The translations under genes and the position numbers were made by a program. From IMG/VR virus record IMGVR_UViG_3300027708_001637: a stretch of 64,000 bases of DNA. The stretch is one strand, 5' to 3'. Below, one piece after another: positions 1-64,000 of this stretch (positions within the stretch are counted from its first letter, which is position 1; the number at the start of each line of letters is the position of its first letter). The notes under the pieces were generated by a model, which had not been told where the DNA came from, did not search any database, and saw only the letters and a program-made list of their open reading frames with translations. Source of the DNA: a virus.

Positions 1-28
1 TTGAACGTAAATTGTTGAATCTATAGGG

Positions 29-57
29 TTGACAGGCCTATCAAAAGGCCTTATAAT
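29..57 (+). promoter_or_regulatory. sigma70-type early promoter P1
   Basis: TTGACA (29-34), 17 bp spacer, TATAAT (52-57). Confidence 0.9.
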
Positions 58-90
58 ACACACATGAACAGCAACACACAGGAGCAGGAA

Positions 91-477
91 ATGGCGTACA
101 CAGATTGGAATTCGCAGGTAGACATCAAGAACATGGTGGGCAAGGTGTTCACTCGCGTCTCGGGCGGAGTGGGCAGCGGCGAGCTGGTGTTTGAAAACGA
201 CACTGAGCGATTCGTGTTCTTCCACTACCAGGACTGCTGCGAGTGCGTGGATATCAACGACATTGTGGGCGACTTGCAGGATTTGGTAGGTGAGCCACTC
301 CTGATCGCTGAAGAAGTGTCAGGTGCTACTGAGCCAGACGAAGAGCACTACGAGAGCTATACCTATACCTTCTACAAGTTCGCTACCCGTCGAGGCTATG
401 TGGACGTTCGCTGGTTGGGTGAGAGCAACGGCTACTACAGCGAAGGCGTGAGCCTGGGACACGAACTGCGGGCTTGA
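91..477 (+). CDS. hypothetical early protein (QDCCE motif)
   Basis: ORF 64..477; start placed at ATG 91 behind GGAG SD at 81-84. Confidence 0.75.
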   Translation: MAYTDWNSQVDIKNMVGKVFTRVSGGVGSGELVFENDTERFVFFHYQDCCECVDINDIVGDLQDLVGEPLLIAEEVSGATEPDEEHYESYTYTFYKFATRRGYVDVRWLGESNGYYSEGVSLGHELRA

Positions 478-502
478 CAGACAGGCCCTACGGCCTTATA
501 AT
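474..502 (+). promoter_or_regulatory. sigma70-type early promoter P2
   Basis: TTGACA (474-479, overlaps upstream TGA stop), 17 bp, TATAAT (497-502). Confidence 0.9.
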
Positions 503-531
503 TGACGCTTACACACACTAAGGAGCTGACC

Positions 532-813
532 ATGCGAGTTGAAGTATTAAAGCCCACCAATGATGACTGGTGCGGATCATATCAAATTGACGGCTACCAC
601 AAGGGTGTTAAGAATCCCATGTTGGTTCAAGTCTTCTTCAACGGCTGGATTGGTGATGGCGTATGGCGTACCTCAGTCTGGGGCAATGATGATTTGGGTA
701 TGGAATTTGACTGCTCTACAGAAGCCGAATGCTGGAACAAGTTCCTCCAAGTGATTGGCATGGAGTACGTGGATGTAGTGGCCCTGCGTGAACTTGGTTT
801 TGTTTCAGCCTAA
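532..813 (+). CDS. hypothetical early protein
   Basis: ORF 502..813; ATG 532 follows TAAGGAG SD. Confidence 0.75.
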   Translation: MRVEVLKPTNDDWCGSYQIDGYHKGVKNPMLVQVFFNGWIGDGVWRTSVWGNDDLGMEFDCSTEAECWNKFLQVIGMEYVDVVALRELGFVSA

Positions 814-818
814 ACGGG

Positions 819-847
819 TTGACAAGGAATGGGTTTGGGCTTATAAT
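819..847 (+). promoter_or_regulatory. sigma70-type early promoter P3
   Basis: TTGACA (819-824), 17 bp, TATAAT (842-847). Confidence 0.9.
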
Positions 848-871
848 ACACGCATACACTAGGAGCACACT

Positions 872-1150
872 ATGCAATGGAACTTAGAAGGCAAACGAAT
901 CAATGGCATCTACCTAGGACTGTTTGTCTACAGTGGCTTGGTTCTGGAAAGCCGTGTCAAATACGGTGGACAGGTCCAGCACACTGTATTGGTAGACGAG
1001 CCCTTCAAAGTCTACGGCGAAGTGCGCGAGCATATCCTTGTGGAGTCAGGCACGGGCGAGATCAATCGCATCCTGGATGAGCGTGATGCGGAGTACGAGG
1101 CACAGAAGACCAACGACACTTGGTACGACGATCAATACGAAATTGAATAA
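872..1150 (+). CDS. hypothetical early protein
   Basis: 92 aa ORF with AGGAG SD behind P3. Confidence 0.75.
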   Translation: MQWNLEGKRINGIYLGLFVYSGLVLESRVKYGGQVQHTVLVDEPFKVYGEVREHILVESGTGEINRILDERDAEYEAQKTNDTWYDDQYEIE

Positions 1151-1159
1151 TCCATTTGG

Positions 1160-1188
1160 TTGACAGGTCTTTCAAAAGGCCGTATAAT
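1160..1188 (+). promoter_or_regulatory. sigma70-type early promoter P4
   Basis: TTGACA (1160-1165), 17 bp, TATAAT (1183-1188). Confidence 0.9.
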
Positions 1189-1221
1189 ACATACATCGCG
1201 CAACACACTAAGGAGCACACT

Positions 1222-1596
1222 ATGTTGGAATTGAAAAGCTGGGATGAGATGTCCACCCTGGAGCAGATGCAAGCCCAGTACTGGGATATGTACAAGGACG
1301 CATACGGCATCCGTCCACGTCATATGAACCTCGAGGCTATGACTGAGGCAGACTTTCTAGCAGAGTTCAAAATCCTGGGTGAGGCGATTGAGCGCGAAGC
1401 GGCCATTCGCAAAGAGAACGAGCACAAGGCCGAAGTGGACTTTGAAATGCGGGTGCAGAACCTGCTGGTAACGGGCGCACGGGATCGTGCTATGGCACTC
1501 CGTTGGATACACGAGGCAGAAGGTAGCAACGGTGACGACGAGTTCCTGTGCTACTTGGTGGGCCTGCCCTATGGATATTTCCGTAAACGGGCTTGA
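1222..1596 (+). CDS. hypothetical early protein
   Basis: ORF 1156..1596; ATG 1222 follows TAAGGAG SD. Confidence 0.75.
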   Translation: MLELKSWDEMSTLEQMQAQYWDMYKDAYGIRPRHMNLEAMTEADFLAEFKILGEAIEREAAIRKENEHKAEVDFEMRVQNLLVTGARDRAMALRWIHEAEGSNGDDEFLCYLVGLPYGYFRKRA

Positions 1597-1621
1597 CAAC
1601 TAGGCCAAATGGCCTTATAAT
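1593..1621 (+). promoter_or_regulatory. sigma70-type early promoter P5
   Basis: TTGACA (1593-1598, overlaps upstream TGA), 17 bp, TATAAT (1616-1621). Confidence 0.9.
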
Positions 1622-1648
1622 ACATACATCGCAACAAAGGAGCAAGAG

Positions 1649-1738
1649 ATGGACACTGCACTCGTAAACCTCATCATCATATTGGCACCCATTTGGATTA
1701 TGGGCATTGCCGTTATGTTACACGAAATCTTTAACTAA
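1649..1738 (+). CDS. 29-aa single-transmembrane peptide (not in ORF track)
   Basis: MDTALVNLIIILAPIWIMGIAVMLHEIFN*, AAGGAG SD, first gene behind P5. Confidence 0.65.
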   Translation: MDTALVNLIIILAPIWIMGIAVMLHEIFN

Positions 1739-1748
1739 GGAGCCAACC

Positions 1749-1991
1749 ATGAGCGTAGAATTTACCATTGTGGGACTGAACGAGAAACAACGAGTCCTGG
1801 CTGATATCATGTGGGGCTTGGATGGACTTGATCAGGTCAACGCATTCATTGCCACACTGCCTAAACGGGATCAAACGGAATGCCGCTCTATCATTGAACT
1901 GATGAAGATGGCCCTTGTGGAACAATGCTACGATGGCATCAGCGAGATGGATCAAGCGAAATCAGTGCTTGACAAGATTGCCAAACGATAG
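1749..1991 (+). CDS. hypothetical early protein
   Basis: ORF 1707..1991; ATG 1749 follows TAAGGAG SD. Confidence 0.75.
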   Translation: MSVEFTIVGLNEKQRVLADIMWGLDGLDQVNAFIATLPKRDQTECRSIIELMKMALVEQCYDGISEMDQAKSVLDKIAKR

Positions 1992-1997
1992 TACAAT
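1969..1997 (+). promoter_or_regulatory. sigma70-type early promoter P6
   Basis: TTGACA (1969-1974), 17 bp, TACAAT (1992-1997). Confidence 0.8.
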
Positions 1998-2021
1998 ACA
2001 CACTCAACTAAGGAGCAAGAG

Positions 2022-2243
2022 ATGGACAGATATCACGTCGTATACGAAACCCGTCATGGTAGCCCATACGATCGCGGCTCAGCAGATAGCTATTACCGCA
2101 GGGAATATAATCCCCACTACTACCGGGGAGCCACAGGCACTACTGATCGGGTCACCCTTAAGGACATGACACCCGATGAGATCGTGGCCTATACCGCAGG
2201 CTATGAAGACAACGAAGACGAAGGTCTTCACAAAGAGTGGTAA
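2022..2243 (+). CDS. small hypothetical early protein (HGSPYDRGSADSYY motif)
   Basis: 73 aa ORF with TAAGGAG SD. Confidence 0.75.
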   Translation: MDRYHVVYETRHGSPYDRGSADSYYRREYNPHYYRGATGTTDRVTLKDMTPDEIVAYTAGYEDNEDEGLHKEW

Positions 2244-2250
2244 AACCCTC

Positions 2251-2279
2251 TTGACAATGAGGCCGCAAGGCCTTATAAT
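2251..2279 (+). promoter_or_regulatory. sigma70-type early promoter P7
   Basis: TTGACA (2251-2256), 17 bp, TATAAT (2274-2279). Confidence 0.9.
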
Positions 2280-2303
2280 CAACACTCAACTAAGGAACAC
2301 GCA

Positions 2304-2450
2304 ATGATCAAATCCATCCCAAGCTCCACTGGCGGTGTCATTACTCCTCTCATCGAAAAGGGTGTCCAGGTTGGCATCCGACACACCGCTGGCAAGGCCT
2401 ACACTGGCAAGATTGCCCAGCAGGAAGCCCGACAAAAGAAGGTCAAATAA
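2304..2450 (+). CDS. 48-aa basic hypothetical protein (not in ORF track)
   Basis: MIKSIPSSTGG...RQKKVK*, TAAGGA SD, sole gene behind P7. Confidence 0.65.
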   Translation: MIKSIPSSTGGVITPLIEKGVQVGIRHTAGKAYTGKIAQQEARQKKVK

Positions 2451-2463
2451 ATTACCTAAAGGC

Positions 2464-2492
2464 TTGACGAACACTACGAACGGCCTTATAAT
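2464..2492 (+). promoter_or_regulatory. sigma70-type early promoter P8
   Basis: TTGACG (2464-2469), 17 bp, TATAAT (2487-2492). Confidence 0.85.
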
Positions 2493-2523
2493 ACTAGCAT
2501 TGCAACACACTAAGGAGCACACT

Positions 2524-3348
2524 ATGCCAAGAGGTTACAGAAACGATGGTCAACCCCGCCAACGTCGAGATGGTTCTGGTCCACTAACTGCAAAGGTCAC
2601 TATGCCCGTAAGCCAAGTCGTTCCCTCACGCTTTTCCATTAACCAACGCTTTGGCTTTGTCACTGACATGGTCAATATGGTGGCACAGGGCACCCAAGCA
2701 AGTGTAGTTATTTGCGGCCCTGGCGGACTAGGCAAGAGTCATACTGTTATGACCGCACTGAAAAACAAGGGCTTCCAGGACATTACACTGGCAGATAATA
2801 ATACCCGCGCAAACAAGAGTTATACTGTGGTCAAAGGCTATAGTACTGCAAAAGGCCTGTTCCGTTTACTGTGGGAAAACAAAGACGGCGTACTGGTATT
2901 TGACGACTGCGATTCAGTATTAAAAGATCCAGTTAGTCTCTCGCTATTGAAAAGCGCATTGGACAGTTATAGCCGCCGTGTTATTACTTGGCGCGCAGAC
3001 TTTAAAGACGACGATATTCCCAACAGTTTCCTGTTTACTGGTCGTGTAGTATTCATTTCCAATATGAACACGCAACAGTTAGACCAAGCGGTGGTAACTC
3101 GTAGTTTGTGCGTGGACTTGAGTATGACCACACTGCAAAAGGTCGAGCGTATGCAACACTTATTGACCAACGCAGACTTTATGCCCGAGTATGAAATGAA
3201 TCATAAACGGGATGCCATGCAGTTAATTGCCCGTGTGCAAGACAGCGTTAAAGAGCTGAGCCTGCGTACACTGATCCAATGCGTTAAGATCCGCACTGCT
3301 AATACCCGTAACTGGGAAGAACTGGCAGAGTACGCGATCTGCGGCTAA
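2524..3348 (+). CDS. AAA+ family ATPase
   Basis: Walker A GPGGLGKS, Walker B VLVFDD, sensor ISN; ATG 2524 after TAAGGAG SD. Confidence 0.8.
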   Translation: MPRGYRNDGQPRQRRDGSGPLTAKVTMPVSQVVPSRFSINQRFGFVTDMVNMVAQGTQASVVICGPGGLGKSHTVMTALKNKGFQDITLADNNTRANKSYTVVKGYSTAKGLFRLLWENKDGVLVFDDCDSVLKDPVSLSLLKSALDSYSRRVITWRADFKDDDIPNSFLFTGRVVFISNMNTQQLDQAVVTRSLCVDLSMTTLQKVERMQHLLTNADFMPEYEMNHKRDAMQLIARVQDSVKELSLRTLIQCVKIRTANTRNWEELAEYAICG

Positions 3349-3362
3349 GCCTACAAAGGGGG

Positions 3363-3391
3363 TTGACAGCCCCCGCCATTGACACTATAAT
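3363..3391 (+). promoter_or_regulatory. sigma70-type early promoter P9
   Basis: TTGACA (3363-3368), 17 bp, TATAAT (3386-3391); -35 flanked by GGGGG/CCCCC inverted repeat. Confidence 0.9.
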
Positions 3392-3419
3392 TATGGCTTA
3401 CACACACTAAGGAGCTAGT

Positions 3420-3599
3420 ATGCAGAACCCCATCCCCCACAGTAATATGTTCGTTACTGAGTCCCTGAAGGCAGTGTTTGAACGCATTGAGCGCTTGAGC
3501 AACCGACAGGAACGAGCACTGGCCTATCAAATTGCAATGACCGTGCTAAACGCTTGCCATGAGGCAGTGCAAAAAGAGCTTGACGCTGAGACTGTTTGA
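3420..3599 (+). CDS. 59-aa hypothetical protein (not in ORF track)
   Basis: MQNPIPHSNMF...ELDAETV*, TAAGGAG SD behind P9. Confidence 0.7.
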   Translation: MQNPIPHSNMFVTESLKAVFERIERLSNRQERALAYQIAMTVLNACHEAVQKELDAETV

Positions 3600-3608
3600 T
3601 CGTATAAT
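3580..3608 (+). promoter_or_regulatory. sigma70-type early promoter P10
   Basis: TTGACG (3580-3585), 17 bp, TATAAT (3603-3608). Confidence 0.85.
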
Positions 3609-3636
3609 ATAGACTTACACACACTAGGAGCTGACT

Positions 3637-3984
3637 ATGGAACTTACCCAACAACAAGTAGAGCAGATCGTTAACGATGCAATGACCACTGCACACCAAG
3701 CGGCCCAGCGAGCACTGGCTGAACACGGCGACAGAGACTGCTGTGGCTTTGCTTGGGTTAACATTTGGGAACACAACGGCAAGAAGATCCGTGCCAACAG
3801 TAAGCTGGGCAAGGCACTTGCAGCCGCAGGTGTACGCAAGGACTGGCAAGGCGCATACTGCCTGTGGAACCCTAGCAAACTAGGCGTGCAGAGTATGGGC
3901 ATACTGGAAGCAGGTGCGTATGCGGCTGCTGAAGTGTTCAAACTGCACGGCTTTAAGGCCTACGCTGGCTCGCGTATGGACTAA
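3637..3984 (+). CDS. hypothetical early protein (DCCGFAWV motif)
   Basis: 115 aa ORF with AGGAG SD. Confidence 0.75.
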   Translation: MELTQQQVEQIVNDAMTTAHQAAQRALAEHGDRDCCGFAWVNIWEHNGKKIRANSKLGKALAAAGVRKDWQGAYCLWNPSKLGVQSMGILEAGAYAAAEVFKLHGFKAYAGSRMD

Positions 3985-4053
3985 CTGATTGCTCCGGACG
4001 GGGCTGGGGGGTAGTGCCCCTAGTAACAGGCCCCGTCCACATATAAAAGGATT

Positions 4054-4078
4054 GGACCGTAATGGTCCTTTCTTTTTG
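4054..4078 (+). terminator. intrinsic terminator closing the early array
   Basis: GGACC-GTAAT-GGTCC hairpin followed by TTTCTTTTT. Confidence 0.7.
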
Positions 4079-4394
4079 ACCTGAGTGGTTGGTGGGTGGG
4101 GCGGTGGTCGTACAAAACGAAAACTGTTGTACAAAAGCAACAACTTGCTTGCCAAAAATTCTATCAAATCTTTCTATCAAAAAAATCCTAAATTCCACTC
4201 TTTAAAAAACCCGAGTTATAGTAGAACCACTCAGATCTAAATCTCCAGGTCTTTTTATTATTTTTTCACAGGTTTTGGGCTAGTATATAGGTCGGTGTCC
4301 CCAGCACCTTAGAAACTCTGACTAAATCTAAAGATGCCACTCAAAAATTTTTACGCGCCAAATTTTTGCTAGTGTATATAGACCTGGACTGCCA

Positions 4395-4712
4395 CTATGA
4401 CCCAAACTTCAGCAAGTATAGTAAGTATCTAGCATCGTCCACTACAGTGTATTCATCAGTAATCATACTGTTGTTATCCAGTATAACCTTCAATCCCCAC
4501 TGTTGTTCTAGCCATACGTGATATGTATTGGGAGTGGGGCAGTGTGTTCTTGCTCTTTTTAAACGTGCCCAATGTTGATCGCGTTTGATGCGCAGTTGAG
4601 TCAGTTCACTACTAACTGCCAGTATCTGTTCATTAACGTCTTCCATGTTATAACTAGGGTTATTGAGTTCGTCGTCCATAGTGTATATAGTGTGAGTAGA
4701 ATCAAGAGCCAC
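4395..4712 (-). CDS. hypothetical protein
   Basis: 105 aa ORF fitting the - strand gene run; start uncertain. Confidence 0.5.
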   Translation of the reverse strand: MALDSTHTIYTMDDELNNPSYNMEDVNEQILAVSSELTQLRIKRDQHWARLKRARTHCPTPNTYHVWLEQQWGLKVILDNNSMITDEYTVVDDARYLLYLLKFGS

Positions 4713-4772
4713 TCATAATATTGAGTATTAACTATGTAGATAATAGAGTATAAAAATCTTGCTTTGATGCTT

Positions 4773-5717
4773 TCAGCGCTTCGCGCTTCGCGCAGGGACG
4801 TCAGCTAACGTCCTAGCCAATCCTTGACTTAATGTGTATTGGGGATGCCAGTACAGTTCTTTTTGGATTTTGGTACAGTCAATACTGTATCTTCTATCGT
4901 GGCCCTTACGATCTTCCACGTGATCTATTAAGCTATAGGGCTTGTCCAGTAAGTCACATATCATCTTTACCAGCTCAATATTGGTAATTTCTTGGTGATC
5001 TGCTTGTCCAATGTTATATACTTGGCCTGGCTGGCCTTTATCTGCCACTTGTGTCAATGCTAGGCAGTGATCCCGTACATAGAGCCAATCTCTTATTTGT
5101 AAGCCATCTCCATACACGGGTACTGGTTTATTCGCTTGTAAACTGCGGATGATAGTGGGAATCATCTTTTCTTGGTGCTGTCTCGGACCATAGTTGTTGG
5201 AGCAGTGGGTAATTATGGCAGGTAGATTATAAGTATGGTGCCAAGCTGTAACTAGATGGTCAGAGGCAGCTTTGGTAGCACTGTAGGGATTACGAGTGTG
5301 GTATGGGGTCAATTCGTTGGTACTGCCCTGGGCCACGTGTCCATATACTTCATCAGTGCTTATGTGTATAAAGCGTTCCACTGGGTATTTGACCACAGCA
5401 TTGAGCAAGTTTGCAGTGCCAATAATGTTACTTTGAATAAAAGGGGCAACATCTAGTATACTGTTGTCCACGTGAGTTTCGGCAGCTAGATGATAAACTA
5501 GGGAGATATCATACTTGCGAAATATGTATTCCAGTGGTATGTTGTCAGTGAGATCCACTATTTCTGTGGGGATATTTCTCGCCTTTAAAGAATCGTAATA
5601 GGCAGCATTGGCCGCATAGCCCAAGTTATCTAAAGCCACTACAGACTGCCCTTGTTCTTCCAGTAGATCAACTAGGTGGCTACCAATAAAACCCAGTGCA
5701 CCAGTTACCAGTATCAT
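4773..5717 (-). CDS. rfbB: dTDP-glucose 4,6-dehydratase
   Basis: TGALGFIG Rossmann motif, HLAAETHVD, STDEVYG, YSATK, NNYGP. Confidence 0.92.
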   Translation of the reverse strand: MILVTGALGFIGSHLVDLLEEQGQSVVALDNLGYAANAAYYDSLKARNIPTEIVDLTDNIPLEYIFRKYDISLVYHLAAETHVDNSILDVAPFIQSNIIGTANLLNAVVKYPVERFIHISTDEVYGHVAQGSTNELTPYHTRNPYSATKAASDHLVTAWHHTYNLPAIITHCSNNYGPRQHQEKMIPTIIRSLQANKPVPVYGDGLQIRDWLYVRDHCLALTQVADKGQPGQVYNIGQADHQEITNIELVKMICDLLDKPYSLIDHVEDRKGHDRRYSIDCTKIQKELYWHPQYTLSQGLARTLADVPARSAKR

Positions 5718-6235
5718 AGCACTTGCCTGTCAAATATACACTGTAGTTCGTCCAGTGCTAGTTGATAGTTCTGTGTCACGTGAATAGCCGTGCCGCCTCG
5801 AGCACGCCATTCCTGTATATTGCTCACTCTATCATCCACCAGTATGTCACCAGGACGGCAGTGATGTTGCTTGTCTTGACTGTAGGGGCCAAAGTTTACA
5901 CGTATGCCTGGAAAGTATTGGTTCATCCAATCAATCTTATCCTGAAACACATCCGGAAAGTCATTGTCCCGGGGAATGGCAGTGAGCATACGCAGGTTAT
6001 AGCCCAGTTCTGATTCATAGCGGCGTGCCAGTGTGACCAGTTCGTGTGCGCGGGGCATGGGTGGTAGATCCCTGAAAAATCGGGGATAGTCCAGGATTCT
6101 GCGCCACTTGTCATCGGGATAGCGGCCGTCAAGTACAGCTTGATTTAGTTCTTCGGGGGTCAGCTGCATTAGGGTTTTGGCATGGGCGTCAAAGTCGGCA
6201 ACGACCCCATCCATGTCTAAGTATAAAGTATTCAT
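5714..6235 (-). CDS. HAD-family 5'(3')-deoxyribonucleotidase-like protein
   Basis: YLDMDGVVADF motif I and ILVDD motif IV; start at ATG 6235. Confidence 0.8.
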   Translation of the reverse strand: MNTLYLDMDGVVADFDAHAKTLMQLTPEELNQAVLDGRYPDDKWRRILDYPRFFRDLPPMPRAHELVTLARRYESELGYNLRMLTAIPRDNDFPDVFQDKIDWMNQYFPGIRVNFGPYSQDKQHHCRPGDILVDDRVSNIQEWRARGGTAIHVTQNYQLALDELQCIFDRQVL

Positions 6236-6242
6236 ACTACTA

Positions 6243-6944
6243 TTATATACTAAGGCTACGGTTGTGAGCAATATCTAATAGTTGTTGTAGTTTACCAATC
6301 GAGTCGTCGTTACGTAGACTTTTGAATACCAAATTGGGTATGGAAAATTCACCTTTTGGGGTTTTCAATCCCAATTTACGATAATGGCGCAGCAGCTTCA
6401 TTGTATGTTGGGCAGCGGCGATATTTTTATTCTTGGTAGCGTGTTTAATAACTGTATGCCAATGACCAACTTTTTCTTTTACATCTTGCTCGTCATAGTC
6501 AGCAAATTCAGGAGGCTGTGGCTTTTTGACCCAGGCCTTGTCAAGTACGCTGTAACAGCCGCCACTCACAGCTGGCATATCCGCATCTTCCACGTATAGT
6601 TCTACTGGGATCTTGTGCACGTTGATATTGCGAGTTTTCTTGTAAAGTAAGCGTTTGGTATCTAATAGTTCGTGTATTTCTCTATCGCACTTGACTTGAC
6701 TGAGATCTGCAATAATGTGCAGGTCAATGTCACTGTGGCTGGTGTAGGTATAATTTGCGTTACCGCCAGTGATCACAATGTCTTTGATATCCAAATCTAT
6801 ATCTAGAAAGTCTATAAAATCTTCGGCAATGCGTAGTAGTGCTCCGTGAACCGCGCCTTGCAGTGTGCCTCGGGCTTCCCAAATTTTGGGATTAAGAGTA
6901 AGGTGTTGCCCGATAGGCGGTTCAAATAGTTCCAGCAAGTTCAT
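6243..6944 (-). CDS. Pol-beta superfamily nucleotidyltransferase
   Basis: GGNANYTYTSHSDIDLH (GG-x-DxD) plus third acidic strand VELYVED. Confidence 0.75.
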   Translation of the reverse strand: MNLLELFEPPIGQHLTLNPKIWEARGTLQGAVHGALLRIAEDFIDFLDIDLDIKDIVITGGNANYTYTSHSDIDLHIIADLSQVKCDREIHELLDTKRLLYKKTRNINVHKIPVELYVEDADMPAVSGGCYSVLDKAWVKKPQPPEFADYDEQDVKEKVGHWHTVIKHATKNKNIAAAQHTMKLLRHYRKLGLKTPKGEFSIPNLVFKSLRNDDSIGKLQQLLDIAHNRSLSI

Positions 6945-6950
6945 AAGTAA

Positions 6951-6958
6951 TATTTATA
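6951..6958 (-). promoter_or_regulatory. T4-type late promoter
   Basis: TATAAATA, exact T4 gp55 consensus, 6 nt upstream of ATG 6944. Confidence 0.75.
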
Positions 6959-6976
6959 TAGAGTAAATATATCTAT

Positions 6977-7555
6977 ATGAGTACACAGTTATCTAATTTT
7001 TATTCAGGGCAGTTATTAGTGGCCAACCCCAATAATCCACGGGATGAGTTATCAAAAAGTGTAAGTTTAATTGTCAGCCATAATCGCCATTTGGCCCTAG
7101 CATTACAGTTAAACAATAGCCTGGTTCATATGACACTACACGAAGTGGCTGAAAACACTGGACTTGATACCAGTAGTTCTGCCAGCAGATTAGGCGTGCC
7201 TTTGTACTATGGTGGTGTTCATAATATACATAGGGTCCAAATAATCCACACGCCAGATTGGCGTGGACCCACTACTACCGTACTAAACAAAGAAATTGCC
7301 ATTACCAGCGACCTCAGTATATTGCAAGCATTGAGTCAAGGATATGGTCCCAAATTATTTAGAGCATGTGCAGGCTACTGGAGTTGGGAAGATGGCAAAC
7401 TGGATAATCAATTGGACAACAGTAACCAAGATGAAACGCATCGCTGGGAAATTGCCGACGCCAATATTGAAACCGTATTTAAAATAGACAGCGATCAACA
7501 ATGGCAACTTGGTCTAATCAATGCTGCACATATAACCACTGCCCAATGGCTTTAA
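6977..7555 (+). CDS. yqgE: YqgE/AlgH (DUF179) family protein
   Basis: GQLLVANP...SVSLIVSH...LYYGG...AGYWSWEDGKLDNQL pattern. Confidence 0.75.
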   Translation: MSTQLSNFYSGQLLVANPNNPRDELSKSVSLIVSHNRHLALALQLNNSLVHMTLHEVAENTGLDTSSSASRLGVPLYYGGVHNIHRVQIIHTPDWRGPTTTVLNKEIAITSDLSILQALSQGYGPKLFRACAGYWSWEDGKLDNQLDNSNQDETHRWEIADANIETVFKIDSDQQWQLGLINAAHITTAQWL

Positions 7556-9021
7556 TCCTTTTCAGGATTTAAGTTATCCAGCATACTTCTAATCTTGGGT
7601 GCTTGACCTGTAGACTTTGATTGCAGTTTAGTAAAGTCAAACCCTTCCTTAGCCTTGGGCTTTTCCCAATTATCAACTGTACTAGTACTTACTACACTGG
7701 TACGTTTTAAGCCTTCCATTACACTGGACGTTCCGCCGCCGCCTTGCCTAAAACCTGGTTGTTGCTGTTCTTCTTCATCAATGTCAGTAATACGCAATGT
7801 ATCAATATTAAATTCCAAATCACATTTCTGACCAACACCACTACTACTACGTGTCTTCATAAACTGGATTTGATAGCGCCCACGTTCCTTCATAGCACGA
7901 CTGGTAAAGATACCAATTACGTTATCTGCTGTCATAATCTTACTTAGGCCACCCGAGATATGACTGTGGTCAAATTCAATTTCTTCAACAGCACTACGAT
8001 TCAACTGACTGGCAGTAACAGTCACACATTGTGTTTCCATTGCTAAGTTTCTGATCTCTTCAGCCACGTATTTGTCCTTAACAAACAAATCACTGGGACT
8101 TACCTTCACACTTAAAGGCATCATTAAATCAAGGTAATCTATAAGCAAAACGTCTGGTTTCACGCCTGTTTTAACCTGATATTCCTTTAAATAGGCTCGA
8201 ATATCGTTACAGTTTTTTCCTGAAGGCATATACTTAACTTGCATATGTCCACTACGTTTTCCCAACATTTTAACTTTGAGTTCAACGTCATCCAAGTTGC
8301 GGAAGATCTCTCTAGTACCAATGCCAGTTGTCATACTGTCCAATCGCATTGACACCAAACCTTCACTCAACTCAAATGTTAGATAGATAACGTTCAAACC
8401 CATCAGTGCCCAGTTCACGCCCAAGTTAGCCAAGAACAAACTCTTACCACCACCCGATCCTGCACAGAAGATATTCAACTCACCACGATTGAATCCTCCA
8501 TACAGCTTCTTATCAACACCTGGCCATCCTGTACTAATCTGTCCATTGTTGTCTTTAAGTTTTGCCAAACGGGCACGGGGATCAGCAAAGTAATCAGTGC
8601 CCATATCTTTGTTAAGACTAATTTGAATAGCGTTCTTAATTAGTAATTCAACTGGACCATAGTCGCCCGCTTCCAGCAAATCACTGGATTCAATAATAGC
8701 ACGTTCAAGTCCTTTATGTCGACTAAAATTTTCAAACTCATTCATTAGCCATTCGTAGTTTTCTTTGGGAATTTGAATTGCTTCAAACTCACTGCGAGTG
8801 GCTGCATTGACAATATTTGTCTCGGGCATTACCTTATAGTCATCAACATACTTGTTAATAAATTCGGCCGATGTCTGTAGTCTTTGATCAAAGTTTAATG
8901 GATCAAAAATATTTTGGCAGCGTATAAAAGTTTCAGCATCACTTAGAAACATTTCCAAGTAAAGTTTTTGCATCGCATAATCGTAATTGGGTTTTGGCGT
9001 ATCTTTTTTATTCTTTGACAT
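7552..9021 (-). CDS. DnaB/gp41-like replicative helicase
   Basis: AGSGGGKS Walker A, LLIDYLDL Walker B, TASQLNR, KTRSS. Confidence 0.92.
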   Translation of the reverse strand: MSKNKKDTPKPNYDYAMQKLYLEMFLSDAETFIRCQNIFDPLNFDQRLQTSAEFINKYVDDYKVMPETNIVNAATRSEFEAIQIPKENYEWLMNEFENFSRHKGLERAIIESSDLLEAGDYGPVELLIKNAIQISLNKDMGTDYFADPRARLAKLKDNNGQISTGWPGVDKKLYGGFNRGELNIFCAGSGGGKSLFLANLGVNWALMGLNVIYLTFELSEGLVSMRLDSMTTGIGTREIFRNLDDVELKVKMLGKRSGHMQVKYMPSGKNCNDIRAYLKEYQVKTGVKPDVLLIDYLDLMMPLSVKVSPSDLFVKDKYVAEEIRNLAMETQCVTVTASQLNRSAVEEIEFDHSHISGGLSKIMTADNVIGIFTSRAMKERGRYQIQFMKTRSSSGVGQKCDLEFNIDTLRITDIDEEEQQQPGFRQGGGGTSSVMEGLKRTSVVSTSTVDNWEKPKAKEGFDFTKLQSKSTGQAPKIRSMLDNLNPEKD

Positions 9022-10003
9022 TTAGTAGTTTCTTTTCTAATAGGTGTAAATTTATCTCGCCCTGTACTCGATAGTGTAGGATAGTAGTTAGCACGTACAG
9101 ACGACCGTATCGTTTAACTGCATCTGCCACATCTTTTATATCATCCTCCCACGGTGGCAAACTGGCACTCCATTTATTTTTTATGGCAGCGCCGACAAGT
9201 TTTGCACCAGGTTTATCTTTATCTGGAACAACAATGACTTCTCTACCTAGCGAGTTCAGTCGTGTACATTGAGTTTCATTTGGATCGTTATGCATTACAG
9301 CACAACCATCTATCGCTATGGCATCAAATTGGCCTTCTACAACGATGACGTATTTACGGTCGAATGTCTGTGCATCCAAATTAAACACATAACCTGGTTG
9401 TGCGTCCGTTAGATATTTTGGCTTACCTTCTTTGATCTTGCGTCCAGTGTAACCTACGATTTTCCCGTCGTGATAAAATGGCAGTATGACTCGATCTCGG
9501 TATCCATCAGCCGCACTCCAATGCCAGTTGTACCAATCCCACCCCATCTTACGAGTGGTTACAACATATTCGATTACTGCCAACAATTCTGGATCGTGGC
9601 ATCCTTCCTCTATCCAAGTATCGATTGGCAAGCAATCATCAGGTAGGGGTTTTTCCTGTAAAGTAAAGTTTAGCGGCTTCTTAAGTACAGGTTGGTCGTC
9701 TACTACCTTCAATGCCACTAGGTTTAATTTGCCAATGTCTATTTCACTAAGCCCCATCCATTTGAATAGGCTTCTAGTATTCTTGCTGAGTAGTTTGCCC
9801 GGAGTCCATCCTGCTTTGAATCCGCAGTTGAAGCAGTGGTAAACAAATCCGTCTTTGTCGATTCTTATTCCACCACGAGCCCGTGTATCCATACTATCAC
9901 CATTATGATGACAGCATACCGCGTTGAAGCTGGTCCATCCACTTGGAGAGGATTTACGCTTTGGAGGCAATAGTGCTAACAGGGTATCCTGTATTTCATT
10001 CAT
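9008..10003 (-). CDS. DNA primase (gp61-like: Zn finger + TOPRIM)
   Basis: CCH...HCFNC zinc motif, VVEGQFDA, PDKD; adjacent to helicase. Confidence 0.85.
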   Translation of the reverse strand: MNEIQDTLLALLPPKRKSSPSGWTSFNAVCCHHNGDSMDTRARGGIRIDKDGFVYHCFNCGFKAGWTPGKLLSKNTRSLFKWMGLSEIDIGKLNLVALKVVDDQPVLKKPLNFTLQEKPLPDDCLPIDTWIEEGCHDPELLAVIEYVVTTRKMGWDWYNWHWSAADGYRDRVILPFYHDGKIVGYTGRKIKEGKPKYLTDAQPGYVFNLDAQTFDRKYVIVVEGQFDAIAIDGCAVMHNDPNETQCTRLNSLGREVIVVPDKDKPGAKLVGAAIKNKWSASLPPWEDDIKDVADAVKRYGRLYVLTTILHYRVQGEINLHLLEKKLLNVKE

Positions 10004-10008
10004 CAACT

Positions 10009-10037
10009 ATTGTAACGTAACTGTATTACTAAGTCAA
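10009..10037 (-). promoter_or_regulatory. sigma70-type promoter for primase-helicase
   Basis: TTGACT-17-TACAAT on - strand, ending 5 nt before ATG 10003. Confidence 0.7.
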
Positions 10038-10049
10038 CAAGCGTGATGT

Positions 10050-10904
10050 TCAACTTCTATATAAGACTCGGTCAAACGAACCGTAATAAGCAGGGTCGTC
10101 GTTGGTATTGGTGGCAGGATTATCTGCAGGGATGAATTGAACACGGACATAACTGTATATACCGTTAAAGTTGACATAGTCAACGCCGCTAAATCCATCA
10201 TAAGTCAACGACTGTACATTGAAATAGTAGCCAGTTGAGTCTGGTTGATTATTCATTGTGGCCTGTATGTTTACCGTACCTTTGAAGTCAGTCATATACA
10301 GGGCCATTGTGTGTAATGCCGTGTTGCTTTTATATTCTGGATAGGCATAGACATTGCCGCTAGTGTGTTCGTATTTGCCCAGGCCGCCGTGGAGGCTGCT
10401 GTTGAATCTACGAATAAATGCAGTAATTTCTTGACTGGGCTGTAGTGCAGGGTAAATGTCCTCTGCCAAAGTCAGTGTACCGTTGATGCCATAGTAGGTA
10501 TTTGAATAAGCTGGCAAATAAGTTCCGTCAGCAGGATCTTGGTAAGTGATGGAGAAAGTGTAACTGCTAACATCCAAGTCTACTGTATCACTTTCGGTAA
10601 GTGTCAATTGTGCTAGTCCACGGAGGGCTAAGGTAGACCCATCGTCAATAACTGTCAATTGTTTTTGTAACAATTGTCTTTTCTCAAGTGCGTCAAACAT
10701 AGTAAACACAAAAGTTGAACTGTTGCTGATAGGTATACGTTTTTGGTCGCTATTCTTAAATTGAATTTGAACCTTGTTTTTGACACCCTTTTGTATTTTT
10801 AGATCACGTTGATACATAACTCGATTGACTCCTCGCACAGTTGAATCCAGGTCTAATATAACTGGATAAATATTTGGATATAAATAGACTGGTAAACTTA
10901 ACAT
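10050..10904 (-). CDS. hypothetical, probably virion beta-sandwich protein
   Basis: 284 aa beta-rich ORF behind AATAAATA late-type promoter. Confidence 0.6.
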   Translation of the reverse strand: MLSLPVYLYPNIYPVILDLDSTVRGVNRVMYQRDLKIQKGVKNKVQIQFKNSDQKRIPISNSSTFVFTMFDALEKRQLLQKQLTVIDDGSTLALRGLAQLTLTESDTVDLDVSSYTFSITYQDPADGTYLPAYSNTYYGINGTLTLAEDIYPALQPSQEITAFIRRFNSSLHGGLGKYEHTSGNVYAYPEYKSNTALHTMALYMTDFKGTVNIQATMNNQPDSTGYYFNVQSLTYDGFSGVDYVNFNGIYSYVRVQFIPADNPATNTNDDPAYYGSFDRVLYRS

Positions 10905-10924
10905 ATGAGTATTTATTGATTACA

Positions 10925-11308
10925 ATGTCATCTTCCGAAACCTTCCAAGAACTCCACCCCTTTGTCTCCTGCGTAAAATCGAACAATATCGAATACGTGG
11001 GCATTGTTATCAATTTTGATGACTACGTTACTAGCATATATGATATTAGTATGATAATTACAGACGAGGCACGTCGTAAATTTTTAGAATTGGGTGAAGT
11101 TTGGTGGTGGGAATCTAATAGAAAGATTCCCATTAGCATTTTTCTAAAGAAGGAAATGCAGGCATTTAGATATGCTATCAAAACATTTAATAGCAAAGAT
11201 ATCGAATTAGTATTTGGGCCCAGTGTAAATCTAAGTGAGATCGCCGAAAAGCGTATCAAACGCAAAAGTATTCAACTAGTACGTGTTCCTAAGAATACCC
11301 GTAACTGA
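10925..11308 (+). CDS. hypothetical protein
   Basis: ORF 10874..11308; start placed at ATG 10925 outside the opposite-strand gene. Confidence 0.65.
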   Translation: MSSSETFQELHPFVSCVKSNNIEYVGIVINFDDYVTSIYDISMIITDEARRKFLELGEVWWWESNRKIPISIFLKKEMQAFRYAIKTFNSKDIELVFGPSVNLSEIAEKRIKRKSIQLVRVPKNTRN

Positions 11309-11867
11309 TCTTTTCACAAATCAAATTCAATTGCACTACAATAACACTTGCATAGGAAATTGAATGACTCTTCTTAAAGAAATAGGTATCGTCAGTCTTA
11401 GTCCAAATTTCATCTTGGATCGCTTGGAAGCCCTGCTCCTTGCATATTGGAACGAGATGTTTCTTCCCAGGTCGCATCATAGCCAAGACCATAGCTAACT
11501 CAGTTACACTTTTTGGCGCAAGACTGGCTACCAATGTATGATATCCATTAATATGGAATAATTGATCGCACACTTCTTTCTCGCCTAGCAATTCCCAAAG
11601 TGGTTCAGTATTCAGCAATTGAACTAAATGGTCTTCATCTCTAACACCTTGATAAGCACTGACATTCAAAAAGTCAATCTTAAAATATCCTCTTGATTCA
11701 GCAGTCTTATAATCAATACTGGCTTGCCCAGTCAGTGGATTAACGGGAATAGGTTGACAATAAACACCTGTGTTATGTTTGCGTCCATCTTCCAAAGTGG
11801 CAGGAATATGTTTAATGATGTCTAACACACCATTACGATTTGCAAAGTCTAAATCAATATCCGGCAA
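11289..11867 (-). CDS. dnaE: miniature DNA polymerase III alpha (C-family) catalytic fragment
   Basis: PDIDLDF, KHNTGV, FKIDFL, MRPG and FKKSHS motifs of DnaE in only 192 aa; TTG start. Confidence 0.8.
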   Translation of the reverse strand: MPDIDLDFANRNGVLDIIKHIPATLEDGRKHNTGVYCQPIPVNPLTGQASIDYKTAESRGYFKIDFLNVSAYQGVRDEDHLVQLLNTEPLWELLGEKEVCDQLFHINGYHTLVASLAPKSVTELAMVLAMMRPGKKHLVPICKEQGFQAIQDEIWTKTDDTYFFKKSHSISYASVIVVQLNLICEKISYGYS

Positions 11868-12648
11868 TTCTTATCTCATCATAGGTTGGTGCATAATTAC
11901 CGCGGTGTTGAACTGTTATGCTTGCAGCGGTGTTAGCAAACATTATAGCAATTTTTATGTTTCCTGTCAATAGGTATTGATAAGTTAGCGCTGCCAAAAA
12001 AGTATCCCCTGCACCGCACACATCTGCTACTTCAACTTTAGTTGTTCGATATGTTTTGCCTTTATATTGAGCACCTTTGTCTCCTAACGTAACAATAACA
12101 TTGTCGCCAAGTGTTTTGGCATTCTTAAATTCAAGTTCGTTAATTTTGATATAAACGTGGGGTGACTGGAATGGGCGGGCGATGTCTGCTAATCTAGTTT
12201 TCTTTGTATCAATAAAGACTGGACACGAAACTTGTCTAACGAGGTCTTCTATTTCATCATAACGTAAAAAACCCTTATCATAATCTGATATCACAATGGC
12301 ATCATAACTTGTAATAGGGTCCGATGTTTTGCCACTCCAGTGAACAATTTTGGGTTCATCATCCACTCTTAGTAAATGTTGTCCTGATCGTTTATCAATA
12401 TATCTAGTCTTTTTAATGACGGCATCGTTAGTAATGAACTCTGCATCAATGCCTAACTGTTTAAGATTATTATATACGTTAGCAGCCATACCAGGCACTG
12501 TTGTAGTTTCAACATCCTTGATAACTGGCACTGGTGCTTCTGGACTCAGTCTATCAACTGTTCCAATCTTATATTCATCAATGCAACTATCACCGATCAG
12601 TAATACTTTGAATAATTTTTGTGCTGGAGTATTCTTCAATTCTGTCAT
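11854..12648 (-). CDS. hldE: HldE/RfaE domain I-like heptose-7-phosphate kinase (PfkB)
   Basis: LLIGDSCIDEY, RLSPEAPVPV, SDYDKG, DVCGAGDTF. Confidence 0.88.
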   Translation of the reverse strand: MTELKNTPAQKLFKVLLIGDSCIDEYKIGTVDRLSPEAPVPVIKDVETTTVPGMAANVYNNLKQLGIDAEFITNDAVIKKTRYIDKRSGQHLLRVDDEPKIVHWSGKTSDPITSYDAIVISDYDKGFLRYDEIEDLVRQVSCPVFIDTKKTRLADIARPFQSPHVYIKINELEFKNAKTLGDNVIVTLGDKGAQYKGKTYRTTKVEVADVCGAGDTFLAALTYQYLLTGNIKIAIMFANTAASITVQHRGNYAPTYDEIRIAGY

Positions 12649-12988
12649 ACCAATGTATCTTTTTAACGTATTGTTCTGCTACTACGCTTTTGCCTCGCCA
12701 ATCACTACCCTTAACCATAATGTCTGGCTGGTAAAGTTTAAGTAATCTAATAAGGTCTTCTTGACTGTCAAATAGTTCTACAATATCTACAGCCTTTAAA
12801 TTTTGTAGCATTATTCTGCGAAAGTTTTGATCGTTGATAGGTCGCTTATCGCCCTTAAGTTCTTTAACACGGCTGTCAGTATCGATACATACAACAAGGT
12901 AGTCACCTAAACTACGGGCCGTGTTTAGCATAGCAATATGCCCCGGATGGAGAATATCGAATGTACCATTTACAATCACTGTAGTCAT
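12590..12988 (-). CDS. HldE/RfaE domain II-like adenylyltransferase
   Basis: NGTFDILHPGH, KGDKRPIN, KGSDW, SSTKII; ATG 12988 overlaps upstream TGA. Confidence 0.85.
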   Translation of the reverse strand: MTTVIVNGTFDILHPGHIAMLNTARSLGDYLVVCIDTDSRVKELKGDKRPINDQNFRRIMLQNLKAVDIVELFDSQEDLIRLLKLYQPDIMVKGSDWRGKSVVAEQYVKKIHWYDRIEEYSSTKIIQSITDR

Positions 12989-13752
12989 GGATAATGCTTT
13001 CTTAACTTGGTCACGTCTGCACAAGTATATTTTTGATACTGTGTTTTAAGGTCATCTGGCATTGGGATATATTCAATCTTTGCTTCTAGACCTTCAGCAA
13101 TAGTTTCTGCAATATGTTGGAATGACTGTGGCTTGCCTGTTCCCACATTCCATATACCAGACTCTTGTACATTAAAGAATTTCTTGTGTACATTGATTAC
13201 TTCGCTGACTGGAACAAAATCACGTAGGAATTGGTCACTACCTTCAAACAATTTAATAACACCAGTCTCTTCTGCTTGCTTAGTAAACTTATGATGTGGA
13301 CTAGGTTGATCTTTATGATCTTCGTGAGGGCCGTAAACATTGAAGTAACGGAAACCTTGTACACGAATGTCCTTAAAGTTTTGCGACATCACACTTCTAT
13401 CAAATAGGTATTTGCTCCAAGCATAGGGACTTGCAGGATTTGGCGGGGTATTTTCACTAAAATTATTAGTCAGCCCGTATACGCTGGCACTGCTGGCATA
13501 TTGCAAGTTAACACCATTTTCTATGCAGGCTAACAGTGTTAGACAACTAAAGTCATGATTTTGTCTCATAACTTTTTCTACATCTCGTTCGTTAGTGCTA
13601 CTAATTGCACCTAAGTGAATACACCAATCTAAACCAGCAAAGTTTGGAGGAGCATCACCCCAGTTGTAAAAAGAAAGTTCGTGGTCGTCTTTAAGTGCAT
13701 TGACCATATTTTGGCCAATAAAACCTTTATGACCCGTAATTAAGATTTTCAT
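12985..13752 (-). CDS. hldD: ADP-L-glycero-D-manno-heptose 6-epimerase
   Basis: TGHKGFIG, YASSASVYG, YAWSK, FRYFNVYGP, YQKYTCAD. Confidence 0.85.
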   Translation of the reverse strand: MKILITGHKGFIGQNMVNALKDDHELSFYNWGDAPPNFAGLDWCIHLGAISSTNERDVEKVMRQNHDFSCLTLLACIENGVNLQYASSASVYGLTNNFSENTPPNPASPYAWSKYLFDRSVMSQNFKDIRVQGFRYFNVYGPHEDHKDQPSPHHKFTKQAEETGVIKLFEGSDQFLRDFVPVSEVINVHKKFFNVQESGIWNVGTGKPQSFQHIAETIAEGLEAKIEYIPMPDDLKTQYQKYTCADVTKLRKHYP

Positions 13753-14108
13753 TTCTGACTATCGCCTTTTCCTACACGGTAATTATCTGCTATACTATCA
13801 GGCATACTAACTTCAATAATTGTTCCTTCTTCAATACATATCAATTGATGAGGTAACAGCGGAACATTATGCCAAGTATCTCCCACATTTAATTCATGGG
13901 CTTGTACATCTGCTGTTTTAGTATCGATAATCTTAACAATAAACTTTCCACTTAGTACATACCAAGATTCTTCTTTCTCAGAATGAAAGTGCATACTAAA
14001 TTTTGCGCCTGTATTAAAATTCATTAACTTGCCGCAGTACTTGTCAGTGGTGGCCCAAATTAATTCGCTGCCCCAACCCTTTTTTACAAAGCCTTCTAAT
14101 CTTATCAT
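13749..14108 (-). CDS. cupin-fold sugar isomerase-like protein
   Basis: KGWGSELIW, SMHFHSEKEESW, PHQL cupin motifs. Confidence 0.75.
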   Translation of the reverse strand: MIRLEGFVKKGWGSELIWATTDKYCGKLMNFNTGAKFSMHFHSEKEESWYVLSGKFIVKIIDTKTADVQAHELNVGDTWHNVPLLPHQLICIEEGTIIEVSMPDSIADNYRVGKGDSQK

Positions 14109-14287
14109 TCTGGTATCTCCGTAAATCTCAATAGGAAACTTTCCATATAACAACTATATTCAGTACCAGTATCTTGCTCTCGATAATAGATCCACGTATG
14201 ATCTTCGATTTCCTTTGTGTATATTACACAGAATATTTTACGGCTATCCGCGCCGCACCACTTGCTTCCATCTTTTGGTATTTTCAT
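14105..14287 (-). CDS. hypothetical protein
   Basis: 60 aa ORF with ATGA coupling to the cupin gene. Confidence 0.6.
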   Translation of the reverse strand: MKIPKDGSKWCGADSRKIFCVIYTKEIEDHTWIYYREQDTGTEYSCYMESFLLRFTEIPE

Positions 14288-14311
14288 AAAATTCCTTTAC
14301 TAATTTTACAT

Positions 14312-14788
14312 TTAATTTTGCGGATCGTCAACTTCTAACCAAGTATGATCGCCCATATATTTTACTGGTGTTATGTATTCATAATCTTCTGGAGGACTGG
14401 CTGACCACCCTTTTGGGCCATTGTGTACTAACAATGTTTTCATTTTTCTCTTATCCCAAACTAGATAATATACCTGCCCCATTACTGCTTTAAACTGATA
14501 CTCGGCAGCGTGTACGGCATCTGTAACTTCTAATCTACGTTTAATTTGTTCTGCTTGTTTTTGTAACACATTAACTAATTCTATAATTCGATCATATTCT
14601 TGCTGGGCATACATCCTAGCGTGATTGATCATTATGTCTTTTTGCCGAGTGACTGGGATTAGATCAAATTTTACAGCGCCTGCTTCAGTGGGGTACTCAG
14701 ATACATTCCTATTAAAGAATGGAATCAAAGATCCAGTTGATGTGGAATCGTAACTTGTTCTACCTTTGGCAGAATTTGGTTGTGTCAC
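14312..14788 (-). CDS. DUF2452-like protein
   Basis: YPTEAGAVKF...LQKQAEQI...HAAEYQF...GDHTW pattern recalled for DUF2452. Confidence 0.55.
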   Translation of the reverse strand: MTQPNSAKGRTSYDSTSTGSLIPFFNRNVSEYPTEAGAVKFDLIPVTRQKDIMINHARMYAQQEYDRIIELVNVLQKQAEQIKRRLEVTDAVHAAEYQFKAVMGQVYYLVWDKRKMKTLLVHNGPKGWSASPPEDYEYITPVKYMGDHTWLEVDDPQN

Positions 14789-15168
14789 AGTTCTCCACTT
14801 TCTGATAATTTTAACATTAGGCTATATTGTTCGTATGCTTTTTTCACTGCTGGATATTTGTCCCTCAAATATCGTTCACGTTCTTTTTGTTCCATTAATG
14901 TTTCAAACATTCTGTAATGCCCTTGCTTCTTCATGTTATTAAACACTTCTGATTCAAAGTTTGCAACTCGTTCTAATTCACTTTCTGCAATCTCTACAGT
15001 ATACAAGGGTTCGCTATCGAACACAATATCTTCATAAACACGATTAAAATCCAAGGGATCATGAAAGTAATTTATATTGACTTTATGATAACGGCTTGCT
15101 CTTTTGTTAGTGTCAAGAATATTAATTCTGTGGTGTTGACAAAACTCTTTCACTATATCAGTGGTCAT
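14785..15168 (-). CDS. hypothetical protein
   Basis: 127 aa, 4-nt overlaps on both sides. Confidence 0.7.
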   Translation of the reverse strand: MTTDIVKEFCQHHRINILDTNKRASRYHKVNINYFHDPLDFNRVYEDIVFDSEPLYTVEIAESELERVANFESEVFNNMKKQGHYRMFETLMEQKERERYLRDKYPAVKKAYEQYSLMLKLSESGEL

Positions 15169-15860
15169 TTTATTCCGACTTCTTCTAAAATTTCTTTCAC
15201 TAATGCAACATCAGCTGGCAGTTCCTTAAAACGTTTACGCCAGTGTGGCACATCAAAAGCAGGTGCAATCATATTCAATTGATCGTCGCTCATATTACGA
15301 ACCATTGCTTTTCCATCTTCGCAATTTAAAATCACCCAGCAACTGATCTTACCATTTACAATATCGTTAACTGCACGATTTAGTGTGGCATATAAAAAGT
15401 AATGATTAAACTCTGCACTATGTTCGTCGCCCCATTCCATCATTGTTTGTAGGGTTCGTTGTACTGCTGATTCTACTGGTTCTGTTTTCAGCATTTCATA
15501 AAGATACTTTTCATACAAACTATCTTTACACCAGTTATCTAATTTAGCACCACTTTTAATCACGTAGTCAATAAACTTGTCTGGGTACAATGGGTTAGCG
15601 TTATTAATAAAACTACCAAATTTTACAAAGGCGTTATAATAACTGCTGTCTGCAAAGTTGTCATAAGTCTTGGGCTTTTTGGCATTTTGTGTTAATTGCC
15701 AAAAACGATTATAGGCCATAAAACCTGCCTGCACTCTTTTCTCATCCTTTTGTAGTGCGCGGCGCTTTCGCTCGCACATATGTGCCACAAGAGTTTTTTC
15801 TTGCATAAAACTCTTGTTACAATGCACACAACTATAAGGTTGATTAACCAATGCTATCAC
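15165..15860 (-). CDS. hypothetical protein with N-terminal C2HC zinc-finger-like motif
   Basis: YSCVHCNKSFMQEKTLVAHMC. Confidence 0.65.
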   Translation of the reverse strand: MIALVNQPYSCVHCNKSFMQEKTLVAHMCERKRRALQKDEKRVQAGFMAYNRFWQLTQNAKKPKTYDNFADSSYYNAFVKFGSFINNANPLYPDKFIDYVIKSGAKLDNWCKDSLYEKYLYEMLKTEPVESAVQRTLQTMMEWGDEHSAEFNHYFLYATLNRAVNDIVNGKISCWVILNCEDGKAMVRNMSDDQLNMIAPAFDVPHWRKRFKELPADVALVKEILEEVGIK

Positions 15861-16069
15861 GCGGCCTTCCTAAATTTACTCAATAAATTATTGGCTAATG
15901 TAAGATCATCTATCAAGATTTCATTATGTATGGGAGTCATTTTAATTAAAAATTTTCCAGGCGAATTCGGGTCGTGCGATACTGTAACATTATGAGTGGT
16001 AGAATTCCAAGCTGAATTATTAAAATTAAGGTTTAAATTTACAATATTGCTATAATCAAATTTATTCAT
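15857..16069 (-). CDS. hypothetical protein
   Basis: ORF; ATG 16069 behind AAGGA SD. Confidence 0.55.
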   Translation of the reverse strand: MNKFDYSNIVNLNLNFNNSAWNSTTHNVTVSHDPNSPGKFLIKMTPIHNEILIDDLTLANNLLSKFRKAA

Positions 16070-16544
16070 ATTCTTTCCTTTGTTTCTTATCAAATCCCAT
16101 TGCATCAAATAACTCTGCACGTTCGTCATCTGTCATTAATTTAGCTAATAATTTAATCTCATCATTTTTCATTGTGGGATTCAGTTCCTCAATCAACTTT
16201 TCAAATTTGTCAAGACTGCCCTTTAACATAGGCATAAAAGTGTGATCAACTTGTATACCTGCGCCCACACCGGCATACAACTGCCACAATAAACCTTCGT
16301 GATTTTTACTCAACGCCCAATGATGTTTATTAACATTTTCATTAGTTTGTGTAATATACCATTCCTTAATATCTCTGTCAGGATGTGGCGTATTAGAAAT
16401 AAATCGCATCAGCACATAGGGGCTAAACTCTTTAAGTTCGGCTTCAGACAGTGATGAATAAAAATCATAGTTTTTATTATCAACTGCCTTAAGTACTCGA
16501 CCCAGGTCTAATGCTTTAGGTTTTTTAGGTTTTGCTGTTGCCAT
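16062..16544 (-). CDS. hypothetical protein (weak resemblance to gp62 clamp-loader small subunit)
   Basis: FSPYVLMRFIS...NENVN helical pattern in a replication region; function tentative. Confidence 0.5.
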   Translation of the reverse strand: MATAKPKKPKALDLGRVLKAVDNKNYDFYSSLSEAELKEFSPYVLMRFISNTPHPDRDIKEWYITQTNENVNKHHWALSKNHEGLLWQLYAGVGAGIQVDHTFMPMLKGSLDKFEKLIEELNPTMKNDEIKLLAKLMTDDERAELFDAMGFDKKQRKEYE

Positions 16545-16573
16545 AATTATACTGGATGATAGGGAACGGTTTG

Positions 16574-16846
16574 TTAAGTAGGATTGCTTAGATGATATAA
16601 TATTATACATTGCTCCAGTGCTTTTTGCAAGGCAGGATTAGTCTTTGCTGCTCGACGAATTTCGTTCCACAGCTTGTCTTCTCGAATATGATCAATTAAA
16701 GGCCTGCCATCACTGGTACGAGTATCTACAGGTTTTTTATATTGATAACCAACTAAATTCCTATCTAATTGACCCGCTTCTCTGGTGTAAATTTCTTCAC
16801 CACTGCGTTCGTAAATTAAGGTTGCCCCTGGTGTAAGATTTCCCAT
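16574..16846 (-). CDS. hypothetical protein
   Basis: 90 aa ORF in operon. Confidence 0.65.
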   Translation of the reverse strand: MGNLTPGATLIYERSGEEIYTREAGQLDRNLVGYQYKKPVDTRTSDGRPLIDHIREDKLWNEIRRAAKTNPALQKALEQCIILYHLSNPT

Positions 16847-16849
16847 AAA

Positions 16850-17353
16850 TCACCAGCATTTAGTAAAATCTACCAATTCACTTTGGCGACTGACTTCTTT
16901 TACAAAGTATGCGCATCGAGGTGAAGGTCCAGGTTCTAATGGAGTGCATAACAATTGACCAGGACGCATTTTAGGAAAGTACCATTTAACATCTTGATAA
17001 ACATCAATAATATCAATATCTAAAAATTCTGGTCTAAAACTGCTGCGTGGATTGAAACAAAATGTTCTAAATCCTCGGTCGTTCAAACTTGTTAAAGGCA
17101 ACACTTCCATGTCAGGGCCCTCAGGATCGCCTACAATAGTACACCAATCCAACGGCATAGTAACTTCATGTGGGCCTATTTGTAATACCACTGCTGGACC
17201 TGTAAAACTTTCTAAAAAGATTAAAGGAATAAAGAAATGATCAGGGTTTGAACTATCGCTATTATCTAACACAGCAAACCTCAAATCGTCTTCTATTTCA
17301 TTAGGCAAGTCGTTAAGGTAATATGTTTGATTTTCTAATGTAAGTATCTGCAG
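16850..17353 (-). CDS. hypothetical protein, probable CTG start
   Basis: frame open from CTG 17353 (GGAG SD 7 nt upstream) through track start 17308. Confidence 0.6.
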   Translation of the reverse strand: MQILTLENQTYYLNDLPNEIEDDLRFAVLDNSDSSNPDHFFIPLIFLESFTGPAVVLQIGPHEVTMPLDWCTIVGDPEGPDMEVLPLTSLNDRGFRTFCFNPRSSFRPEFLDIDIIDVYQDVKWYFPKMRPGQLLCTPLEPGPSPRCAYFVKEVSRQSELVDFTKCW

Positions 17354-17378
17354 AATAATTCTCCAATTTGTTATTATT

Positions 17379-17407
17379 AGTTTACACGCCTGACATTAAG
17401 ATGTCAA
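17379..17407 (-). promoter_or_regulatory. sigma70-type promoter with overlapping palindrome
   Basis: TTGACA-17-TAAACT; TGACAT-N4-ATGTCA inverted repeat 17391-17406. Confidence 0.65.
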
Positions 17408-17410
17408 TCG

Positions 17411-18868
17411 TTAATACTTTGTTTTTTCGATTGAGAACGGGTATTTGGCATCTTTGTAAAACTTTTTACGTTCGGTAAGGTGCCTTTTGGCATATTTCGA
17501 CGCCGCTGTGATATCCCAAATTTGTACAAAGTCCTTGTCATCTGCTTTTCTAATGCCACGTCCAATGCTTTGGATAACGCGGACAAAGCTCTTTCCGGGC
17601 TCAAGAAGAACCAGATTAAAAATCCTTGGAATATTAATACCCACAGCGGCCACACCGTAAGTCGCCACAATAATCTTGTTAGTAGCAGTTTTAATTTCAT
17701 CATATTCTTCTTTGCGATCTTTTGTTTTTACTTCGCCTGATACAAATACGGCATCAGGAAGTCTTTCAATAATTCCTTTTCCAGAATCAATTCTATTAAC
17801 CAATACTAATGTGTTTCCTGTTTGAGAAATCTCTTTAATTAACTTGCTGACATAGGTCATCCTGCTATCATCAGTTACTAGATATTTTAATTCTTCTGCA
17901 TAACTACCAAATTCTTTCCACTCGGCAGTTTGAATAATATTTACGTGACAAGTGCTCAATACACCTGCTTCTTGCAAAGTATGTGCAGCAACTCGGTTTA
18001 CTACTTCACCCAAACTTGCGCGAATACTTTGAAATTCATGCTCTGCTTTAGGTATAGTCCCAGTCAATCCCCAACGTATAGGTGCGTTGGCAAGATTTCT
18101 AGTCAGCAAATTTTTAAGTACATCTGCCTTGGCCATATGCACCTCGTCCACCATAACACACTGTACATTGTCCAGCAACATTTCCAATCTAGCACAGGCA
18201 GCTTCGTCCCAATTTTTGCTATTTTTGTCCAAAATATTCAAACTTTGCCAAGTGCAAATTGTGTGAGTTTTATCAAGGTCTTTTCTGTCGCCATAGTACA
18301 CACCCACATCCAATTTACAATTAATAAAATCTTCTTCAGTTTGTTCAACAAGACTTTTGTTAGGAACGATGGTTATTGTTCGACCGTATTTTTCACATAT
18401 TTTGCTCAGTGTTGCGGTGGTAATAGTTTTACCAAAACCGGTGGCAATTTCTTGTATGCATTGTGGATTTTTTAAGAATATGTTGACTGCATCAACTTGA
18501 TCTTCACGTAATCGAATTTTTTCACCAGCAAACCTATGTCCTTCCGGCCACGTTTGATCGCCCCAAAAATCCGCCGAAATTTCAGGAAATTCTAAGGTCG
18601 TAGGTCGACGGTGATCTTCAACTTCAACGTAGAAGTTTTTACTTTCAAGATACTCTAATACAGTTGGTAACATACTAAGGTATGTAGTTCCGCCTAGACC
18701 AAAAAAACTGATAGAACCGTCCCATCGACCCAATTTATAACTGGGTCTAAAGCGGGCACTAGGGTCTTCGTACTTGAATTTTTTAACTAACGCTTTTCGA
18801 GTATCAAGATCTAAATTTTCAAATTTGACATTAACCTCGTCTTTAATAATAACTTTACAAGTTGCCAA
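17411..18868 (-). CDS. uvsW: UvsW-like SF2 DNA helicase
   Basis: ATGFGKT, VDEVH, GLTGT, QSIGRGIR motifs. Confidence 0.9.
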   Translation of the reverse strand: MATCKVIIKDEVNVKFENLDLDTRKALVKKFKYEDPSARFRPSYKLGRWDGSISFFGLGGTTYLSMLPTVLEYLESKNFYVEVEDHRRPTTLEFPEISADFWGDQTWPEGHRFAGEKIRLREDQVDAVNIFLKNPQCIQEIATGFGKTITTATLSKICEKYGRTITIVPNKSLVEQTEEDFINCKLDVGVYYGDRKDLDKTHTICTWQSLNILDKNSKNWDEAACARLEMLLDNVQCVMVDEVHMAKADVLKNLLTRNLANAPIRWGLTGTIPKAEHEFQSIRASLGEVVNRVAAHTLQEAGVLSTCHVNIIQTAEWKEFGSYAEELKYLVTDDSRMTYVSKLIKEISQTGNTLVLVNRIDSGKGIIERLPDAVFVSGEVKTKDRKEEYDEIKTATNKIIVATYGVAAVGINIPRIFNLVLLEPGKSFVRVIQSIGRGIRKADDKDFVQIWDITAASKYAKRHLTERKKFYKDAKYPFSIEKTKY

Positions 18869-20030
18869 AATTAAGTCCTTTTTGATTTTTGTTCACGTCA
18901 AAATATACCAAATTTTGGTGATTTTTCACGAAAGATTTCAGTGTGTAATGTGCGCTATCAAATCCTAAATTAATAATAGAGTTGAATCTGATTCCAGATT
19001 TAACTAGTGGTTTAGGCAGTTTGCCACTGATAAACACCACTTTTGTTTCAGTGTCAATTGGCCCATTTATTCCCATTTTTTTGACAAAATCATTGAAATT
19101 TTTACCACTTTCTGTCGGTAATCTGAATAAAACGCTCATATTTTTTTCTGCCACTCCAATGCCCTTAAGAATGCCAAATGCACGTTCAAGTTTTTCTAAT
19201 TCCGATCCGCCAGGTACAATGAACAAAGTTGGTCCCATATTTTTTAGTATGATTTCCAAGCATTTTACGTCATTTTCGCTGTTGGAAAGTTTGATTGGAT
19301 TGCCATTGTCAGAAGTTAGGAACTGTTTAATCTTGGCATCAATTTGATCACTATTCAAATACCTATCAATGTCGTCAGAGTATAATGAGACACCATATTG
19401 CCTTGCTTGGCAGACTGCACCTACTACATCAGTGGCGGTAATTTCTGGCATATTTTTGGGAGAATTCACTATTTTTAAGGTTCCGTCAACTGACGTTAAT
19501 ATGGGTGCATACTTTTCCATATTTTGAATAATGTCAGCAGTTTGATTAGCATAATGCTTAAATTGATCGTCGTAATCAAAATCAATGTCACTGCATAAGT
19601 TGGACAAAAATTGTATATTGTCTTCCCTTAACTGAAAATTCCAAGAAGTATTGTCCTTATCCCATATAATATTATTTGTAGGGTCGCTAGTTCTGTATTT
19701 TTTAATTTCTGTAATAAAATATTCGTCATACGGAAACCGTGCTTCGATAATTTTATTATCAATAATTTTGATGGAACGATCAGTCACGGTTTTTCTAATT
19801 TTAAATCTAAATTGCGGGTTTTCTAAGAACGGGCGAATATCTTTCTTCAATTCTGTAGATAATCTCTCTGCATATCTAGTAATAATTTTTACTGCCAGTA
19901 CACTTTGTTTTTCAGTGAAGCCAGTCCCGTTCATAATTTGATTTGTAAAACTATCAATAATTTTAGAATCAAATCTGTTGGGTTTGACTTGGCCAAACAT
20001 AAACTCGTTGATTAAGTCTTCAATATACAT
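18855..20030 (-). CDS. hypothetical protein
   Basis: about 390 aa ORF; ATG 20030 lies 6 nt after TATAAT. Confidence 0.7.
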   Translation of the reverse strand: MYIEDLINEFMFGQVKPNRFDSKIIDSFTNQIMNGTGFTEKQSVLAVKIITRYAERLSTELKKDIRPFLENPQFRFKIRKTVTDRSIKIIDNKIIEARFPYDEYFITEIKKYRTSDPTNNIIWDKDNTSWNFQLREDNIQFLSNLCSDIDFDYDDQFKHYANQTADIIQNMEKYAPILTSVDGTLKIVNSPKNMPEITATDVVGAVCQARQYGVSLYSDDIDRYLNSDQIDAKIKQFLTSDNGNPIKLSNSENDVKCLEIILKNMGPTLFIVPGGSELEKLERAFGILKGIGVAEKNMSVLFRLPTESGKNFNDFVKKMGINGPIDTETKVVFISGKLPKPLVKSGIRFNSIINLGFDSAHYTLKSFVKNHQNLVYFDVNKNQKGLNFGNL

Positions 20031-20036
20031 AACAGT

Positions 20037-20065
20037 ATTATACACTTATAGTGAAATATCTTCAA
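20037..20065 (-). promoter_or_regulatory. sigma70-type promoter
   Basis: TTGAAG-17-TATAAT on - strand. Confidence 0.6.
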
Positions 20066-20501
20066 GCCCTGCGGCACGTAATTTAATAATATTGCTTAAT
20101 TGCCATTGTTTAATGTCCAAACCCTTAACAATGCCTAGCCACTGATTCCGCAACATAGCAAATTCATTAATGACTTTTTCCATATCCACGACATCAGATT
20201 CGCCGTCAACATATTTTTCAACATCCCTGCTACTAAGGGCACGTTGATAGTTTTCCAGATATTTTCTAAATGTTTTACTTCGAATTCTACGTAATTCAAT
20301 ATTTAGATATTCCAGTACCGCTTCAATTTCCTGAAGTTGATTAAATCTATGCTCCACAATGCCAGGCAAGCTCGCAGAGGCTTTTTCTACGCTGCCGTAG
20401 ATTTTAACCTCTTTGCGGGCCTGCTCTAGTTCACTATAAAAATAGTCTAAACAACCTGGTAAATGCGATATGTCAGATGAGACCTTAGCATACCAAGACA
20501 T
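20046..20501 (-). CDS. uvsY: UvsY-like recombination mediator
   Basis: helical 151 aa protein with YLENYQRALSSRDVEKYVDGE, downstream of UvsX. Confidence 0.75.
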   Translation of the reverse strand: MSWYAKVSSDISHLPGCLDYFYSELEQARKEVKIYGSVEKASASLPGIVEHRFNQLQEIEAVLEYLNIELRRIRSKTFRKYLENYQRALSSRDVEKYVDGESDVVDMEKVINEFAMLRNQWLGIVKGLDIKQWQLSNIIKLRAAGLEDISL

Positions 20502-20504
20502 GGA

Positions 20505-20753
20505 TTAATCCTCGTCTTGGTATAGGTCCCAATCATCCTCGTCAACTTCTGTATCAACATCTTCGTCGCCAGCGACTAATTCGATAGCATCGTCGAGTGC
20601 TGAATCATAACCAACAAGTGCTTTTAATGTGGAAGTTTCTACATCTTTACCAAGTAAGAAATCTACAAAATGATTTGCAGCAATTTCTTTATTTTTATCA
20701 GATATATACTCTTTAAAAACATCCCAAATTTCAATAATTAGATCTTCTTCCAT
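20505..20753 (-). CDS. small acidic hypothetical protein
   Basis: 82 aa, D/E-rich C-terminus. Confidence 0.7.
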   Translation of the reverse strand: MEEDLIIEIWDVFKEYISDKNKEIAANHFVDFLLGKDVETSTLKALVGYDSALDDAIELVAGDEDVDTEVDEDDWDLYQDED

Positions 20754-20755
20754 TT

Positions 20756-21814
20756 TTATTCCTCAGTTTCTTCTATAGTTGCGGAAATACTATTACTTGT
20801 ATCTTTCCATTCAGACATCATAATAGTCAATCCATCTTTTTCGTTACGTTCCCAAGCCTTGCGGAATTGTTTGATAATTTCGCCATCTTTAGTAGTGTAG
20901 ACAAGACTATTGCCTTCTTTCTTCAATGCACCCTTACCTTCAAACAAGTCAACTAATCCACTAAACGGACTCATACCTGTTGAGTATGGAATCTCTACTT
21001 GTACACTTTCGAAAGGCTTAGAATAACGAGTTTTCATAATCTTACAAGCACTACGAATACCGTGCACTTCAGATGTTTTATTACCGTCAGCATCAGTCTT
21101 CAGTTTTAATTTACGCATAGCAACAACGATAGAACTTGCGTAAATGAATCCTTGACCGCCACTAATTTTGTCATCTGGGTCAAACATATCTTGACTTGCA
21201 TATGTGTGATTAGTACAAACCAAACCAACATTCCACGACCCAAACATATTAACGCAGTTACGAACTAGACTAGTAAGTGCCTTAGGTTTACGACCCATAT
21301 CACCCTTCATCTCGCCTGCTTCAAACTGATTAACGTCAGTTGGAGTCAACAACATACCCAACGAGTCAACTACAAACAATACTTTTGGACGCGACTCTTC
21401 AGGCATAAGTTTATACTCTTTCATAAACTCGGAGATAGTTTTTGCCACATCGTCAATCATAGCCATATTAAGTTTTAACAACTTTTCATCGCTTGTATTG
21501 ACACCTAAGTCAATTAACCATTTTTCATCAAGTGCGTTTTCGCTATCAACTAGGATAACGTAAATGCCCTGTTCCTGTGCTGCCTTAATAATATTGCCCG
21601 AGCAAATATAACTTTTCCCTGCACCACTTTCTCCAGCAAATACTGTTACCTTACCCAAAGGGACTCCTTTGAAGAAGTCCCCCGAGATAAGATAGTTTAG
21701 AGCATAATTGCCAGTGCTGATCCAGTCAGTAGGATCATTAAAACCGATTCCCAAACCATCAATACTCTTAGTGATAGATTTGCGGAATTTCGAGATATCG
21801 AAACTCTTTGACAT
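20756..21814 (-). CDS. uvsX: RecA/UvsX recombinase
   Basis: GESGAGKS, VDSENALD, VVDSLGML, SGGQGFIYASS. Confidence 0.92.
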   Translation of the reverse strand: MSKSFDISKFRKSITKSIDGLGIGFNDPTDWISTGNYALNYLISGDFFKGVPLGKVTVFAGESGAGKSYICSGNIIKAAQEQGIYVILVDSENALDEKWLIDLGVNTSDEKLLKLNMAMIDDVAKTISEFMKEYKLMPEESRPKVLFVVDSLGMLLTPTDVNQFEAGEMKGDMGRKPKALTSLVRNCVNMFGSWNVGLVCTNHTYASQDMFDPDDKISGGQGFIYASSIVVAMRKLKLKTDADGNKTSEVHGIRSACKIMKTRYSKPFESVQVEIPYSTGMSPFSGLVDLFEGKGALKKEGNSLVYTTKDGEIIKQFRKAWERNEKDGLTIMMSEWKDTSNSISATIEETEE

Positions 21815-21828
21815 AATCTATCTCCTAA

Positions 21829-22848
21829 TTAGGTGCTTTGACGATTACGAATCATTGCAATGATATCTGCTGCTCGGCTACCTGCACCACTTGCTGGTTC
21901 AGTCTTTGGAGGAGTGTTAAACGATGCTTCTGCACCTGCAACATCATCTTCCCAAGGTGGATTAGATTCAACTGCATCTTCTACAACAGGTGCTGGACGA
22001 GCCGCAGGTGCGGGACGACTTGCTGCCTGAGTTGGTGGCAAAGAAGTAGTAGTTGTGTAATTGCTACGAAGACCATCTGGCTTGTAGTAAGCACCCCAAC
22101 GCTCCATATCAAATGCTTCGCCGTCAACGGACGCTTCAAACATTTCTTTCATTACGCGAAGTTCAACATCAGTTGGTTTCTTAGGAAGGAATGTCTTCAA
22201 ATCAAACAAACCAAATTGTTTAATTGCTGCGTTTTCTGCTTCGCTCAAAGCACGTTCACGACGACTCCAATTACTGGTTGTGTAGTCAGCATAACCACCT
22301 TTACTAGTTTTAGCAATCTTGAAATCCAAGCCACGGACATAGTCTGTTGGCAATTCTTCAATTTCACTATCCATTAATGCATTCTTAACAATGTTAAAAA
22401 TTTGGCTGCTCATAATGAAACGACGAATTGGATTTTCAGGAACCTTGTCTTCTTGTAGTTTGCTATCAACTACCAAACCTTGGAACAAGTAAGACTTCTT
22501 TTTCCAGTACTTACGACCCATTTCTTCCAAAGATTTATCTTTGAACCAAGGACGAACTTCAGTAAGAATTGGGCAAGTTTCACCCCACATTTCCATACAA
22601 GGAACTTGTACAGTAACTGGTTTACTTGCTGTATCACCTTTAATACCGGCGAATGGCAATTTGATCATTGCACGTTCGATCCAGAAAAAAGTGTTGTTTG
22701 GGTCTGCGTCAGGAAGGAATCTGACTGTTGCTGTTTGACCTTCTTGGATATTCCAATGCGCATAGATTGCATTGTCGCCTCCGCCTTGGCTTGAATTTTG
22801 TTGGGATGAAGCTTGGAGCTTCGCGCGGATTTCTGCTAAAGTTGCCAT
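21829..22848 (-). CDS. gp32-like single-stranded DNA-binding protein
   Basis: VRFLPD, CMEMWGETCPI, KKSY, GLDFKI..KGGYADY, acidic/Pro-rich tail. Confidence 0.88.
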   Translation of the reverse strand: MATLAEIRAKLQASSQQNSSQGGGDNAIYAHWNIQEGQTATVRFLPDADPNNTFFWIERAMIKLPFAGIKGDTASKPVTVQVPCMEMWGETCPILTEVRPWFKDKSLEEMGRKYWKKKSYLFQGLVVDSKLQEDKVPENPIRRFIMSSQIFNIVKNALMDSEIEELPTDYVRGLDFKIAKTSKGGYADYTTSNWSRRERALSEAENAAIKQFGLFDLKTFLPKKPTDVELRVMKEMFEASVDGEAFDMERWGAYYKPDGLRSNYTTTTSLPPTQAASRPAPAARPAPVVEDAVESNPPWEDDVAGAEASFNTPPKTEPASGAGSRAADIIAMIRNRQST

Positions 22849-22900
22849 AATGTTTTGCCTTTATAAAATGTATTATGCCTCTTCTTTAAAGCCAACTGAC

Positions 22901-22941
22901 TAAAAAGAAAAATGTGTGCATACGATTAAGTATACACACAT
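22901..22941 (-). terminator. hairpin plus U-tract upstream of gp32
   Basis: ATGTGTGTATAC-TTAATC-GTATGCACACAT followed by TTTTCTTTTT on - strand. Confidence 0.6.
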
Positions 22942-22993
22942 CTATTTATCTCCACAACCTAAATGGTAGTAGAAACTGGTATTTTTTTACCAA

Positions 22994-24898
22994 TTATTTT
23001 TTAAAATCAAGCAGTCTTTTCATTGCCGAAAATTCAGATTCTGCTACATTTTCTTCTGCTGACATAATGTTATTGCCAGGTGCATGTCCATTAACTGTAA
23101 TATCTCCGCCCATTTCTTCTACTTTTGCTTTAACATTGCCTAACAATTCTTTCAAACGAGATAAGCCGTCATCCTCAATTGGACCGTGTTTCTGTTCGTA
23201 TTTTTGAGTTAATTTTTCCATAAACTCTAATGCCAGTTGTTCGCATTGATCACCAACTTCATCTCCAAACATTTCTGCGCATTTCTTTTTAATGTCTAAA
23301 GCAATGTTTGGAACACCGTTAAATGGTCCCACTGCCGGGTTGTCTTCATTAAATCGACTCTTAACTAGTTTGGCAACTTCCTTAACAACTGCTTCACGAG
23401 TTGGCATTGTCTTGTTAGGCATACCACCCTGTTCTTCATTTTCAGCAGTTGGTTCTTCAGCACCTGCTTCTGGTTCAGGCTCGGCCTGTGGAGTTCCTGT
23501 ACCGCTCATTCCTAACGCTACTGCTAGTTCAGGATAGTCTTGTTGTGCCCAGACTTTGAAAACTTCAACTGCATTTGTTTCTGGATCAACATTGGCAGCA
23601 TCTTTAAATTTATCTTCTAGATCTTCATCTTCAAGACCTAGTTCGCTAAAGAATTGCCAAGCAGTAGTTCCATCTGGACCCAATTCTAATTCAGGGCCAG
23701 TTTGGTCTTTAGGCAATGAATCTAATGCTTGTTTAAGTTCTGCGATTTGATCATCAGTTAATTTATTTTGTTCGGTAGCATCTGCCCAATCTTCAAATTC
23801 TTGTTCAGGACCTGCTTTACCGTGACTAGCAGCACCCATACCAATATCAAATGCCTCGTCAGCATCTTCTTCAGATTCATTAACAAACTCTTCTAAGTCT
23901 ACAATATTATCTTCGCTCATAATTCTATGTAGTAGCGGGAAAAATGCGCTTAGTTCTTCTTGGAAAGTAGATTGAGTAAATTTCTGTTTATACTGTTCCA
24001 TTGTGACGTCATCTAAACCGTCATCCATCATACTGGGTTCTTGGAAAGATTCCATCCAACGCTCGTAGTGTTGACGCTTGCCTAAACATTCCACCTGTGC
24101 TTTTAGTTCTTGTAAACGGCCTATGGCTCTTTCTGTAATTCCTGTTGCGTCATCGTGCAAGGTGGCTCTGTGTACTTTACGTTGAAATTCTTGTAGTTGA
24201 GCAATTTGTTCGCTCATATTGATAATTGCCTTGCCTGCTGGATCGTGCGGAATGCCGCCGTGGTCCACGTGTTGTGCCATTGCAAATGCGCCTGCTGGGT
24301 GAATGAATGGATACTTAAAACGTTCACCGTCTTGGTTTTGAATAAAAATTGCCTTGATGTTTTTCTTTTGACTGCGGGAGCCCGAGTATTCTTCATCTAC
24401 TGGTCTAGCGTGACGTACAATAACTTCTGTTTTACCAGCAACTGCACGGCTAGTTTTCTTTGTGCTTTTATTGTTCCAGCGTGATTCGTTCATAGTTGTC
24501 ATATCTTGTTGTTCCTTAGGGCCCTGGGTCGTGGCCAAATGTTGAAAATCGTTTTTATCAAGGTTTGTTTTGGCAATATCTCTAGTGTCAAAACGTAATA
24601 GTCTACGCATAGCAAAGAAACGCATTTCTTTTAAGAATTTGAACCACTCATTTTTGACTGGATCATCGTGATTTTCTGTAATGCCTTGACTGTAATAAAC
24701 TTTTAAACTACCCAAATCACCAAGGCTAATGCTAACACGGCCTAAGTTGTTGCCTTCGAAAACAAAGTCGAAATCAAAGAATACTGCTTCAGCAGGATCA
24801 ATAGTCACTGCACCAGTTTCGTCGCCCATTTCTAAATTGGAGAAACGGCTGCGAACTTTGTCAAAAAGGTCTTGGGATATTATTTGAATAGGTTTCAT
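22994..24898 (-). CDS. acidic hypothetical protein, probably head-internal/scaffold
   Basis: 634 aa, late-type CTAAATA promoter, several x-x-E-S sites resembling prohead protease sites. Confidence 0.6.
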   Translation of the reverse strand: MKPIQIISQDLFDKVRSRFSNLEMGDETGAVTIDPAEAVFFDFDFVFEGNNLGRVSISLGDLGSLKVYYSQGITENHDDPVKNEWFKFLKEMRFFAMRRLLRFDTRDIAKTNLDKNDFQHLATTQGPKEQQDMTTMNESRWNNKSTKKTSRAVAGKTEVIVRHARPVDEEYSGSRSQKKNIKAIFIQNQDGERFKYPFIHPAGAFAMAQHVDHGGIPHDPAGKAIINMSEQIAQLQEFQRKVHRATLHDDATGITERAIGRLQELKAQVECLGKRQHYERWMESFQEPSMMDDGLDDVTMEQYKQKFTQSTFQEELSAFFPLLHRIMSEDNIVDLEEFVNESEEDADEAFDIGMGAASHGKAGPEQEFEDWADATEQNKLTDDQIAELKQALDSLPKDQTGPELELGPDGTTAWQFFSELGLEDEDLEDKFKDAANVDPETNAVEVFKVWAQQDYPELAVALGMSGTGTPQAEPEPEAGAEEPTAENEEQGGMPNKTMPTREAVVKEVAKLVKSRFNEDNPAVGPFNGVPNIALDIKKKCAEMFGDEVGDQCEQLALEFMEKLTQKYEQKHGPIEDDGLSRLKELLGNVKAKVEEMGGDITVNGHAPGNNIMSAEENVAESEFSAMKRLLDFKK

Positions 24899-24906
24899 AT
24901 CTATAT

Positions 24907-26496
24907 TTAGTATGTGCTAATGTAAATGGGCATAGGTAAATCGTGTTCTTCAAGCCCGTCTTGATCCCGCATTTTGTCATAAATCAACGGATCCCATTCT
25001 TGAAGTGTCATAATCATACGAATGTTTAGCAATACACTTGATACTAGGTCATCGTGCTGCCCACCTTTGCCTTTGAATGTCACACCCTCTGCTACAAACG
25101 TTTTTAGTTCACTAATAAGCGACTTACTATAAACCTTCATTTTGTTAGTTTCAATCAACTGCTTTAATTTAGCACAGGCTGATATTTTACTATTGTGCGT
25201 AGTATTAAATCCCTTACGGAATCTACGAACATGACCACGCTTGACTGGTTCACTTAAGAATAACCCCGGGAAAGTTTCTTCACCCAATGCTTCGATAGCA
25301 ATGAGTGCGGCTTCGCCTAAAGTGTTATTTTCCACACTATAATAAATGCTAGGCGTAACACCCGCTCGTGTGCATTTTTCTTCAATGTGTTTCAACATAT
25401 CCCGCATAATACGAACTTGGCTTTGTATAGGTGTCAAGTTATGATGCCACTCTGCAACTTGTTCCATACTAGGAATTTCAAATATTTCAATAGCGCCAAA
25501 ATCCCCACCTGTTCCTAAACTAGGATCTAAACTAACAAGGTATGTAAACTTGGGATTGATCTTTTTATACCAACGGGCTTGACCCATTTTCATTTTAGGT
25601 TCAACACCTTCTAATGTAGTCAAGCACATACTGCTAATTAATGTTTCGTCAAAGATCAAAAATTTACATTCGTGTTCACGTTCAAACTGTTCGTCACCCA
25701 ACTGAGCACGCATTTCTTTGGCCCATTTTTCATCACGGTCTGGATGTTGATTCCAAATGGCCATATATGGATAGTAGCCATTTTTGCCTAGTAGTGTAGT
25801 ATTGCCAAATTCGTCAGTACGATTGTTTGCTTCATTCCAAATCAACGCAAACTGATCTTCGTCGCTGTTTGGAGTACTGGTAATAATAGCCTTACCGCCT
25901 GTTGCTAGTGTAGGAGCAATGGAAGTCCAGAACTCAGTGGCAATGTTTGGTGGAACGTATGCAAACTCGTCGCAGTATAGAAGCGATATAGACATACCAC
26001 GACCAGTTGTTTCAGTTGTTGTCTGCGCTACGATACGTGAGCCGTTTTCAAATTCAATACTTTGCTTGTTATAGCTGGTAACACCTGCACGAACAAAGTC
26101 GGGACAGGTTTCATATGCGTAACGCAAACGCTGCATAATTTCTTGTGCGCCCGAATACTTGTGAGCACAGATTAAAATGGTACTGTCTGGAACAAACATT
26201 GCGTACCATAGCAAGTATCCAACAGCAGTGGTTGTCTTTCCCATCTGTCGTCCCAACATATTAACGCTGAAACGATTTGTATGATAACTGTATAATAATT
26301 CGTCTTGGTAATCAAATGCATCGTATTTGATTTTACCTTTTTTGGCGTGTTGGATAAAGAAGAAATTCTTTAAGAAATACTTAGGCCCATCTACAGGATC
26401 CATACACGCGGCCATATGTGCCAGATCTTCATCTGTCCATCGTTGTGTTGTGTTTGCCTTTTTTATTAAGACGCCATCTAAATTTTTTGATCCCAT
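24907..26496 (-). CDS. terL: terminase large subunit (gp17-like)
   Basis: GRQMGKT, LLYCDEFAYV, ITSTPN, SLDPSLGTGGD, HDDLV. Confidence 0.95.
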   Translation of the reverse strand: MGSKNLDGVLIKKANTTQRWTDEDLAHMAACMDPVDGPKYFLKNFFFIQHAKKGKIKYDAFDYQDELLYSYHTNRFSVNMLGRQMGKTTTAVGYLLWYAMFVPDSTILICAHKYSGAQEIMQRLRYAYETCPDFVRAGVTSYNKQSIEFENGSRIVAQTTTETTGRGMSISLLYCDEFAYVPPNIATEFWTSIAPTLATGGKAIITSTPNSDEDQFALIWNEANNRTDEFGNTTLLGKNGYYPYMAIWNQHPDRDEKWAKEMRAQLGDEQFEREHECKFLIFDETLISSMCLTTLEGVEPKMKMGQARWYKKINPKFTYLVSLDPSLGTGGDFGAIEIFEIPSMEQVAEWHHNLTPIQSQVRIMRDMLKHIEEKCTRAGVTPSIYYSVENNTLGEAALIAIEALGEETFPGLFLSEPVKRGHVRRFRKGFNTTHNSKISACAKLKQLIETNKMKVYSKSLISELKTFVAEGVTFKGKGGQHDDLVSSVLLNIRMIMTLQEWDPLIYDKMRDQDGLEEHDLPMPIYISTY

Positions 26497-26510
26497 AATG
26501 TTATTTACTG

Positions 26511-26538
26511 AAAAAAATAGCCTCCGAAGAGGCTATTT
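26511..26538 (-). terminator. intrinsic terminator
   Basis: AAATAGCCTC-TTCG-GAGGCTATTT plus T tract on - strand. Confidence 0.85.
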
Positions 26539-26555
26539 GGTTTGATTGTATATGA

Positions 26556-27548
26556 TTATCTTTCCATAGCGGCTCTACGGTCATTTCTCATACGCTCTTT
26601 CTTATCGTGTAATGCTTGCAAATGCTTTTTAGCAGATTCGTCACCTGTACCGGCTCGTTTCTTTAAATCATCTTCGTGTGATTTTTCTAAACTACGACGA
26701 TGTTCTGCATCAACACTGTTAGGGTTATATGCTTCGCTGGCATTTTCATCTACACCTAAGTAATCAGCTAGGTTTTGTCCAATGTACTCGCTAGCATCTG
26801 CATCATAGTTTATAATATCACCATTGTTGAAATGATAATCCCATAGTGCTGATTCTAAGTCATAATCTAATTCGCCACCATCTTTAAAGTCTTGGACCTG
26901 TTGAGGAAAACGACGTAATACATCCTCATACGAAGATTCGTTAAGTGTACTCTCAGAAATAAACTGTTTGTACTGGGCCATCAACTGTTGCTCCATTGTC
27001 ATGTCTGCTTTCTTTTCTTCCTCGTGTTTTGATGGATCACCGTGAGGATTGTTCTTTGTAGCACGACCGTGGGCACTTCCACTATTTGGACGATATGCAT
27101 ATTGATTGGTGTCAACTGCTGGTGGCTTTGTAGGATCGTTTGGTGTAGTGTCTACGCCAGGAATGCCATATTCGTCGGCACTTTCATCAGTTTCTGCTTC
27201 ATCTCCCATATCGTGCATTTTATCTAATACACTACGCATACTATCACGTTCTGCATCAGCGCCCATTGTAGGCTCAGCAGTCATTGTTGCTACTGGAGGT
27301 TCAGCACCCAAATGCTCTGGCTCAACTTTATGAACACCTGCCAATTGCATAAGTGCGGCCAACATACTACCTAGTTCTTCGCCACTGCCTGCTGTAACGC
27401 TTAGACTAGCAGGAGTACTTGGAGCGGTAGACATACCATCCATCATTCCCATTGGTCCGCATTCTGCTACTTCAGTTGACTCTTTAATAACATTAGGGTT
27501 TTTAGCATCTAGCTCAGCTAGTCGTTTTAGTACATTGATCATTTGCAT
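26556..27548 (-). CDS. acidic hypothetical protein, probably head-internal
   Basis: 330 aa low-complexity protein with IKES, FISES, LNES motifs. Confidence 0.6.
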   Translation of the reverse strand: MQMINVLKRLAELDAKNPNVIKESTEVAECGPMGMMDGMSTAPSTPASLSVTAGSGEELGSMLAALMQLAGVHKVEPEHLGAEPPVATMTAEPTMGADAERDSMRSVLDKMHDMGDEAETDESADEYGIPGVDTTPNDPTKPPAVDTNQYAYRPNSGSAHGRATKNNPHGDPSKHEEEKKADMTMEQQLMAQYKQFISESTLNESSYEDVLRRFPQQVQDFKDGGELDYDLESALWDYHFNNGDIINYDADASEYIGQNLADYLGVDENASEAYNPNSVDAEHRRSLEKSHEDDLKKRAGTGDESAKKHLQALHDKKERMRNDRRAAMER

Positions 27549-27549
27549 A

Positions 27550-28149
27550 TTATTTTTTCCTTGGATCAGTAGCCTGAGCTAACATAATTTTAGTATCAGC
27601 AGGAGTGTCTGTGTTAAATTTAGCAACTCCTTCTGTTGGAATCTCTTCACCTCGAGCTTTGCGCTGTAGTTTTAAGATGTCATTTAATTCTTTTACGAAC
27701 CCACTGTTATACTTGTCGCCATAGTAATCTTCAAATTGTGGACTACCGGCTTCTTTATAATCTGGATCATCAAGTAGTGCACCTTCTCGCTTTTCTACTG
27801 GAGTTTGATATTGTTCGCTAGGTTCGCCAGGGCGGACAACTACTAATTTTTCTCGACTAACGCCAAGTCCTGAGGACAAATATTCTGTTAATTCTTGCTG
27901 TGTAGTTGGATAATCTACAGTAACTTCAAAAATATGAACTTCGCAGTTTCGTACCTGAGGAAAATCAAGTGGCAAACTTTGAATTGGTGTAATACCAACT
28001 TTTTTGAATGCATCCACTTGGAATCGTTCCATCATGGTCTTTAATTTGCCTTCTTGTTCAGTGGTGAAGTCTCCAGCCACTTTAACACGGAATTGATGCT
28101 TCTTTGTGGAAACGCCTTCGGATAGATAGTCTTTGAAGTTCTTAGTCAT
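27550..28149 (-). CDS. hypothetical virion protein with capsid-targeting-like N-terminus
   Basis: MTKNFKDYLSE resembles T4 CTS MKTYQEFIAE; late-type promoter. Confidence 0.6.
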   Translation of the reverse strand: MTKNFKDYLSEGVSTKKHQFRVKVAGDFTTEQEGKLKTMMERFQVDAFKKVGITPIQSLPLDFPQVRNCEVHIFEVTVDYPTTQQELTEYLSSGLGVSREKLVVVRPGEPSEQYQTPVEKREGALLDDPDYKEAGSPQFEDYYGDKYNSGFVKELNDILKLQRKARGEEIPTEGVAKFNTDTPADTKIMLAQATDPRKK

Positions 28150-28155
28150 AGTGTT

Positions 28156-28644
28156 TTATTTATTCAGATTCTTGAGTTTTTCCAGAATGCTATTACGATC
28201 TGTTAGTATATAGCCCTGTCCTTCAATAGGATCATCACCGCCACCTTTGTCGCCATTCTTACGGTCAATGGCCAACTTTTTAAGTTGCAAATCAACCATC
28301 TTTAATTTCTTATCAATCTTGTTTGTCTTGGCCTGTATTGCAGCATTCATCATCTGTGCCGCTACTTCAAACATCTTAGTACCATAACGGGCGTCTACAT
28401 TCATACCTAGATCCATTAAATCATCATATGCTTGTTCTGCTTTGTTGGCCAACGCATCTAGTTCGGCATCGCTAATATCGCCTAGACCTTTTACTCTAGG
28501 CAAGGCTGCGGAAATTTTATCAAATTCTTCTAATTTATCCTGTAGATCAATCAAAGGAGTTGGTGTAATTTCCTCTGGTTGTGGCATCATAGGAGGCTCA
28601 TTGTTTTCAGGTAAGTTGAAAAGTTCTTCAAGTTTTTTGGTCAT
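28156..28644 (-). CDS. probable terminase small subunit (gp16-like)
   Basis: helical 162 aa with MFEVAAQMM reminiscent of gp16 core; near terL. Confidence 0.5.
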   Translation of the reverse strand: MTKKLEELFNLPENNEPPMMPQPEEITPTPLIDLQDKLEEFDKISAALPRVKGLGDISDAELDALANKAEQAYDDLMDLGMNVDARYGTKMFEVAAQMMNAAIQAKTNKIDKKLKMVDLQLKKLAIDRKNGDKGGGDDPIEGQGYILTDRNSILEKLKNLNK

Positions 28645-28648
28645 ACTA

Positions 28649-29098
28649 TTACTTATTTCTTTTCTTACCAGTATTGGAAAAAATATCGTGTTCGTTAATC
28701 ACACGAAACTTAATTCCTTGATTCCTGCACCAAGCACCTGCTGCTTCCCATTTGGCCATATTTTTAATATACTGTGCTTGATTATAGGGATTCTTACCCA
28801 CTTGCTCAATCATCATTTGATTTGCAGGTTTAATCTCAATCATTTCAATGTGTTTTCTATTGTTCTTATCTATGTAAGTAACTAAAAAATCAGGAACATA
28901 AACAGTTTGTTTGCCGGTCAACGGATCACGATAGGGGATTTTAAGAGGTTCACTAGCCCAAGACTCTACTGCTGGATTGTTGTCGCAAAACATACAAAAT
29001 GTAGTTTCCCAACTGCTACGGCAAAAAGGAATCTTTGACCCTACATATTTTTCAGGGTTTTTTAGTGTGTATGGCCCTTGGGCAAATTTCATACTCAT
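28649..29098 (-). CDS. head completion nuclease (T4 gp4-like, TnsA-type)
   Basis: RSSWE, WASE..IPY, YVPDF, EIKP, KWEAA. Confidence 0.88.
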   Translation of the reverse strand: MSMKFAQGPYTLKNPEKYVGSKIPFCRSSWETTFCMFCDNNPAVESWASEPLKIPYRDPLTGKQTVYVPDFLVTYIDKNNRKHIEMIEIKPANQMMIEQVGKNPYNQAQYIKNMAKWEAAGAWCRNQGIKFRVINEHDIFSNTGKKRNK

Positions 29099-29478
29099 GC
29101 TAGGATGTTTCGTTGAACTTCGTGATAAGGTTTGATTGCAGAGGAATATCCCAGAAAACTACTTTTAAATCTATTGTAATTTAATATCTGTGTGGCCAGT
29201 TCACTTATTTCTAACCCATCTAAACCAGTTAGGCCATCTAGTACTGTCATTGGGTTGTATCCATCAGTTTGCGCCTGTGTTATAATAATTGCAGCAATAG
29301 CATTTGAAGTTGTGATATCAAACCCACGACTTTCAAAAAATCCTGTCATAGCATTTAATGTTCCTGCATCAAATTCAGTAGGTGCAGTATAATAACTGTT
29401 GAATGATTGTACTGTACCATTACTAGTGTATATACTGGGTGTAGGAGTGGTTGGTAAATTACTGTAGGTGGTTTTCAT
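29095..29478 (-). CDS. hypothetical virion protein
   Basis: 127 aa in structural operon. Confidence 0.6.
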   Translation of the reverse strand: MKTTYSNLPTTPTPSIYTSNGTVQSFNSYYTAPTEFDAGTLNAMTGFFESRGFDITTSNAIAAIIITQAQTDGYNPMTVLDGLTGLDGLEISELATQILNYNRFKSSFLGYSSAIKPYHEVQRNILA

Positions 29479-30551
29479 ATGTTACCGTTTTTAAATGTTC
29501 TATTTTGTTCTGGCAGAGGTTCAGTGGTAACACTGGCGGCGGCAGCAAAAACCGCATCACTAAGTGCATTAGTTAGTACATTCTTTGGATTAAAACCATA
29601 TACTTGCCAAGCCAATCTTGGATTTTCCAATAACTGTCTTGCAACACCCACAGCCCGTAATGTAGAACCTATTGCTAATAGTGATTTTGATAATTCACCA
29701 GTACTTGGTGGTTTAACTACATCCAACGGTGGTCTAAAATCAGTCTCTTCTAAAATAGATCCAGAGCGTGCACCCAAGTTTGGTGCCCCGTAAATCAATG
29801 TACTGGGAGTGTTGTCGCGATACTCGTTGGCAAGTCCAGTTAAATTTGTTAATGCTACGTTGGTTCCAATTGTGCCCTCTTGATAAAATACGTCTTCGTA
29901 CATTAGGGACATACTATTTTTTAAAAATTTGCTGCCGTTTTCCTGATCCAATGAATCATGTTCCCACGATGTTATTAGGGGATTGATCAAAGACATTTTG
30001 GTATAGTTGTTCTGATGCAATACAAAAATATCAATACTTGTAAAAAAAGATTTCTGTTTTGCATTTTGATAACCATATTGATAATCTATTGTACCAAATT
30101 TAGTATCACTCAATTCTTTGGCAGTTTCATTTTTCTTAGGAGAATAATTAGGATCGGTATAATAATATTTGAAATAGTTTTTCCAAAGCCCAGTTGTGTT
30201 TGATGCCATATCATCGTGGAATTCAAGTTTTACAGGTTCATAATTAAGTTTGGTTTGTATATTTGTTTTTCTATTATATTGGTTGATAGTTTCAGTGGCA
30301 ATTTTAAATTTGGGCAATTGAACGTTCTTTGCCAGTAATCCTGCTGCTAAGTTATCCCAACCATCTAGTTTTGCTTCTTTATTAATATTGAAATACACAT
30401 AATATAAAAATGCTGATTTAGGAGTAAGAGCTGAGTTATTTGAACTATATAACTTAGATGCGTGATTAGAACTACGCAACCACGGGCGACCGTATTCACC
30501 TGTAGTATAGGGACCGGCGGCTTCTTGACTGATGTTACTATTATTGGGCAT
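29475..30551 (-). CDS. tail tube-fold baseplate/tube initiator protein (gp48/gp54-like)
   Basis: VQLPKF...QYNRK...YEPVKLEFHDD tube-fold motifs; follows tube gene. Confidence 0.65.
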   Translation of the reverse strand: MPNNSNISQEAAGPYTTGEYGRPWLRSSNHASKLYSSNNSALTPKSAFLYYVYFNINKEAKLDGWDNLAAGLLAKNVQLPKFKIATETINQYNRKTNIQTKLNYEPVKLEFHDDMASNTTGLWKNYFKYYYTDPNYSPKKNETAKELSDTKFGTIDYQYGYQNAKQKSFFTSIDIFVLHQNNYTKMSLINPLITSWEHDSLDQENGSKFLKNSMSLMYEDVFYQEGTIGTNVALTNLTGLANEYRDNTPSTLIYGAPNLGARSGSILEETDFRPPLDVVKPPSTGELSKSLLAIGSTLRAVGVARQLLENPRLAWQVYGFNPKNVLTNALSDAVFAAAASVTTEPLPEQNRTFKNGNI

Positions 30552-30568
30552 AGTTATATTTATGTCAT

Positions 30569-30597
30569 AAAAAAACCCCAGATTTTAGCCTGGGGTT
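30569..30597 (-). terminator. intrinsic terminator after tail tube gene
   Basis: AACCCCAG-N-CTGGGGTT plus T tract on - strand. Confidence 0.8.
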
Positions 30598-30613
30598 ATG
30601 TATCAAATATTAA

Positions 30614-31228
30614 TTAAAGTGCGTTAATACTTACTGTACGTAATGGTGCGCCACCTGTTAATAGGCCACCTGCTGCATTGGTTTGCAATGCGTTATCGTA
30701 ACAGATTTCCATTTCAACTTCTAATGGATCTGCCTTGGAATAATCAACTGCGCTATATTGCACAGACTTTAACCAGCAGCCATCGAGTTCAAAGGATTCC
30801 AACGTGACCACTTGAGCACCGTTGCCGCCGTCTAAGATTTCAATAACCATAGAGAATTTGTAATCTTGTCCACTAGCACCGCTGGATTGATTGTAAAAGT
30901 CAAACTGTTTCTGAACTTGTTGTCCAACTACTGTTGATACAGCGTTAGTTACATCATCACGAACTTTTAACTTAAGGTTGTTCCATTTGTATTTTCCCTG
31001 TACCTTAACAACACTGTTATAACTGTGTAATTCAACTTCAGTAAAATCCGCTTTGGGACGATCAACACTCATAACTTGTTTGGTAATTTCAGTTGGGTTG
31101 CCGCCTGAAATAGCACCAAAGTTAAACAAGGTAACGCGAAAGCGATACCCTAACTTTGGCATCAACATACCTTGATTATTTGAACCGGATAACGGAACTG
31201 AAAAATTTGATAAACTTGCGATTGGCAT
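30614..31228 (-). CDS. tail tube protein (gp19-like)
   Basis: 204 aa after sheath; YRFRV, GKYKWNNL.L.VRDD, YDNA. Confidence 0.85.
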   Translation of the reverse strand: MPIASLSNFSVPLSGSNNQGMLMPKLGYRFRVTLFNFGAISGGNPTEITKQVMSVDRPKADFTEVELHSYNSVVKVQGKYKWNNLKLKVRDDVTNAVSTVVGQQVQKQFDFYNQSSGASGQDYKFSMVIEILDGGNGAQVVTLESFELDGCWLKSVQYSAVDYSKADPLEVEMEICYDNALQTNAAGGLLTGGAPLRTVSINAL

Positions 31229-31254
31229 TTATATGCTCCTTATTCTTTTACTTT

Positions 31255-34200
31255 TTACTGTCCACTACTGGTAGTGCTGTTACCACTTAATTGTGATCCA
31301 TAGTTACCAGAAGCAATAGCACCAGTATTCAACAATCTTAATGGAATGTAGATAAACTCAACACTCTTAACTGGCTCAATGGCAACGTCTACCCAAAGCT
31401 CATTGCGATCAATTCTAGTAGGTGTATTGTTAGTTTGATCACATACTACAACAAAGTCGTATAGTGCACGTTGGCTAACTAATCCAGATAATAATGATTC
31501 AATTGATGTTTTAATGCTCTTACGAGTTTGATTGTCGTTAGGTTCAAACAAGTATGGTTTAGCTAACACACCTAGTTGTCTACGTAGATAAGTTACTAAT
31601 CTAACTACGTTAACACGATCTAATGAACTTGCACCAGCAGCACGAGTATATTGTCCCATTACAGTTAAGCCAGCACTTGGTAATGTAGCAATTGGGTTAA
31701 CTTCAACAGCAGCCAACACATTGCGTAGACTTTCGTGCAACGACACAGTTTTAAATTTGCCTGTAGTGCTGTCAACATAACCTACTGAACTTGCATTATT
31801 TACAATACCCCTGCGTGTTCCTGCTGGAGCAAACCAAGGATAACTCACATTGTCGCTGCTAATAATTGTATTCAACATCATATGGCTTGGTGGAACAACA
31901 ATGCTATTACCCTTGTTGTCATTTGTATGACCACTTGGATAGTAAACTGCTGTGTAAGCATCGTAACTTACTAGACCATCATCACCGTTGTCAGTTGCTA
32001 GAGCAGTATTCTTACCCCAGTTATTCAACGATGTTGCATCTGCTGGCAAGCGGAATGGTGCATCTCCAACAACCAATGCTAACTGTCCAATATCACTGTT
32101 TAAATTAATCATGTTAGTGATCAATTCGGTGTAACCCGGAGTTGCGATTAAGTTGTAGTTTAAAGTATCTGTATCACGAATTGCTTGGCTTGTAGATACC
32201 AATGCCTTCAACGCTTCAACAACCACAGCACGTTGTGCCATACGACCAAATGCACTACCACTTTCAGTCACCCAACGATCTGCAAAATAGTGTGTAGTAG
32301 ATTCGTTAGAAGCATCACTTGGATAACGTGGGTTTACTGTGCTAAAGTTAGTAGGAATAAAGTTAGAGTAATATCTCTTAACATTGTTACCACTACGACG
32401 AGTATTGAATAAACGTGTTCCTTTTGGATATAACAACGGATCTGGACAATCTGGATCAACAAAGTTACTTGTTAACATTGAACTGATTGGTGTCAACACT
32501 TCCATATTAGTTGTACTTGTGTTGCTCCAACGTGCATCTGCAAAAACCCATCCATTAGGACTGTAATTGTCATTGACGTCTTGCATTACCCACTTTTGTC
32601 CAACAGCATTTGTACTATTGTAAACATAGATATTTTGTCCATACATATCTGGAACACTGGTGTCAACCCAAATATCGCCAGTAACCAATGCTGAGCCTTG
32701 GCTATTAACTGTAGGAGCAGTTGCACTGATTAACGGACCATTTGGATCACTAGCAGTGAATGCGCCTGAATTTCTATAACCAACCCACTTAGTTCCATCA
32801 TTATACATGATGTCAACTGCGGAAATGTTATTGTCAAACCATAGTTTTCCATCTGCTGGAGCAGCACTAGGTGCGTAAGATAAAGCAGTATAAGCCAATG
32901 GGGCCCAATTGCTGACTAAAAATACTGTAGCTGGACTTCCAACGAATGACAAATGATCGCCTGCTGGTGCAGGATATACATTGGCCTTGGTAGCACTAAT
33001 GCCAGCAGCAGTCAAGTATGCGCCGGACTGATCATCAGTAATTTCAAAATCGCCACCCAATGCGTGTGTAATAGTTAGAACGCTAGTTCCGGCATTCCAA
33101 ACAGCGTGTAAATTACCAGCACTAATACTATTATTTAATGCTGTAGTAATTTGGGATCCAATTGGTGTTGCGCTTGCTGCCATGGACAGTGTAGTAACAC
33201 TTGTCCAAGTTCCATTAGCAGCGGTTTGTCTAACAAAAATATTACCACTGCTGCCCAATGTTGTTCCTGCACTTACAGTAAGTGTAGTTGGAGAACTTGC
33301 ATTACGTTTCCATAATTTAAATGATGCGCTGGCCTTACCTAATGCTGTTAGATTATTATAATCATATTCAACAAAAACAGTACCTACTGGAATATTTACA
33401 CCGCCTCCAACAGAATCTAGACTGTTAATAGCAGATTGTGTGCTGCCAAATAATGGAGCATTGACAGTTTTCCAAGCAGCAGTAGCAGCATTAAACTGTT
33501 TTACATCCCAGTTAGCACCTTGACCAGGAACATTAGTTTTGACCCAAACACTTCCAGTTGCAGTGTTTGCTGTAAATGGCGGGTATTGATAGTTGGGGCT
33601 CAAATAAACAGATTTACCTAATGTATCAAATGTATTTGTAACTGTAGTCCAGCTACTTGTAGTTTTATACCATAATTGATTAGTATTTGCACTAGTTAAT
33701 ACCATTGCATAACTACCAATAGAACCAAAACCTGTATTTGGGGTATATGTTATGTTTCCAAAATAGTCAGGGCTGGATACAGTTGCATTAGTAGCAGTGG
33801 TACTATCGTCAATAATGTTTACTGATTTTACAGTAAATGAATTGGTTGTTGTAGACCATTCGTTAACACCAAATGTGCTATCAGATGTGTCAATCCAAAT
33901 ACTGCCGTCAGCAGGTGTACTACTTGGCGGATTAGCAGATCCAGCTAATGCACCTAAGTCAACATCTGCACGAACAACATATGCTTGGCTACTTGCACCC
34001 AATACACTATATGCAGATTGTAAACCGTACTCGCTAAGTTCACTAGCGTTTACTGGATTATTACTACTGTCTGTTTGGAAATACGGTGTGCCAAAAGTGT
34101 CAGTTAGATCACGTTGACTTGTGATGACCCAAACTGTGCCTGCATTGGCTTTAGTGGTTCCTTGAGCAATACCAGTTGCACTGGCATTGGACTTATTTTC

Positions 34201-34308
34201 GGCAGTTGCTACGAAAATTAACGGAACGGTTCCTGGCGCAGCTGGTGTATAGAAACTTTGATCTATAACGGATACGTTTACGCCCGGGGATGATAATGAT
34301 TGTGCCAT
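31255..34308 (-). CDS. contractile tail sheath protein (gp18-like)
   Basis: SPGVNVSVIDQS N-terminus, PWFAPAGTRRG, RVNVVRL, FEPND, EPVKSVEFIYIP. Confidence 0.95.
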   Translation of the reverse strand: MAQSLSSPGVNVSVIDQSFYTPAAPGTVPLIFVATAENKSNASATGIAQGTTKANAGTVWVITSQRDLTDTFGTPYFQTDSSNNPVNASELSEYGLQSAYSVLGASSQAYVVRADVDLGALAGSANPPSSTPADGSIWIDTSDSTFGVNEWSTTTNSFTVKSVNIIDDSTTATNATVSSPDYFGNITYTPNTGFGSIGSYAMVLTSANTNQLWYKTTSSWTTVTNTFDTLGKSVYLSPNYQYPPFTANTATGSVWVKTNVPGQGANWDVKQFNAATAAWKTVNAPLFGSTQSAINSLDSVGGGVNIPVGTVFVEYDYNNLTALGKASASFKLWKRNASSPTTLTVSAGTTLGSSGNIFVRQTAANGTWTSVTTLSMAASATPIGSQITTALNNSISAGNLHAVWNAGTSVLTITHALGGDFEITDDQSGAYLTAAGISATKANVYPAPAGDHLSFVGSPATVFLVSNWAPLAYTALSYAPSAAPADGKLWFDNNISAVDIMYNDGTKWVGYRNSGAFTASDPNGPLISATAPTVNSQGSALVTGDIWVDTSVPDMYGQNIYVYNSTNAVGQKWVMQDVNDNYSPNGWVFADARWSNTSTTNMEVLTPISSMLTSNFVDPDCPDPLLYPKGTRLFNTRRSGNNVKRYYSNFIPTNFSTVNPRYPSDASNESTTHYFADRWVTESGSAFGRMAQRAVVVEALKALVSTSQAIRDTDTLNYNLIATPGYTELITNMINLNSDIGQLALVVGDAPFRLPADATSLNNWGKNTALATDNGDDGLVSYDAYTAVYYPSGHTNDNKGNSIVVPPSHMMLNTIISSDNVSYPWFAPAGTRRGIVNNASSVGYVDSTTGKFKTVSLHESLRNVLAAVEVNPIATLPSAGLTVMGQYTRAAGASSLDRVNVVRLVTYLRRQLGVLAKPYLFEPNDNQTRKSIKTSIESLLSGLVSQRALYDFVVVCDQTNNTPTRIDRNELWVDVAIEPVKSVEFIYIPLRLLNTGAIASGNYGSQLSGNSTTSSGQ

Positions 34309-34340
34309 CTTACAAAACTCCTTAATGGATTACTTTGTTT

Positions 34341-34347
34341 TATTTAG
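34341..34347 (-). promoter_or_regulatory. late-type promoter for sheath/tube
   Basis: CTAAATA upstream of AAGGAG SD and ATG 34308. Confidence 0.6.
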
Positions 34348-34407
34348 CACCAAACTTAAAAAAACTATGGTAAATATCTTGTGGAAAAGGCGCTATAAAG
34401 GGCGGAT

Positions 34408-34743
34408 ATGAGAAAGTTATGTAAGAAATGCAGTGATAAGCCAGTGGCAATCAACTATCATAAAGATGGTAAAACTTTCTACAGGTCTATGTGTGACCAC
34501 TGTGCCAAAGGGAGAAAACAGTCTCGTCCATTGTGGGCGCTGGCCGGATACAGAAAAAAATTACTTTGCGAAAAGTGTAATTATACTTCTCCGCATAGTG
34601 AACAGTTTAATGTGTTTTATATCGACGGTAATTTAACTAACAATAGATACACTAATCTAAAAACTGTATGCGCCAACTGTCAACGCATACTACATAAAGA
34701 GGGCATCAAGTGGCGACAGGGAGATTTAATTCCGGATTTGTGA
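34408..34743 (+). CDS. Zn-finger/HNH-like protein, catalytic His apparently lost
   Basis: four CxxC pairs; VFYIDGN..NN...NLKTVCANCQ. Confidence 0.7.
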   Translation: MRKLCKKCSDKPVAINYHKDGKTFYRSMCDHCAKGRKQSRPLWALAGYRKKLLCEKCNYTSPHSEQFNVFYIDGNLTNNRYTNLKTVCANCQRILHKEGIKWRQGDLIPDL

Positions 34744-35368
34744 CAAGCAGGCCCAACTGTTCAAACAGAGCATCAATGGTGGTGTCATTTGAAACCACAC
34801 TGTCAAATTTGCTGCCAACCCAGGAGTACTCACTTGCGTGTATCTTCATAGTTTCCAATTTCATTTTACTTAGAGACCAAGTAGAGTTGCCATCAGGGCC
34901 GTGATTGAAAGAAATAGCAGCGTCATACCATTCAGGATCTGGACCACGCTTTACACGAATAACTTGTCCACCTGCATTATGTATTGCTTTGATTTCGTTA
35001 GGAAAACGCACATCACTGATCACAATATTATCCCCAGTCTTACGCATTTTGTTTTCTAGACTAGCGATCCAAATATCGTCGTGGAATCCGTGTCTGCATA
35101 CCTCTGTGCCCCAGTATTGTAAAATCCAACGAGGAGTAAGGTTGGGTTTATTTAAACGCTCTGCCCACCAAGGATCTACTTGTTCGCGCCATTCACGGGC
35201 TTCTTTTGTTCGACCTTCTAACAGTGTTCTGTCCCACCCAAACACACAAGCCACTGCATCTTTAAGTGTGTTGGCAAAACTGTCTCGTCTAAATCCGTGA
35301 TAGTTAACAAGGTAGTCTGCGGCTGTATCTTTACCAGCGCCTATTAATCCGACGAAACCAATAATCAT
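34706..35368 (-). CDS. deoxynucleoside monophosphate kinase (T4 gp1-like)
   Basis: GLIGAGKDT, FANTLKD, TPRWILQYWGTE, ISDVRFPNE, HASE. Confidence 0.9.
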   Translation of the reverse strand: MIIGFVGLIGAGKDTAADYLVNYHGFRRDSFANTLKDAVACVFGWDRTLLEGRTKEAREWREQVDPWWAERLNKPNLTPRWILQYWGTEVCRHGFHDDIWIASLENKMRKTGDNIVISDVRFPNEIKAIHNAGGQVIRVKRGPDPEWYDAAISFNHGPDGNSTWSLSKMKLETMKIHASEYSWVGSKFDSVVSNDTTIDALFEQLGLLVTNPELNLPVAT

Positions 35369-35389
35369 AAGTATCTCCAGTGATACATA

Positions 35390-35418
35390 AGTTTATAACA
35401 GTTTTATTACAAGGTCAA
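35390..35418 (-). promoter_or_regulatory. sigma70-type promoter for dNMP kinase
   Basis: TTGACC-17-TAAACT on - strand. Confidence 0.6.
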
Positions 35419-35426
35419 TGATTATT

Positions 35427-36185
35427 TTAGCCAGTTACCCAAGTAAGTGGTTGACTGCCTTCTTTGTAGTTGATTAGATCTAACTCAAGTTGATCCATTT
35501 CTGCTTTGGCTTCTGCCTTAAGTGTGGCACCATTTAACCCTGATCCGCCTTGTGGACTAGAAATAGTAGGAAATTTTTCACGTGCCTGGCCTAGCATCAT
35601 TTTGGCATTGGCTAGTGAATAGTCTTTTAACCACTGGCCAGCATATACATCTTGCAGCAAATTAAAATCTGGGCGATAATTGTACATCCAAACTAGTAAT
35701 TCTTCACTAGTCTGTGCACGTTGTTGTATTGTTAACATTTTGGTAGTGGGATTAAAAGTAAAATTAATGTCACTACCAAACATTTTACCCACTTGCTTTT
35801 GATATGATGCAAATGAATAGTATGTGGCCAAGCCGCCCATATTAGTACTTGCTAACAAATAAGTATTAGAATATGCTAAATTGAACGGTTCAAATAAACT
35901 GCCACCATCTCCTCCGCCACTTCTACTTCCAATGCTACGTCTAAACAACTGTCGTACGCTCATTACTTCTTTGGGCAGTTGATATTCATTAACATCTGTC
36001 GTTAATGTTAAAAAGCCCATACTTTCCTCTACAGCATTACTGCTACGTTGACGGTATTTAGACAATGCTTTATCAATAGCAATAGTATAATCTCGGGGAT
36101 CTAGTTCCACATCAACCATACTTCCGCCTAGGAAAGCATTGATGTATTCTACGATTTGTTCACGGGCTTGTATAGTTTCTTCCAT
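35427..36185 (-). CDS. neck protein (gp13-like)
   Basis: LGGSMVDVELD, WLKDYSLANAK..LGQAREKF, LNGATLKAEA. Confidence 0.85.
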   Translation of the reverse strand: MEETIQAREQIVEYINAFLGGSMVDVELDPRDYTIAIDKALSKYRQRSSNAVEESMGFLTLTTDVNEYQLPKEVMSVRQLFRRSIGSRSGGGDGGSLFEPFNLAYSNTYLLASTNMGGLATYYSFASYQKQVGKMFGSDINFTFNPTTKMLTIQQRAQTSEELLVWMYNYRPDFNLLQDVYAGQWLKDYSLANAKMMLGQAREKFPTISSPQGGSGLNGATLKAEAKAEMDQLELDLINYKEGSQPLTWVTG

Positions 36186-36190
36186 ACAAA

Positions 36191-36227
36191 TATTTAGCCA
36201 ATTACTACAACCACAGTGGGCTAAATA
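36191..36227. promoter_or_regulatory. divergent pair of late-type promoters
   Basis: CTAAATA on - (36191-36197) and + (36221-36227), each 5 nt from an ATG. Confidence 0.7.
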
Positions 36228-36232
36228 TACGT

Positions 36233-37438
36233 ATGACCAGGCTCAGTTTATACCGCCCCGAAAAAGGCAAAGATTTTAAATTCATCGATCGTGTAGTTAA
36301 CGAACGCTTTCAAGTGGGTGGCGTGGATGTATATATCCACAAATACCTAGGCCCAGTTGATCCTGCAACTGGCACTGCTACACCCACTACCCCCACAAAT
36401 GCCAATCCCATTAAAGAATTAGGCATTCAAGATGTATTGTTTATGGAAACTAGGGATCGCAATTATGATCCGGATGTATATGTACTCCGTGGCATTTATA
36501 CAATGCAAGATTTAGATTTTAATCTAAGTCAATTTGGCCTGTTCCTACAGAATGATACTATAATGATGCACTTTCATCTTAGTACCAGTGTTGATGCATT
36601 AAGTCGTAAAATTATGGCCGGTGACGTCATAGAATTGCCTCATTTAAAAGACGAATATGCAATGGATGACAACTATGTAGCGTTGAAACGTTTTTACGTT
36701 GTCCAAGATGTAAGTCGTCCTACAGCAGGTTTTAGTCAAACTTGGTATCCGCATTTATTAAAAGCCAAATGCGTACCATTAGTTGACAGTCAAGAATTTA
36801 AACAAATATTGGATCAAGACAGCGGTAATGGCGATGGCAGTAGCCTACGTGATTTGCTATCTACATACAATAAGAGTATTGAAATCAATGATCAGATTAT
36901 TGAACAGGCCATGGCAGATGCGCCTGTTAGCGGGTATAATACTAGAAGTTTTTATGTTATACCAACTCGTGATAATGGCTTGATCGACGTTGCTGATACT
37001 AGTGATATTTGGAGTGATGCCAGCATCGACCAGTCAATATTAGATGCCAGCGCAGTTTTACGTAGTCCCAAAGGAACGTTATATCTAGGATATAACACAG
37101 GTAATGGAATTCCACCAAACGGTGCACCATTTACACAAGGATTAGAATTTCCACACAGTCCTGCAAACGGGGCATTTTGTTTAAGAACTGATTATATTCC
37201 TAACAATTTATACAGATATAATGGCAAAGTTTGGTCCTTGTATTCTACCAAAGTTCAAATGACATTGAACGAGTTTGGCTATGAAGATGTTGCCAGCGGC
37301 GTGTTTGCTGGCCAAGATGTACGTTTGACCGAAAAGACTGGATTTATTAATAACAATAATACCACTACAGTACACGGAAGCATTGTACCAGAACGCCAAG
37401 CATTAAGCAAGGCATTAAAGCCAGTAGCAGATAATTAA
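36233..37438 (+). CDS. neck protein (gp14-like)
   Basis: LFMETRDRNYD, LSQFGLFL, GDVIELPHL; synteny with gp13/gp15. Confidence 0.75.
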   Translation: MTRLSLYRPEKGKDFKFIDRVVNERFQVGGVDVYIHKYLGPVDPATGTATPTTPTNANPIKELGIQDVLFMETRDRNYDPDVYVLRGIYTMQDLDFNLSQFGLFLQNDTIMMHFHLSTSVDALSRKIMAGDVIELPHLKDEYAMDDNYVALKRFYVVQDVSRPTAGFSQTWYPHLLKAKCVPLVDSQEFKQILDQDSGNGDGSSLRDLLSTYNKSIEINDQIIEQAMADAPVSGYNTRSFYVIPTRDNGLIDVADTSDIWSDASIDQSILDASAVLRSPKGTLYLGYNTGNGIPPNGAPFTQGLEFPHSPANGAFCLRTDYIPNNLYRYNGKVWSLYSTKVQMTLNEFGYEDVASGVFAGQDVRLTEKTGFINNNNTTTVHGSIVPERQALSKALKPVADN

Positions 37439-37449
37439 AGGGGCATATC

Positions 37450-38811
37450 ATCGATCATTTTTATGACGGTCAAGTACGCAGATATTTGACACAATTTATA
37501 AGAGTAATGAGCAACTTTGCTTATAAAGATGCTACGGGCAAACTTGTTCAGATCCCAGTTATGTATGGCGATCCTAGTCGCCAGTCTGCCAGTGTTTTGA
37601 AAAAGAATACAGAAAATACTATACCCAGTGCTCCATTTATTGCTTGCTATATAAAAGGGCTGGAGTATGATCAAACTAGATTACAAGATCCAACCTTTGT
37701 AAGTAAGGTGCAAGTTCGTGAACGTGCTATTGATGATACAACAGGCGAGTATATAACAACTCAAGGTCAAGGTTTTATGGTTGAGCGTATTATGCCAAGT
37801 CCGTACAAACTGACATTTGCTGCCGACATATGGACCACTAACACAGATCAAAAATTACAAATATTTGAACAAATTGCTTATTTGTTTAATCCTAGTTTGG
37901 AATTACAAACTAGCAATAATTATTTAGATTGGACCAGTTTGACTGTATTGCAACTAAAAAGTAATGTATGGACCAGTAGACAAATTCCGCAAGGCGTTGA
38001 ACAGAATATAGATATTTTGAATATGACGTTTGAAACTCCTATTTGGATTACTCCTCCTGCAAAAGTTAAACGATTAGGAATCATTACTAAAATTATTGCC
38101 AATGCATTCATTGATTCGCCAGGCACTATTAATTTAGACTACAACGATAACCTTGCCGTATATCCATCCTTAGGAGATCCCTTGTTTAAAACAGTAGTCA
38201 CTCCTGGTAATTTTGAATTGTTAGTATTAAACAATACCGCAGGCCTAATGGTAAATGATGCCAGTATTGCAGAAAATCTAACCGCAGTTAAGACTAATGG
38301 CATATCTTGGCATAAATTATTAGATTTATATCCAGGACAATTTAGAGCAAATCTAAGTCAATTAAGATTAACTACACCAACTGGTAATCAAATTGTGGCG
38401 TATATTAATTTAGATCCAGTTGATGATTCAAAGATGATACTGCATTTTGACGTGGATACTATACCGCACAGTACAATATCAATCAATGCCATTATCAATC
38501 CTGAAACATTTAAACCAGTTAATCCAGTTACAGGGGTAAAATATCTTATCTTAGAACCAATTAATTCAGTTACAAACGTTGGCCCTGCTGCTTGGTTTAA
38601 TAGCGATGCGTCTGGATTTAGTGCTAATGCTAACGATATTATTCAATGGACTGGTACAAATTGGGAAATTATATTCGATTCTACTGCACCACAAGATATA
38701 ACTTATATAACTAACTTATATACAGGTATACAATACAAGTGGCAAAACGGTGAGTGGAGTAAGAGTTTTGAAGGAATATACTCAAAAGAGTCCTGGTCGC
38801 TTGTGCTATAA
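37450..38811 (+). CDS. tail sheath stabilizer/terminator (gp15-like), probable ATC start
   Basis: FYDGQVRRY N-terminal motif, QIPVMYG, PSPYKLTF, QIFEQI..FNP. Confidence 0.8.
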   Translation: MDHFYDGQVRRYLTQFIRVMSNFAYKDATGKLVQIPVMYGDPSRQSASVLKKNTENTIPSAPFIACYIKGLEYDQTRLQDPTFVSKVQVRERAIDDTTGEYITTQGQGFMVERIMPSPYKLTFAADIWTTNTDQKLQIFEQIAYLFNPSLELQTSNNYLDWTSLTVLQLKSNVWTSRQIPQGVEQNIDILNMTFETPIWITPPAKVKRLGIITKIIANAFIDSPGTINLDYNDNLAVYPSLGDPLFKTVVTPGNFELLVLNNTAGLMVNDASIAENLTAVKTNGISWHKLLDLYPGQFRANLSQLRLTTPTGNQIVAYINLDPVDDSKMILHFDVDTIPHSTISINAIINPETFKPVNPVTGVKYLILEPINSVTNVGPAAWFNSDASGFSANANDIIQWTGTNWEIIFDSTAPQDITYITNLYTGIQYKWQNGEWSKSFEGIYSKESWSLVL

Positions 38812-38818
38812 TTAATTA

Positions 38819-39256
38819 ATGGACAATAAATTAAATCAAATTGTGTGCAGTGGTGGGATATTTTTAGCCCGAGATACTAAACGATTTTTATTCTTACTAC
38901 GCACCCAAGGCAAAACTGCCAACACCTGGGGTCTAGTTGGTGGTAAGAAAGAGCCTACAGACACTACTGCTTACGAAGCACTTGATAGAGAAATTTCTGA
39001 AGAAGTCGGGAAGACTCCACCTATCAAGAAAGTAATTCCTTTAGAATTGTTTACCAGCAATGATCAAAATTTCCAATACAACACCTATGTATTGATAGTA
39101 GATAAGGAATTTATTCCTACACTAAATGAAGAGCATAGCGGTTATGCTTGGTGTAGTTTTGATCTATGGCCTAAACCATTGCATCAAGGTGTTAAGAACA
39201 GCTTCAACAATAAGGCAGTTAGAGCTAAGTTGGAATTGTTGTTAGAATTAATCTAA
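38819..39256 (+). CDS. NUDIX hydrolase
   Basis: GGKKE-x7-ALDREISEEVG Nudix box. Confidence 0.85.
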   Translation: MDNKLNQIVCSGGIFLARDTKRFLFLLRTQGKTANTWGLVGGKKEPTDTTAYEALDREISEEVGKTPPIKKVIPLELFTSNDQNFQYNTYVLIVDKEFIPTLNEEHSGYAWCSFDLWPKPLHQGVKNSFNNKAVRAKLELLLELI

Positions 39257-39454
39257 TCTACCCCATTTAATTCTGTTCCATATTCTCTCGTGGAACCAAT
39301 ATAAAATACTATTAGCAAATAGCTGAGTTATTGCAATTCCAGAACTTAAGAATAATTGTCCGGTAGTTAAGTATACAATTAAAAAAGTTGAACCGCTACC
39401 GGTTATTCGCCAAGTAACGGTTTTAACTATACTTCGAATGTTTGTGTCACTCAA
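39248..39454 (-). CDS. DUF2061-like small membrane protein
   Basis: RSIVKTVTWRI...YWFHERIWNRIKWG. Confidence 0.75.
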   Translation of the reverse strand: MSDTNIRSIVKTVTWRITGSGSTFLIVYLTTGQLFLSSGIAITQLFANSILYWFHERIWNRIKWGRLD

Positions 39455-40304
39455 GACCTAAACTCTTTCTAATCTTAGTAGCAGAAATATCGGTAATGCT
39501 TTCATCAAATGTTTCTTCCCCGTGAGTATATCCTACACCACGACCCCAGCCAATGTGTACAATATTAGGTACAACTTGTATTTCGTATTGACCTTGAAAC
39601 AACGGATCTAAATCACGTTTAATAAAGCCCCTAACTTGATCAATGGCAAATGGATTAGAACCCTGCCATCCCTGTACATCGCGTACTTGAATGACAACTT
39701 GGCCAGTCTTTGCAATCAATCTTTCAAATAATGCACGATGTCCGGCGTGCCAAGGTTGCCAACGTCCCAGCATCTGTACAGTTTCTTTCTGCCAATCAAA
39801 TTTAGGGCGGTGGCGGTTTTCTAAAATATGTGAACCAATAAACTCGGCCCATTTTTCTGCATTTTGCTCAGTGACTCGGAAGTCGTAAATAGAGGGAGGG
39901 ATAAATGCTTTATTAGTATCATCAAACCGCCCAGACTCAATAGTGTCTACCCAAATAGTCCAGTCTGCTTTGAAGTTATTACGCATTTCTACCAAAGGTG
40001 CAACAAAATCACAAATGACATAATCACCTGATGAATTTAATGCAAAGTCTGCCATTCGTAAACTTTGACGAATTCGGCCTTCTTTACTAAAATCCCAATC
40101 ATTATAACGCTTTCTAATTTCATCAGCATTGAACCAATCTACTCGAACACGAAAATCTGAATTTGAGGGAATGCCCTCGTTATTCATTAATCTGCCTGGA
40201 TTGATCTTAAACAGATCACCGTGTGTTTCTAAGTATTTTTTTAATGCTGTTGCTAGATAAGTTTTACCCGAGCCAGGGAGGCCCATGATTAGAATTTTTT
40301 GCAT
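39447..40304 (-). CDS. cysC: adenylylsulfate kinase-like domain fused to HxGH nucleotidyltransferase domain
   Basis: GLPGSGKT, NADEIR, DFSKEGR; C-terminal GRWQPWHAGH. Confidence 0.75.
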   Translation of the reverse strand: MQKILIMGLPGSGKTYLATALKKYLETHGDLFKINPGRLMNNEGIPSNSDFRVRVDWFNADEIRKRYNDWDFSKEGRIRQSLRMADFALNSSGDYVICDFVAPLVEMRNNFKADWTIWVDTIESGRFDDTNKAFIPPSIYDFRVTEQNAEKWAEFIGSHILENRHRPKFDWQKETVQMLGRWQPWHAGHRALFERLIAKTGQVVIQVRDVQGWQGSNPFAIDQVRGFIKRDLDPLFQGQYEIQVVPNIVHIGWGRGVGYTHGEETFDESITDISATKIRKSLGLE

Positions 40305-40310
40305 CAGTTA

Positions 40311-40607
40311 TTACCCGCCTAAAATTTCAGTAAGTCTTGCCATTAGGTCTTCATTGCGCCAGGTGTCACGAACTGCATCGTAATCCGCGCCTTCCCATAC
40401 TGTTACCCCACGCCCGCCTGATCCACGAGTTTCTGTGCGGCCATCTGGAAAAGTTTCGGTAGTAAATGGACCGAGGTCAATTTCTACTTGCACGCGGCGT
40501 TGTTGAACGTTTTCTTGAATTTGGCGAATAACAAATTCATTTGTTACTTTTCGTTCTGCAAGAACAATTTCGTTGTCCAATGTTAATGTATCTACAATAG
40601 TTGTCAT
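40311..40607 (-). CDS. hypothetical protein
   Basis: 98 aa, AAGGAG SD, TATAAATA at 40639-40646. Confidence 0.7.
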   Translation of the reverse strand: MTTIVDTLTLDNEIVLAERKVTNEFVIRQIQENVQQRRVQVEIDLGPFTTETFPDGRTETRGSGGRGVTVWEGADYDAVRDTWRNEDLMARLTEILGG

Positions 40608-40641
40608 ATTATCTCCTTAAGAATGACGATTTCAGTAATAT

Positions 40642-41523
40642 TTATAGTTGTTTGCCTAGCGTAGGTAGTATCTTTTTAGCACCTGGCGCCGTTTGCATAC
40701 CTGTGATCCAATTTAAGTTTTTCTTTTGATCAAAGTTTTGTTTCCAAAAACTCTTGGGGCTGTATGTATCCCATAATTCGCCTGGCAAAATACTACGTCT
40801 TTCTTTATATTCTACTCGTCGACGCACAGTATGCAATCCTGTTATTTTAGCCTGAACGTCAAACTCGTCGTAACTATCTTCAACATTTTCAAAATCATGC
40901 TCATACCAAGATTCGCCTAAGAATTGATAAATTTGTTGAAGTACAGCTTTGGGATTTTTAACCAGTGTGTCATATTCTACATAACAAATTTGATTAATTT
41001 CGTTACAAAACATACTTTGCTGTACGTTGATTAACGGTCCGTGAACATAGCCACCAAAGTTTGGCACCTTTCCCATTAACATACTGCATCGATCGTGAAT
41101 ATTGCCCAACTCTTGATGATGATATAACGGTTTGATTGTATGGGGATTCTTTGCATTGAGTTGTTCAAAGCTATCCAAGATCCACGGAACATCTCTAAGA
41201 CAAACAATCATCTTAAAGTCGGGGAATAAATCTTTTAATAAAGCAGTGTCTGCACTCCAACCACGATTGGTATTAAAGCATACTTGGTTACCATATTTGT
41301 AAAAGCTATCAAATAGGTCACGCATTAGTTCACGTCGCCGTTCAAGCGGAACTGCGGCATCCATTCCTACGGCAGTATTAGTATCTTTAGTGATACTATG
41401 CATATAGCTAGCCAAAGGATCACTTATTCCTGCTGTAAATCTAGGATTCTGTTTTAAGATGGCACTTAATAAGGTTGATCCAGATCTAGGTAATCCAGAA
41501 ATAAAGTGGTAAGTTTTGCTCAT
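40642..41523 (-). CDS. sulfotransferase
   Basis: SGLPRSGSTLL 5'-PAPS loop, IVCLRD..WILDSF, YVEYDTLV. Confidence 0.85.
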   Translation of the reverse strand: MSKTYHFISGLPRSGSTLLSAILKQNPRFTAGISDPLASYMHSITKDTNTAVGMDAAVPLERRRELMRDLFDSFYKYGNQVCFNTNRGWSADTALLKDLFPDFKMIVCLRDVPWILDSFEQLNAKNPHTIKPLYHHQELGNIHDRCSMLMGKVPNFGGYVHGPLINVQQSMFCNEINQICYVEYDTLVKNPKAVLQQIYQFLGESWYEHDFENVEDSYDEFDVQAKITGLHTVRRRVEYKERRSILPGELWDTYSPKSFWKQNFDQKKNLNWITGMQTAPGAKKILPTLGKQL

Positions 41524-43217
41524 TTATTTTTCTTAACAAGTTTACCAACATCGGGCAAATACAAATATTCAATATCACTGTTAAACAAAGTAACTAATGC
41601 ATCAATAATTGTTTCAACTAGTGGCTGGCCAGCTAGATTAAAACTAGTATTGAACAACAAAGGCACCCCTGTGAGTTTTTGGAACTCACTAATCAGTTCA
41701 TAGTAATGAGGATTTTGATCTGGATTGACAGTTTGCACTCTGCAAGTATTATCTACGTGTGTTACTGCTGGAATTTGTTCAATTTTATCTTCACGAACAT
41801 CTACAGCATACATCATAAATGGACTAGATGTCATTCCTGCCATATCAAACCATTCATTAGCGTGTTCTTCTAAGACAGATCCAGCAAATGGGCGGAACCA
41901 TTCGCGACGTTTAACACGATTAACAAAGTCTTTGCCATCAGGTCTACGTGGATCAAACAATATACTACGATTGCCTAATGCACGTGGGCCTCCCTCTGCA
42001 CGACCTTGGAATAGTGCAACAATATTTCCTTGATCAATTAACTGTGCAATATCGCTAGCAGTCGCATCAACAACTTCAGCATTAAGTTTATTTTGTTCAA
42101 TTAAACTTAATTGACTATAATCAGGAGGAGCACTTAGATATACTGTAGATAATTCTTTTGGCGTAGTTTCTAAAGATTGAACAAACCAAGCATACCTTGC
42201 AAGACCAATAGCAGTGCCGCCATCGTGAGCAATGGGGTCAATATAGAACTTCAAATTAGGAAAACGTTTAACAAATTTATAATTTGCCACACAATTTAGA
42301 CCAAAACCTCCAGAAATAACCACGTTTGTTTCACCAGTAATATCAACAGCCTTTTGTATTAGATCATACATCTGTTCTTCAACAGCCTGTTGTACGTGAT
42401 ATGCAAGATTCTTATCCACATCACGAATAAGATTAAAATCGTTATGCCATTCTTTAGGTTCAGCAAAACGTTTCAAATAAGGATTACGGTTTTCGTCAAT
42501 ACGTGCGCCAGCAGGATATAATGGCATCAATAAATTCTTATTGCCCTTACCATTAATAAAAAATTCAGGAATATATTCATCGCGCTCGCCGTATGGCGCA
42601 AGCCCCATAGTCTTACCCGCTTCGATAAAGCCAAAACCTAGATAATCACTCACTGCTTCGTACGCTTTGGTAATAGTTACTGAGTTATCAAATTCTTGGA
42701 TACCGTTATCATAATATGCAGCATTGCCATCTGCATAACGTTTGTATACTGCATTAAATTCGTGAGGATAGGAACATTGATAAATTGTTTCAGTTTCAAA
42801 TCCCCCTACTACAAAGTTTTCATTTACTTGTTCTTGATGAAATGACCCAGCGCCGTCCACAATAATTGCTACCGCAGAGTCAAAACCTGACCCATAAAAT
42901 GTATTTGCTGCGTGTCCTAAATGATGTAAATGACCCATCTTTGTAATTTTAACATTAGGATTGAATTTACGGGCAAGTGCAGAATACGCATCTTCTCCAG
43001 TCCACGGTAATTGTGATAATTGATTAGTGGTCCCGCCAATAACGATTTCATCAACTACGTGATTGATTAAAACGTGTATCATTGCTCTAAATGGATTGCC
43101 GTCATATTTCATACGGCTTAATCTTTCTTCTTCTGAATAATAAACAACTTCGCCGTCGACTACTAGTGCAGCCGAACCGTTATGTCCAGGATTAATTGCT
43201 AAAATGCTGTATGTCAT
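41520..43217 (-). CDS. NodU/CmcH-family carbamoyltransferase
   Basis: EEERLSR.K, HHLGHA, GKTMGLAPYG, SGGFGLNCVAN, GPRALGNRSIL, KRREWFRPFA, NTSFN. Confidence 0.93.
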   Translation of the reverse strand: MTYSILAINPGHNGSAALVVDGEVVYYSEEERLSRMKYDGNPFRAMIHVLINHVVDEIVIGGTTNQLSQLPWTGEDAYSALARKFNPNVKITKMGHLHHLGHAANTFYGSGFDSAVAIIVDGAGSFHQEQVNENFVVGGFETETIYQCSYPHEFNAVYKRYADGNAAYYDNGIQEFDNSVTITKAYEAVSDYLGFGFIEAGKTMGLAPYGERDEYIPEFFINGKGNKNLLMPLYPAGARIDENRNPYLKRFAEPKEWHNDFNLIRDVDKNLAYHVQQAVEEQMYDLIQKAVDITGETNVVISGGFGLNCVANYKFVKRFPNLKFYIDPIAHDGGTAIGLARYAWFVQSLETTPKELSTVYLSAPPDYSQLSLIEQNKLNAEVVDATASDIAQLIDQGNIVALFQGRAEGGPRALGNRSILFDPRRPDGKDFVNRVKRREWFRPFAGSVLEEHANEWFDMAGMTSSPFMMYAVDVREDKIEQIPAVTHVDNTCRVQTVNPDQNPHYYELISEFQKLTGVPLLFNTSFNLAGQPLVETIIDALVTLFNSDIEYLYLPDVGKLVKKNK

Positions 43218-44146
43218 TATTTTGTCTTTCTATCAATGTCTGCTACAATACTACTGTAAATAGAATTCAATTCTATATCGCTAAAATTCATAGCGTTTTC
43301 ATTTAACCGATTGGATAGGGATACATCCAAACCTGCAATACGAATTGGGCTGTATTTTCTAATCTTACCCATATCGATACAATTGAAATAGTCGGGATAA
43401 CTTGTATTAATTGGGAATGTACTACCAAAGATAACTGATCCAGGTGTACCTACGGCTCGAGCCAAATGCTGGCCCACTGAATCACATCCAATAAAGTAAT
43501 CAGCTTCTGCAATCAATGCGCCCCACTGACGCAGATCGCACGTATATTTCTGTGCGTATGTATCTTGTTTTAATTGAAATTCTGGTTCGCCAAAGAAAAC
43601 CATATTATATTTTTGTGACAATTTACGAACTAAGAACAAATAATCTTTTTGTCCAAGGCTGCGACTTTCTTCGTCGATAACTTGCTCACGATCCATTTTG
43701 GCACCACGGCCAAATGGTTGGAAGATAACAGTCTTAGGACGTTTTTGCAAATTCTTTAAATCGTTGATTGTATTTTCTGCAACTAATTGTTCTTGACGAT
43801 TGAACACCAATGAAGGAACACCAAGATCGCTATGATCAGTAGTGTTGTTGATCTCACGGTCAAATGCTTGTACCAAACTAATTTCTTGACGGAAGTATGC
43901 AGGATTACGATATGGCTCGGGGGTAATAATTAAATCTGCATTTTTAACTACGTTATCGAACACACCTTTAGTGTCCAAATTATATGCACGATCTTGTAAT
44001 TCTGGAATACCCCAAAGCAAGAAGTCCCACGCCCCAATTAGTACTGCCCAATCTGTATTAGGATTTAATCTGTTGTATTTTAACAAAGCAGGAATTGCTG
44101 CTACCACACGGCCTGCACCGCCATCGATCCAAAATATCTTCTTCAT
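43217..44146 (-). CDS. GT9-like (heptosyltransferase-type) glycosyltransferase
   Basis: IDGGAGRVVAAIPAL and ALIAEADYFIGCDSVGQHLARAVGTPGSVIFGST. Confidence 0.75.
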   Translation of the reverse strand: MKKIFWIDGGAGRVVAAIPALLKYNRLNPNTDWAVLIGAWDFLLWGIPELQDRAYNLDTKGVFDNVVKNADLIITPEPYRNPAYFRQEISLVQAFDREINNTTDHSDLGVPSLVFNRQEQLVAENTINDLKNLQKRPKTVIFQPFGRGAKMDREQVIDEESRSLGQKDYLFLVRKLSQKYNMVFFGEPEFQLKQDTYAQKYTCDLRQWGALIAEADYFIGCDSVGQHLARAVGTPGSVIFGSTFPINTSYPDYFNCIDMGKIRKYSPIRIAGLDVSLSNRLNENAMNFSDIELNSIYSSIVADIDRKTK

Positions 44147-44203
44147 TATATGTTTCCTTGTCTATTATTTAATGCGCAGTTAATGCTGCTTAACAATTCT
44201 TGA

Positions 44204-45598
44204 TTAGCGGTACCAGAACCAAACATTCTTACTAGTATGTTGTATTTCTGTAGTAATGTCAAGCTCTTTTCTAAAATCATTTACTGCTCGATTTACTTCA
44301 GGCAAGTTCCAATCGTGTCCTGCAAATATCCCGCCAGGTTTTACTTTGGACCAATATGCTCTAAGATCTCGGCTCACTGCGGCATAGCTGTGGTCACCAT
44401 CAATAAAAATATAATCCAATTCATTATCTGCAATATGATCTGCCGCTGCAATAGAATCCATCTCTAACATTTCAATTTGATCTGCATAGGGGGCAAGCAA
44501 GCTAACAGCGTGATTACGCCACACATCAACCATATCCTGTGTCACAGGTCCCCACCAATCTTGATATGGCTGGTAAGCATCAATAGCATAAACTTTATTA
44601 ATTTCACTGGAGTGGTCTAAAAAGTACCTCAATGTCCAGGCCCAACATACTCCTAGTTCACAGCCAACTAAATTTGTGCCTAATTTTTTAATATAGGCCA
44701 ACAGGCCATCTGCACTTACCTTATCCATAGGAACTATACTATTACCCTGTTTAATCCATAACATCTGTTTAATCATACCAGTGAAATTATTATTTTGAAA
44801 ATAATTCCATAGTTGGTATTTGTCTGCTACACGTCTTGCATCGCCGCCAGTCAATAATAAATTTGTTAACTCACTACCCCAAAGTTCAACAAATCTTTGA
44901 TAATATTGAGTATCACGCTGTTTAGTTTCTTGTGCAGTTTCTACCCCACTCCAACTGCTTTTTCCTTGAAAGTGCAGCAGATAAGATTGACTAACGTACT
45001 TTACATCAAATCCTGCTTGAATAGCTCTGATTCTATAATCAACATCTTCCCCGCCGTGACCGTACAACTCATCAAAGCCGCCAATTTTCTTATAAATTTT
45101 AGAAGGAATTTTAACAGCGTAAAACGGTATGAGGTGGCGGTCAAATAGACCTGGTTTAACTGAGGATTTATGTTGACGTACTATATTGTTTAACTCATAC
45201 TCATTGTATTGATCAATATTCATCGCCGATTCTAATGTAAAATTATCACTAGAATATATATGAGTTTGATTGCAACTTGGCACAACAATACAGTTACTAT
45301 ATCCTTGAAGAGGCACAGCCCAATCAGGAGTAAATGCAATATCATTGTTTAAGATTACAACATCTTTACCATCAGCCAATGCAATAATTTTGTTAACATT
45401 TTTAGCAAAATTCTGCGGCACTTCATTTGCAATAATCGTAACTGCTTTATCACCGTGTGCACCAACTGCATCGTTATCAATTAGATAAAATTTATCATCA
45501 GGTCCAAGTTTTGTATATTTTAAAAATGTATCAATTGCAAGGCCTGTATAAAAATCAGATTTTGCAGTAGATATAATTGCGTAAACAGTACCTTTCAT
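44204..45598 (-). CDS. GT2 glycosyltransferase fused to SAM-dependent methyltransferase
   Basis: LNNDI, GFDELY..GEDVD; C-terminal ELGV, IFIDGDHSY, KPGGIFAGHDW. Confidence 0.85.
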   Translation of the reverse strand: MKGTVYAIISTAKSDFYTGLAIDTFLKYTKLGPDDKFYLIDNDAVGAHGDKAVTIIANEVPQNFAKNVNKIIALADGKDVVILNNDIAFTPDWAVPLQGYSNCIVVPSCNQTHIYSSDNFTLESAMNIDQYNEYELNNIVRQHKSSVKPGLFDRHLIPFYAVKIPSKIYKKIGGFDELYGHGGEDVDYRIRAIQAGFDVKYVSQSYLLHFQGKSSWSGVETAQETKQRDTQYYQRFVELWGSELTNLLLTGGDARRVADKYQLWNYFQNNNFTGMIKQMLWIKQGNSIVPMDKVSADGLLAYIKKLGTNLVGCELGVCWAWTLRYFLDHSSEINKVYAIDAYQPYQDWWGPVTQDMVDVWRNHAVSLLAPYADQIEMLEMDSIAAADHIADNELDYIFIDGDHSYAAVSRDLRAYWSKVKPGGIFAGHDWNLPEVNRAVNDFRKELDITTEIQHTSKNVWFWYR

Positions 45599-46395
45599 TT
45601 CTTTCTCCAAAATTCTAAATGCATATTTCTATACATATTAGTCAACTCTCTGCCAATAACTTCTTCAGGTGGGGGACTGGCTTTCTTCAATGTAGGCCTA
45701 ACATCGTGTAGTCCAACAAGGCCGCCGTGAAACCCATCATTCTCATCCATGGGCTGTAGATTATTTGTATCTAATTTAAATGTATCAATGTTGATAAAAT
45801 TACAAATCTTATCAATAGTTTCTTGACCATTGCCTACAATATCTTTGTATTCTAAAAATAACATTTCAACATCGCCCGAATTAACACCAATACGTAAACT
45901 AGTATAAGGATGGGAGATGTATTTTTCCCAAAGTATTTTACATCGATTTTTAGTGTTGACTGGTAAACCCGAATCAATTAAATCCTGGTCGACGAATGTA
46001 ACTCTATCATTATTACGCTCAATCAATAAACAGTATGATGCTAGAATATCAGGAATACTACGAACCGTACAAATAATCAATGGCTTGAATCCAAACACTT
46101 GTCTAGTAATGGCGCCATATCTGGGCCACAATCTATTTTTATCAACGATTGTTTGTTTATCAATATGTTTATATGCACCATCGATTGCACCCAACATAAT
46201 ATTGCTGTACTGTTTGGGGTGCGGATCAACTAATGCTTGACTAATATTAGGCCACTGTTCGCCAATTATGCCAACTAGGTCTGCTACTGGGCTGGTAGTT
46301 GATGCATATATTTCTGGATGTTGATTTAACATTGAACTGAGTACTTGACTGCCAGATCTAGGAATTCCAGAAAGCATAACAAAATTCTTGTTCAT
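45595..46395 (-). CDS. sulfotransferase
   Basis: SGIPRSGSQVL, IICTVRSIPDILAS. Confidence 0.8.
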   Translation of the reverse strand: MNKNFVMLSGIPRSGSQVLSSMLNQHPEIYASTTSPVADLVGIIGEQWPNISQALVDPHPKQYSNIMLGAIDGAYKHIDKQTIVDKNRLWPRYGAITRQVFGFKPLIICTVRSIPDILASYCLLIERNNDRVTFVDQDLIDSGLPVNTKNRCKILWEKYISHPYTSLRIGVNSGDVEMLFLEYKDIVGNGQETIDKICNFINIDTFKLDTNNLQPMDENDGFHGGLVGLHDVRPTLKKASPPPEEVIGRELTNMYRNMHLEFWRKK

Positions 46396-47114
46396 AATTG
46401 TCTACGGGGCAACGATGGAATTTTAGGCACAACAGGTTTTACTATTGCGGGCGGAGTAATAGTTGCGGGTCGGCCAGCTTTGGACCAAACAGAATAATCA
46501 CCTTGGAATTTATAAGGACCGATGTGACTGCAAGTCATACTGGGATCTAACCAAATTTTAAATCCACCGTCTATTAATTTTTGTAATGCATAAATGTCTT
46601 CACTCATCAAATCGTTATCAGTTACAATGACATCAAAAATCATTCTGCGTTCTTTGTTGTCTTTCTTGTCAATATAAGATTTATTAGTATCCCACAAGTA
46701 TTGCATTGCCTTACGATTCATACGTAGGAACCCAGTCCCTAAACCTTGAACTTCTATTAAGCCAGTTTTTGAATCAATTGGACCAGGGACTCTAACAACA
46801 TACTCTTCTCGGTCACCTTTTTTTCGATAAGTGCCGCCCACAACATCAACTGGATATTCTAGCAGTTTGAAGAACCATTCAGGTTGCCATTCGATGTCAC
46901 TGTCAATCCAGATGAGATCGTCGATGCCTGTTTCCAATGCAATATGAATAGTATCATTACGGGCACGCTGTATTAATGCATCAAAGCTGACCCACATTGG
47001 GGTGATTTCTACGTCGTGTTTGGCTGCTTGTTTAATAGTGTTTACTAAACTATTCGTATACCAAACATCTAATCTTCCGTCGTAGCACGGAGTACCTATC
47101 ATTACTTTACGCAT
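46392..47114 (-). CDS. GT-A fold glycosyltransferase-like protein
   Basis: IGTPCY, RARND, WIDSDI (DxD), GTGFL, SEDIY, CSHIG. Confidence 0.75.
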   Translation of the reverse strand: MRKVMIGTPCYDGRLDVWYTNSLVNTIKQAAKHDVEITPMWVSFDALIQRARNDTIHIALETGIDDLIWIDSDIEWQPEWFFKLLEYPVDVVGGTYRKKGDREEYVVRVPGPIDSKTGLIEVQGLGTGFLRMNRKAMQYLWDTNKSYIDKKDNKERRMIFDVIVTDNDLMSEDIYALQKLIDGGFKIWLDPSMTCSHIGPYKFQGDYSVWSKAGRPATITPPAIVKPVVPKIPSLPRRQL

Positions 47115-48016
47115 ATTTTATTAAAAAACTCCAACCATTCTCGAGCACGAGTGTGCCAAGAATATTGTTCATTGAACCAAAGACTTTGTTCATTTATAGT
47201 ATAGCTGTTAGCCCAATATGAGTCAATGGCAGCGTTTAGCGTTTCTGCATATCTTTCTGCCAAAAGATCCAAATCATCGCCGTATTGATAATCAACGTAA
47301 GTTGCCCATTTATCACAAGTTTCGGGTAGTGCTCCTAGATCAGTAGTTACAATTTTACATCCTGCTGCACCCGCTTCTATGGCAGCAAGGCAACTGGTTT
47401 CTTCATATATGCTAGGGTAGGCTAATATATGGCTTTGCTGTAATGCTTGTCTCACTGCCTTGTTCATTGCATACCCACGATAAATTATGCCGGGAGTCGT
47501 ACGACATTGATGAAATAAATGGTCGTGAGCGCCAGCAAGCTGATTGCTATATCCCTTACCATAAATTATATTACTGGAAAATACTGTTAGTTCAATATCT
47601 TTTCTATTGAGTATTTTAAACGCCTTGAGCAATACTTCCAAACCTCTATTTGGTGTAGAAGTATATATCAATTTAATTTTATCTTTTGGTTTTTCTTTAA
47701 ACTCGATGGGCTCTATAGCATTTTTGATTACGTGATTTTGACTTAGATTGATAGGGAATCTATTTTGAAATTGGGCCAGTTGCCAATCGCTAACATAAAC
47801 AAAGTGATCAATGGCTTCTATAAAATTAGTGTCAGCCATTCCTGCAATTGCACCTTGATCGTAGGCAAGATGTTGCCAAACAACATTAACACGATTGGGA
47901 TCAATGTATGCAGGATCACACACGCTTAGAACAAGATTGACTTTTCTTTGCCAATCTTGTCCAGCGTATTTTAAGAGATTATTGTTTAATATTTCAGAGC
48001 CGCCAAGAGGACGCAT
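47102..48016 (-). CDS. GT4 (GT-B) glycosyltransferase
   Basis: GGSE, YTSTPNRGL, YPSIYEETSCLAAIEAGAAG. Confidence 0.85.
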   Translation of the reverse strand: MRPLGGSEILNNNLLKYAGQDWQRKVNLVLSVCDPAYIDPNRVNVVWQHLAYDQGAIAGMADTNFIEAIDHFVYVSDWQLAQFQNRFPINLSQNHVIKNAIEPIEFKEKPKDKIKLIYTSTPNRGLEVLLKAFKILNRKDIELTVFSSNIIYGKGYSNQLAGAHDHLFHQCRTTPGIIYRGYAMNKAVRQALQQSHILAYPSIYEETSCLAAIEAGAAGCKIVTTDLGALPETCDKWATYVDYQYGDDLDLLAERYAETLNAAIDSYWANSYTINEQSLWFNEQYSWHTRAREWLEFFNKICVK

Positions 48017-48026
48017 AGTAACACCG

Positions 48027-51000
48027 TTAAGTGCTACTATTTAACCTGTCTTCTAAGGCTGTTATACGAGTCTTGAGACTGGCATTTTCTTCAGCAAGTT
48101 CTTGAATTGCTCGTACTATAATGGGTAATAGTTTTCCGGGAGTGGCTTCTAGCCGTTCTGGATTTTCTTCCAGCACCAATGGCAACCAATCCTTGACACC
48201 ATACTTTTCAGTAACTGCTAACAATTCCTGGGCAATAAATCCAGCTTCTGAAACGCCAACCTTTCCGCCGTCACGCATATTCCAGGTAAATTTAACTGGA
48301 CGGAGATCCATGATAAATTTTAGACCTAATGGAACATTTTCAACACTAGTTTTATCCCTAATATCAGACAGTGCGGTAATTGTAGTTACTTGAGCACGAA
48401 TTGTGGCAATATTTGCATCACCTAATGTGATTGTGTTGTTGCTGGTTGCAGTGAGACCTTGTGCGTTACAACCTAAGAATACATTATTAGAACCAGAAAA
48501 GGCCGCCGCAAATGCAGTGTTGTAGCCAATAGCAATATTATGATTGCCAGAACTAAAGTTGAGTGCAGACTGTCCAAAGGCAATATTATGGCAACCATTG
48601 CCACCACCACTAAGTGCATTACATCCAATAGCAATATTATTACTGCCAGTGATGTTACCTTGCAATGCACCATTTCCAACAGCCGTGTTACTACTACCAC
48701 TGGTGTTGTTGCAGAGTGCCCTGCATCCAAAAGCGACATTATTATTACCGTAACTATTGCTGTAGAGTGCGCAGATTCCTACAGCAAAATTATTAGCGCC
48801 AGTTGTGTTGAAAATAAGTGAAGCCCATCCAATAGCAACGTTATTACATCCGCTGGTGTTGCAATATAATGCTTGATATCCAATGGCAGTATTATTACAG
48901 CCGGTGTTGTTAAAGTAGAGAGCTCTGTATCCTATAGCCGTGTTACTAGCACCACTGGTGTTGTTGCAGAGTGCCTGACATCCAATGGCAGTATTATTAC
49001 AGCCAATGGTGTTGCCATAGAGTGCACAGGCGCCTACAGCAAAGTTGCCGCTGCCAATGGTGTTACTTGTCAATGCGTTAGAACCAACAGCAAAGTTACT
49101 ACTACCAGTAGTATTAGCTTTGAGTGCCGAATACCCAATTGCTGTGTTGTTGTTACCAGAGGAGTTGAAATAAAGTGCAGAACAGCCTAATGCAACATTA
49201 TTATTTCCCCCAGCGTTATTAGTAAGGGCAGCTTGGCCTACTGCAATATTATTAGAACCAACAAGGCCCGGGCCGCCAGCCTGGCCGTAGAGTGCATTGA
49301 AACCAATAGCAACGTTATTGCAGCCGCTATAGTTGTTAGTAAGTGCTGAGCAGCCAATGGCCAGATTATTTTTACCGCTGGTATTACAGGACAGCGCAAG
49401 GCAACCAATAGCTGTGTTATTTGAACCATTGAGACTGAAGCCAAGTGCAGAAGATCCAATTGCAACATTATTAATACCAGTAGTGTTAGATTTTAGTGCA
49501 CAACAGCCAATAGCAACATTATAGCTACCAGTAGTATTTGATGCTAACGATGTATAACCAATAGCAACATTACTATTACCAGAGGAGTTGGTATCTAGTG
49601 CATTACAACCTACTGCAAAGTTATCACAACCTAACGAATTACTATATAGTGCACCACTACCCAGAGCAGTATTATTGCCTCCAATAGTGTTTAGGAACAG
49701 TGCATTACATCCAATAGCAATGTTATAACCACCAGTAGTATTGCAGCATAATGCATATTGTCCTGCTGCAAAGTTATCACTACCAGCAGTATTTGAATAC
49801 AAGGCACCATAACCGATAGCAACGTTGTTACAACCAGTACGATTACAGTATAATGCAAACGAGCCAATTGCCAAATTATTTGAGCCAGTGGTATTGTTTA
49901 GTAAAGATACTGGTCCAATGGCAACGTTATTACAGCCACCGGTGTTATTAGAAAGTGCGCTGTTTCCTATAGCAGTATTATCAGTGCCAATAGTGTTGCA
50001 ATATAGTGCCTTATATCCCTGGGCAGAGTTGCTGTTGCCAAATGTATTATTGTATAGTGCCAGACAACCAATTGCAATGTTATTGGGACCAGTAGTATTA
50101 TTATAAAGAGCACAGCGTCCTACTGCAAAGTTATTTGAGCCACTAGTATTTTTATAAAGTGCATAAAATCCAATAGCTGTGTTGTTTGAGCCACTAGTAT
50201 TAATACCAAGTGCCTGATAACCAATAGCAGTATTATTATTACCGATGGTATTGGTGAATAATGCAGAACATCCAATAGCAAAGTTGTTGCAGCCATTGGT
50301 GTTCGATGTTAGAGATCCATATCCTATTGCAACGTTATTGATGCCAATAGTATTACAATAAAGTGCGCCACCTCCAATAGCTGTGTTATTACATCCAGAT
50401 GTATTATAGTTTAATGCAAAGGCCCCTACTGCAAAGTTATTTGAGCCAGAAGAATTAGAAGAAAGGGCGTTGCAGCCTAATGCAACATTATTATTGCCAA
50501 TGGTATTGCAAAGTAGCGCACAAGTTCCGTTTGCAATATTATTATTTCCAGAACTGTTGGCTCTTAAAGAATTCGCCCCAAACGCTATATTACCAGACCC
50601 GGTTAAATTACCACACAAGGCCCAATATCCCTGAGCAATATTATAACTTCCGGCTGTATTATTATAGAGCGAACAATATCCAATTGCAATGTTATGAATA
50701 CCAGTTAAGTTGAGCTGCATAGCAGAAAGACCAATGGCTGTGTTGTAAGATCCAGTAGTATTGCAAAACAATGTTTGATATCCAATAGCAATATTACTAA
50801 ATCCGCTAGTGTTAAAGTTCATTGCACTAGTTCCTACAGCAATGTTATTACTGCCAATGGTGTTTGCACATAAGGCACCATTTCCAACAGCAAAGTTACC
50901 GCAACCAATGGTGTTACCTGTCAATGCGTTAGAACCAACAGCAAAGTTACTACTACCAGTAGTATTAGCTCTGAGTGCCGAATACCCAATTGCTGTATTA

Positions 51001-54000
51001 TCAGTGCCAATAGTATTAGAAAGTAGTGCAAAACATCCAATAGCCACATTATTACTACCAGTAGTGTTTGAATATGCTGCACAGAAACCTACTGCAAAGT
51101 TATTTGAGCCGGTGGTGTTGTTTAGTAGTGCATTACATCCAATAGCTGTGTTATTTGAGCCACTAGTATTAATACCAAGTGCCTGATAACCAATAGCAGT
51201 ATTATTATTACCGTTGATATTGGCGAATAATGCAGAACATCCAATAGCAACGTTATGAGTACCGTAGGTGTTTTTGGCAAGCGTGGATGATCCTATTGCA
51301 ACGTTATTACGTCCTGAAGTATTACTACATAACGCAGAGCATCCTATTGCCGTGTTATTATAACCAGATGTATTATTGTACAGTGCCTGATAACCAATAG
51401 CTGTGTTATTACAACCAGCGGTGTTGCCATAGAGTGCAAAATATCCAATAGCTGTGTTATTACAACCAGAGCTGTTGACGTACAGAGATTTCTTTCCAAT
51501 TGCTGTGTTATTATTACCATAAGCGTTACAATACAAAGCCTGATATCCCTGGGCTACGTTATCATTGCCAGCGCAGGTAAAACGCATTGCACAGCCACCA
51601 ATAGCTATGTTATTACTACCAGAAGTGTTATAGTACAGCGTACATAGACCAATGGCTATATTATTTGAGCCGATTTCGTTTGCAGTTAGTGCCCTATATC
51701 CTTGAGCTATGTTATTTGAACCAGTGGTGTTGCAGCGGAGTGTGGCATAACCAATAGCTATGTTATTAGCACCAGTAGTGTTATAGTACAACGCAACTTG
51801 GCCAATAGCAGTGTTATTTGAGCCAGAAATATTACCATACAATGCATTGCAACCTATGGCAGTGTTATTACAACCAATAGTATTACATTTAAGTGCGCCA
51901 AAGCCCAATGCAACGTTGTTACTACCGCTGGTGTTTGTACACATGGCAAAACAACCAATTGCTAAATTATTGTTACCAGTAGTGTTTTTAGTTAGAGCAC
52001 TACACCCAATAGCAATGTTGTTACTACCAATAGTGTTTGCACATAAGGCAAATGGTCCAATGGCAACGTTTGTACAACCAGTAGTATTATTCTTTAATGC
52101 GTTATAACCTTGAGCAAAGTTATAACTACCAATGGTGTTGGCAGCTAATGCGTTGCATCCCGATGCAAAGTTTCCGTTACCAATGGTGTTAGCACATAGT
52201 GCCGCATATCCAACCGCAGCATTATTACTACCAGTAGTATTAGATAATAACGCTAAACATCCAATAGCAATGTTATTAACACCAGTGCTTGTTATATTGC
52301 TACTACAGTATCCTACACTAATATTACCAGTGCCACTTGTGGTATAGGCATACACAGTACCAAGTGCAGTTGGAGTTGCTGCACTTGCGCCACTGGTATT
52401 GACCAATGTATTGTTTACATATAATCCACTATTGTCAACACGAATACGTTCACAAGTACCAGCACCAATCAATACAGTACATACACATCCAGCAGCAGCT
52501 GATAATGAACCAATAATGGTGTTGTTAACACCAGTTGTTAATGCAGACCCTGCTAATGCACCAATTGCAATGTTACTACCAGAAGCATTACTTAATACTA
52601 ATGAACAGCAGCCAATTGCAATACTGTTACTGCCAGTGGTATTACATATAAGTGAATAATACCCTTGAGCAAAGTTATTACTACCACTGGTGTTGCAGAG
52701 AAGTGCATAATAACCTTGAGCAATATTGTTACAGCCAATAGTATTGTTTTGCATTGCACTACGGCCAATTGCTATGTTATTTGACCCAGTTGTAGTAAGT
52801 CTTAAAGACCAATAACCTTGGGCAAAGTTGTTACAGCCAGTAGAGTTGACTCCCAGTGCCTGATAACCTTGAGCAAAGTTAGAACCCCCAATGGTGTTCT
52901 TGCATAGCGCATTAAAACCAACAGCAAAGTTATTGCTACCGGTGGTATTACAATAAAGTGCTAGACTTCCAACCGCAAGATTGTTATTACCAGTACTATT
53001 TTTGGCAGCAGCACAGTAACCAATTGCAACGTTATTACAACCGCTTCCATTCAAAAAGAGTGCATTACAACCAATGGCTGTGTTATTACAGCCGCTGGTA
53101 TTTCCGTAAAGTGCAGCATAACCTAATGCAACATTATTACTTTGTATATTACCTTGGAGAGCACATTGACCAATAGCTATATTATAACAACCAGAAATAT
53201 TTGAGCATTGTGCTTTATACCCAGCGGCAAAGTTTCCAAATCCGTTAACATTAGATCTCAAACCGTAAGTACCAAAGGCAAAATTATCAACCCCAACAGT
53301 ATTGCAAGTAAACGCCTTATATCCCATTGCAATATTATTACAGCCGCCGCCGGCAAAACCAGCACAGAATCCAAACGCTATGTTATTATTGCCAGTAGTG
53401 CCGCAATATTGCGCCTTATACCCTTGAGCAAAGTTTTGACAGCCAATGGTATTATTAGCCAAGGCCTGTGACCCAATGGCAATGTTATTTGAACCAGAAG
53501 TGTTGCAGCAAAGAGCAGCATAGCCAATAGCAGTGTTACATCCGCCACTAGTATTATTGTACAGTGCACACGCACCAATTGCGGTATTACTACAACCAGA
53601 GGTATTATTAGTTAATGTAAGTATTCCAATGGCAACGTTGAAACTTCCCGATTTGTTACCACATAATGCTCGATATCCTTGAGCAACGTTACCGCAGCCA
53701 AACGAGTTACCATATAATGCGTTATTACCAATAGCAATGTTCTGCTGCCCAGAAGTATTGCAGTATAGGGTATTATTACCTAAAGCAATGTTATGACAAC
53801 CAACAGTATTGCATCGTAGAGAATTAGATCCAACAGCAATGTTTCCAGATCCAGTTGTGTTATTCACTAACGCAAACCTTCCAATAGCCACATTAGCACT
53901 GCCGTAGGTATTACAGCCAGCGGCACATAGGCCAACTGCAAAATTGTCCCAACCAGTGGTATTTTTGCATAATGCGCCAAGACCAAATGCAAAGTTATTA

Positions 54001-54563
54001 CAACCCGCATTGAGGGCCAATGCGCCAGTGCCAATACCAAGGCTGTTATAGGTAGCAGACAGTGCAGGAAATGTAGCACCGTTAACATATAATCCAGTAC
54101 TGTCAACTCGAATACGTTCAGTAGCGCCCGCACCAATCAATACTGTAGCAAAACAGCCAGCTGCTGCTGGTAATGAACCAATAACGGTATTAAAAGCACC
54201 AGTGGTAATGTTAACACCTGCACAATATCCAATAGCAATGTTGCTTGATCCACAAGTACTTGCTGCCAATGATACACATCCGATAGCTATGTTATTATTA
54301 CCAGTGGTATTACATTTAAGGGCCGAATATCCTTGAGCAATATTATTGTTGCCGTAAGTAGCACTACAAAGTGCACTGTTTCCAATGGCAATATTATTGT
54401 TACCTGAAGTATTACATTGTAAACTTAGCGTACCAATAGCTACGTTATTACACCCAGTAGTCAGACTAGATAAGTTTGATACACCAACTGCCACGTTACC
54501 GCTGGTGGTATTACATCCTGTTAAGTTAGGTATAATTGTATTTCCGCAAATTTTAATTGCCAT
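48027..54563 (-). CDS. tail fibre 1: Cys-rich YadA/Hep-Hag-like 14-aa repeats plus C-terminal S74 chaperone
   Basis: NTTGxNNxAIGxxAL repeats; SDIRDK...LRPVKFTW...GFIAQEL and coiled-coil end. Confidence 0.85.
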   Translation of the reverse strand: MAIKICGNTIIPNLTGCNTTSGNVAVGVSNLSSLTTGCNNVAIGTLSLQCNTSGNNNIAIGNSALCSATYGNNNIAQGYSALKCNTTGNNNIAIGCVSLAASTCGSSNIAIGYCAGVNITTGAFNTVIGSLPAAAGCFATVLIGAGATERIRVDSTGLYVNGATFPALSATYNSLGIGTGALALNAGCNNFAFGLGALCKNTTGWDNFAVGLCAAGCNTYGSANVAIGRFALVNNTTGSGNIAVGSNSLRCNTVGCHNIALGNNTLYCNTSGQQNIAIGNNALYGNSFGCGNVAQGYRALCGNKSGSFNVAIGILTLTNNTSGCSNTAIGACALYNNTSGGCNTAIGYAALCCNTSGSNNIAIGSQALANNTIGCQNFAQGYKAQYCGTTGNNNIAFGFCAGFAGGGCNNIAMGYKAFTCNTVGVDNFAFGTYGLRSNVNGFGNFAAGYKAQCSNISGCYNIAIGQCALQGNIQSNNVALGYAALYGNTSGCNNTAIGCNALFLNGSGCNNVAIGYCAAAKNSTGNNNLAVGSLALYCNTTGSNNFAVGFNALCKNTIGGSNFAQGYQALGVNSTGCNNFAQGYWSLRLTTTGSNNIAIGRSAMQNNTIGCNNIAQGYYALLCNTSGSNNFAQGYYSLICNTTGSNSIAIGCCSLVLSNASGSNIAIGALAGSALTTGVNNTIIGSLSAAAGCVCTVLIGAGTCERIRVDNSGLYVNNTLVNTSGASAATPTALGTVYAYTTSGTGNISVGYCSSNITSTGVNNIAIGCLALLSNTTGSNNAAVGYAALCANTIGNGNFASGCNALAANTIGSYNFAQGYNALKNNTTGCTNVAIGPFALCANTIGSNNIAIGCSALTKNTTGNNNLAIGCFAMCTNTSGSNNVALGFGALKCNTIGCNNTAIGCNALYGNISGSNNTAIGQVALYYNTTGANNIAIGYATLRCNTTGSNNIAQGYRALTANEIGSNNIAIGLCTLYYNTSGSNNIAIGGCAMRFTCAGNDNVAQGYQALYCNAYGNNNTAIGKKSLYVNSSGCNNTAIGYFALYGNTAGCNNTAIGYQALYNNTSGYNNTAIGCSALCSNTSGRNNVAIGSSTLAKNTYGTHNVAIGCSALFANINGNNNTAIGYQALGINTSGSNNTAIGCNALLNNTTGSNNFAVGFCAAYSNTTGSNNVAIGCFALLSNTIGTDNTAIGYSALRANTTGSSNFAVGSNALTGNTIGCGNFAVGNGALCANTIGSNNIAVGTSAMNFNTSGFSNIAIGYQTLFCNTTGSYNTAIGLSAMQLNLTGIHNIAIGYCSLYNNTAGSYNIAQGYWALCGNLTGSGNIAFGANSLRANSSGNNNIANGTCALLCNTIGNNNVALGCNALSSNSSGSNNFAVGAFALNYNTSGCNNTAIGGGALYCNTIGINNVAIGYGSLTSNTNGCNNFAIGCSALFTNTIGNNNTAIGYQALGINTSGSNNTAIGFYALYKNTSGSNNFAVGRCALYNNTTGPNNIAIGCLALYNNTFGNSNSAQGYKALYCNTIGTDNTAIGNSALSNNTGGCNNVAIGPVSLLNNTTGSNNLAIGSFALYCNRTGCNNVAIGYGALYSNTAGSDNFAAGQYALCCNTTGGYNIAIGCNALFLNTIGGNNTALGSGALYSNSLGCDNFAVGCNALDTNSSGNSNVAIGYTSLASNTTGSYNVAIGCCALKSNTTGINNVAIGSSALGFSLNGSNNTAIGCLALSCNTSGKNNLAIGCSALTNNYSGCNNVAIGFNALYGQAGGPGLVGSNNIAVGQAALTNNAGGNNNVALGCSALYFNSSGNNNTAIGYSALKANTTGSSNFAVGSNALTSNTIGSGNFAVGACALYGNTIGCNNTAIGCQALCNNTSGASNTAIGYRALYFNNTGCNNTAIGYQALYCNTSGCNNVAIGWASLIFNTTGANNFAVGICALYSNSYGNNNVAFGCRALCNNTSGSSNTAVGNGALQGNITGSNNIAIGCNALSGGGNGCHNIAFGQSALNFSSGNHNIAIGYNTAFAAAFSGSNNVFLGCNAQGLTATSNNTITLGDANIATIRAQVTTITALSDIRDKTSVENVPLGLKFIMDLRPVKFTWNMRDGGKVGVSEAGFIAQELLAVTEKYGVKDWLPLVLEENPERLEATPGKLLPIIVRAIQELAEENASLKTRITALEDRLNSST

Positions 54564-54673
54564 TACGCTGTCCTTTTATTTCTTCTCTAAAGGACGTGAT
54601 GGCATAATAACTTGAATAAGTTATAAGTGCGCCATCATCGTCCGTAAACTCAGCTATGGTATTTAGCCAAGAT

Positions 54674-57600
54674 TTAGCTTAATTTTGATTGTAGAGCCGT
54701 AATCTGTAGTTGTTGCTGTTTAACTGCTTCAATTAAGAAACCAATTAACGGCAGATAACTAACGGTCTTGTAGTTGTTGGCATCATTACCCACTAGTTCT
54801 GGCAATATTTTTTCCAACTCTTGTGCAATCACACCGTAACTCCTTCGACCACTTTCTTTCCAATTAAATTTAACACCACGTAATTGCTGCAGAATTTCAA
54901 TTGGATTATCAATTATAGCAATGTTAGTCTTAACTGCCGCATCTGAGGTTGAGTTTAATTCAACTACAGTTAATTGTCCAGTGCTGGGATTGTATTTCAA
55001 CTTGGTGGTTGATACATTTATTGCAGATAATGTGCCTGAACTAGTCGTGCTGAATAGTGGAAAGTAATCACTGTTGGTAGTGGTATTATCACTAATTGTT
55101 GCACCCCCAGAAGTGCTGACCAATGTATTGTTTACATAAAGTCCACTATTATCAACACGGATACGTTCACAAGTACCAGCACCAATTAAAACTGTGCATA
55201 CACATCCTGCCGCAGCTGGTAATGAACCAATAATGGTGTTGTTTGATCCGTCAGAATATTGTCCAGCAAGGGTGCCAATTGCAATATTATTTGAACCAGT
55301 TGTATTACAATTAAGTGCATTACAACCAATGGCAATATTATGACAGCCAGTAGTATTAGCTATAAGAGAACATTGTCCAAGTGCGGTGTTATTATTACCA
55401 TATGAGTTACGACATAGTGAATTACATCCAATGGCAATATTACTTGATCCCGTAGTGTTATTAAACAGTGCATTACAACCAATAGCTGTATTGTGATTAC
55501 CGCTAGAATTGTTACCTAGTGCACTTAATCCAATAGCTAGATTACTGCATCCTGATGTATTTTTCCAAAGAGCAAAACAACCAATAGCAGTGTTATCATT
55601 ACCATACAAATTACTGCAAAGTGCAAACGGTCCGATTGCTACATTATTACTGCCTGTGGTATTACCAGCAAGAGTGTTGTATCCAATAGCAGTGTTATTT
55701 GAGCCAGTGGTATTTTTATATAGAGAGCAACAACCTACAGCTTTATTATTACTGCCTAAGGTATTGCAATTAAGTGCCCTGTATCCTTGAGCAGAGTTGT
55801 TGTTACCAATGGTATTTGCACATAACGAATACTGACCAATTGAAATATTATTGACACCAGATATATTAGATTTTAATGCAAAACACCCTATAGCAACGTT
55901 GTTGCAACCAGATGTATTGCTGCCAAGGGCGCAATAGCCTTGGGCAATGTTGCCACATCCAATAGTGTTATTTTGCAATGCACCAAAACCTAGTGCAATA
56001 TTATTACATCCAAATGTATTATAATATAGTGCAGTTGACCCAATTGCCACGTTATTACAGCCAGTGGTGTTAGCTTGAAGAGCATTATTACCAAAGGCAA
56101 TATTATTAGCACCGTAAGTATTAGTTAAAAGGGCACTGATGCCAATAGCAATATTATTAGAAGCATTATTATTTTTGAGAGAATTTAATCCAATGGCTGT
56201 GTTATTAATTCCGGTAATATTAGATTGCAATGAACTAATACCAACAGCAAAGTTATGACATCCGCCAGTAATAGCAAACATTGAACAACAACCAATGGCA
56301 ATGTTACCGCACGAACTGGAGCTGGCATTGGTGCCACCGCCACCTATATACACGCTACATTGGGCGTTTAAACTAACTACACCTTGTGCTCCTTGAACGC
56401 CTTGTGTTCCAGTCCCAGCTGCTCCCTGAACTCCCTGGAATCCTTGTAGTCCCTGTGCTCCTTGAGCACCCGCTTGTCCCTGACTTCCTTGAACGCCCTG
56501 GAATCCTTGTAGTCCCTGTGCTCCTTGAACACCTTGTGAGCCAGTACCAGACGAACCTTGAACGCCTTGGAATCCTTGTGTTCCTTGTGCTCCTTGCACA
56601 CCTTGTGAGCCAGTACCAGGCGAACCTTGAACGCCTTGGAATCCTTGTGTTCCTTGTGCTCCTTGCACACCTTGTGAGCCAGTACCAGGCGAACCTTGAA
56701 CTCCCTGAAGACCTTGGTTTCCTTGAACTCCCTGGAATCCTTGTAGTCCCTGTGCTCCTTGAGCACCCACTTGTCCCTGACTTCCTTGAGCCCCAACTGA
56801 TCCTTGGGCGCCAGATCCAACTAATACATTGTTTACATACAGGCCGCTGTTATCAACACGAATGCGTTCACAAGTGCCAGCACCAATCAACACTGTGCAC
56901 ACGCAGGCAGCGGCAGCATTTAAAGAACCAATAATGGTATTATTGGCACCAGTTGTTATAGCATAACCAGCATTGCTGCCAATAGCTATATTATTGGCGC
57001 CGGTAGTGTTACCATACAGTGCTCTACTTCCAAAAGATATATTATTACTTCCGATAGTATTACAACGTTGTGCACATTGTCCGATGGAAATATTATCAGA
57101 ACCAACAGAGTTATTAACAAGAGAGTAGTTACCAAAAGCTGTATTATTATTACCCGCAGTGTTATTACCAAGTGCATTACATCCAATAGCTGTGTTATGA
57201 CACCCGGTGCGATTGGAATTTAAAGAAGCACATCCAATTGCAATATTATGTGAACCGTAGGTGTTTGACTGGAGTGCAAAACAGCCAATTGCAAAATTTG
57301 ATTTACCAGTGGTATTACTGTTCAAAGCAAGATTACCGATGGCCACATTTGAGCTGCCAGTGGTGTTTGCAGACAACGCATTATTTCCAATAGCTGTATT
57401 ATCTGAACCAATGGTGTTTGCAGACAACGCACTACTTCCAAAAGCTGTATTATTATTACCGTAGGTGTTTGCAGCTAATGCGTATTGTCCAATGGCAATA
57501 TTAGCACATCCAGTAGTGTTAAATCTTAATGCACAAATGCCGATGGCTGTATTACTATTGCCAGTGGTATTTGAGCCAAGTGCACTACATCCAACGGCTG

Positions 57601-60600
57601 TGTTATTATTGCCATAGGTGTTGGAATAAAGAGTGCCGTATCCAATGGCTGTATTACTATTGCCAGTAGTGTTAAGACGTAGTGCGCTGCATCCAATGGC
57701 TGTATTAAAACAACCACTGGTATTTGAGCCAAGTGCGCCGCAGCCAACAGCAGTATTATGGTTACCGTAAGTATTGGTCCTTAGGGAACCAAACCCAATA
57801 GCGGTGTTACTAATACCGGTAGTGTTTGCACTTAATGAAAAACAACCAAAAGCTGTGTTATTGCAACCAGTAGTGTTAGAACATAATGATTTATAACCTT
57901 TGGCATTGTTGTTATTTCCATAGGTATTGCATTTAAGTGCATTATATCCTTGTGCATTATTGTTATTACCAATTGTGTTATTTTTTAGAGCCATTACGCC
58001 TATAGCAACGTTGGCGCAGCCACTAGTATTGCAGTTAAGTGCATTATTACCAACACCAACATTATTGCAGCCACTAGTGTTTGACTGCAAAGCATTTGCC
58101 CCAGCTGCAAAGTTATCGGTACCTCCTGTAGTACCGTAAAGTGCACTGGCGCCAAAAGCTATATTATTAGAACCACCAGATTTAAGTGCATAACTGCCAA
58201 TTGCAATATTATTAAAACCTGTAGTGTTACCACATAATGCGTTAGGACCAGCAGCAAAGTTGTTAGTGCCAATGGTGTTGTTGTAGAGTGCACCAGAACC
58301 CAATGCAATGTTGCCACATCCGGTGGTGTTTGAACACATGGCAAAGCAACCAATTGCAATGTTATTTGAACCAGTAGTGTTTTTAGTTAGAGAACTACAC
58401 CCAATTGCAACGTTATTACATCCAGAAGTGTTTGCACATAGAGCAAATGGTCCAATAGCAACGTTAGTACAACCAGTAGTGTTGTTTCTTAAAGCATTGT
58501 AACCTTGGGCAAAGTTATAGCTACCAATGGTGTTGGCGGCCAATGCAGCACACCCCGATGCAAAGTTGCCTACACCAATTGTATTTCCGCATAGTGCAGC
58601 GTAGCCAACCGCGTCGTTATTACTTCCAGTAGTGTTAGAAAACAATGCCAAACAACCAATAGCAATGTTATTTGATCCAGTGCTAGTTGTATTACCAGCA
58701 CAACAACCAATACTTGTATTTCCATTACCTGTAGTATAACCAAATACCGTACCTAATGTTGTTGGAGTCGCCGCACTCACACCACTGGTATTAACTAATG
58801 TGTTGTTTACATACAGGCCGTTGTTATCAACACGAATGCGTTCACAAGTGCCAGCACCTAATAACAATGTACAAACACAACCAGCAGCAGCTGGTAGTGA
58901 ACCAATGATGGTATTATTGTAACCAGTAGTGATCAAACATCCTGAACAAATACCAATAGCAATATTACCGCTACCAGTGGTATTACTGTTTAAAGCCTTA
59001 TACCCCTGAGCTATGTTATTACACCCAGTTGTATTATTAATTAGTGCATATACCCCGTCAGCAGTGTTGTAACATCCAGTGGAATTGTTATAAAGTGCGC
59101 ATAGACCAATAGCAGTATTACCAATACCAGTAGTATTACAATAAAGTGCAGAAGTACCAATAGCAACGTTGCAACTACCAGTGCTATTGTTATAAAGTGC
59201 AGTTGATCCTAGCGCGACATTATAAGTTCCTAGGGTATTTGATCTAAGTGCATAATTGCCAATCGCAGTATTATTACCAGTGGTGTTGCAATAGAGTGTC
59301 TGGGCACCTATGGCTACGTTATTGTTGCCAGAAATGTTAGCAAATAAAGAATTAACACCTAAACTAACGTTATAACAACCAGTATTATTATAATAAGAAG
59401 CGGTATAACCTATTGCTACATTATAAAGACCGTATGAATTACAATAAAGTGCGCTTTGACCAATTGCAGTATTGGCACATCCAGTGGTATTACTAGTAAG
59501 TGCGTTGGCACCAATAGCGGTGTTAAAATTACCAGTGGTGTTATTTCTAAGTGTACTTGCACCAATGGCCGTGTTGTAATTGGTGGTGTTGCAATATAAT
59601 GCTTGATATCCAATGGCAACGTTATTACAACCGGTATTATTATAAAATAAAGTATACTGTCCTATACCAACGTTATATGCGCCATATAAATTTCTGTTTA
59701 GTGCACATAGGCCAATGGCGGTATTACACGAGCCAGTGGTGTTGCAGAGTAGTGAATTGAATCCAATAGCGACGTTATTATTGCCGTAGGTGTTGCCGCA
59801 GAGTGCATTGTTTCCAATAGCCGTGTTATATGCACCAGTGTTGTTATTTTTAAGTGAACTAATGCCAATAGCTGTGTTATTGTTACCAGTAGTATTATTT
59901 TGTAGTGAATTAATACCAATGGCAAAGTTATTGCAACCGCTGGTAACAGCAAACATTGAACAGCAACCAATGGCAATATTACTTAAAGAACTAGTGTTAG
60001 CACTAGTGCCGCCTCCACCTATATACACGCTGCATTGAGCGTTTAAACTAACTACCCCTTGACTTCCTTGAGCACCGACTCCTGGCGCACCTTGAACTCC
60101 TTGGCTACCTTGAGCGCCCACTTGTCCCTGTGTTCCTTGAACGCCTTGAAGTCCTTGGTTACCTTGAACACCTTGAAGTCCTTGGTTACCTTGAACACCT
60201 TGAAGTCCTTGGTTACCTTGAACACCTTGTAGTCCTTGTGCTCCTTGAACGCCTTGTGTACCAGTACCAGACGAACCTTGAACGCCTTGAAGTCCTTGGT
60301 TACCTTGAACGCCTTGAAGTCCTTGTGCTCCTTGAGCGCCTGCTTGTCCTTGTGCTCCTTGAGCGCCAGTACTTCCCTGGGGTCCAGTACCAGGTGCTTG
60401 GTATTGTAGTGTGTTGGGTGTTGAACTCATTGCCAACACCCAACTTGCTGTAGTAGCATTTACAGTTGGAAACGTTAATGAAGCGGGGTGATTTAAAGCA
60501 GTTCCGCTTCCCAATGTTAGAGTTGAGGTACTTGCTGGTTGAGTAATAATTACATTATTAAATGTTGTAGCAGTCACAGTACCGTTGACAAATATCCCGC

Positions 60601-60790
60601 CATTGACACTTAATTTGGCGCCGCTTTGAGCACTGGTGTATCCAAGGTCAAGATTACCGCTGGTATCTAATCTAAAATATTCAGTATTATTGGCACTAAA
60701 TGTGATAGGCAAACTGATGACATTAAACGTGCCAGTAGTGATTGCTCCAGCAGAGTTTTCTATAAACGTTAAATTACTAGCAATTGACAT
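54674..60790 (-). CDS. tail fibre 2: Gln-rich collagen-like segments, YadA-like repeats, S74 chaperone
   Basis: (GxQ)n blocks, NxAIGxxAL repeats, SDAAVKTNI...GVIAQEL. Confidence 0.85.
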   Translation of the reverse strand: MSIASNLTFIENSAGAITTGTFNVISLPITFSANNTEYFRLDTSGNLDLGYTSAQSGAKLSVNGGIFVNGTVTATTFNNVIITQPASTSTLTLGSGTALNHPASLTFPTVNATTASWVLAMSSTPNTLQYQAPGTGPQGSTGAQGAQGQAGAQGAQGLQGVQGNQGLQGVQGSSGTGTQGVQGAQGLQGVQGNQGLQGVQGNQGLQGVQGNQGLQGVQGTQGQVGAQGSQGVQGAPGVGAQGSQGVVSLNAQCSVYIGGGGTSANTSSLSNIAIGCCSMFAVTSGCNNFAIGINSLQNNTTGNNNTAIGISSLKNNNTGAYNTAIGNNALCGNTYGNNNVAIGFNSLLCNTTGSCNTAIGLCALNRNLYGAYNVGIGQYTLFYNNTGCNNVAIGYQALYCNTTNYNTAIGASTLRNNTTGNFNTAIGANALTSNTTGCANTAIGQSALYCNSYGLYNVAIGYTASYYNNTGCYNVSLGVNSLFANISGNNNVAIGAQTLYCNTTGNNTAIGNYALRSNTLGTYNVALGSTALYNNSTGSCNVAIGTSALYCNTTGIGNTAIGLCALYNNSTGCYNTADGVYALINNTTGCNNIAQGYKALNSNTTGSGNIAIGICSGCLITTGYNNTIIGSLPAAAGCVCTLLLGAGTCERIRVDNNGLYVNNTLVNTSGVSAATPTTLGTVFGYTTGNGNTSIGCCAGNTTSTGSNNIAIGCLALFSNTTGSNNDAVGYAALCGNTIGVGNFASGCAALAANTIGSYNFAQGYNALRNNTTGCTNVAIGPFALCANTSGCNNVAIGCSSLTKNTTGSNNIAIGCFAMCSNTTGCGNIALGSGALYNNTIGTNNFAAGPNALCGNTTGFNNIAIGSYALKSGGSNNIAFGASALYGTTGGTDNFAAGANALQSNTSGCNNVGVGNNALNCNTSGCANVAIGVMALKNNTIGNNNNAQGYNALKCNTYGNNNNAKGYKSLCSNTTGCNNTAFGCFSLSANTTGISNTAIGFGSLRTNTYGNHNTAVGCGALGSNTSGCFNTAIGCSALRLNTTGNSNTAIGYGTLYSNTYGNNNTAVGCSALGSNTTGNSNTAIGICALRFNTTGCANIAIGQYALAANTYGNNNTAFGSSALSANTIGSDNTAIGNNALSANTTGSSNVAIGNLALNSNTTGKSNFAIGCFALQSNTYGSHNIAIGCASLNSNRTGCHNTAIGCNALGNNTAGNNNTAFGNYSLVNNSVGSDNISIGQCAQRCNTIGSNNISFGSRALYGNTTGANNIAIGSNAGYAITTGANNTIIGSLNAAAACVCTVLIGAGTCERIRVDNSGLYVNNVLVGSGAQGSVGAQGSQGQVGAQGAQGLQGFQGVQGNQGLQGVQGSPGTGSQGVQGAQGTQGFQGVQGSPGTGSQGVQGAQGTQGFQGVQGSSGTGSQGVQGAQGLQGFQGVQGSQGQAGAQGAQGLQGFQGVQGAAGTGTQGVQGAQGVVSLNAQCSVYIGGGGTNASSSSCGNIAIGCCSMFAITGGCHNFAVGISSLQSNITGINNTAIGLNSLKNNNASNNIAIGISALLTNTYGANNIAFGNNALQANTTGCNNVAIGSTALYYNTFGCNNIALGFGALQNNTIGCGNIAQGYCALGSNTSGCNNVAIGCFALKSNISGVNNISIGQYSLCANTIGNNNSAQGYRALNCNTLGSNNKAVGCCSLYKNTTGSNNTAIGYNTLAGNTTGSNNVAIGPFALCSNLYGNDNTAIGCFALWKNTSGCSNLAIGLSALGNNSSGNHNTAIGCNALFNNTTGSSNIAIGCNSLCRNSYGNNNTALGQCSLIANTTGCHNIAIGCNALNCNTTGSNNIAIGTLAGQYSDGSNNTIIGSLPAAAGCVCTVLIGAGTCERIRVDNSGLYVNNTLVSTSGGATISDNTTTNSDYFPLFSTTSSGTLSAINVSTTKLKYNPSTGQLTVVELNSTSDAAVKTNIAIIDNPIEILQQLRGVKFNWKESGRRSYGVIAQELEKILPELVGNDANNYKTVSYLPLIGFLIEAVKQQQLQITALQSKLS
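56381..56815 (-). repeat. collagen-like (GxQ)n coding repeat with about 3 copies of a 69-bp unit
   Basis: unit GFQGVQGSPGTGSQGVQGAQGTQ; identical phase at 56571 and 56640. Confidence 0.9.
60055..60385 (-). repeat. collagen-like (GxQ)n coding repeat with 27-bp tandem units
   Basis: CCTTGAAGTCCTTGGTTACCTTGAACA at 60144, 60171, 60198. Confidence 0.9.
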
Positions 60791-60826
60791 CAGTGCATCC
60801 TAAACAGTAGTGTATTTATTATAAAA

Positions 60827-63800
60827 TTAAGCCTGTGCTTCTCCCCAACGTAGAACTAAGTTTGTTTGTAAACTTGGTCCAGATGTTAGGTATACATTGA
60901 TAAACAATGTGTCGGGCCCATTTGGATAACAACCTCTACCACCTAAGGGAGTATTTGTAAGTTCTTTTAATGCTGACAAGTCCAAAGAATCTTTGTTGGC
61001 AGGACTGGAAATAAACGAGAAAATAGTTTCTCCAGGAACTGCCCAAGAATTTCTATAACCCGTAATTCTTGTTCCACTAGTAACGAGACTTAAAATTGGT
61101 TGTGTTAAAGTAATAGTACCAGCACCAATACTTTGAATTAAACTGTTTCCAGCAACACCTGCACCTGCTGCGGATATAGTAACAACAGCATCGCCAATGG
61201 CCATACTGGCAGTACTATTAACTTGCAATACATAGGTTCCTGTCGAAGCATCGCTACTCAATTGTGTGCTATAACTAGCAGCACCATCAAAATTGATAGA
61301 GCTTGATGGAGCAATTTGAGTAAAACTTGGTTGTCCAGAACCTAATATATTACCACCTTGCACTGAACCATTCAAACTGTACCAAGTAATATTGGTAACT
61401 GTATTTGGAAAATTACTTGGGTTAATTACACCTTCAATTACAATCGCTTGGTTAGCCGATGCTGCACCAGCAGTGTTTTCAATTGATTGTAACAACAATT
61501 GAGAACGGTTAATCAAGTCCCTAACTCCTAAATCACCTACTGTAGCATTACTAACACTGGGTGCTAAACGAATAGCAAACGCTGTAGTTTTTTTAGTAGA
61601 CACAGTAATGTTTGGTGCTTGATAACTGAAAATGTAGCCACGATCTTGATCAAATCCGCCATCTGTTAGGAATGCACTTCCCCAATGACTAATAGTTGGA
61701 GTAGCAGTTTGGCTTGCTAATATAACTCCAGTACCAGCTGTATGAGTAGCAGCAGATCCAGCGGTATAATTTTGTACTGCGCCAATTACCCAAGGGGTTA
61801 ATGCACTGGCACGGGTCAATCCGTTAAGTGTATTTGTGGCGGTAGTCTTACTAGTATAACTAATCAATTCATTATCAACATATACAGTACCAGTGCTAGG
61901 AAAAAATGCAACATTGGTCAATGTCATCGCAGTAGTACCAACTGCATCCATTGCTACCGCTAAAGAATCCTTGGCGCCTTCATTGATAACTTCGTATCTT
62001 ACAGGTTGGTTTCCTGAACGCATATATGCTTCTGTATTAATGTTACTGTTTTTCATACGGTGCACAGTAATGTATTTGCCCTCTGGGCCGCGCAACATCC
62101 AATCAATAAATCCTGCTCCATACCAAGTCCATTGTAAACCAATCATCTGCAATTTCCAAGGTAATAAATTGTATCCACTAGGATTATAAACACCCCCAGT
62201 CCCGTCGCAACGATCAACGTTCCACTGACTTTGTGGAACTATAATATCTTGAGTACGAACCATTTTAGCGCCGTTTGTTGATGTACTCCCGCGGTAGTCA
62301 GGATTAACAGTCATATAAGTTGCACTGGTAATTGATGTTACTACGTGACTCATACCTTTGATAACAACACGATCGCCTGCATATAGTTGATTTTGAAATT
62401 GTGTGTAGTTTCCAACAATTAAATTAATATCGGGCGTGACTGATACAGTACCTGCTGTTTGAAATGTACTAGATCTTTGACCAATTGCCATTTGTATCCC
62501 ATCATATTGCCAATACATTCCATTTTGATCATCATACGTACCAGCACGAATAGTAGCACCGTGCCAACTTGTATGGTATATATAGCAGCCTACCCCAAAT
62601 GCTCCATTGGTGGAACCCAAAGTTGTCGATGCCGTTACTGTAAAAGTACGTTCATCAGTTATTGATACCACTGTATATACCCCATTATATCCAGCGGTAG
62701 TAACACCTGCAACCCCCATTACTGCGCCAGCTTGTAATCCGTGATCCAAGTCGTCTGTAACTATAGTAATAGTACTTCCTGGCGTTGTACCTGATGCAGT
62801 TATACTGCGAATATTGTAATTTGGAGCAAAAAGAGCCGCAGTATTATAGTTAATAGCCTTACCAGATTGATAACGTATGTATTTTTTACTCATACGAACT
62901 GCTTGCGATGAATAGTTTGGTCCGCCTGCTCCCAAACTTACACCACCGTCAAATGGCCTATGTTGATAAAAAGCATCTGATCTACCATATATTACACCAG
63001 TTACTGTTCCCGTAATGGTGCCAGTGTTTCTAGCAAGATATGTCAATGTTGTCAGCGATGGAACTGATTGAATATAAAACGGACCTTGACATAAGATGTT
63101 GTTATTTGTCCCGCTATCGCTAGTAATTGCTGCGTAAATACTTTGTCCAGGAACTAAGCCGTGATTTTGAGCAAATGTAACTGTCACTGTTCCAGTAGTG
63201 GTAGCACCGCTGCCAGATACAGAAAAGGTAGTTGTGCCAATAGCAGCACCAGTATAAAATCCTCCCCTACGAACAATAGTATAGCTAGTGGATATATTTG
63301 TATTAGTCGTTGTGCCAACTTGTGCTCTAGCATAATAATTAAATGACATAGAAGATGGTACTGCGTTAACAACAAATGAACCTTGCGCTCGAGCCGCACC
63401 AGTTACTGTTGTATCTAAATTTTGTACAGTAATAGCAGTGCCTGTTGAAAAATTATGTGGATTTTGTGTAGTGACTGTGATTAAACTTTCTACCTTTGTG
63501 TTTAAGCCGCCACCACTGGCATCAGTAATCATGGATGTTACATTCAAATCAGTTCCAGGTATTTCATAAATGCCAGGATACCCACGGGCAGTACTGATAG
63601 TTTGCCATTTGGTAGGCTGTAATCCATATTCAAAGTCAGCATCAAGCATACTTTGCGGAGTAGATGTGCGGGTACGCTCAAAAGCATCTGTCCCCATTTC
63701 CCAAGGGCGGGTAACAACAGCACCGTCACCCCGCTCAGTGAATACTTGCAAGATATCAGAACTTGTCATTCCGGTAGTATTATACCCCAAAGTAATAGTG

Positions 63801-64000
63801 GTCACGCCATCAGTATTTTGCAAAGCCTGCGGAAATTGTGTTGTATTTGCTCGATTGAAACTCACGGTGGTACCCACATAGCTCAAATCAGCAAAATTAT
63901 AAATTATTGTGTTGCGTGTGACATTGGTAATGATCAATATTTGACTTAAATCATAAAATCCAGGAATTTGTACCGTTCCAGCACCTGCTGCGCCAGGCGT
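60827..64000 (-). CDS. large virion structural protein (partial, 5' end outside window)
   Basis: frame open to 64000; Thr/Gly-rich with repeated xxxHGLxxG beta modules. Confidence 0.75.
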   Translation of the reverse strand, partial: TPGAAGAGTVQIPGFYDLSQILIITNVTRNTIIYNFADLSYVGTTVSFNRANTTQFPQALQNTDGVTTITLGYNTTGMTSSDILQVFTERGDGAVVTRPWEMGTDAFERTRTSTPQSMLDADFEYGLQPTKWQTISTARGYPGIYEIPGTDLNVTSMITDASGGGLNTKVESLITVTTQNPHNFSTGTAITVQNLDTTVTGAARAQGSFVVNAVPSSMSFNYYARAQVGTTTNTNISTSYTIVRRGGFYTGAAIGTTTFSVSGSGATTTGTVTVTFAQNHGLVPGQSIYAAITSDSGTNNNILCQGPFYIQSVPSLTTLTYLARNTGTITGTVTGVIYGRSDAFYQHRPFDGGVSLGAGGPNYSSQAVRMSKKYIRYQSGKAINYNTAALFAPNYNIRSITASGTTPGSTITIVTDDLDHGLQAGAVMGVAGVTTAGYNGVYTVVSITDERTFTVTASTTLGSTNGAFGVGCYIYHTSWHGATIRAGTYDDQNGMYWQYDGIQMAIGQRSSTFQTAGTVSVTPDINLIVGNYTQFQNQLYAGDRVVIKGMSHVVTSITSATYMTVNPDYRGSTSTNGAKMVRTQDIIVPQSQWNVDRCDGTGGVYNPSGYNLLPWKLQMIGLQWTWYGAGFIDWMLRGPEGKYITVHRMKNSNINTEAYMRSGNQPVRYEVINEGAKDSLAVAMDAVGTTAMTLTNVAFFPSTGTVYVDNELISYTSKTTATNTLNGLTRASALTPWVIGAVQNYTAGSAATHTAGTGVILASQTATPTISHWGSAFLTDGGFDQDRGYIFSYQAPNITVSTKKTTAFAIRLAPSVSNATVGDLGVRDLINRSQLLLQSIENTAGAASANQAIVIEGVINPSNFPNTVTNITWYSLNGSVQGGNILGSGQPSFTQIAPSSSINFDGAASYSTQLSSDASTGTYVLQVNSTASMAIGDAVVTISAAGAGVAGNSLIQSIGAGTITLTQPILSLVTSGTRITGYRNSWAVPGETIFSFISSPANKDSLDLSALKELTNTPLGGRGCYPNGPDTLFINVYLTSGPSLQTNLVLRWGEAQA

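Follow-up and report, generated by a model that had tools for sequence, protein, structure and literature searches.

The window analysed here is a 64-kb stretch of phage DNA. On its minus strand, at 11289-11867, lies a gene for a protein of 192 amino acids, referred to below as mini-DnaE or the C-half. Translation begins at a TTG codon (11865-11867), and since an in-frame TAA is situated one codon upstream, the ORF cannot read longer. The N-terminus is M-P-D-I-D-L-D-F, in which two residues precede the acidic motif; start codon and P-D-I-D-L-D motif together occupy 11847-11867. The acidic strand contributes D3 (11859-11861), D5 (11853-11855) and D7 (11847-11849), of which D5 and D7 are the equivalents of D401 and D403 of the E. 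coli alpha subunit. The third catalytic Asp, the equivalent of E. coli D555, is found in K63-I-D65-F-L (11673-11681, minus strand). Two finger motifs follow at 11364-11474 on the same strand, namely R132-P133-G at 11466-11474 (R132-P133 at 11469-11474) and F164-K165-K-S-H168 at 11364-11378, and the chain terminates 24 residues past H168. Every motif that the initial annotation had named for this ORF, that is, the opening MPDxDxDF, the third Asp and FxKSH, is thereby located by coordinate. A Pfam search of the C-half returned no domain, PHP and Hint/intein domains included.

The TTG start codon of mini-DnaE overlaps the last 14 nt of a gene for a PfkB-family sugar kinase (11854-12648, minus strand; Pfam PfkB, E 9e-20). 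As the kinase stop codon lies inside the first codons of mini-DnaE, translational coupling of the two genes is likely. The kinase gene is the last of a four-gene sugar-nucleotide cassette at 11854-14153 on the minus strand, which also encodes a cytidylyltransferase-like protein, an NAD epimerase and a cupin. The cassette with its PfkB kinase was found upstream of the C-half in only 13 of 77 related loci; we therefore regard it as variable or mobile DNA inserted into the replication module and not as a part of the polymerase.

On the other side, a small convergent ORF of phrog_11637 (10874-11308, plus strand, probable start 10925) overlaps the 3' end of mini-DnaE by 20 nt with its own 3' end. 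This ORF adjoins the C-half in 75 of the 76 related loci with room for it, as well as in the phages Phosso and Atu_ph07, and its product may assist the polymerase or primase module as an accessory factor; a search of the ESM Atlas with this protein returned nothing. Beyond it lie, all on the minus strand, a virion-structural-protein-like gene (10050-10904; phrog_14467; present in 69 of 70 loci with room), a gene for a DnaG/Toprim-type primase (9008-10006) and a gene for a DnaB-like replicative helicase (7552-9021; Pfam DnaB_C, E 3e-14). The Pfam matches of the primase to DNAG_N and Toprim_4 are weak and below the curated cut-offs (24.1 bits against a cut-off of 26 bits for DNAG_N); its homologue in Phosso is annotated as 'DNA primase'. 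Primase and DnaB are located downstream of the C-half in all 56 related loci with enough flanking sequence, and the order C-half, phrog_11637 ORF, virion-structural-like gene, primase, DnaB is kept in these 56 loci as well as in Phosso and Atu_ph07.

Directly beside the helicase gene, on the opposite strand, an AlgH-like (DUF179) protein is encoded (6977-7555, plus strand). Elsewhere the window holds tail sheath, TerL and giant fibre genes, which are structural genes of a myovirus. Two adjacent giant repeat-rich virion or tail-fibre proteins of 2178 and 2038 aa are encoded at 48027-60790 on the minus strand, and matches to the same PHROGs, structural and tail-spike, recur along both of them in 9 to 24 stretches. 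Two further genes, close together at 41520-43217 and 44204-45610 on the minus strand, encode a Nol-like carbamoyltransferase (phrog_1601, E 8e-160) and a phrog_2675 protein with a DNA-methyltransferase-like C-terminal region, respectively; they may have a bearing on how this phage modifies DNA or glycans.

The C-half is collinear with the palm and core fingers of DnaE

The relationship of the C-half to known polymerases was assessed by profile and structure comparison. Among the PHROGs, the C-half was matched over its full length by phrog_11778 ('DNA polymerase', E 2e-62) and weakly by phrog_405 (DnaE, 1190 positions) at positions 581-679 (E 1e-7). A search of the PDB by phmmer with the single C-half sequence gave no DnaE match, and only a family profile, built from 34 homologues, found one. 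The profile matched M. tuberculosis DnaE1 (5lew) with an E of 3.5e-6, and the match was collinear: profile positions 1-13, 34-79, 52-137 and 163-178 correspond to DnaE1 residues 413-425, 480-526, 566-664 and 773-788, respectively. At DnaE1 413-420 the matched residues are identical, M-P-D-I-D-I-D-F. K-I-D-F-L of the C-half is aligned with K-M-D-F-L of DnaE1, R-P-G with residues 662-664, and F-K-K-S-H with F-N-K-S-H at 775-779. In DnaE, the latter two motifs border the dNTP/template site.

The AF2 model of the C-half (mean pLDDT 81) led to the same enzymes. With this model as the query, ranks 1-12 of the Foldseek search were all C-family polymerases (DnaE; best E 9.5e-4), and the top 13 matches of VIA-align were likewise all C-family polymerases with Z scores of 5.4-9.8, the best unrelated chain reaching a Z of 3.2. 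The structures compared were those of E. coli DnaE (2hnh), T. aquaticus DnaE (2hpi/3e0d/4iqj), M. tuberculosis DnaE1 (5lew/7pu7) and PolC (3f2b). The best VIA-align match was 2hnh, residues 403-781 (Z 9.8). Residues 1-190 of the model align with E. coli alpha 403-781, Taq 461-841 and PolC 971-1299; the C-family fold matches span 153-187 of the 192 residues, and the identity to the cellular enzymes in the structural alignments is about 11-22%.

The structural alignment stops at E. coli alpha 781, and the C-half itself ends 2-3 residues further. About 190 residues thus replace about 380 of the cellular enzyme, and the thumb and about half of the fingers are cut down to short connectors. PHP and the first half of the palm are absent at the N-terminal side, and the clamp motif, which in E. 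coli alpha sits near residue 920, the OB fold and the tau-binding domain are absent at the C-terminal side. The initial annotation had described the ORF as missing PHP, clamp-binding and OB domains and most of the thumb and fingers, and the confinement of the fold alignment to E. coli alpha 403-781 bears this out. Collectively, the C-half is homologous to and collinear with the palm and core fingers of DnaE. It shares with the bacterial DnaE and PolC enzymes the Pol-beta-like palm, the three Asp residues, R-P-G, F-x-K-S-H, their collinear order and the matching fold. It differs from them in having one-sixth of the size, in being without PHP, beta-clamp motif, OB fold and tau-binding domain, and in that the phage enzyme is interrupted after the strand with G-R-G-S and resumes, as a separate chain, at the DxD strand.

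Conservation of mini-DnaE as a stand-alone gene

Stand-alone, full-length homologues of the C-half with 40-50% identity were detected by tblastn in 96 isolate genomes, all of which are jumbo phages of the Rak2/121Q/PBECO4, PA5oct, XaC1, Atu_ph07 or Phosso type; identity to any isolate protein is at most about 50%, and a megablast search of the 9-14 kb region against isolate phages gave no match. Given these 96 matches, the synteny with Phosso and Atu_ph07 and the myovirus structural genes of the window, the phage is an uncultured freshwater jumbo myovirus of the Rak2/Atu_ph07 type ('group 2.2'). The initial annotation had spoken of a T4-like phage with a B-family polymerase. The polymerase part of that statement holds for the relatives, in which such an enzyme is encoded (see below), but the phage is of the Rak2/Atu_ph07 type and not classically T4-like.

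In metagenomes the family is far larger. At least 7973 homologous proteins of similar length (105-336 aa) were found, giving at least 400 representatives at 50% clustering, nearly all of them 185-205 aa long. Freshwater viromes contain the family in great abundance, in thousands of clusters at 90% identity. The start position is the same in nearly all of 80 IMG/VR loci, where the codon is mostly ATG and sometimes TTG or CTG, and length and start are constant across 160 IMG/VR loci and the 96 isolate genomes. In an IMG/VR scan seeded with the profile, the best 80 loci were all split, and seven candidates that appeared to be extended upstream proved to be ordinary split genes. A search for longer homologues, fused or full-length, gave none at E<=1e-3, which is weak evidence.

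Residues D3, D5, D7, K63, D65, W91, R132, P133 and H168 are invariant among 56 diverse homologues, and the catalytic Asp residues are invariant also in 34 close homologues. The dN/dS ratio across homologues, a check proposed with the initial annotation, had a pairwise median of 0.11 (21 pairs with unsaturated dS). Several freshwater metagenomes yielded contigs that contain the mini-DnaE stretch. Public assemblies include nearly identical contigs of 190 kb and, on a contig of 483 kb, a relative with 85% identity. One contig, from an independent freshwater sample, covers 11111-12505 with zero differences and zero indels, so that the split is not an assembly artefact. These data demonstrate that mini-DnaE is a conserved stand-alone gene under purifying selection.

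A metatranscriptome contig of 192 nt from lake water is identical to 11594-11785, inside the mini-DnaE ORF. The RNA run yielded three short contigs on the whole 64-kb stretch. The match hints at expression of mini-DnaE in nature, with carry-over of DNA as a possible source.

The N-terminal half, the B-family polymerase and a natural fusion

The G-R-G-S element of the C-family enzymes is not on the C-half chain; it is carried by a partner protein. When Atu_ph07 was scanned with phrog_405, a second small ORF, gp316 (177 aa), was detected 180 kb from gp74, the homologue of the C-half. The gp316 protein contains G-V-G-R-G-S and ends in D-F-S-E-F-L-E, just before the DxD strand of DnaE, and its gene is four genes away from that of the clamp loader. 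The initial annotation had proposed a search for an ORF with GxGRGSS that ends near the ERF motif, and the relatives do encode one: the N-half is an ORF of about 172-177 aa with G-V-G-R-G-S-S and an end in EFLK at the position of 'ERFL' in DnaE. Its environmental family is equally large (171-187 aa), with PF07733 as the sole domain (E 7e-12).

The position of the break was determined in DnaE coordinates. The N-half profile reaches as far as Taq 454 and E. coli 392 (weak matches, E 0.17-0.5). The start of the C-half corresponds to Taq 461 and, if D5 is equated with D401, to about E. coli 399, the structural alignment starting at 403. The two halves are therefore divided within a loop of about 6-8 residues, which leaves no space for intein pieces. 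Together with the negative Pfam search for Hint/intein domains, this agrees with the earlier statement that the gene is free of inteins.

The two halves occur together in the isolate genomes. Counted by genus, C-halves and N-halves number 34 and 34 for Escherichia, 11 and 11 for Pseudomonas, 8 and 8 for Erwinia, 8 and 8 for Salmonella, and 11 and 10 for Klebsiella. They are encoded 100-240 kb apart in Atu_ph07, in Phosso and in two IMG/VR contigs, G001 and G004. G001 (221 kb) is the closest large relative, with a C-half that is 78% identical; it carries the N-half at 50.2 kb, a B-family polymerase of 898 aa at 81-83 kb and the C-half near 203 kb. G004 (338 kb, 97% complete) has both halves, far apart, and Phosso encodes N-half, C-half and B-family polymerase. 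The B-family polymerase that the initial annotation had suggested looking for is thus present in Phosso and G001.

Within the 64-kb window, neither an N-half nor a B-family polymerase was detected by tblastn with two N-halves and PolB, and a six-frame scan for G-[RK]-G-S found a sole GRGS, in an antisense frame at 29512. The part with GRGS is accordingly absent from the window, as had been stated at the outset. As the window covers 64 kb of the genome, we infer from the relatives that this very phage encodes both the N-half and PolB.

One natural fusion of the two halves was found. The protein P0188 (L094:1066-2193), encoded by a complete gene on a metagenome scaffold of 2.4 kb, consists of 375 aa, made up of an N-half, a linker of 9 residues and a C-half. 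It matches PF07733, and the C-half query matches its residues 190-372. P0188 was the sole fused form among the 150 representatives listed, none occurs in the 160 IMG/VR loci, and a pattern search of IMG/VR for relatives of P0188 found none. Its AF2 model, computed from an alignment of eight N-halves and eight C-halves with a slip of about 10 residues at the junction, is of moderate quality (pLDDT 69.7; below 50 at the junction, 163-190, and about 50-60 at the GRGS loop). In a structure search with this model the top 19 matches were all DnaE or PolC (E down to 2.7e-6, TMq up to 0.55), and the next fold neighbours, which were non-significant, were the terminal nucleotidyltransferases GLD-2, Cid1 and PAP. 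The existence of the fusion supports the notion that both halves act as one enzyme.

Possible roles of the proposed two-piece polymerase

The split minimal Pol III alpha has already been published. Iyer, Anantharaman, Krishnan, Burroughs and Aravind (2021, Viruses 13:63, PMC7824862) describe it in section 3.4.1, on the basis of comparative genomics, for group 2.2 jumbo phages, which include Atu_ph07. The authors note that a family B polymerase is present alongside the split enzyme, for which they suggest a role in repair or in the synthesis of one strand. The system described there resembles the present one in consisting of two units with distant genes, an N-terminal 'NTP-binding' one and a C-terminal 'Mg2+- and DNA-template-binding' one, in the additional presence of PolB, in the lack of other Pol III domains, and in that Atu_ph07 and Rak2-like phages are the best isolate matches here. 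It differs in that the source of our C-half is an uncultured jumbo phage from freshwater, and in that identity to the isolate proteins is at most about 50%. The C-half almost certainly belongs to this family, of which it is a new uncultured freshwater member. Relative to that account, the additions made here are modest. They comprise the large extent of the family in environmental sequences, its invariant start, the rare fusion of 375 aa, the constant linkage to primase and helicase, and the constant convergent phrog_11637 ORF. In isolate genomes the halves are labelled 'DNA polymerase' or 'DnaE-like DNA polymerase III alpha'. A 2026 review of jumbo phages does not mention the split mini-DnaE enzyme, and our literature search found no biochemical or genetic study of the family.

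Taking all observations together, we consider it probable that mini-DnaE is the C-terminal subunit of a split minimal Pol III alpha-like enzyme of Rak2/Atu_ph07/PA5oct-type phages. The C-half would pair non-covalently with the separately encoded N-half of about 172 aa. The N-half would supply the G-R-G-S nucleotide-binding loop and the first helices and strands of the palm, and the C-half would contribute the three Asp residues and the finger motifs, thereby completing the Pol-beta-like palm. The Pol-beta-like active site would then be composite, from which it follows that neither half should be active alone. The resulting heterodimer of about 365 aa is expected to polymerise DNA without proofreading or clamp tethering and to be accessory to the B-family replicase of the phage, most plausibly in short-patch synthesis at the fork, such as primer extension or gap filling, or in repair. 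Such a heterodimeric mechanism of DNA polymerisation by N-half and C-half is reasonably likely; the co-occurrence of the halves, the natural fusion, the invariant Asp residues and the linkage to primase and helicase all support a two-half enzyme. The initial annotation had interpreted the gene as half of an intein-free, two-gene minimal C-family polymerase, and the partner ORF in the relatives, the co-occurrence, the fusion and the invariant Asp residues speak for this interpretation. It is doubtful but conceivable that the two halves by themselves make up a working polymerase of about 365 aa that needs no clamp and would be the smallest C-family member known, serving a single step at the fork and physically coupled to the adjacent primase-helicase. 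In such a case primers could be extended and then handed off to the B-family replicase, a division of labour like that of Pol alpha.

Other explanations differ in how much of the polymerase they retain. The active two-piece enzyme could be a template-independent or specialised nucleotidyltransferase, built on the Pol-beta-like core of DnaE and engaged in, for example, tailing, nucleotidylation of primers or proteins, or the handling of modified nucleotides. Compared with the cellular enzyme, it lacks the thumb and about half of the fingers, the 192 residues spanning E. coli 403-781; this loss is perhaps incompatible with ordinary templated synthesis, and the substrate may thus differ. No clamp-binding, OB or PHP module is present, GLD-2, Cid1 and PAP follow the C-family polymerases, at non-significant scores, in the structure search with the fused form, and the relatives already own a complete B-family replicase. 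However, the finger motifs R-P-G and F-K-K-S-H are invariant, every significant structural match is a DnaE or PolC, and the linkage to primase and helicase is constant, so that we regard a nucleotidyltransferase as rather unlikely. Far less credible is the proposal, also raised in the initial annotation, that the C-half alone interferes with the host Pol III holoenzyme, as an inhibitor or a decoy, for which neither catalysis nor a partner would be needed. The argument for it is that the C-half is a short piece of a host-like replication protein and is encoded by a lytic phage, but the catalytic residues are invariant over deep divergence, the N-half co-occurs, and a natural fusion exists. In addition, the chain contains no region of alpha known to bind epsilon, beta or tau, the alignment stopping at E. 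coli 781, and when structurally aligned with cellular DnaE it shares only about 20% of the residues. The decoy proposal therefore did not stand up.

Explanations that deny a two-piece enzyme altogether, in which the gene is a pseudogene of a full-length dnaE, the product of a frameshift or assembly error, or one piece of a protein joined to its partner by a split intein, have the small size of the ORF as their sole argument, and we consider them extremely improbable. The in-frame stop one codon upstream and the unrelated kinase gene before it leave no reading frame to restore, and the independent freshwater assemblies are identical without indels. The same length and start in 160 IMG/VR loci and 96 isolate genomes, as well as the dN/dS of 0.11, are at odds with a pseudogene; joining by a split intein is contradicted by the lack of a Pfam Hint/intein match and by the 6-8 or so residues between the halves in DnaE coordinates, in which there is no room for intein segments. 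Decay, frameshift and assembly error were accordingly rejected on the conserved length and start, the dN/dS, the retained primase-helicase neighbourhood and the identical independent contig.

The proposed heterodimer can also be set against other C-family polymerases that are split or encoded by phages. The split DnaE of cyanobacteria (Ssp/Npu) is likewise a C-family polymerase from two distant genes, but its halves are of full size and are trans-spliced by a split intein at another site. As the phage halves have no intein residues and no room for them, their assembly, unlike that of Ssp/Npu DnaE, must be non-covalent. Full-length phage DnaE (phrog_405), which is carried by group 3.2 jumbo phages such as Bacillus phage G and by Streptomyces and Enterococcus phages, shows the weak similarity to the C-half given above and tblastn matches to the N-half. 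It is nevertheless a host-like enzyme of about 1100-1200 aa with PHP that acts as the sole replicase, whereas mini-DnaE is minimal, split and an accessory to PolB.

To our knowledge, nearly all C-family polymerases described are replicases of bacteria, with a length of about 1100 aa or more. If the minimal-polymerase interpretation is true, the fused forms of 375 aa would offer a tractable single-chain model of the ancestral Pol III core. The family has cultured representatives in PA5oct/Paride, 121Q, Rak2 and Atu_ph07. With every catalytic residue retained in about 365 aa, the two-gene core would mark the smallest functional unit of the C-family, and B-family and C-family polymerases would be seen to operate side by side in some giant phages.
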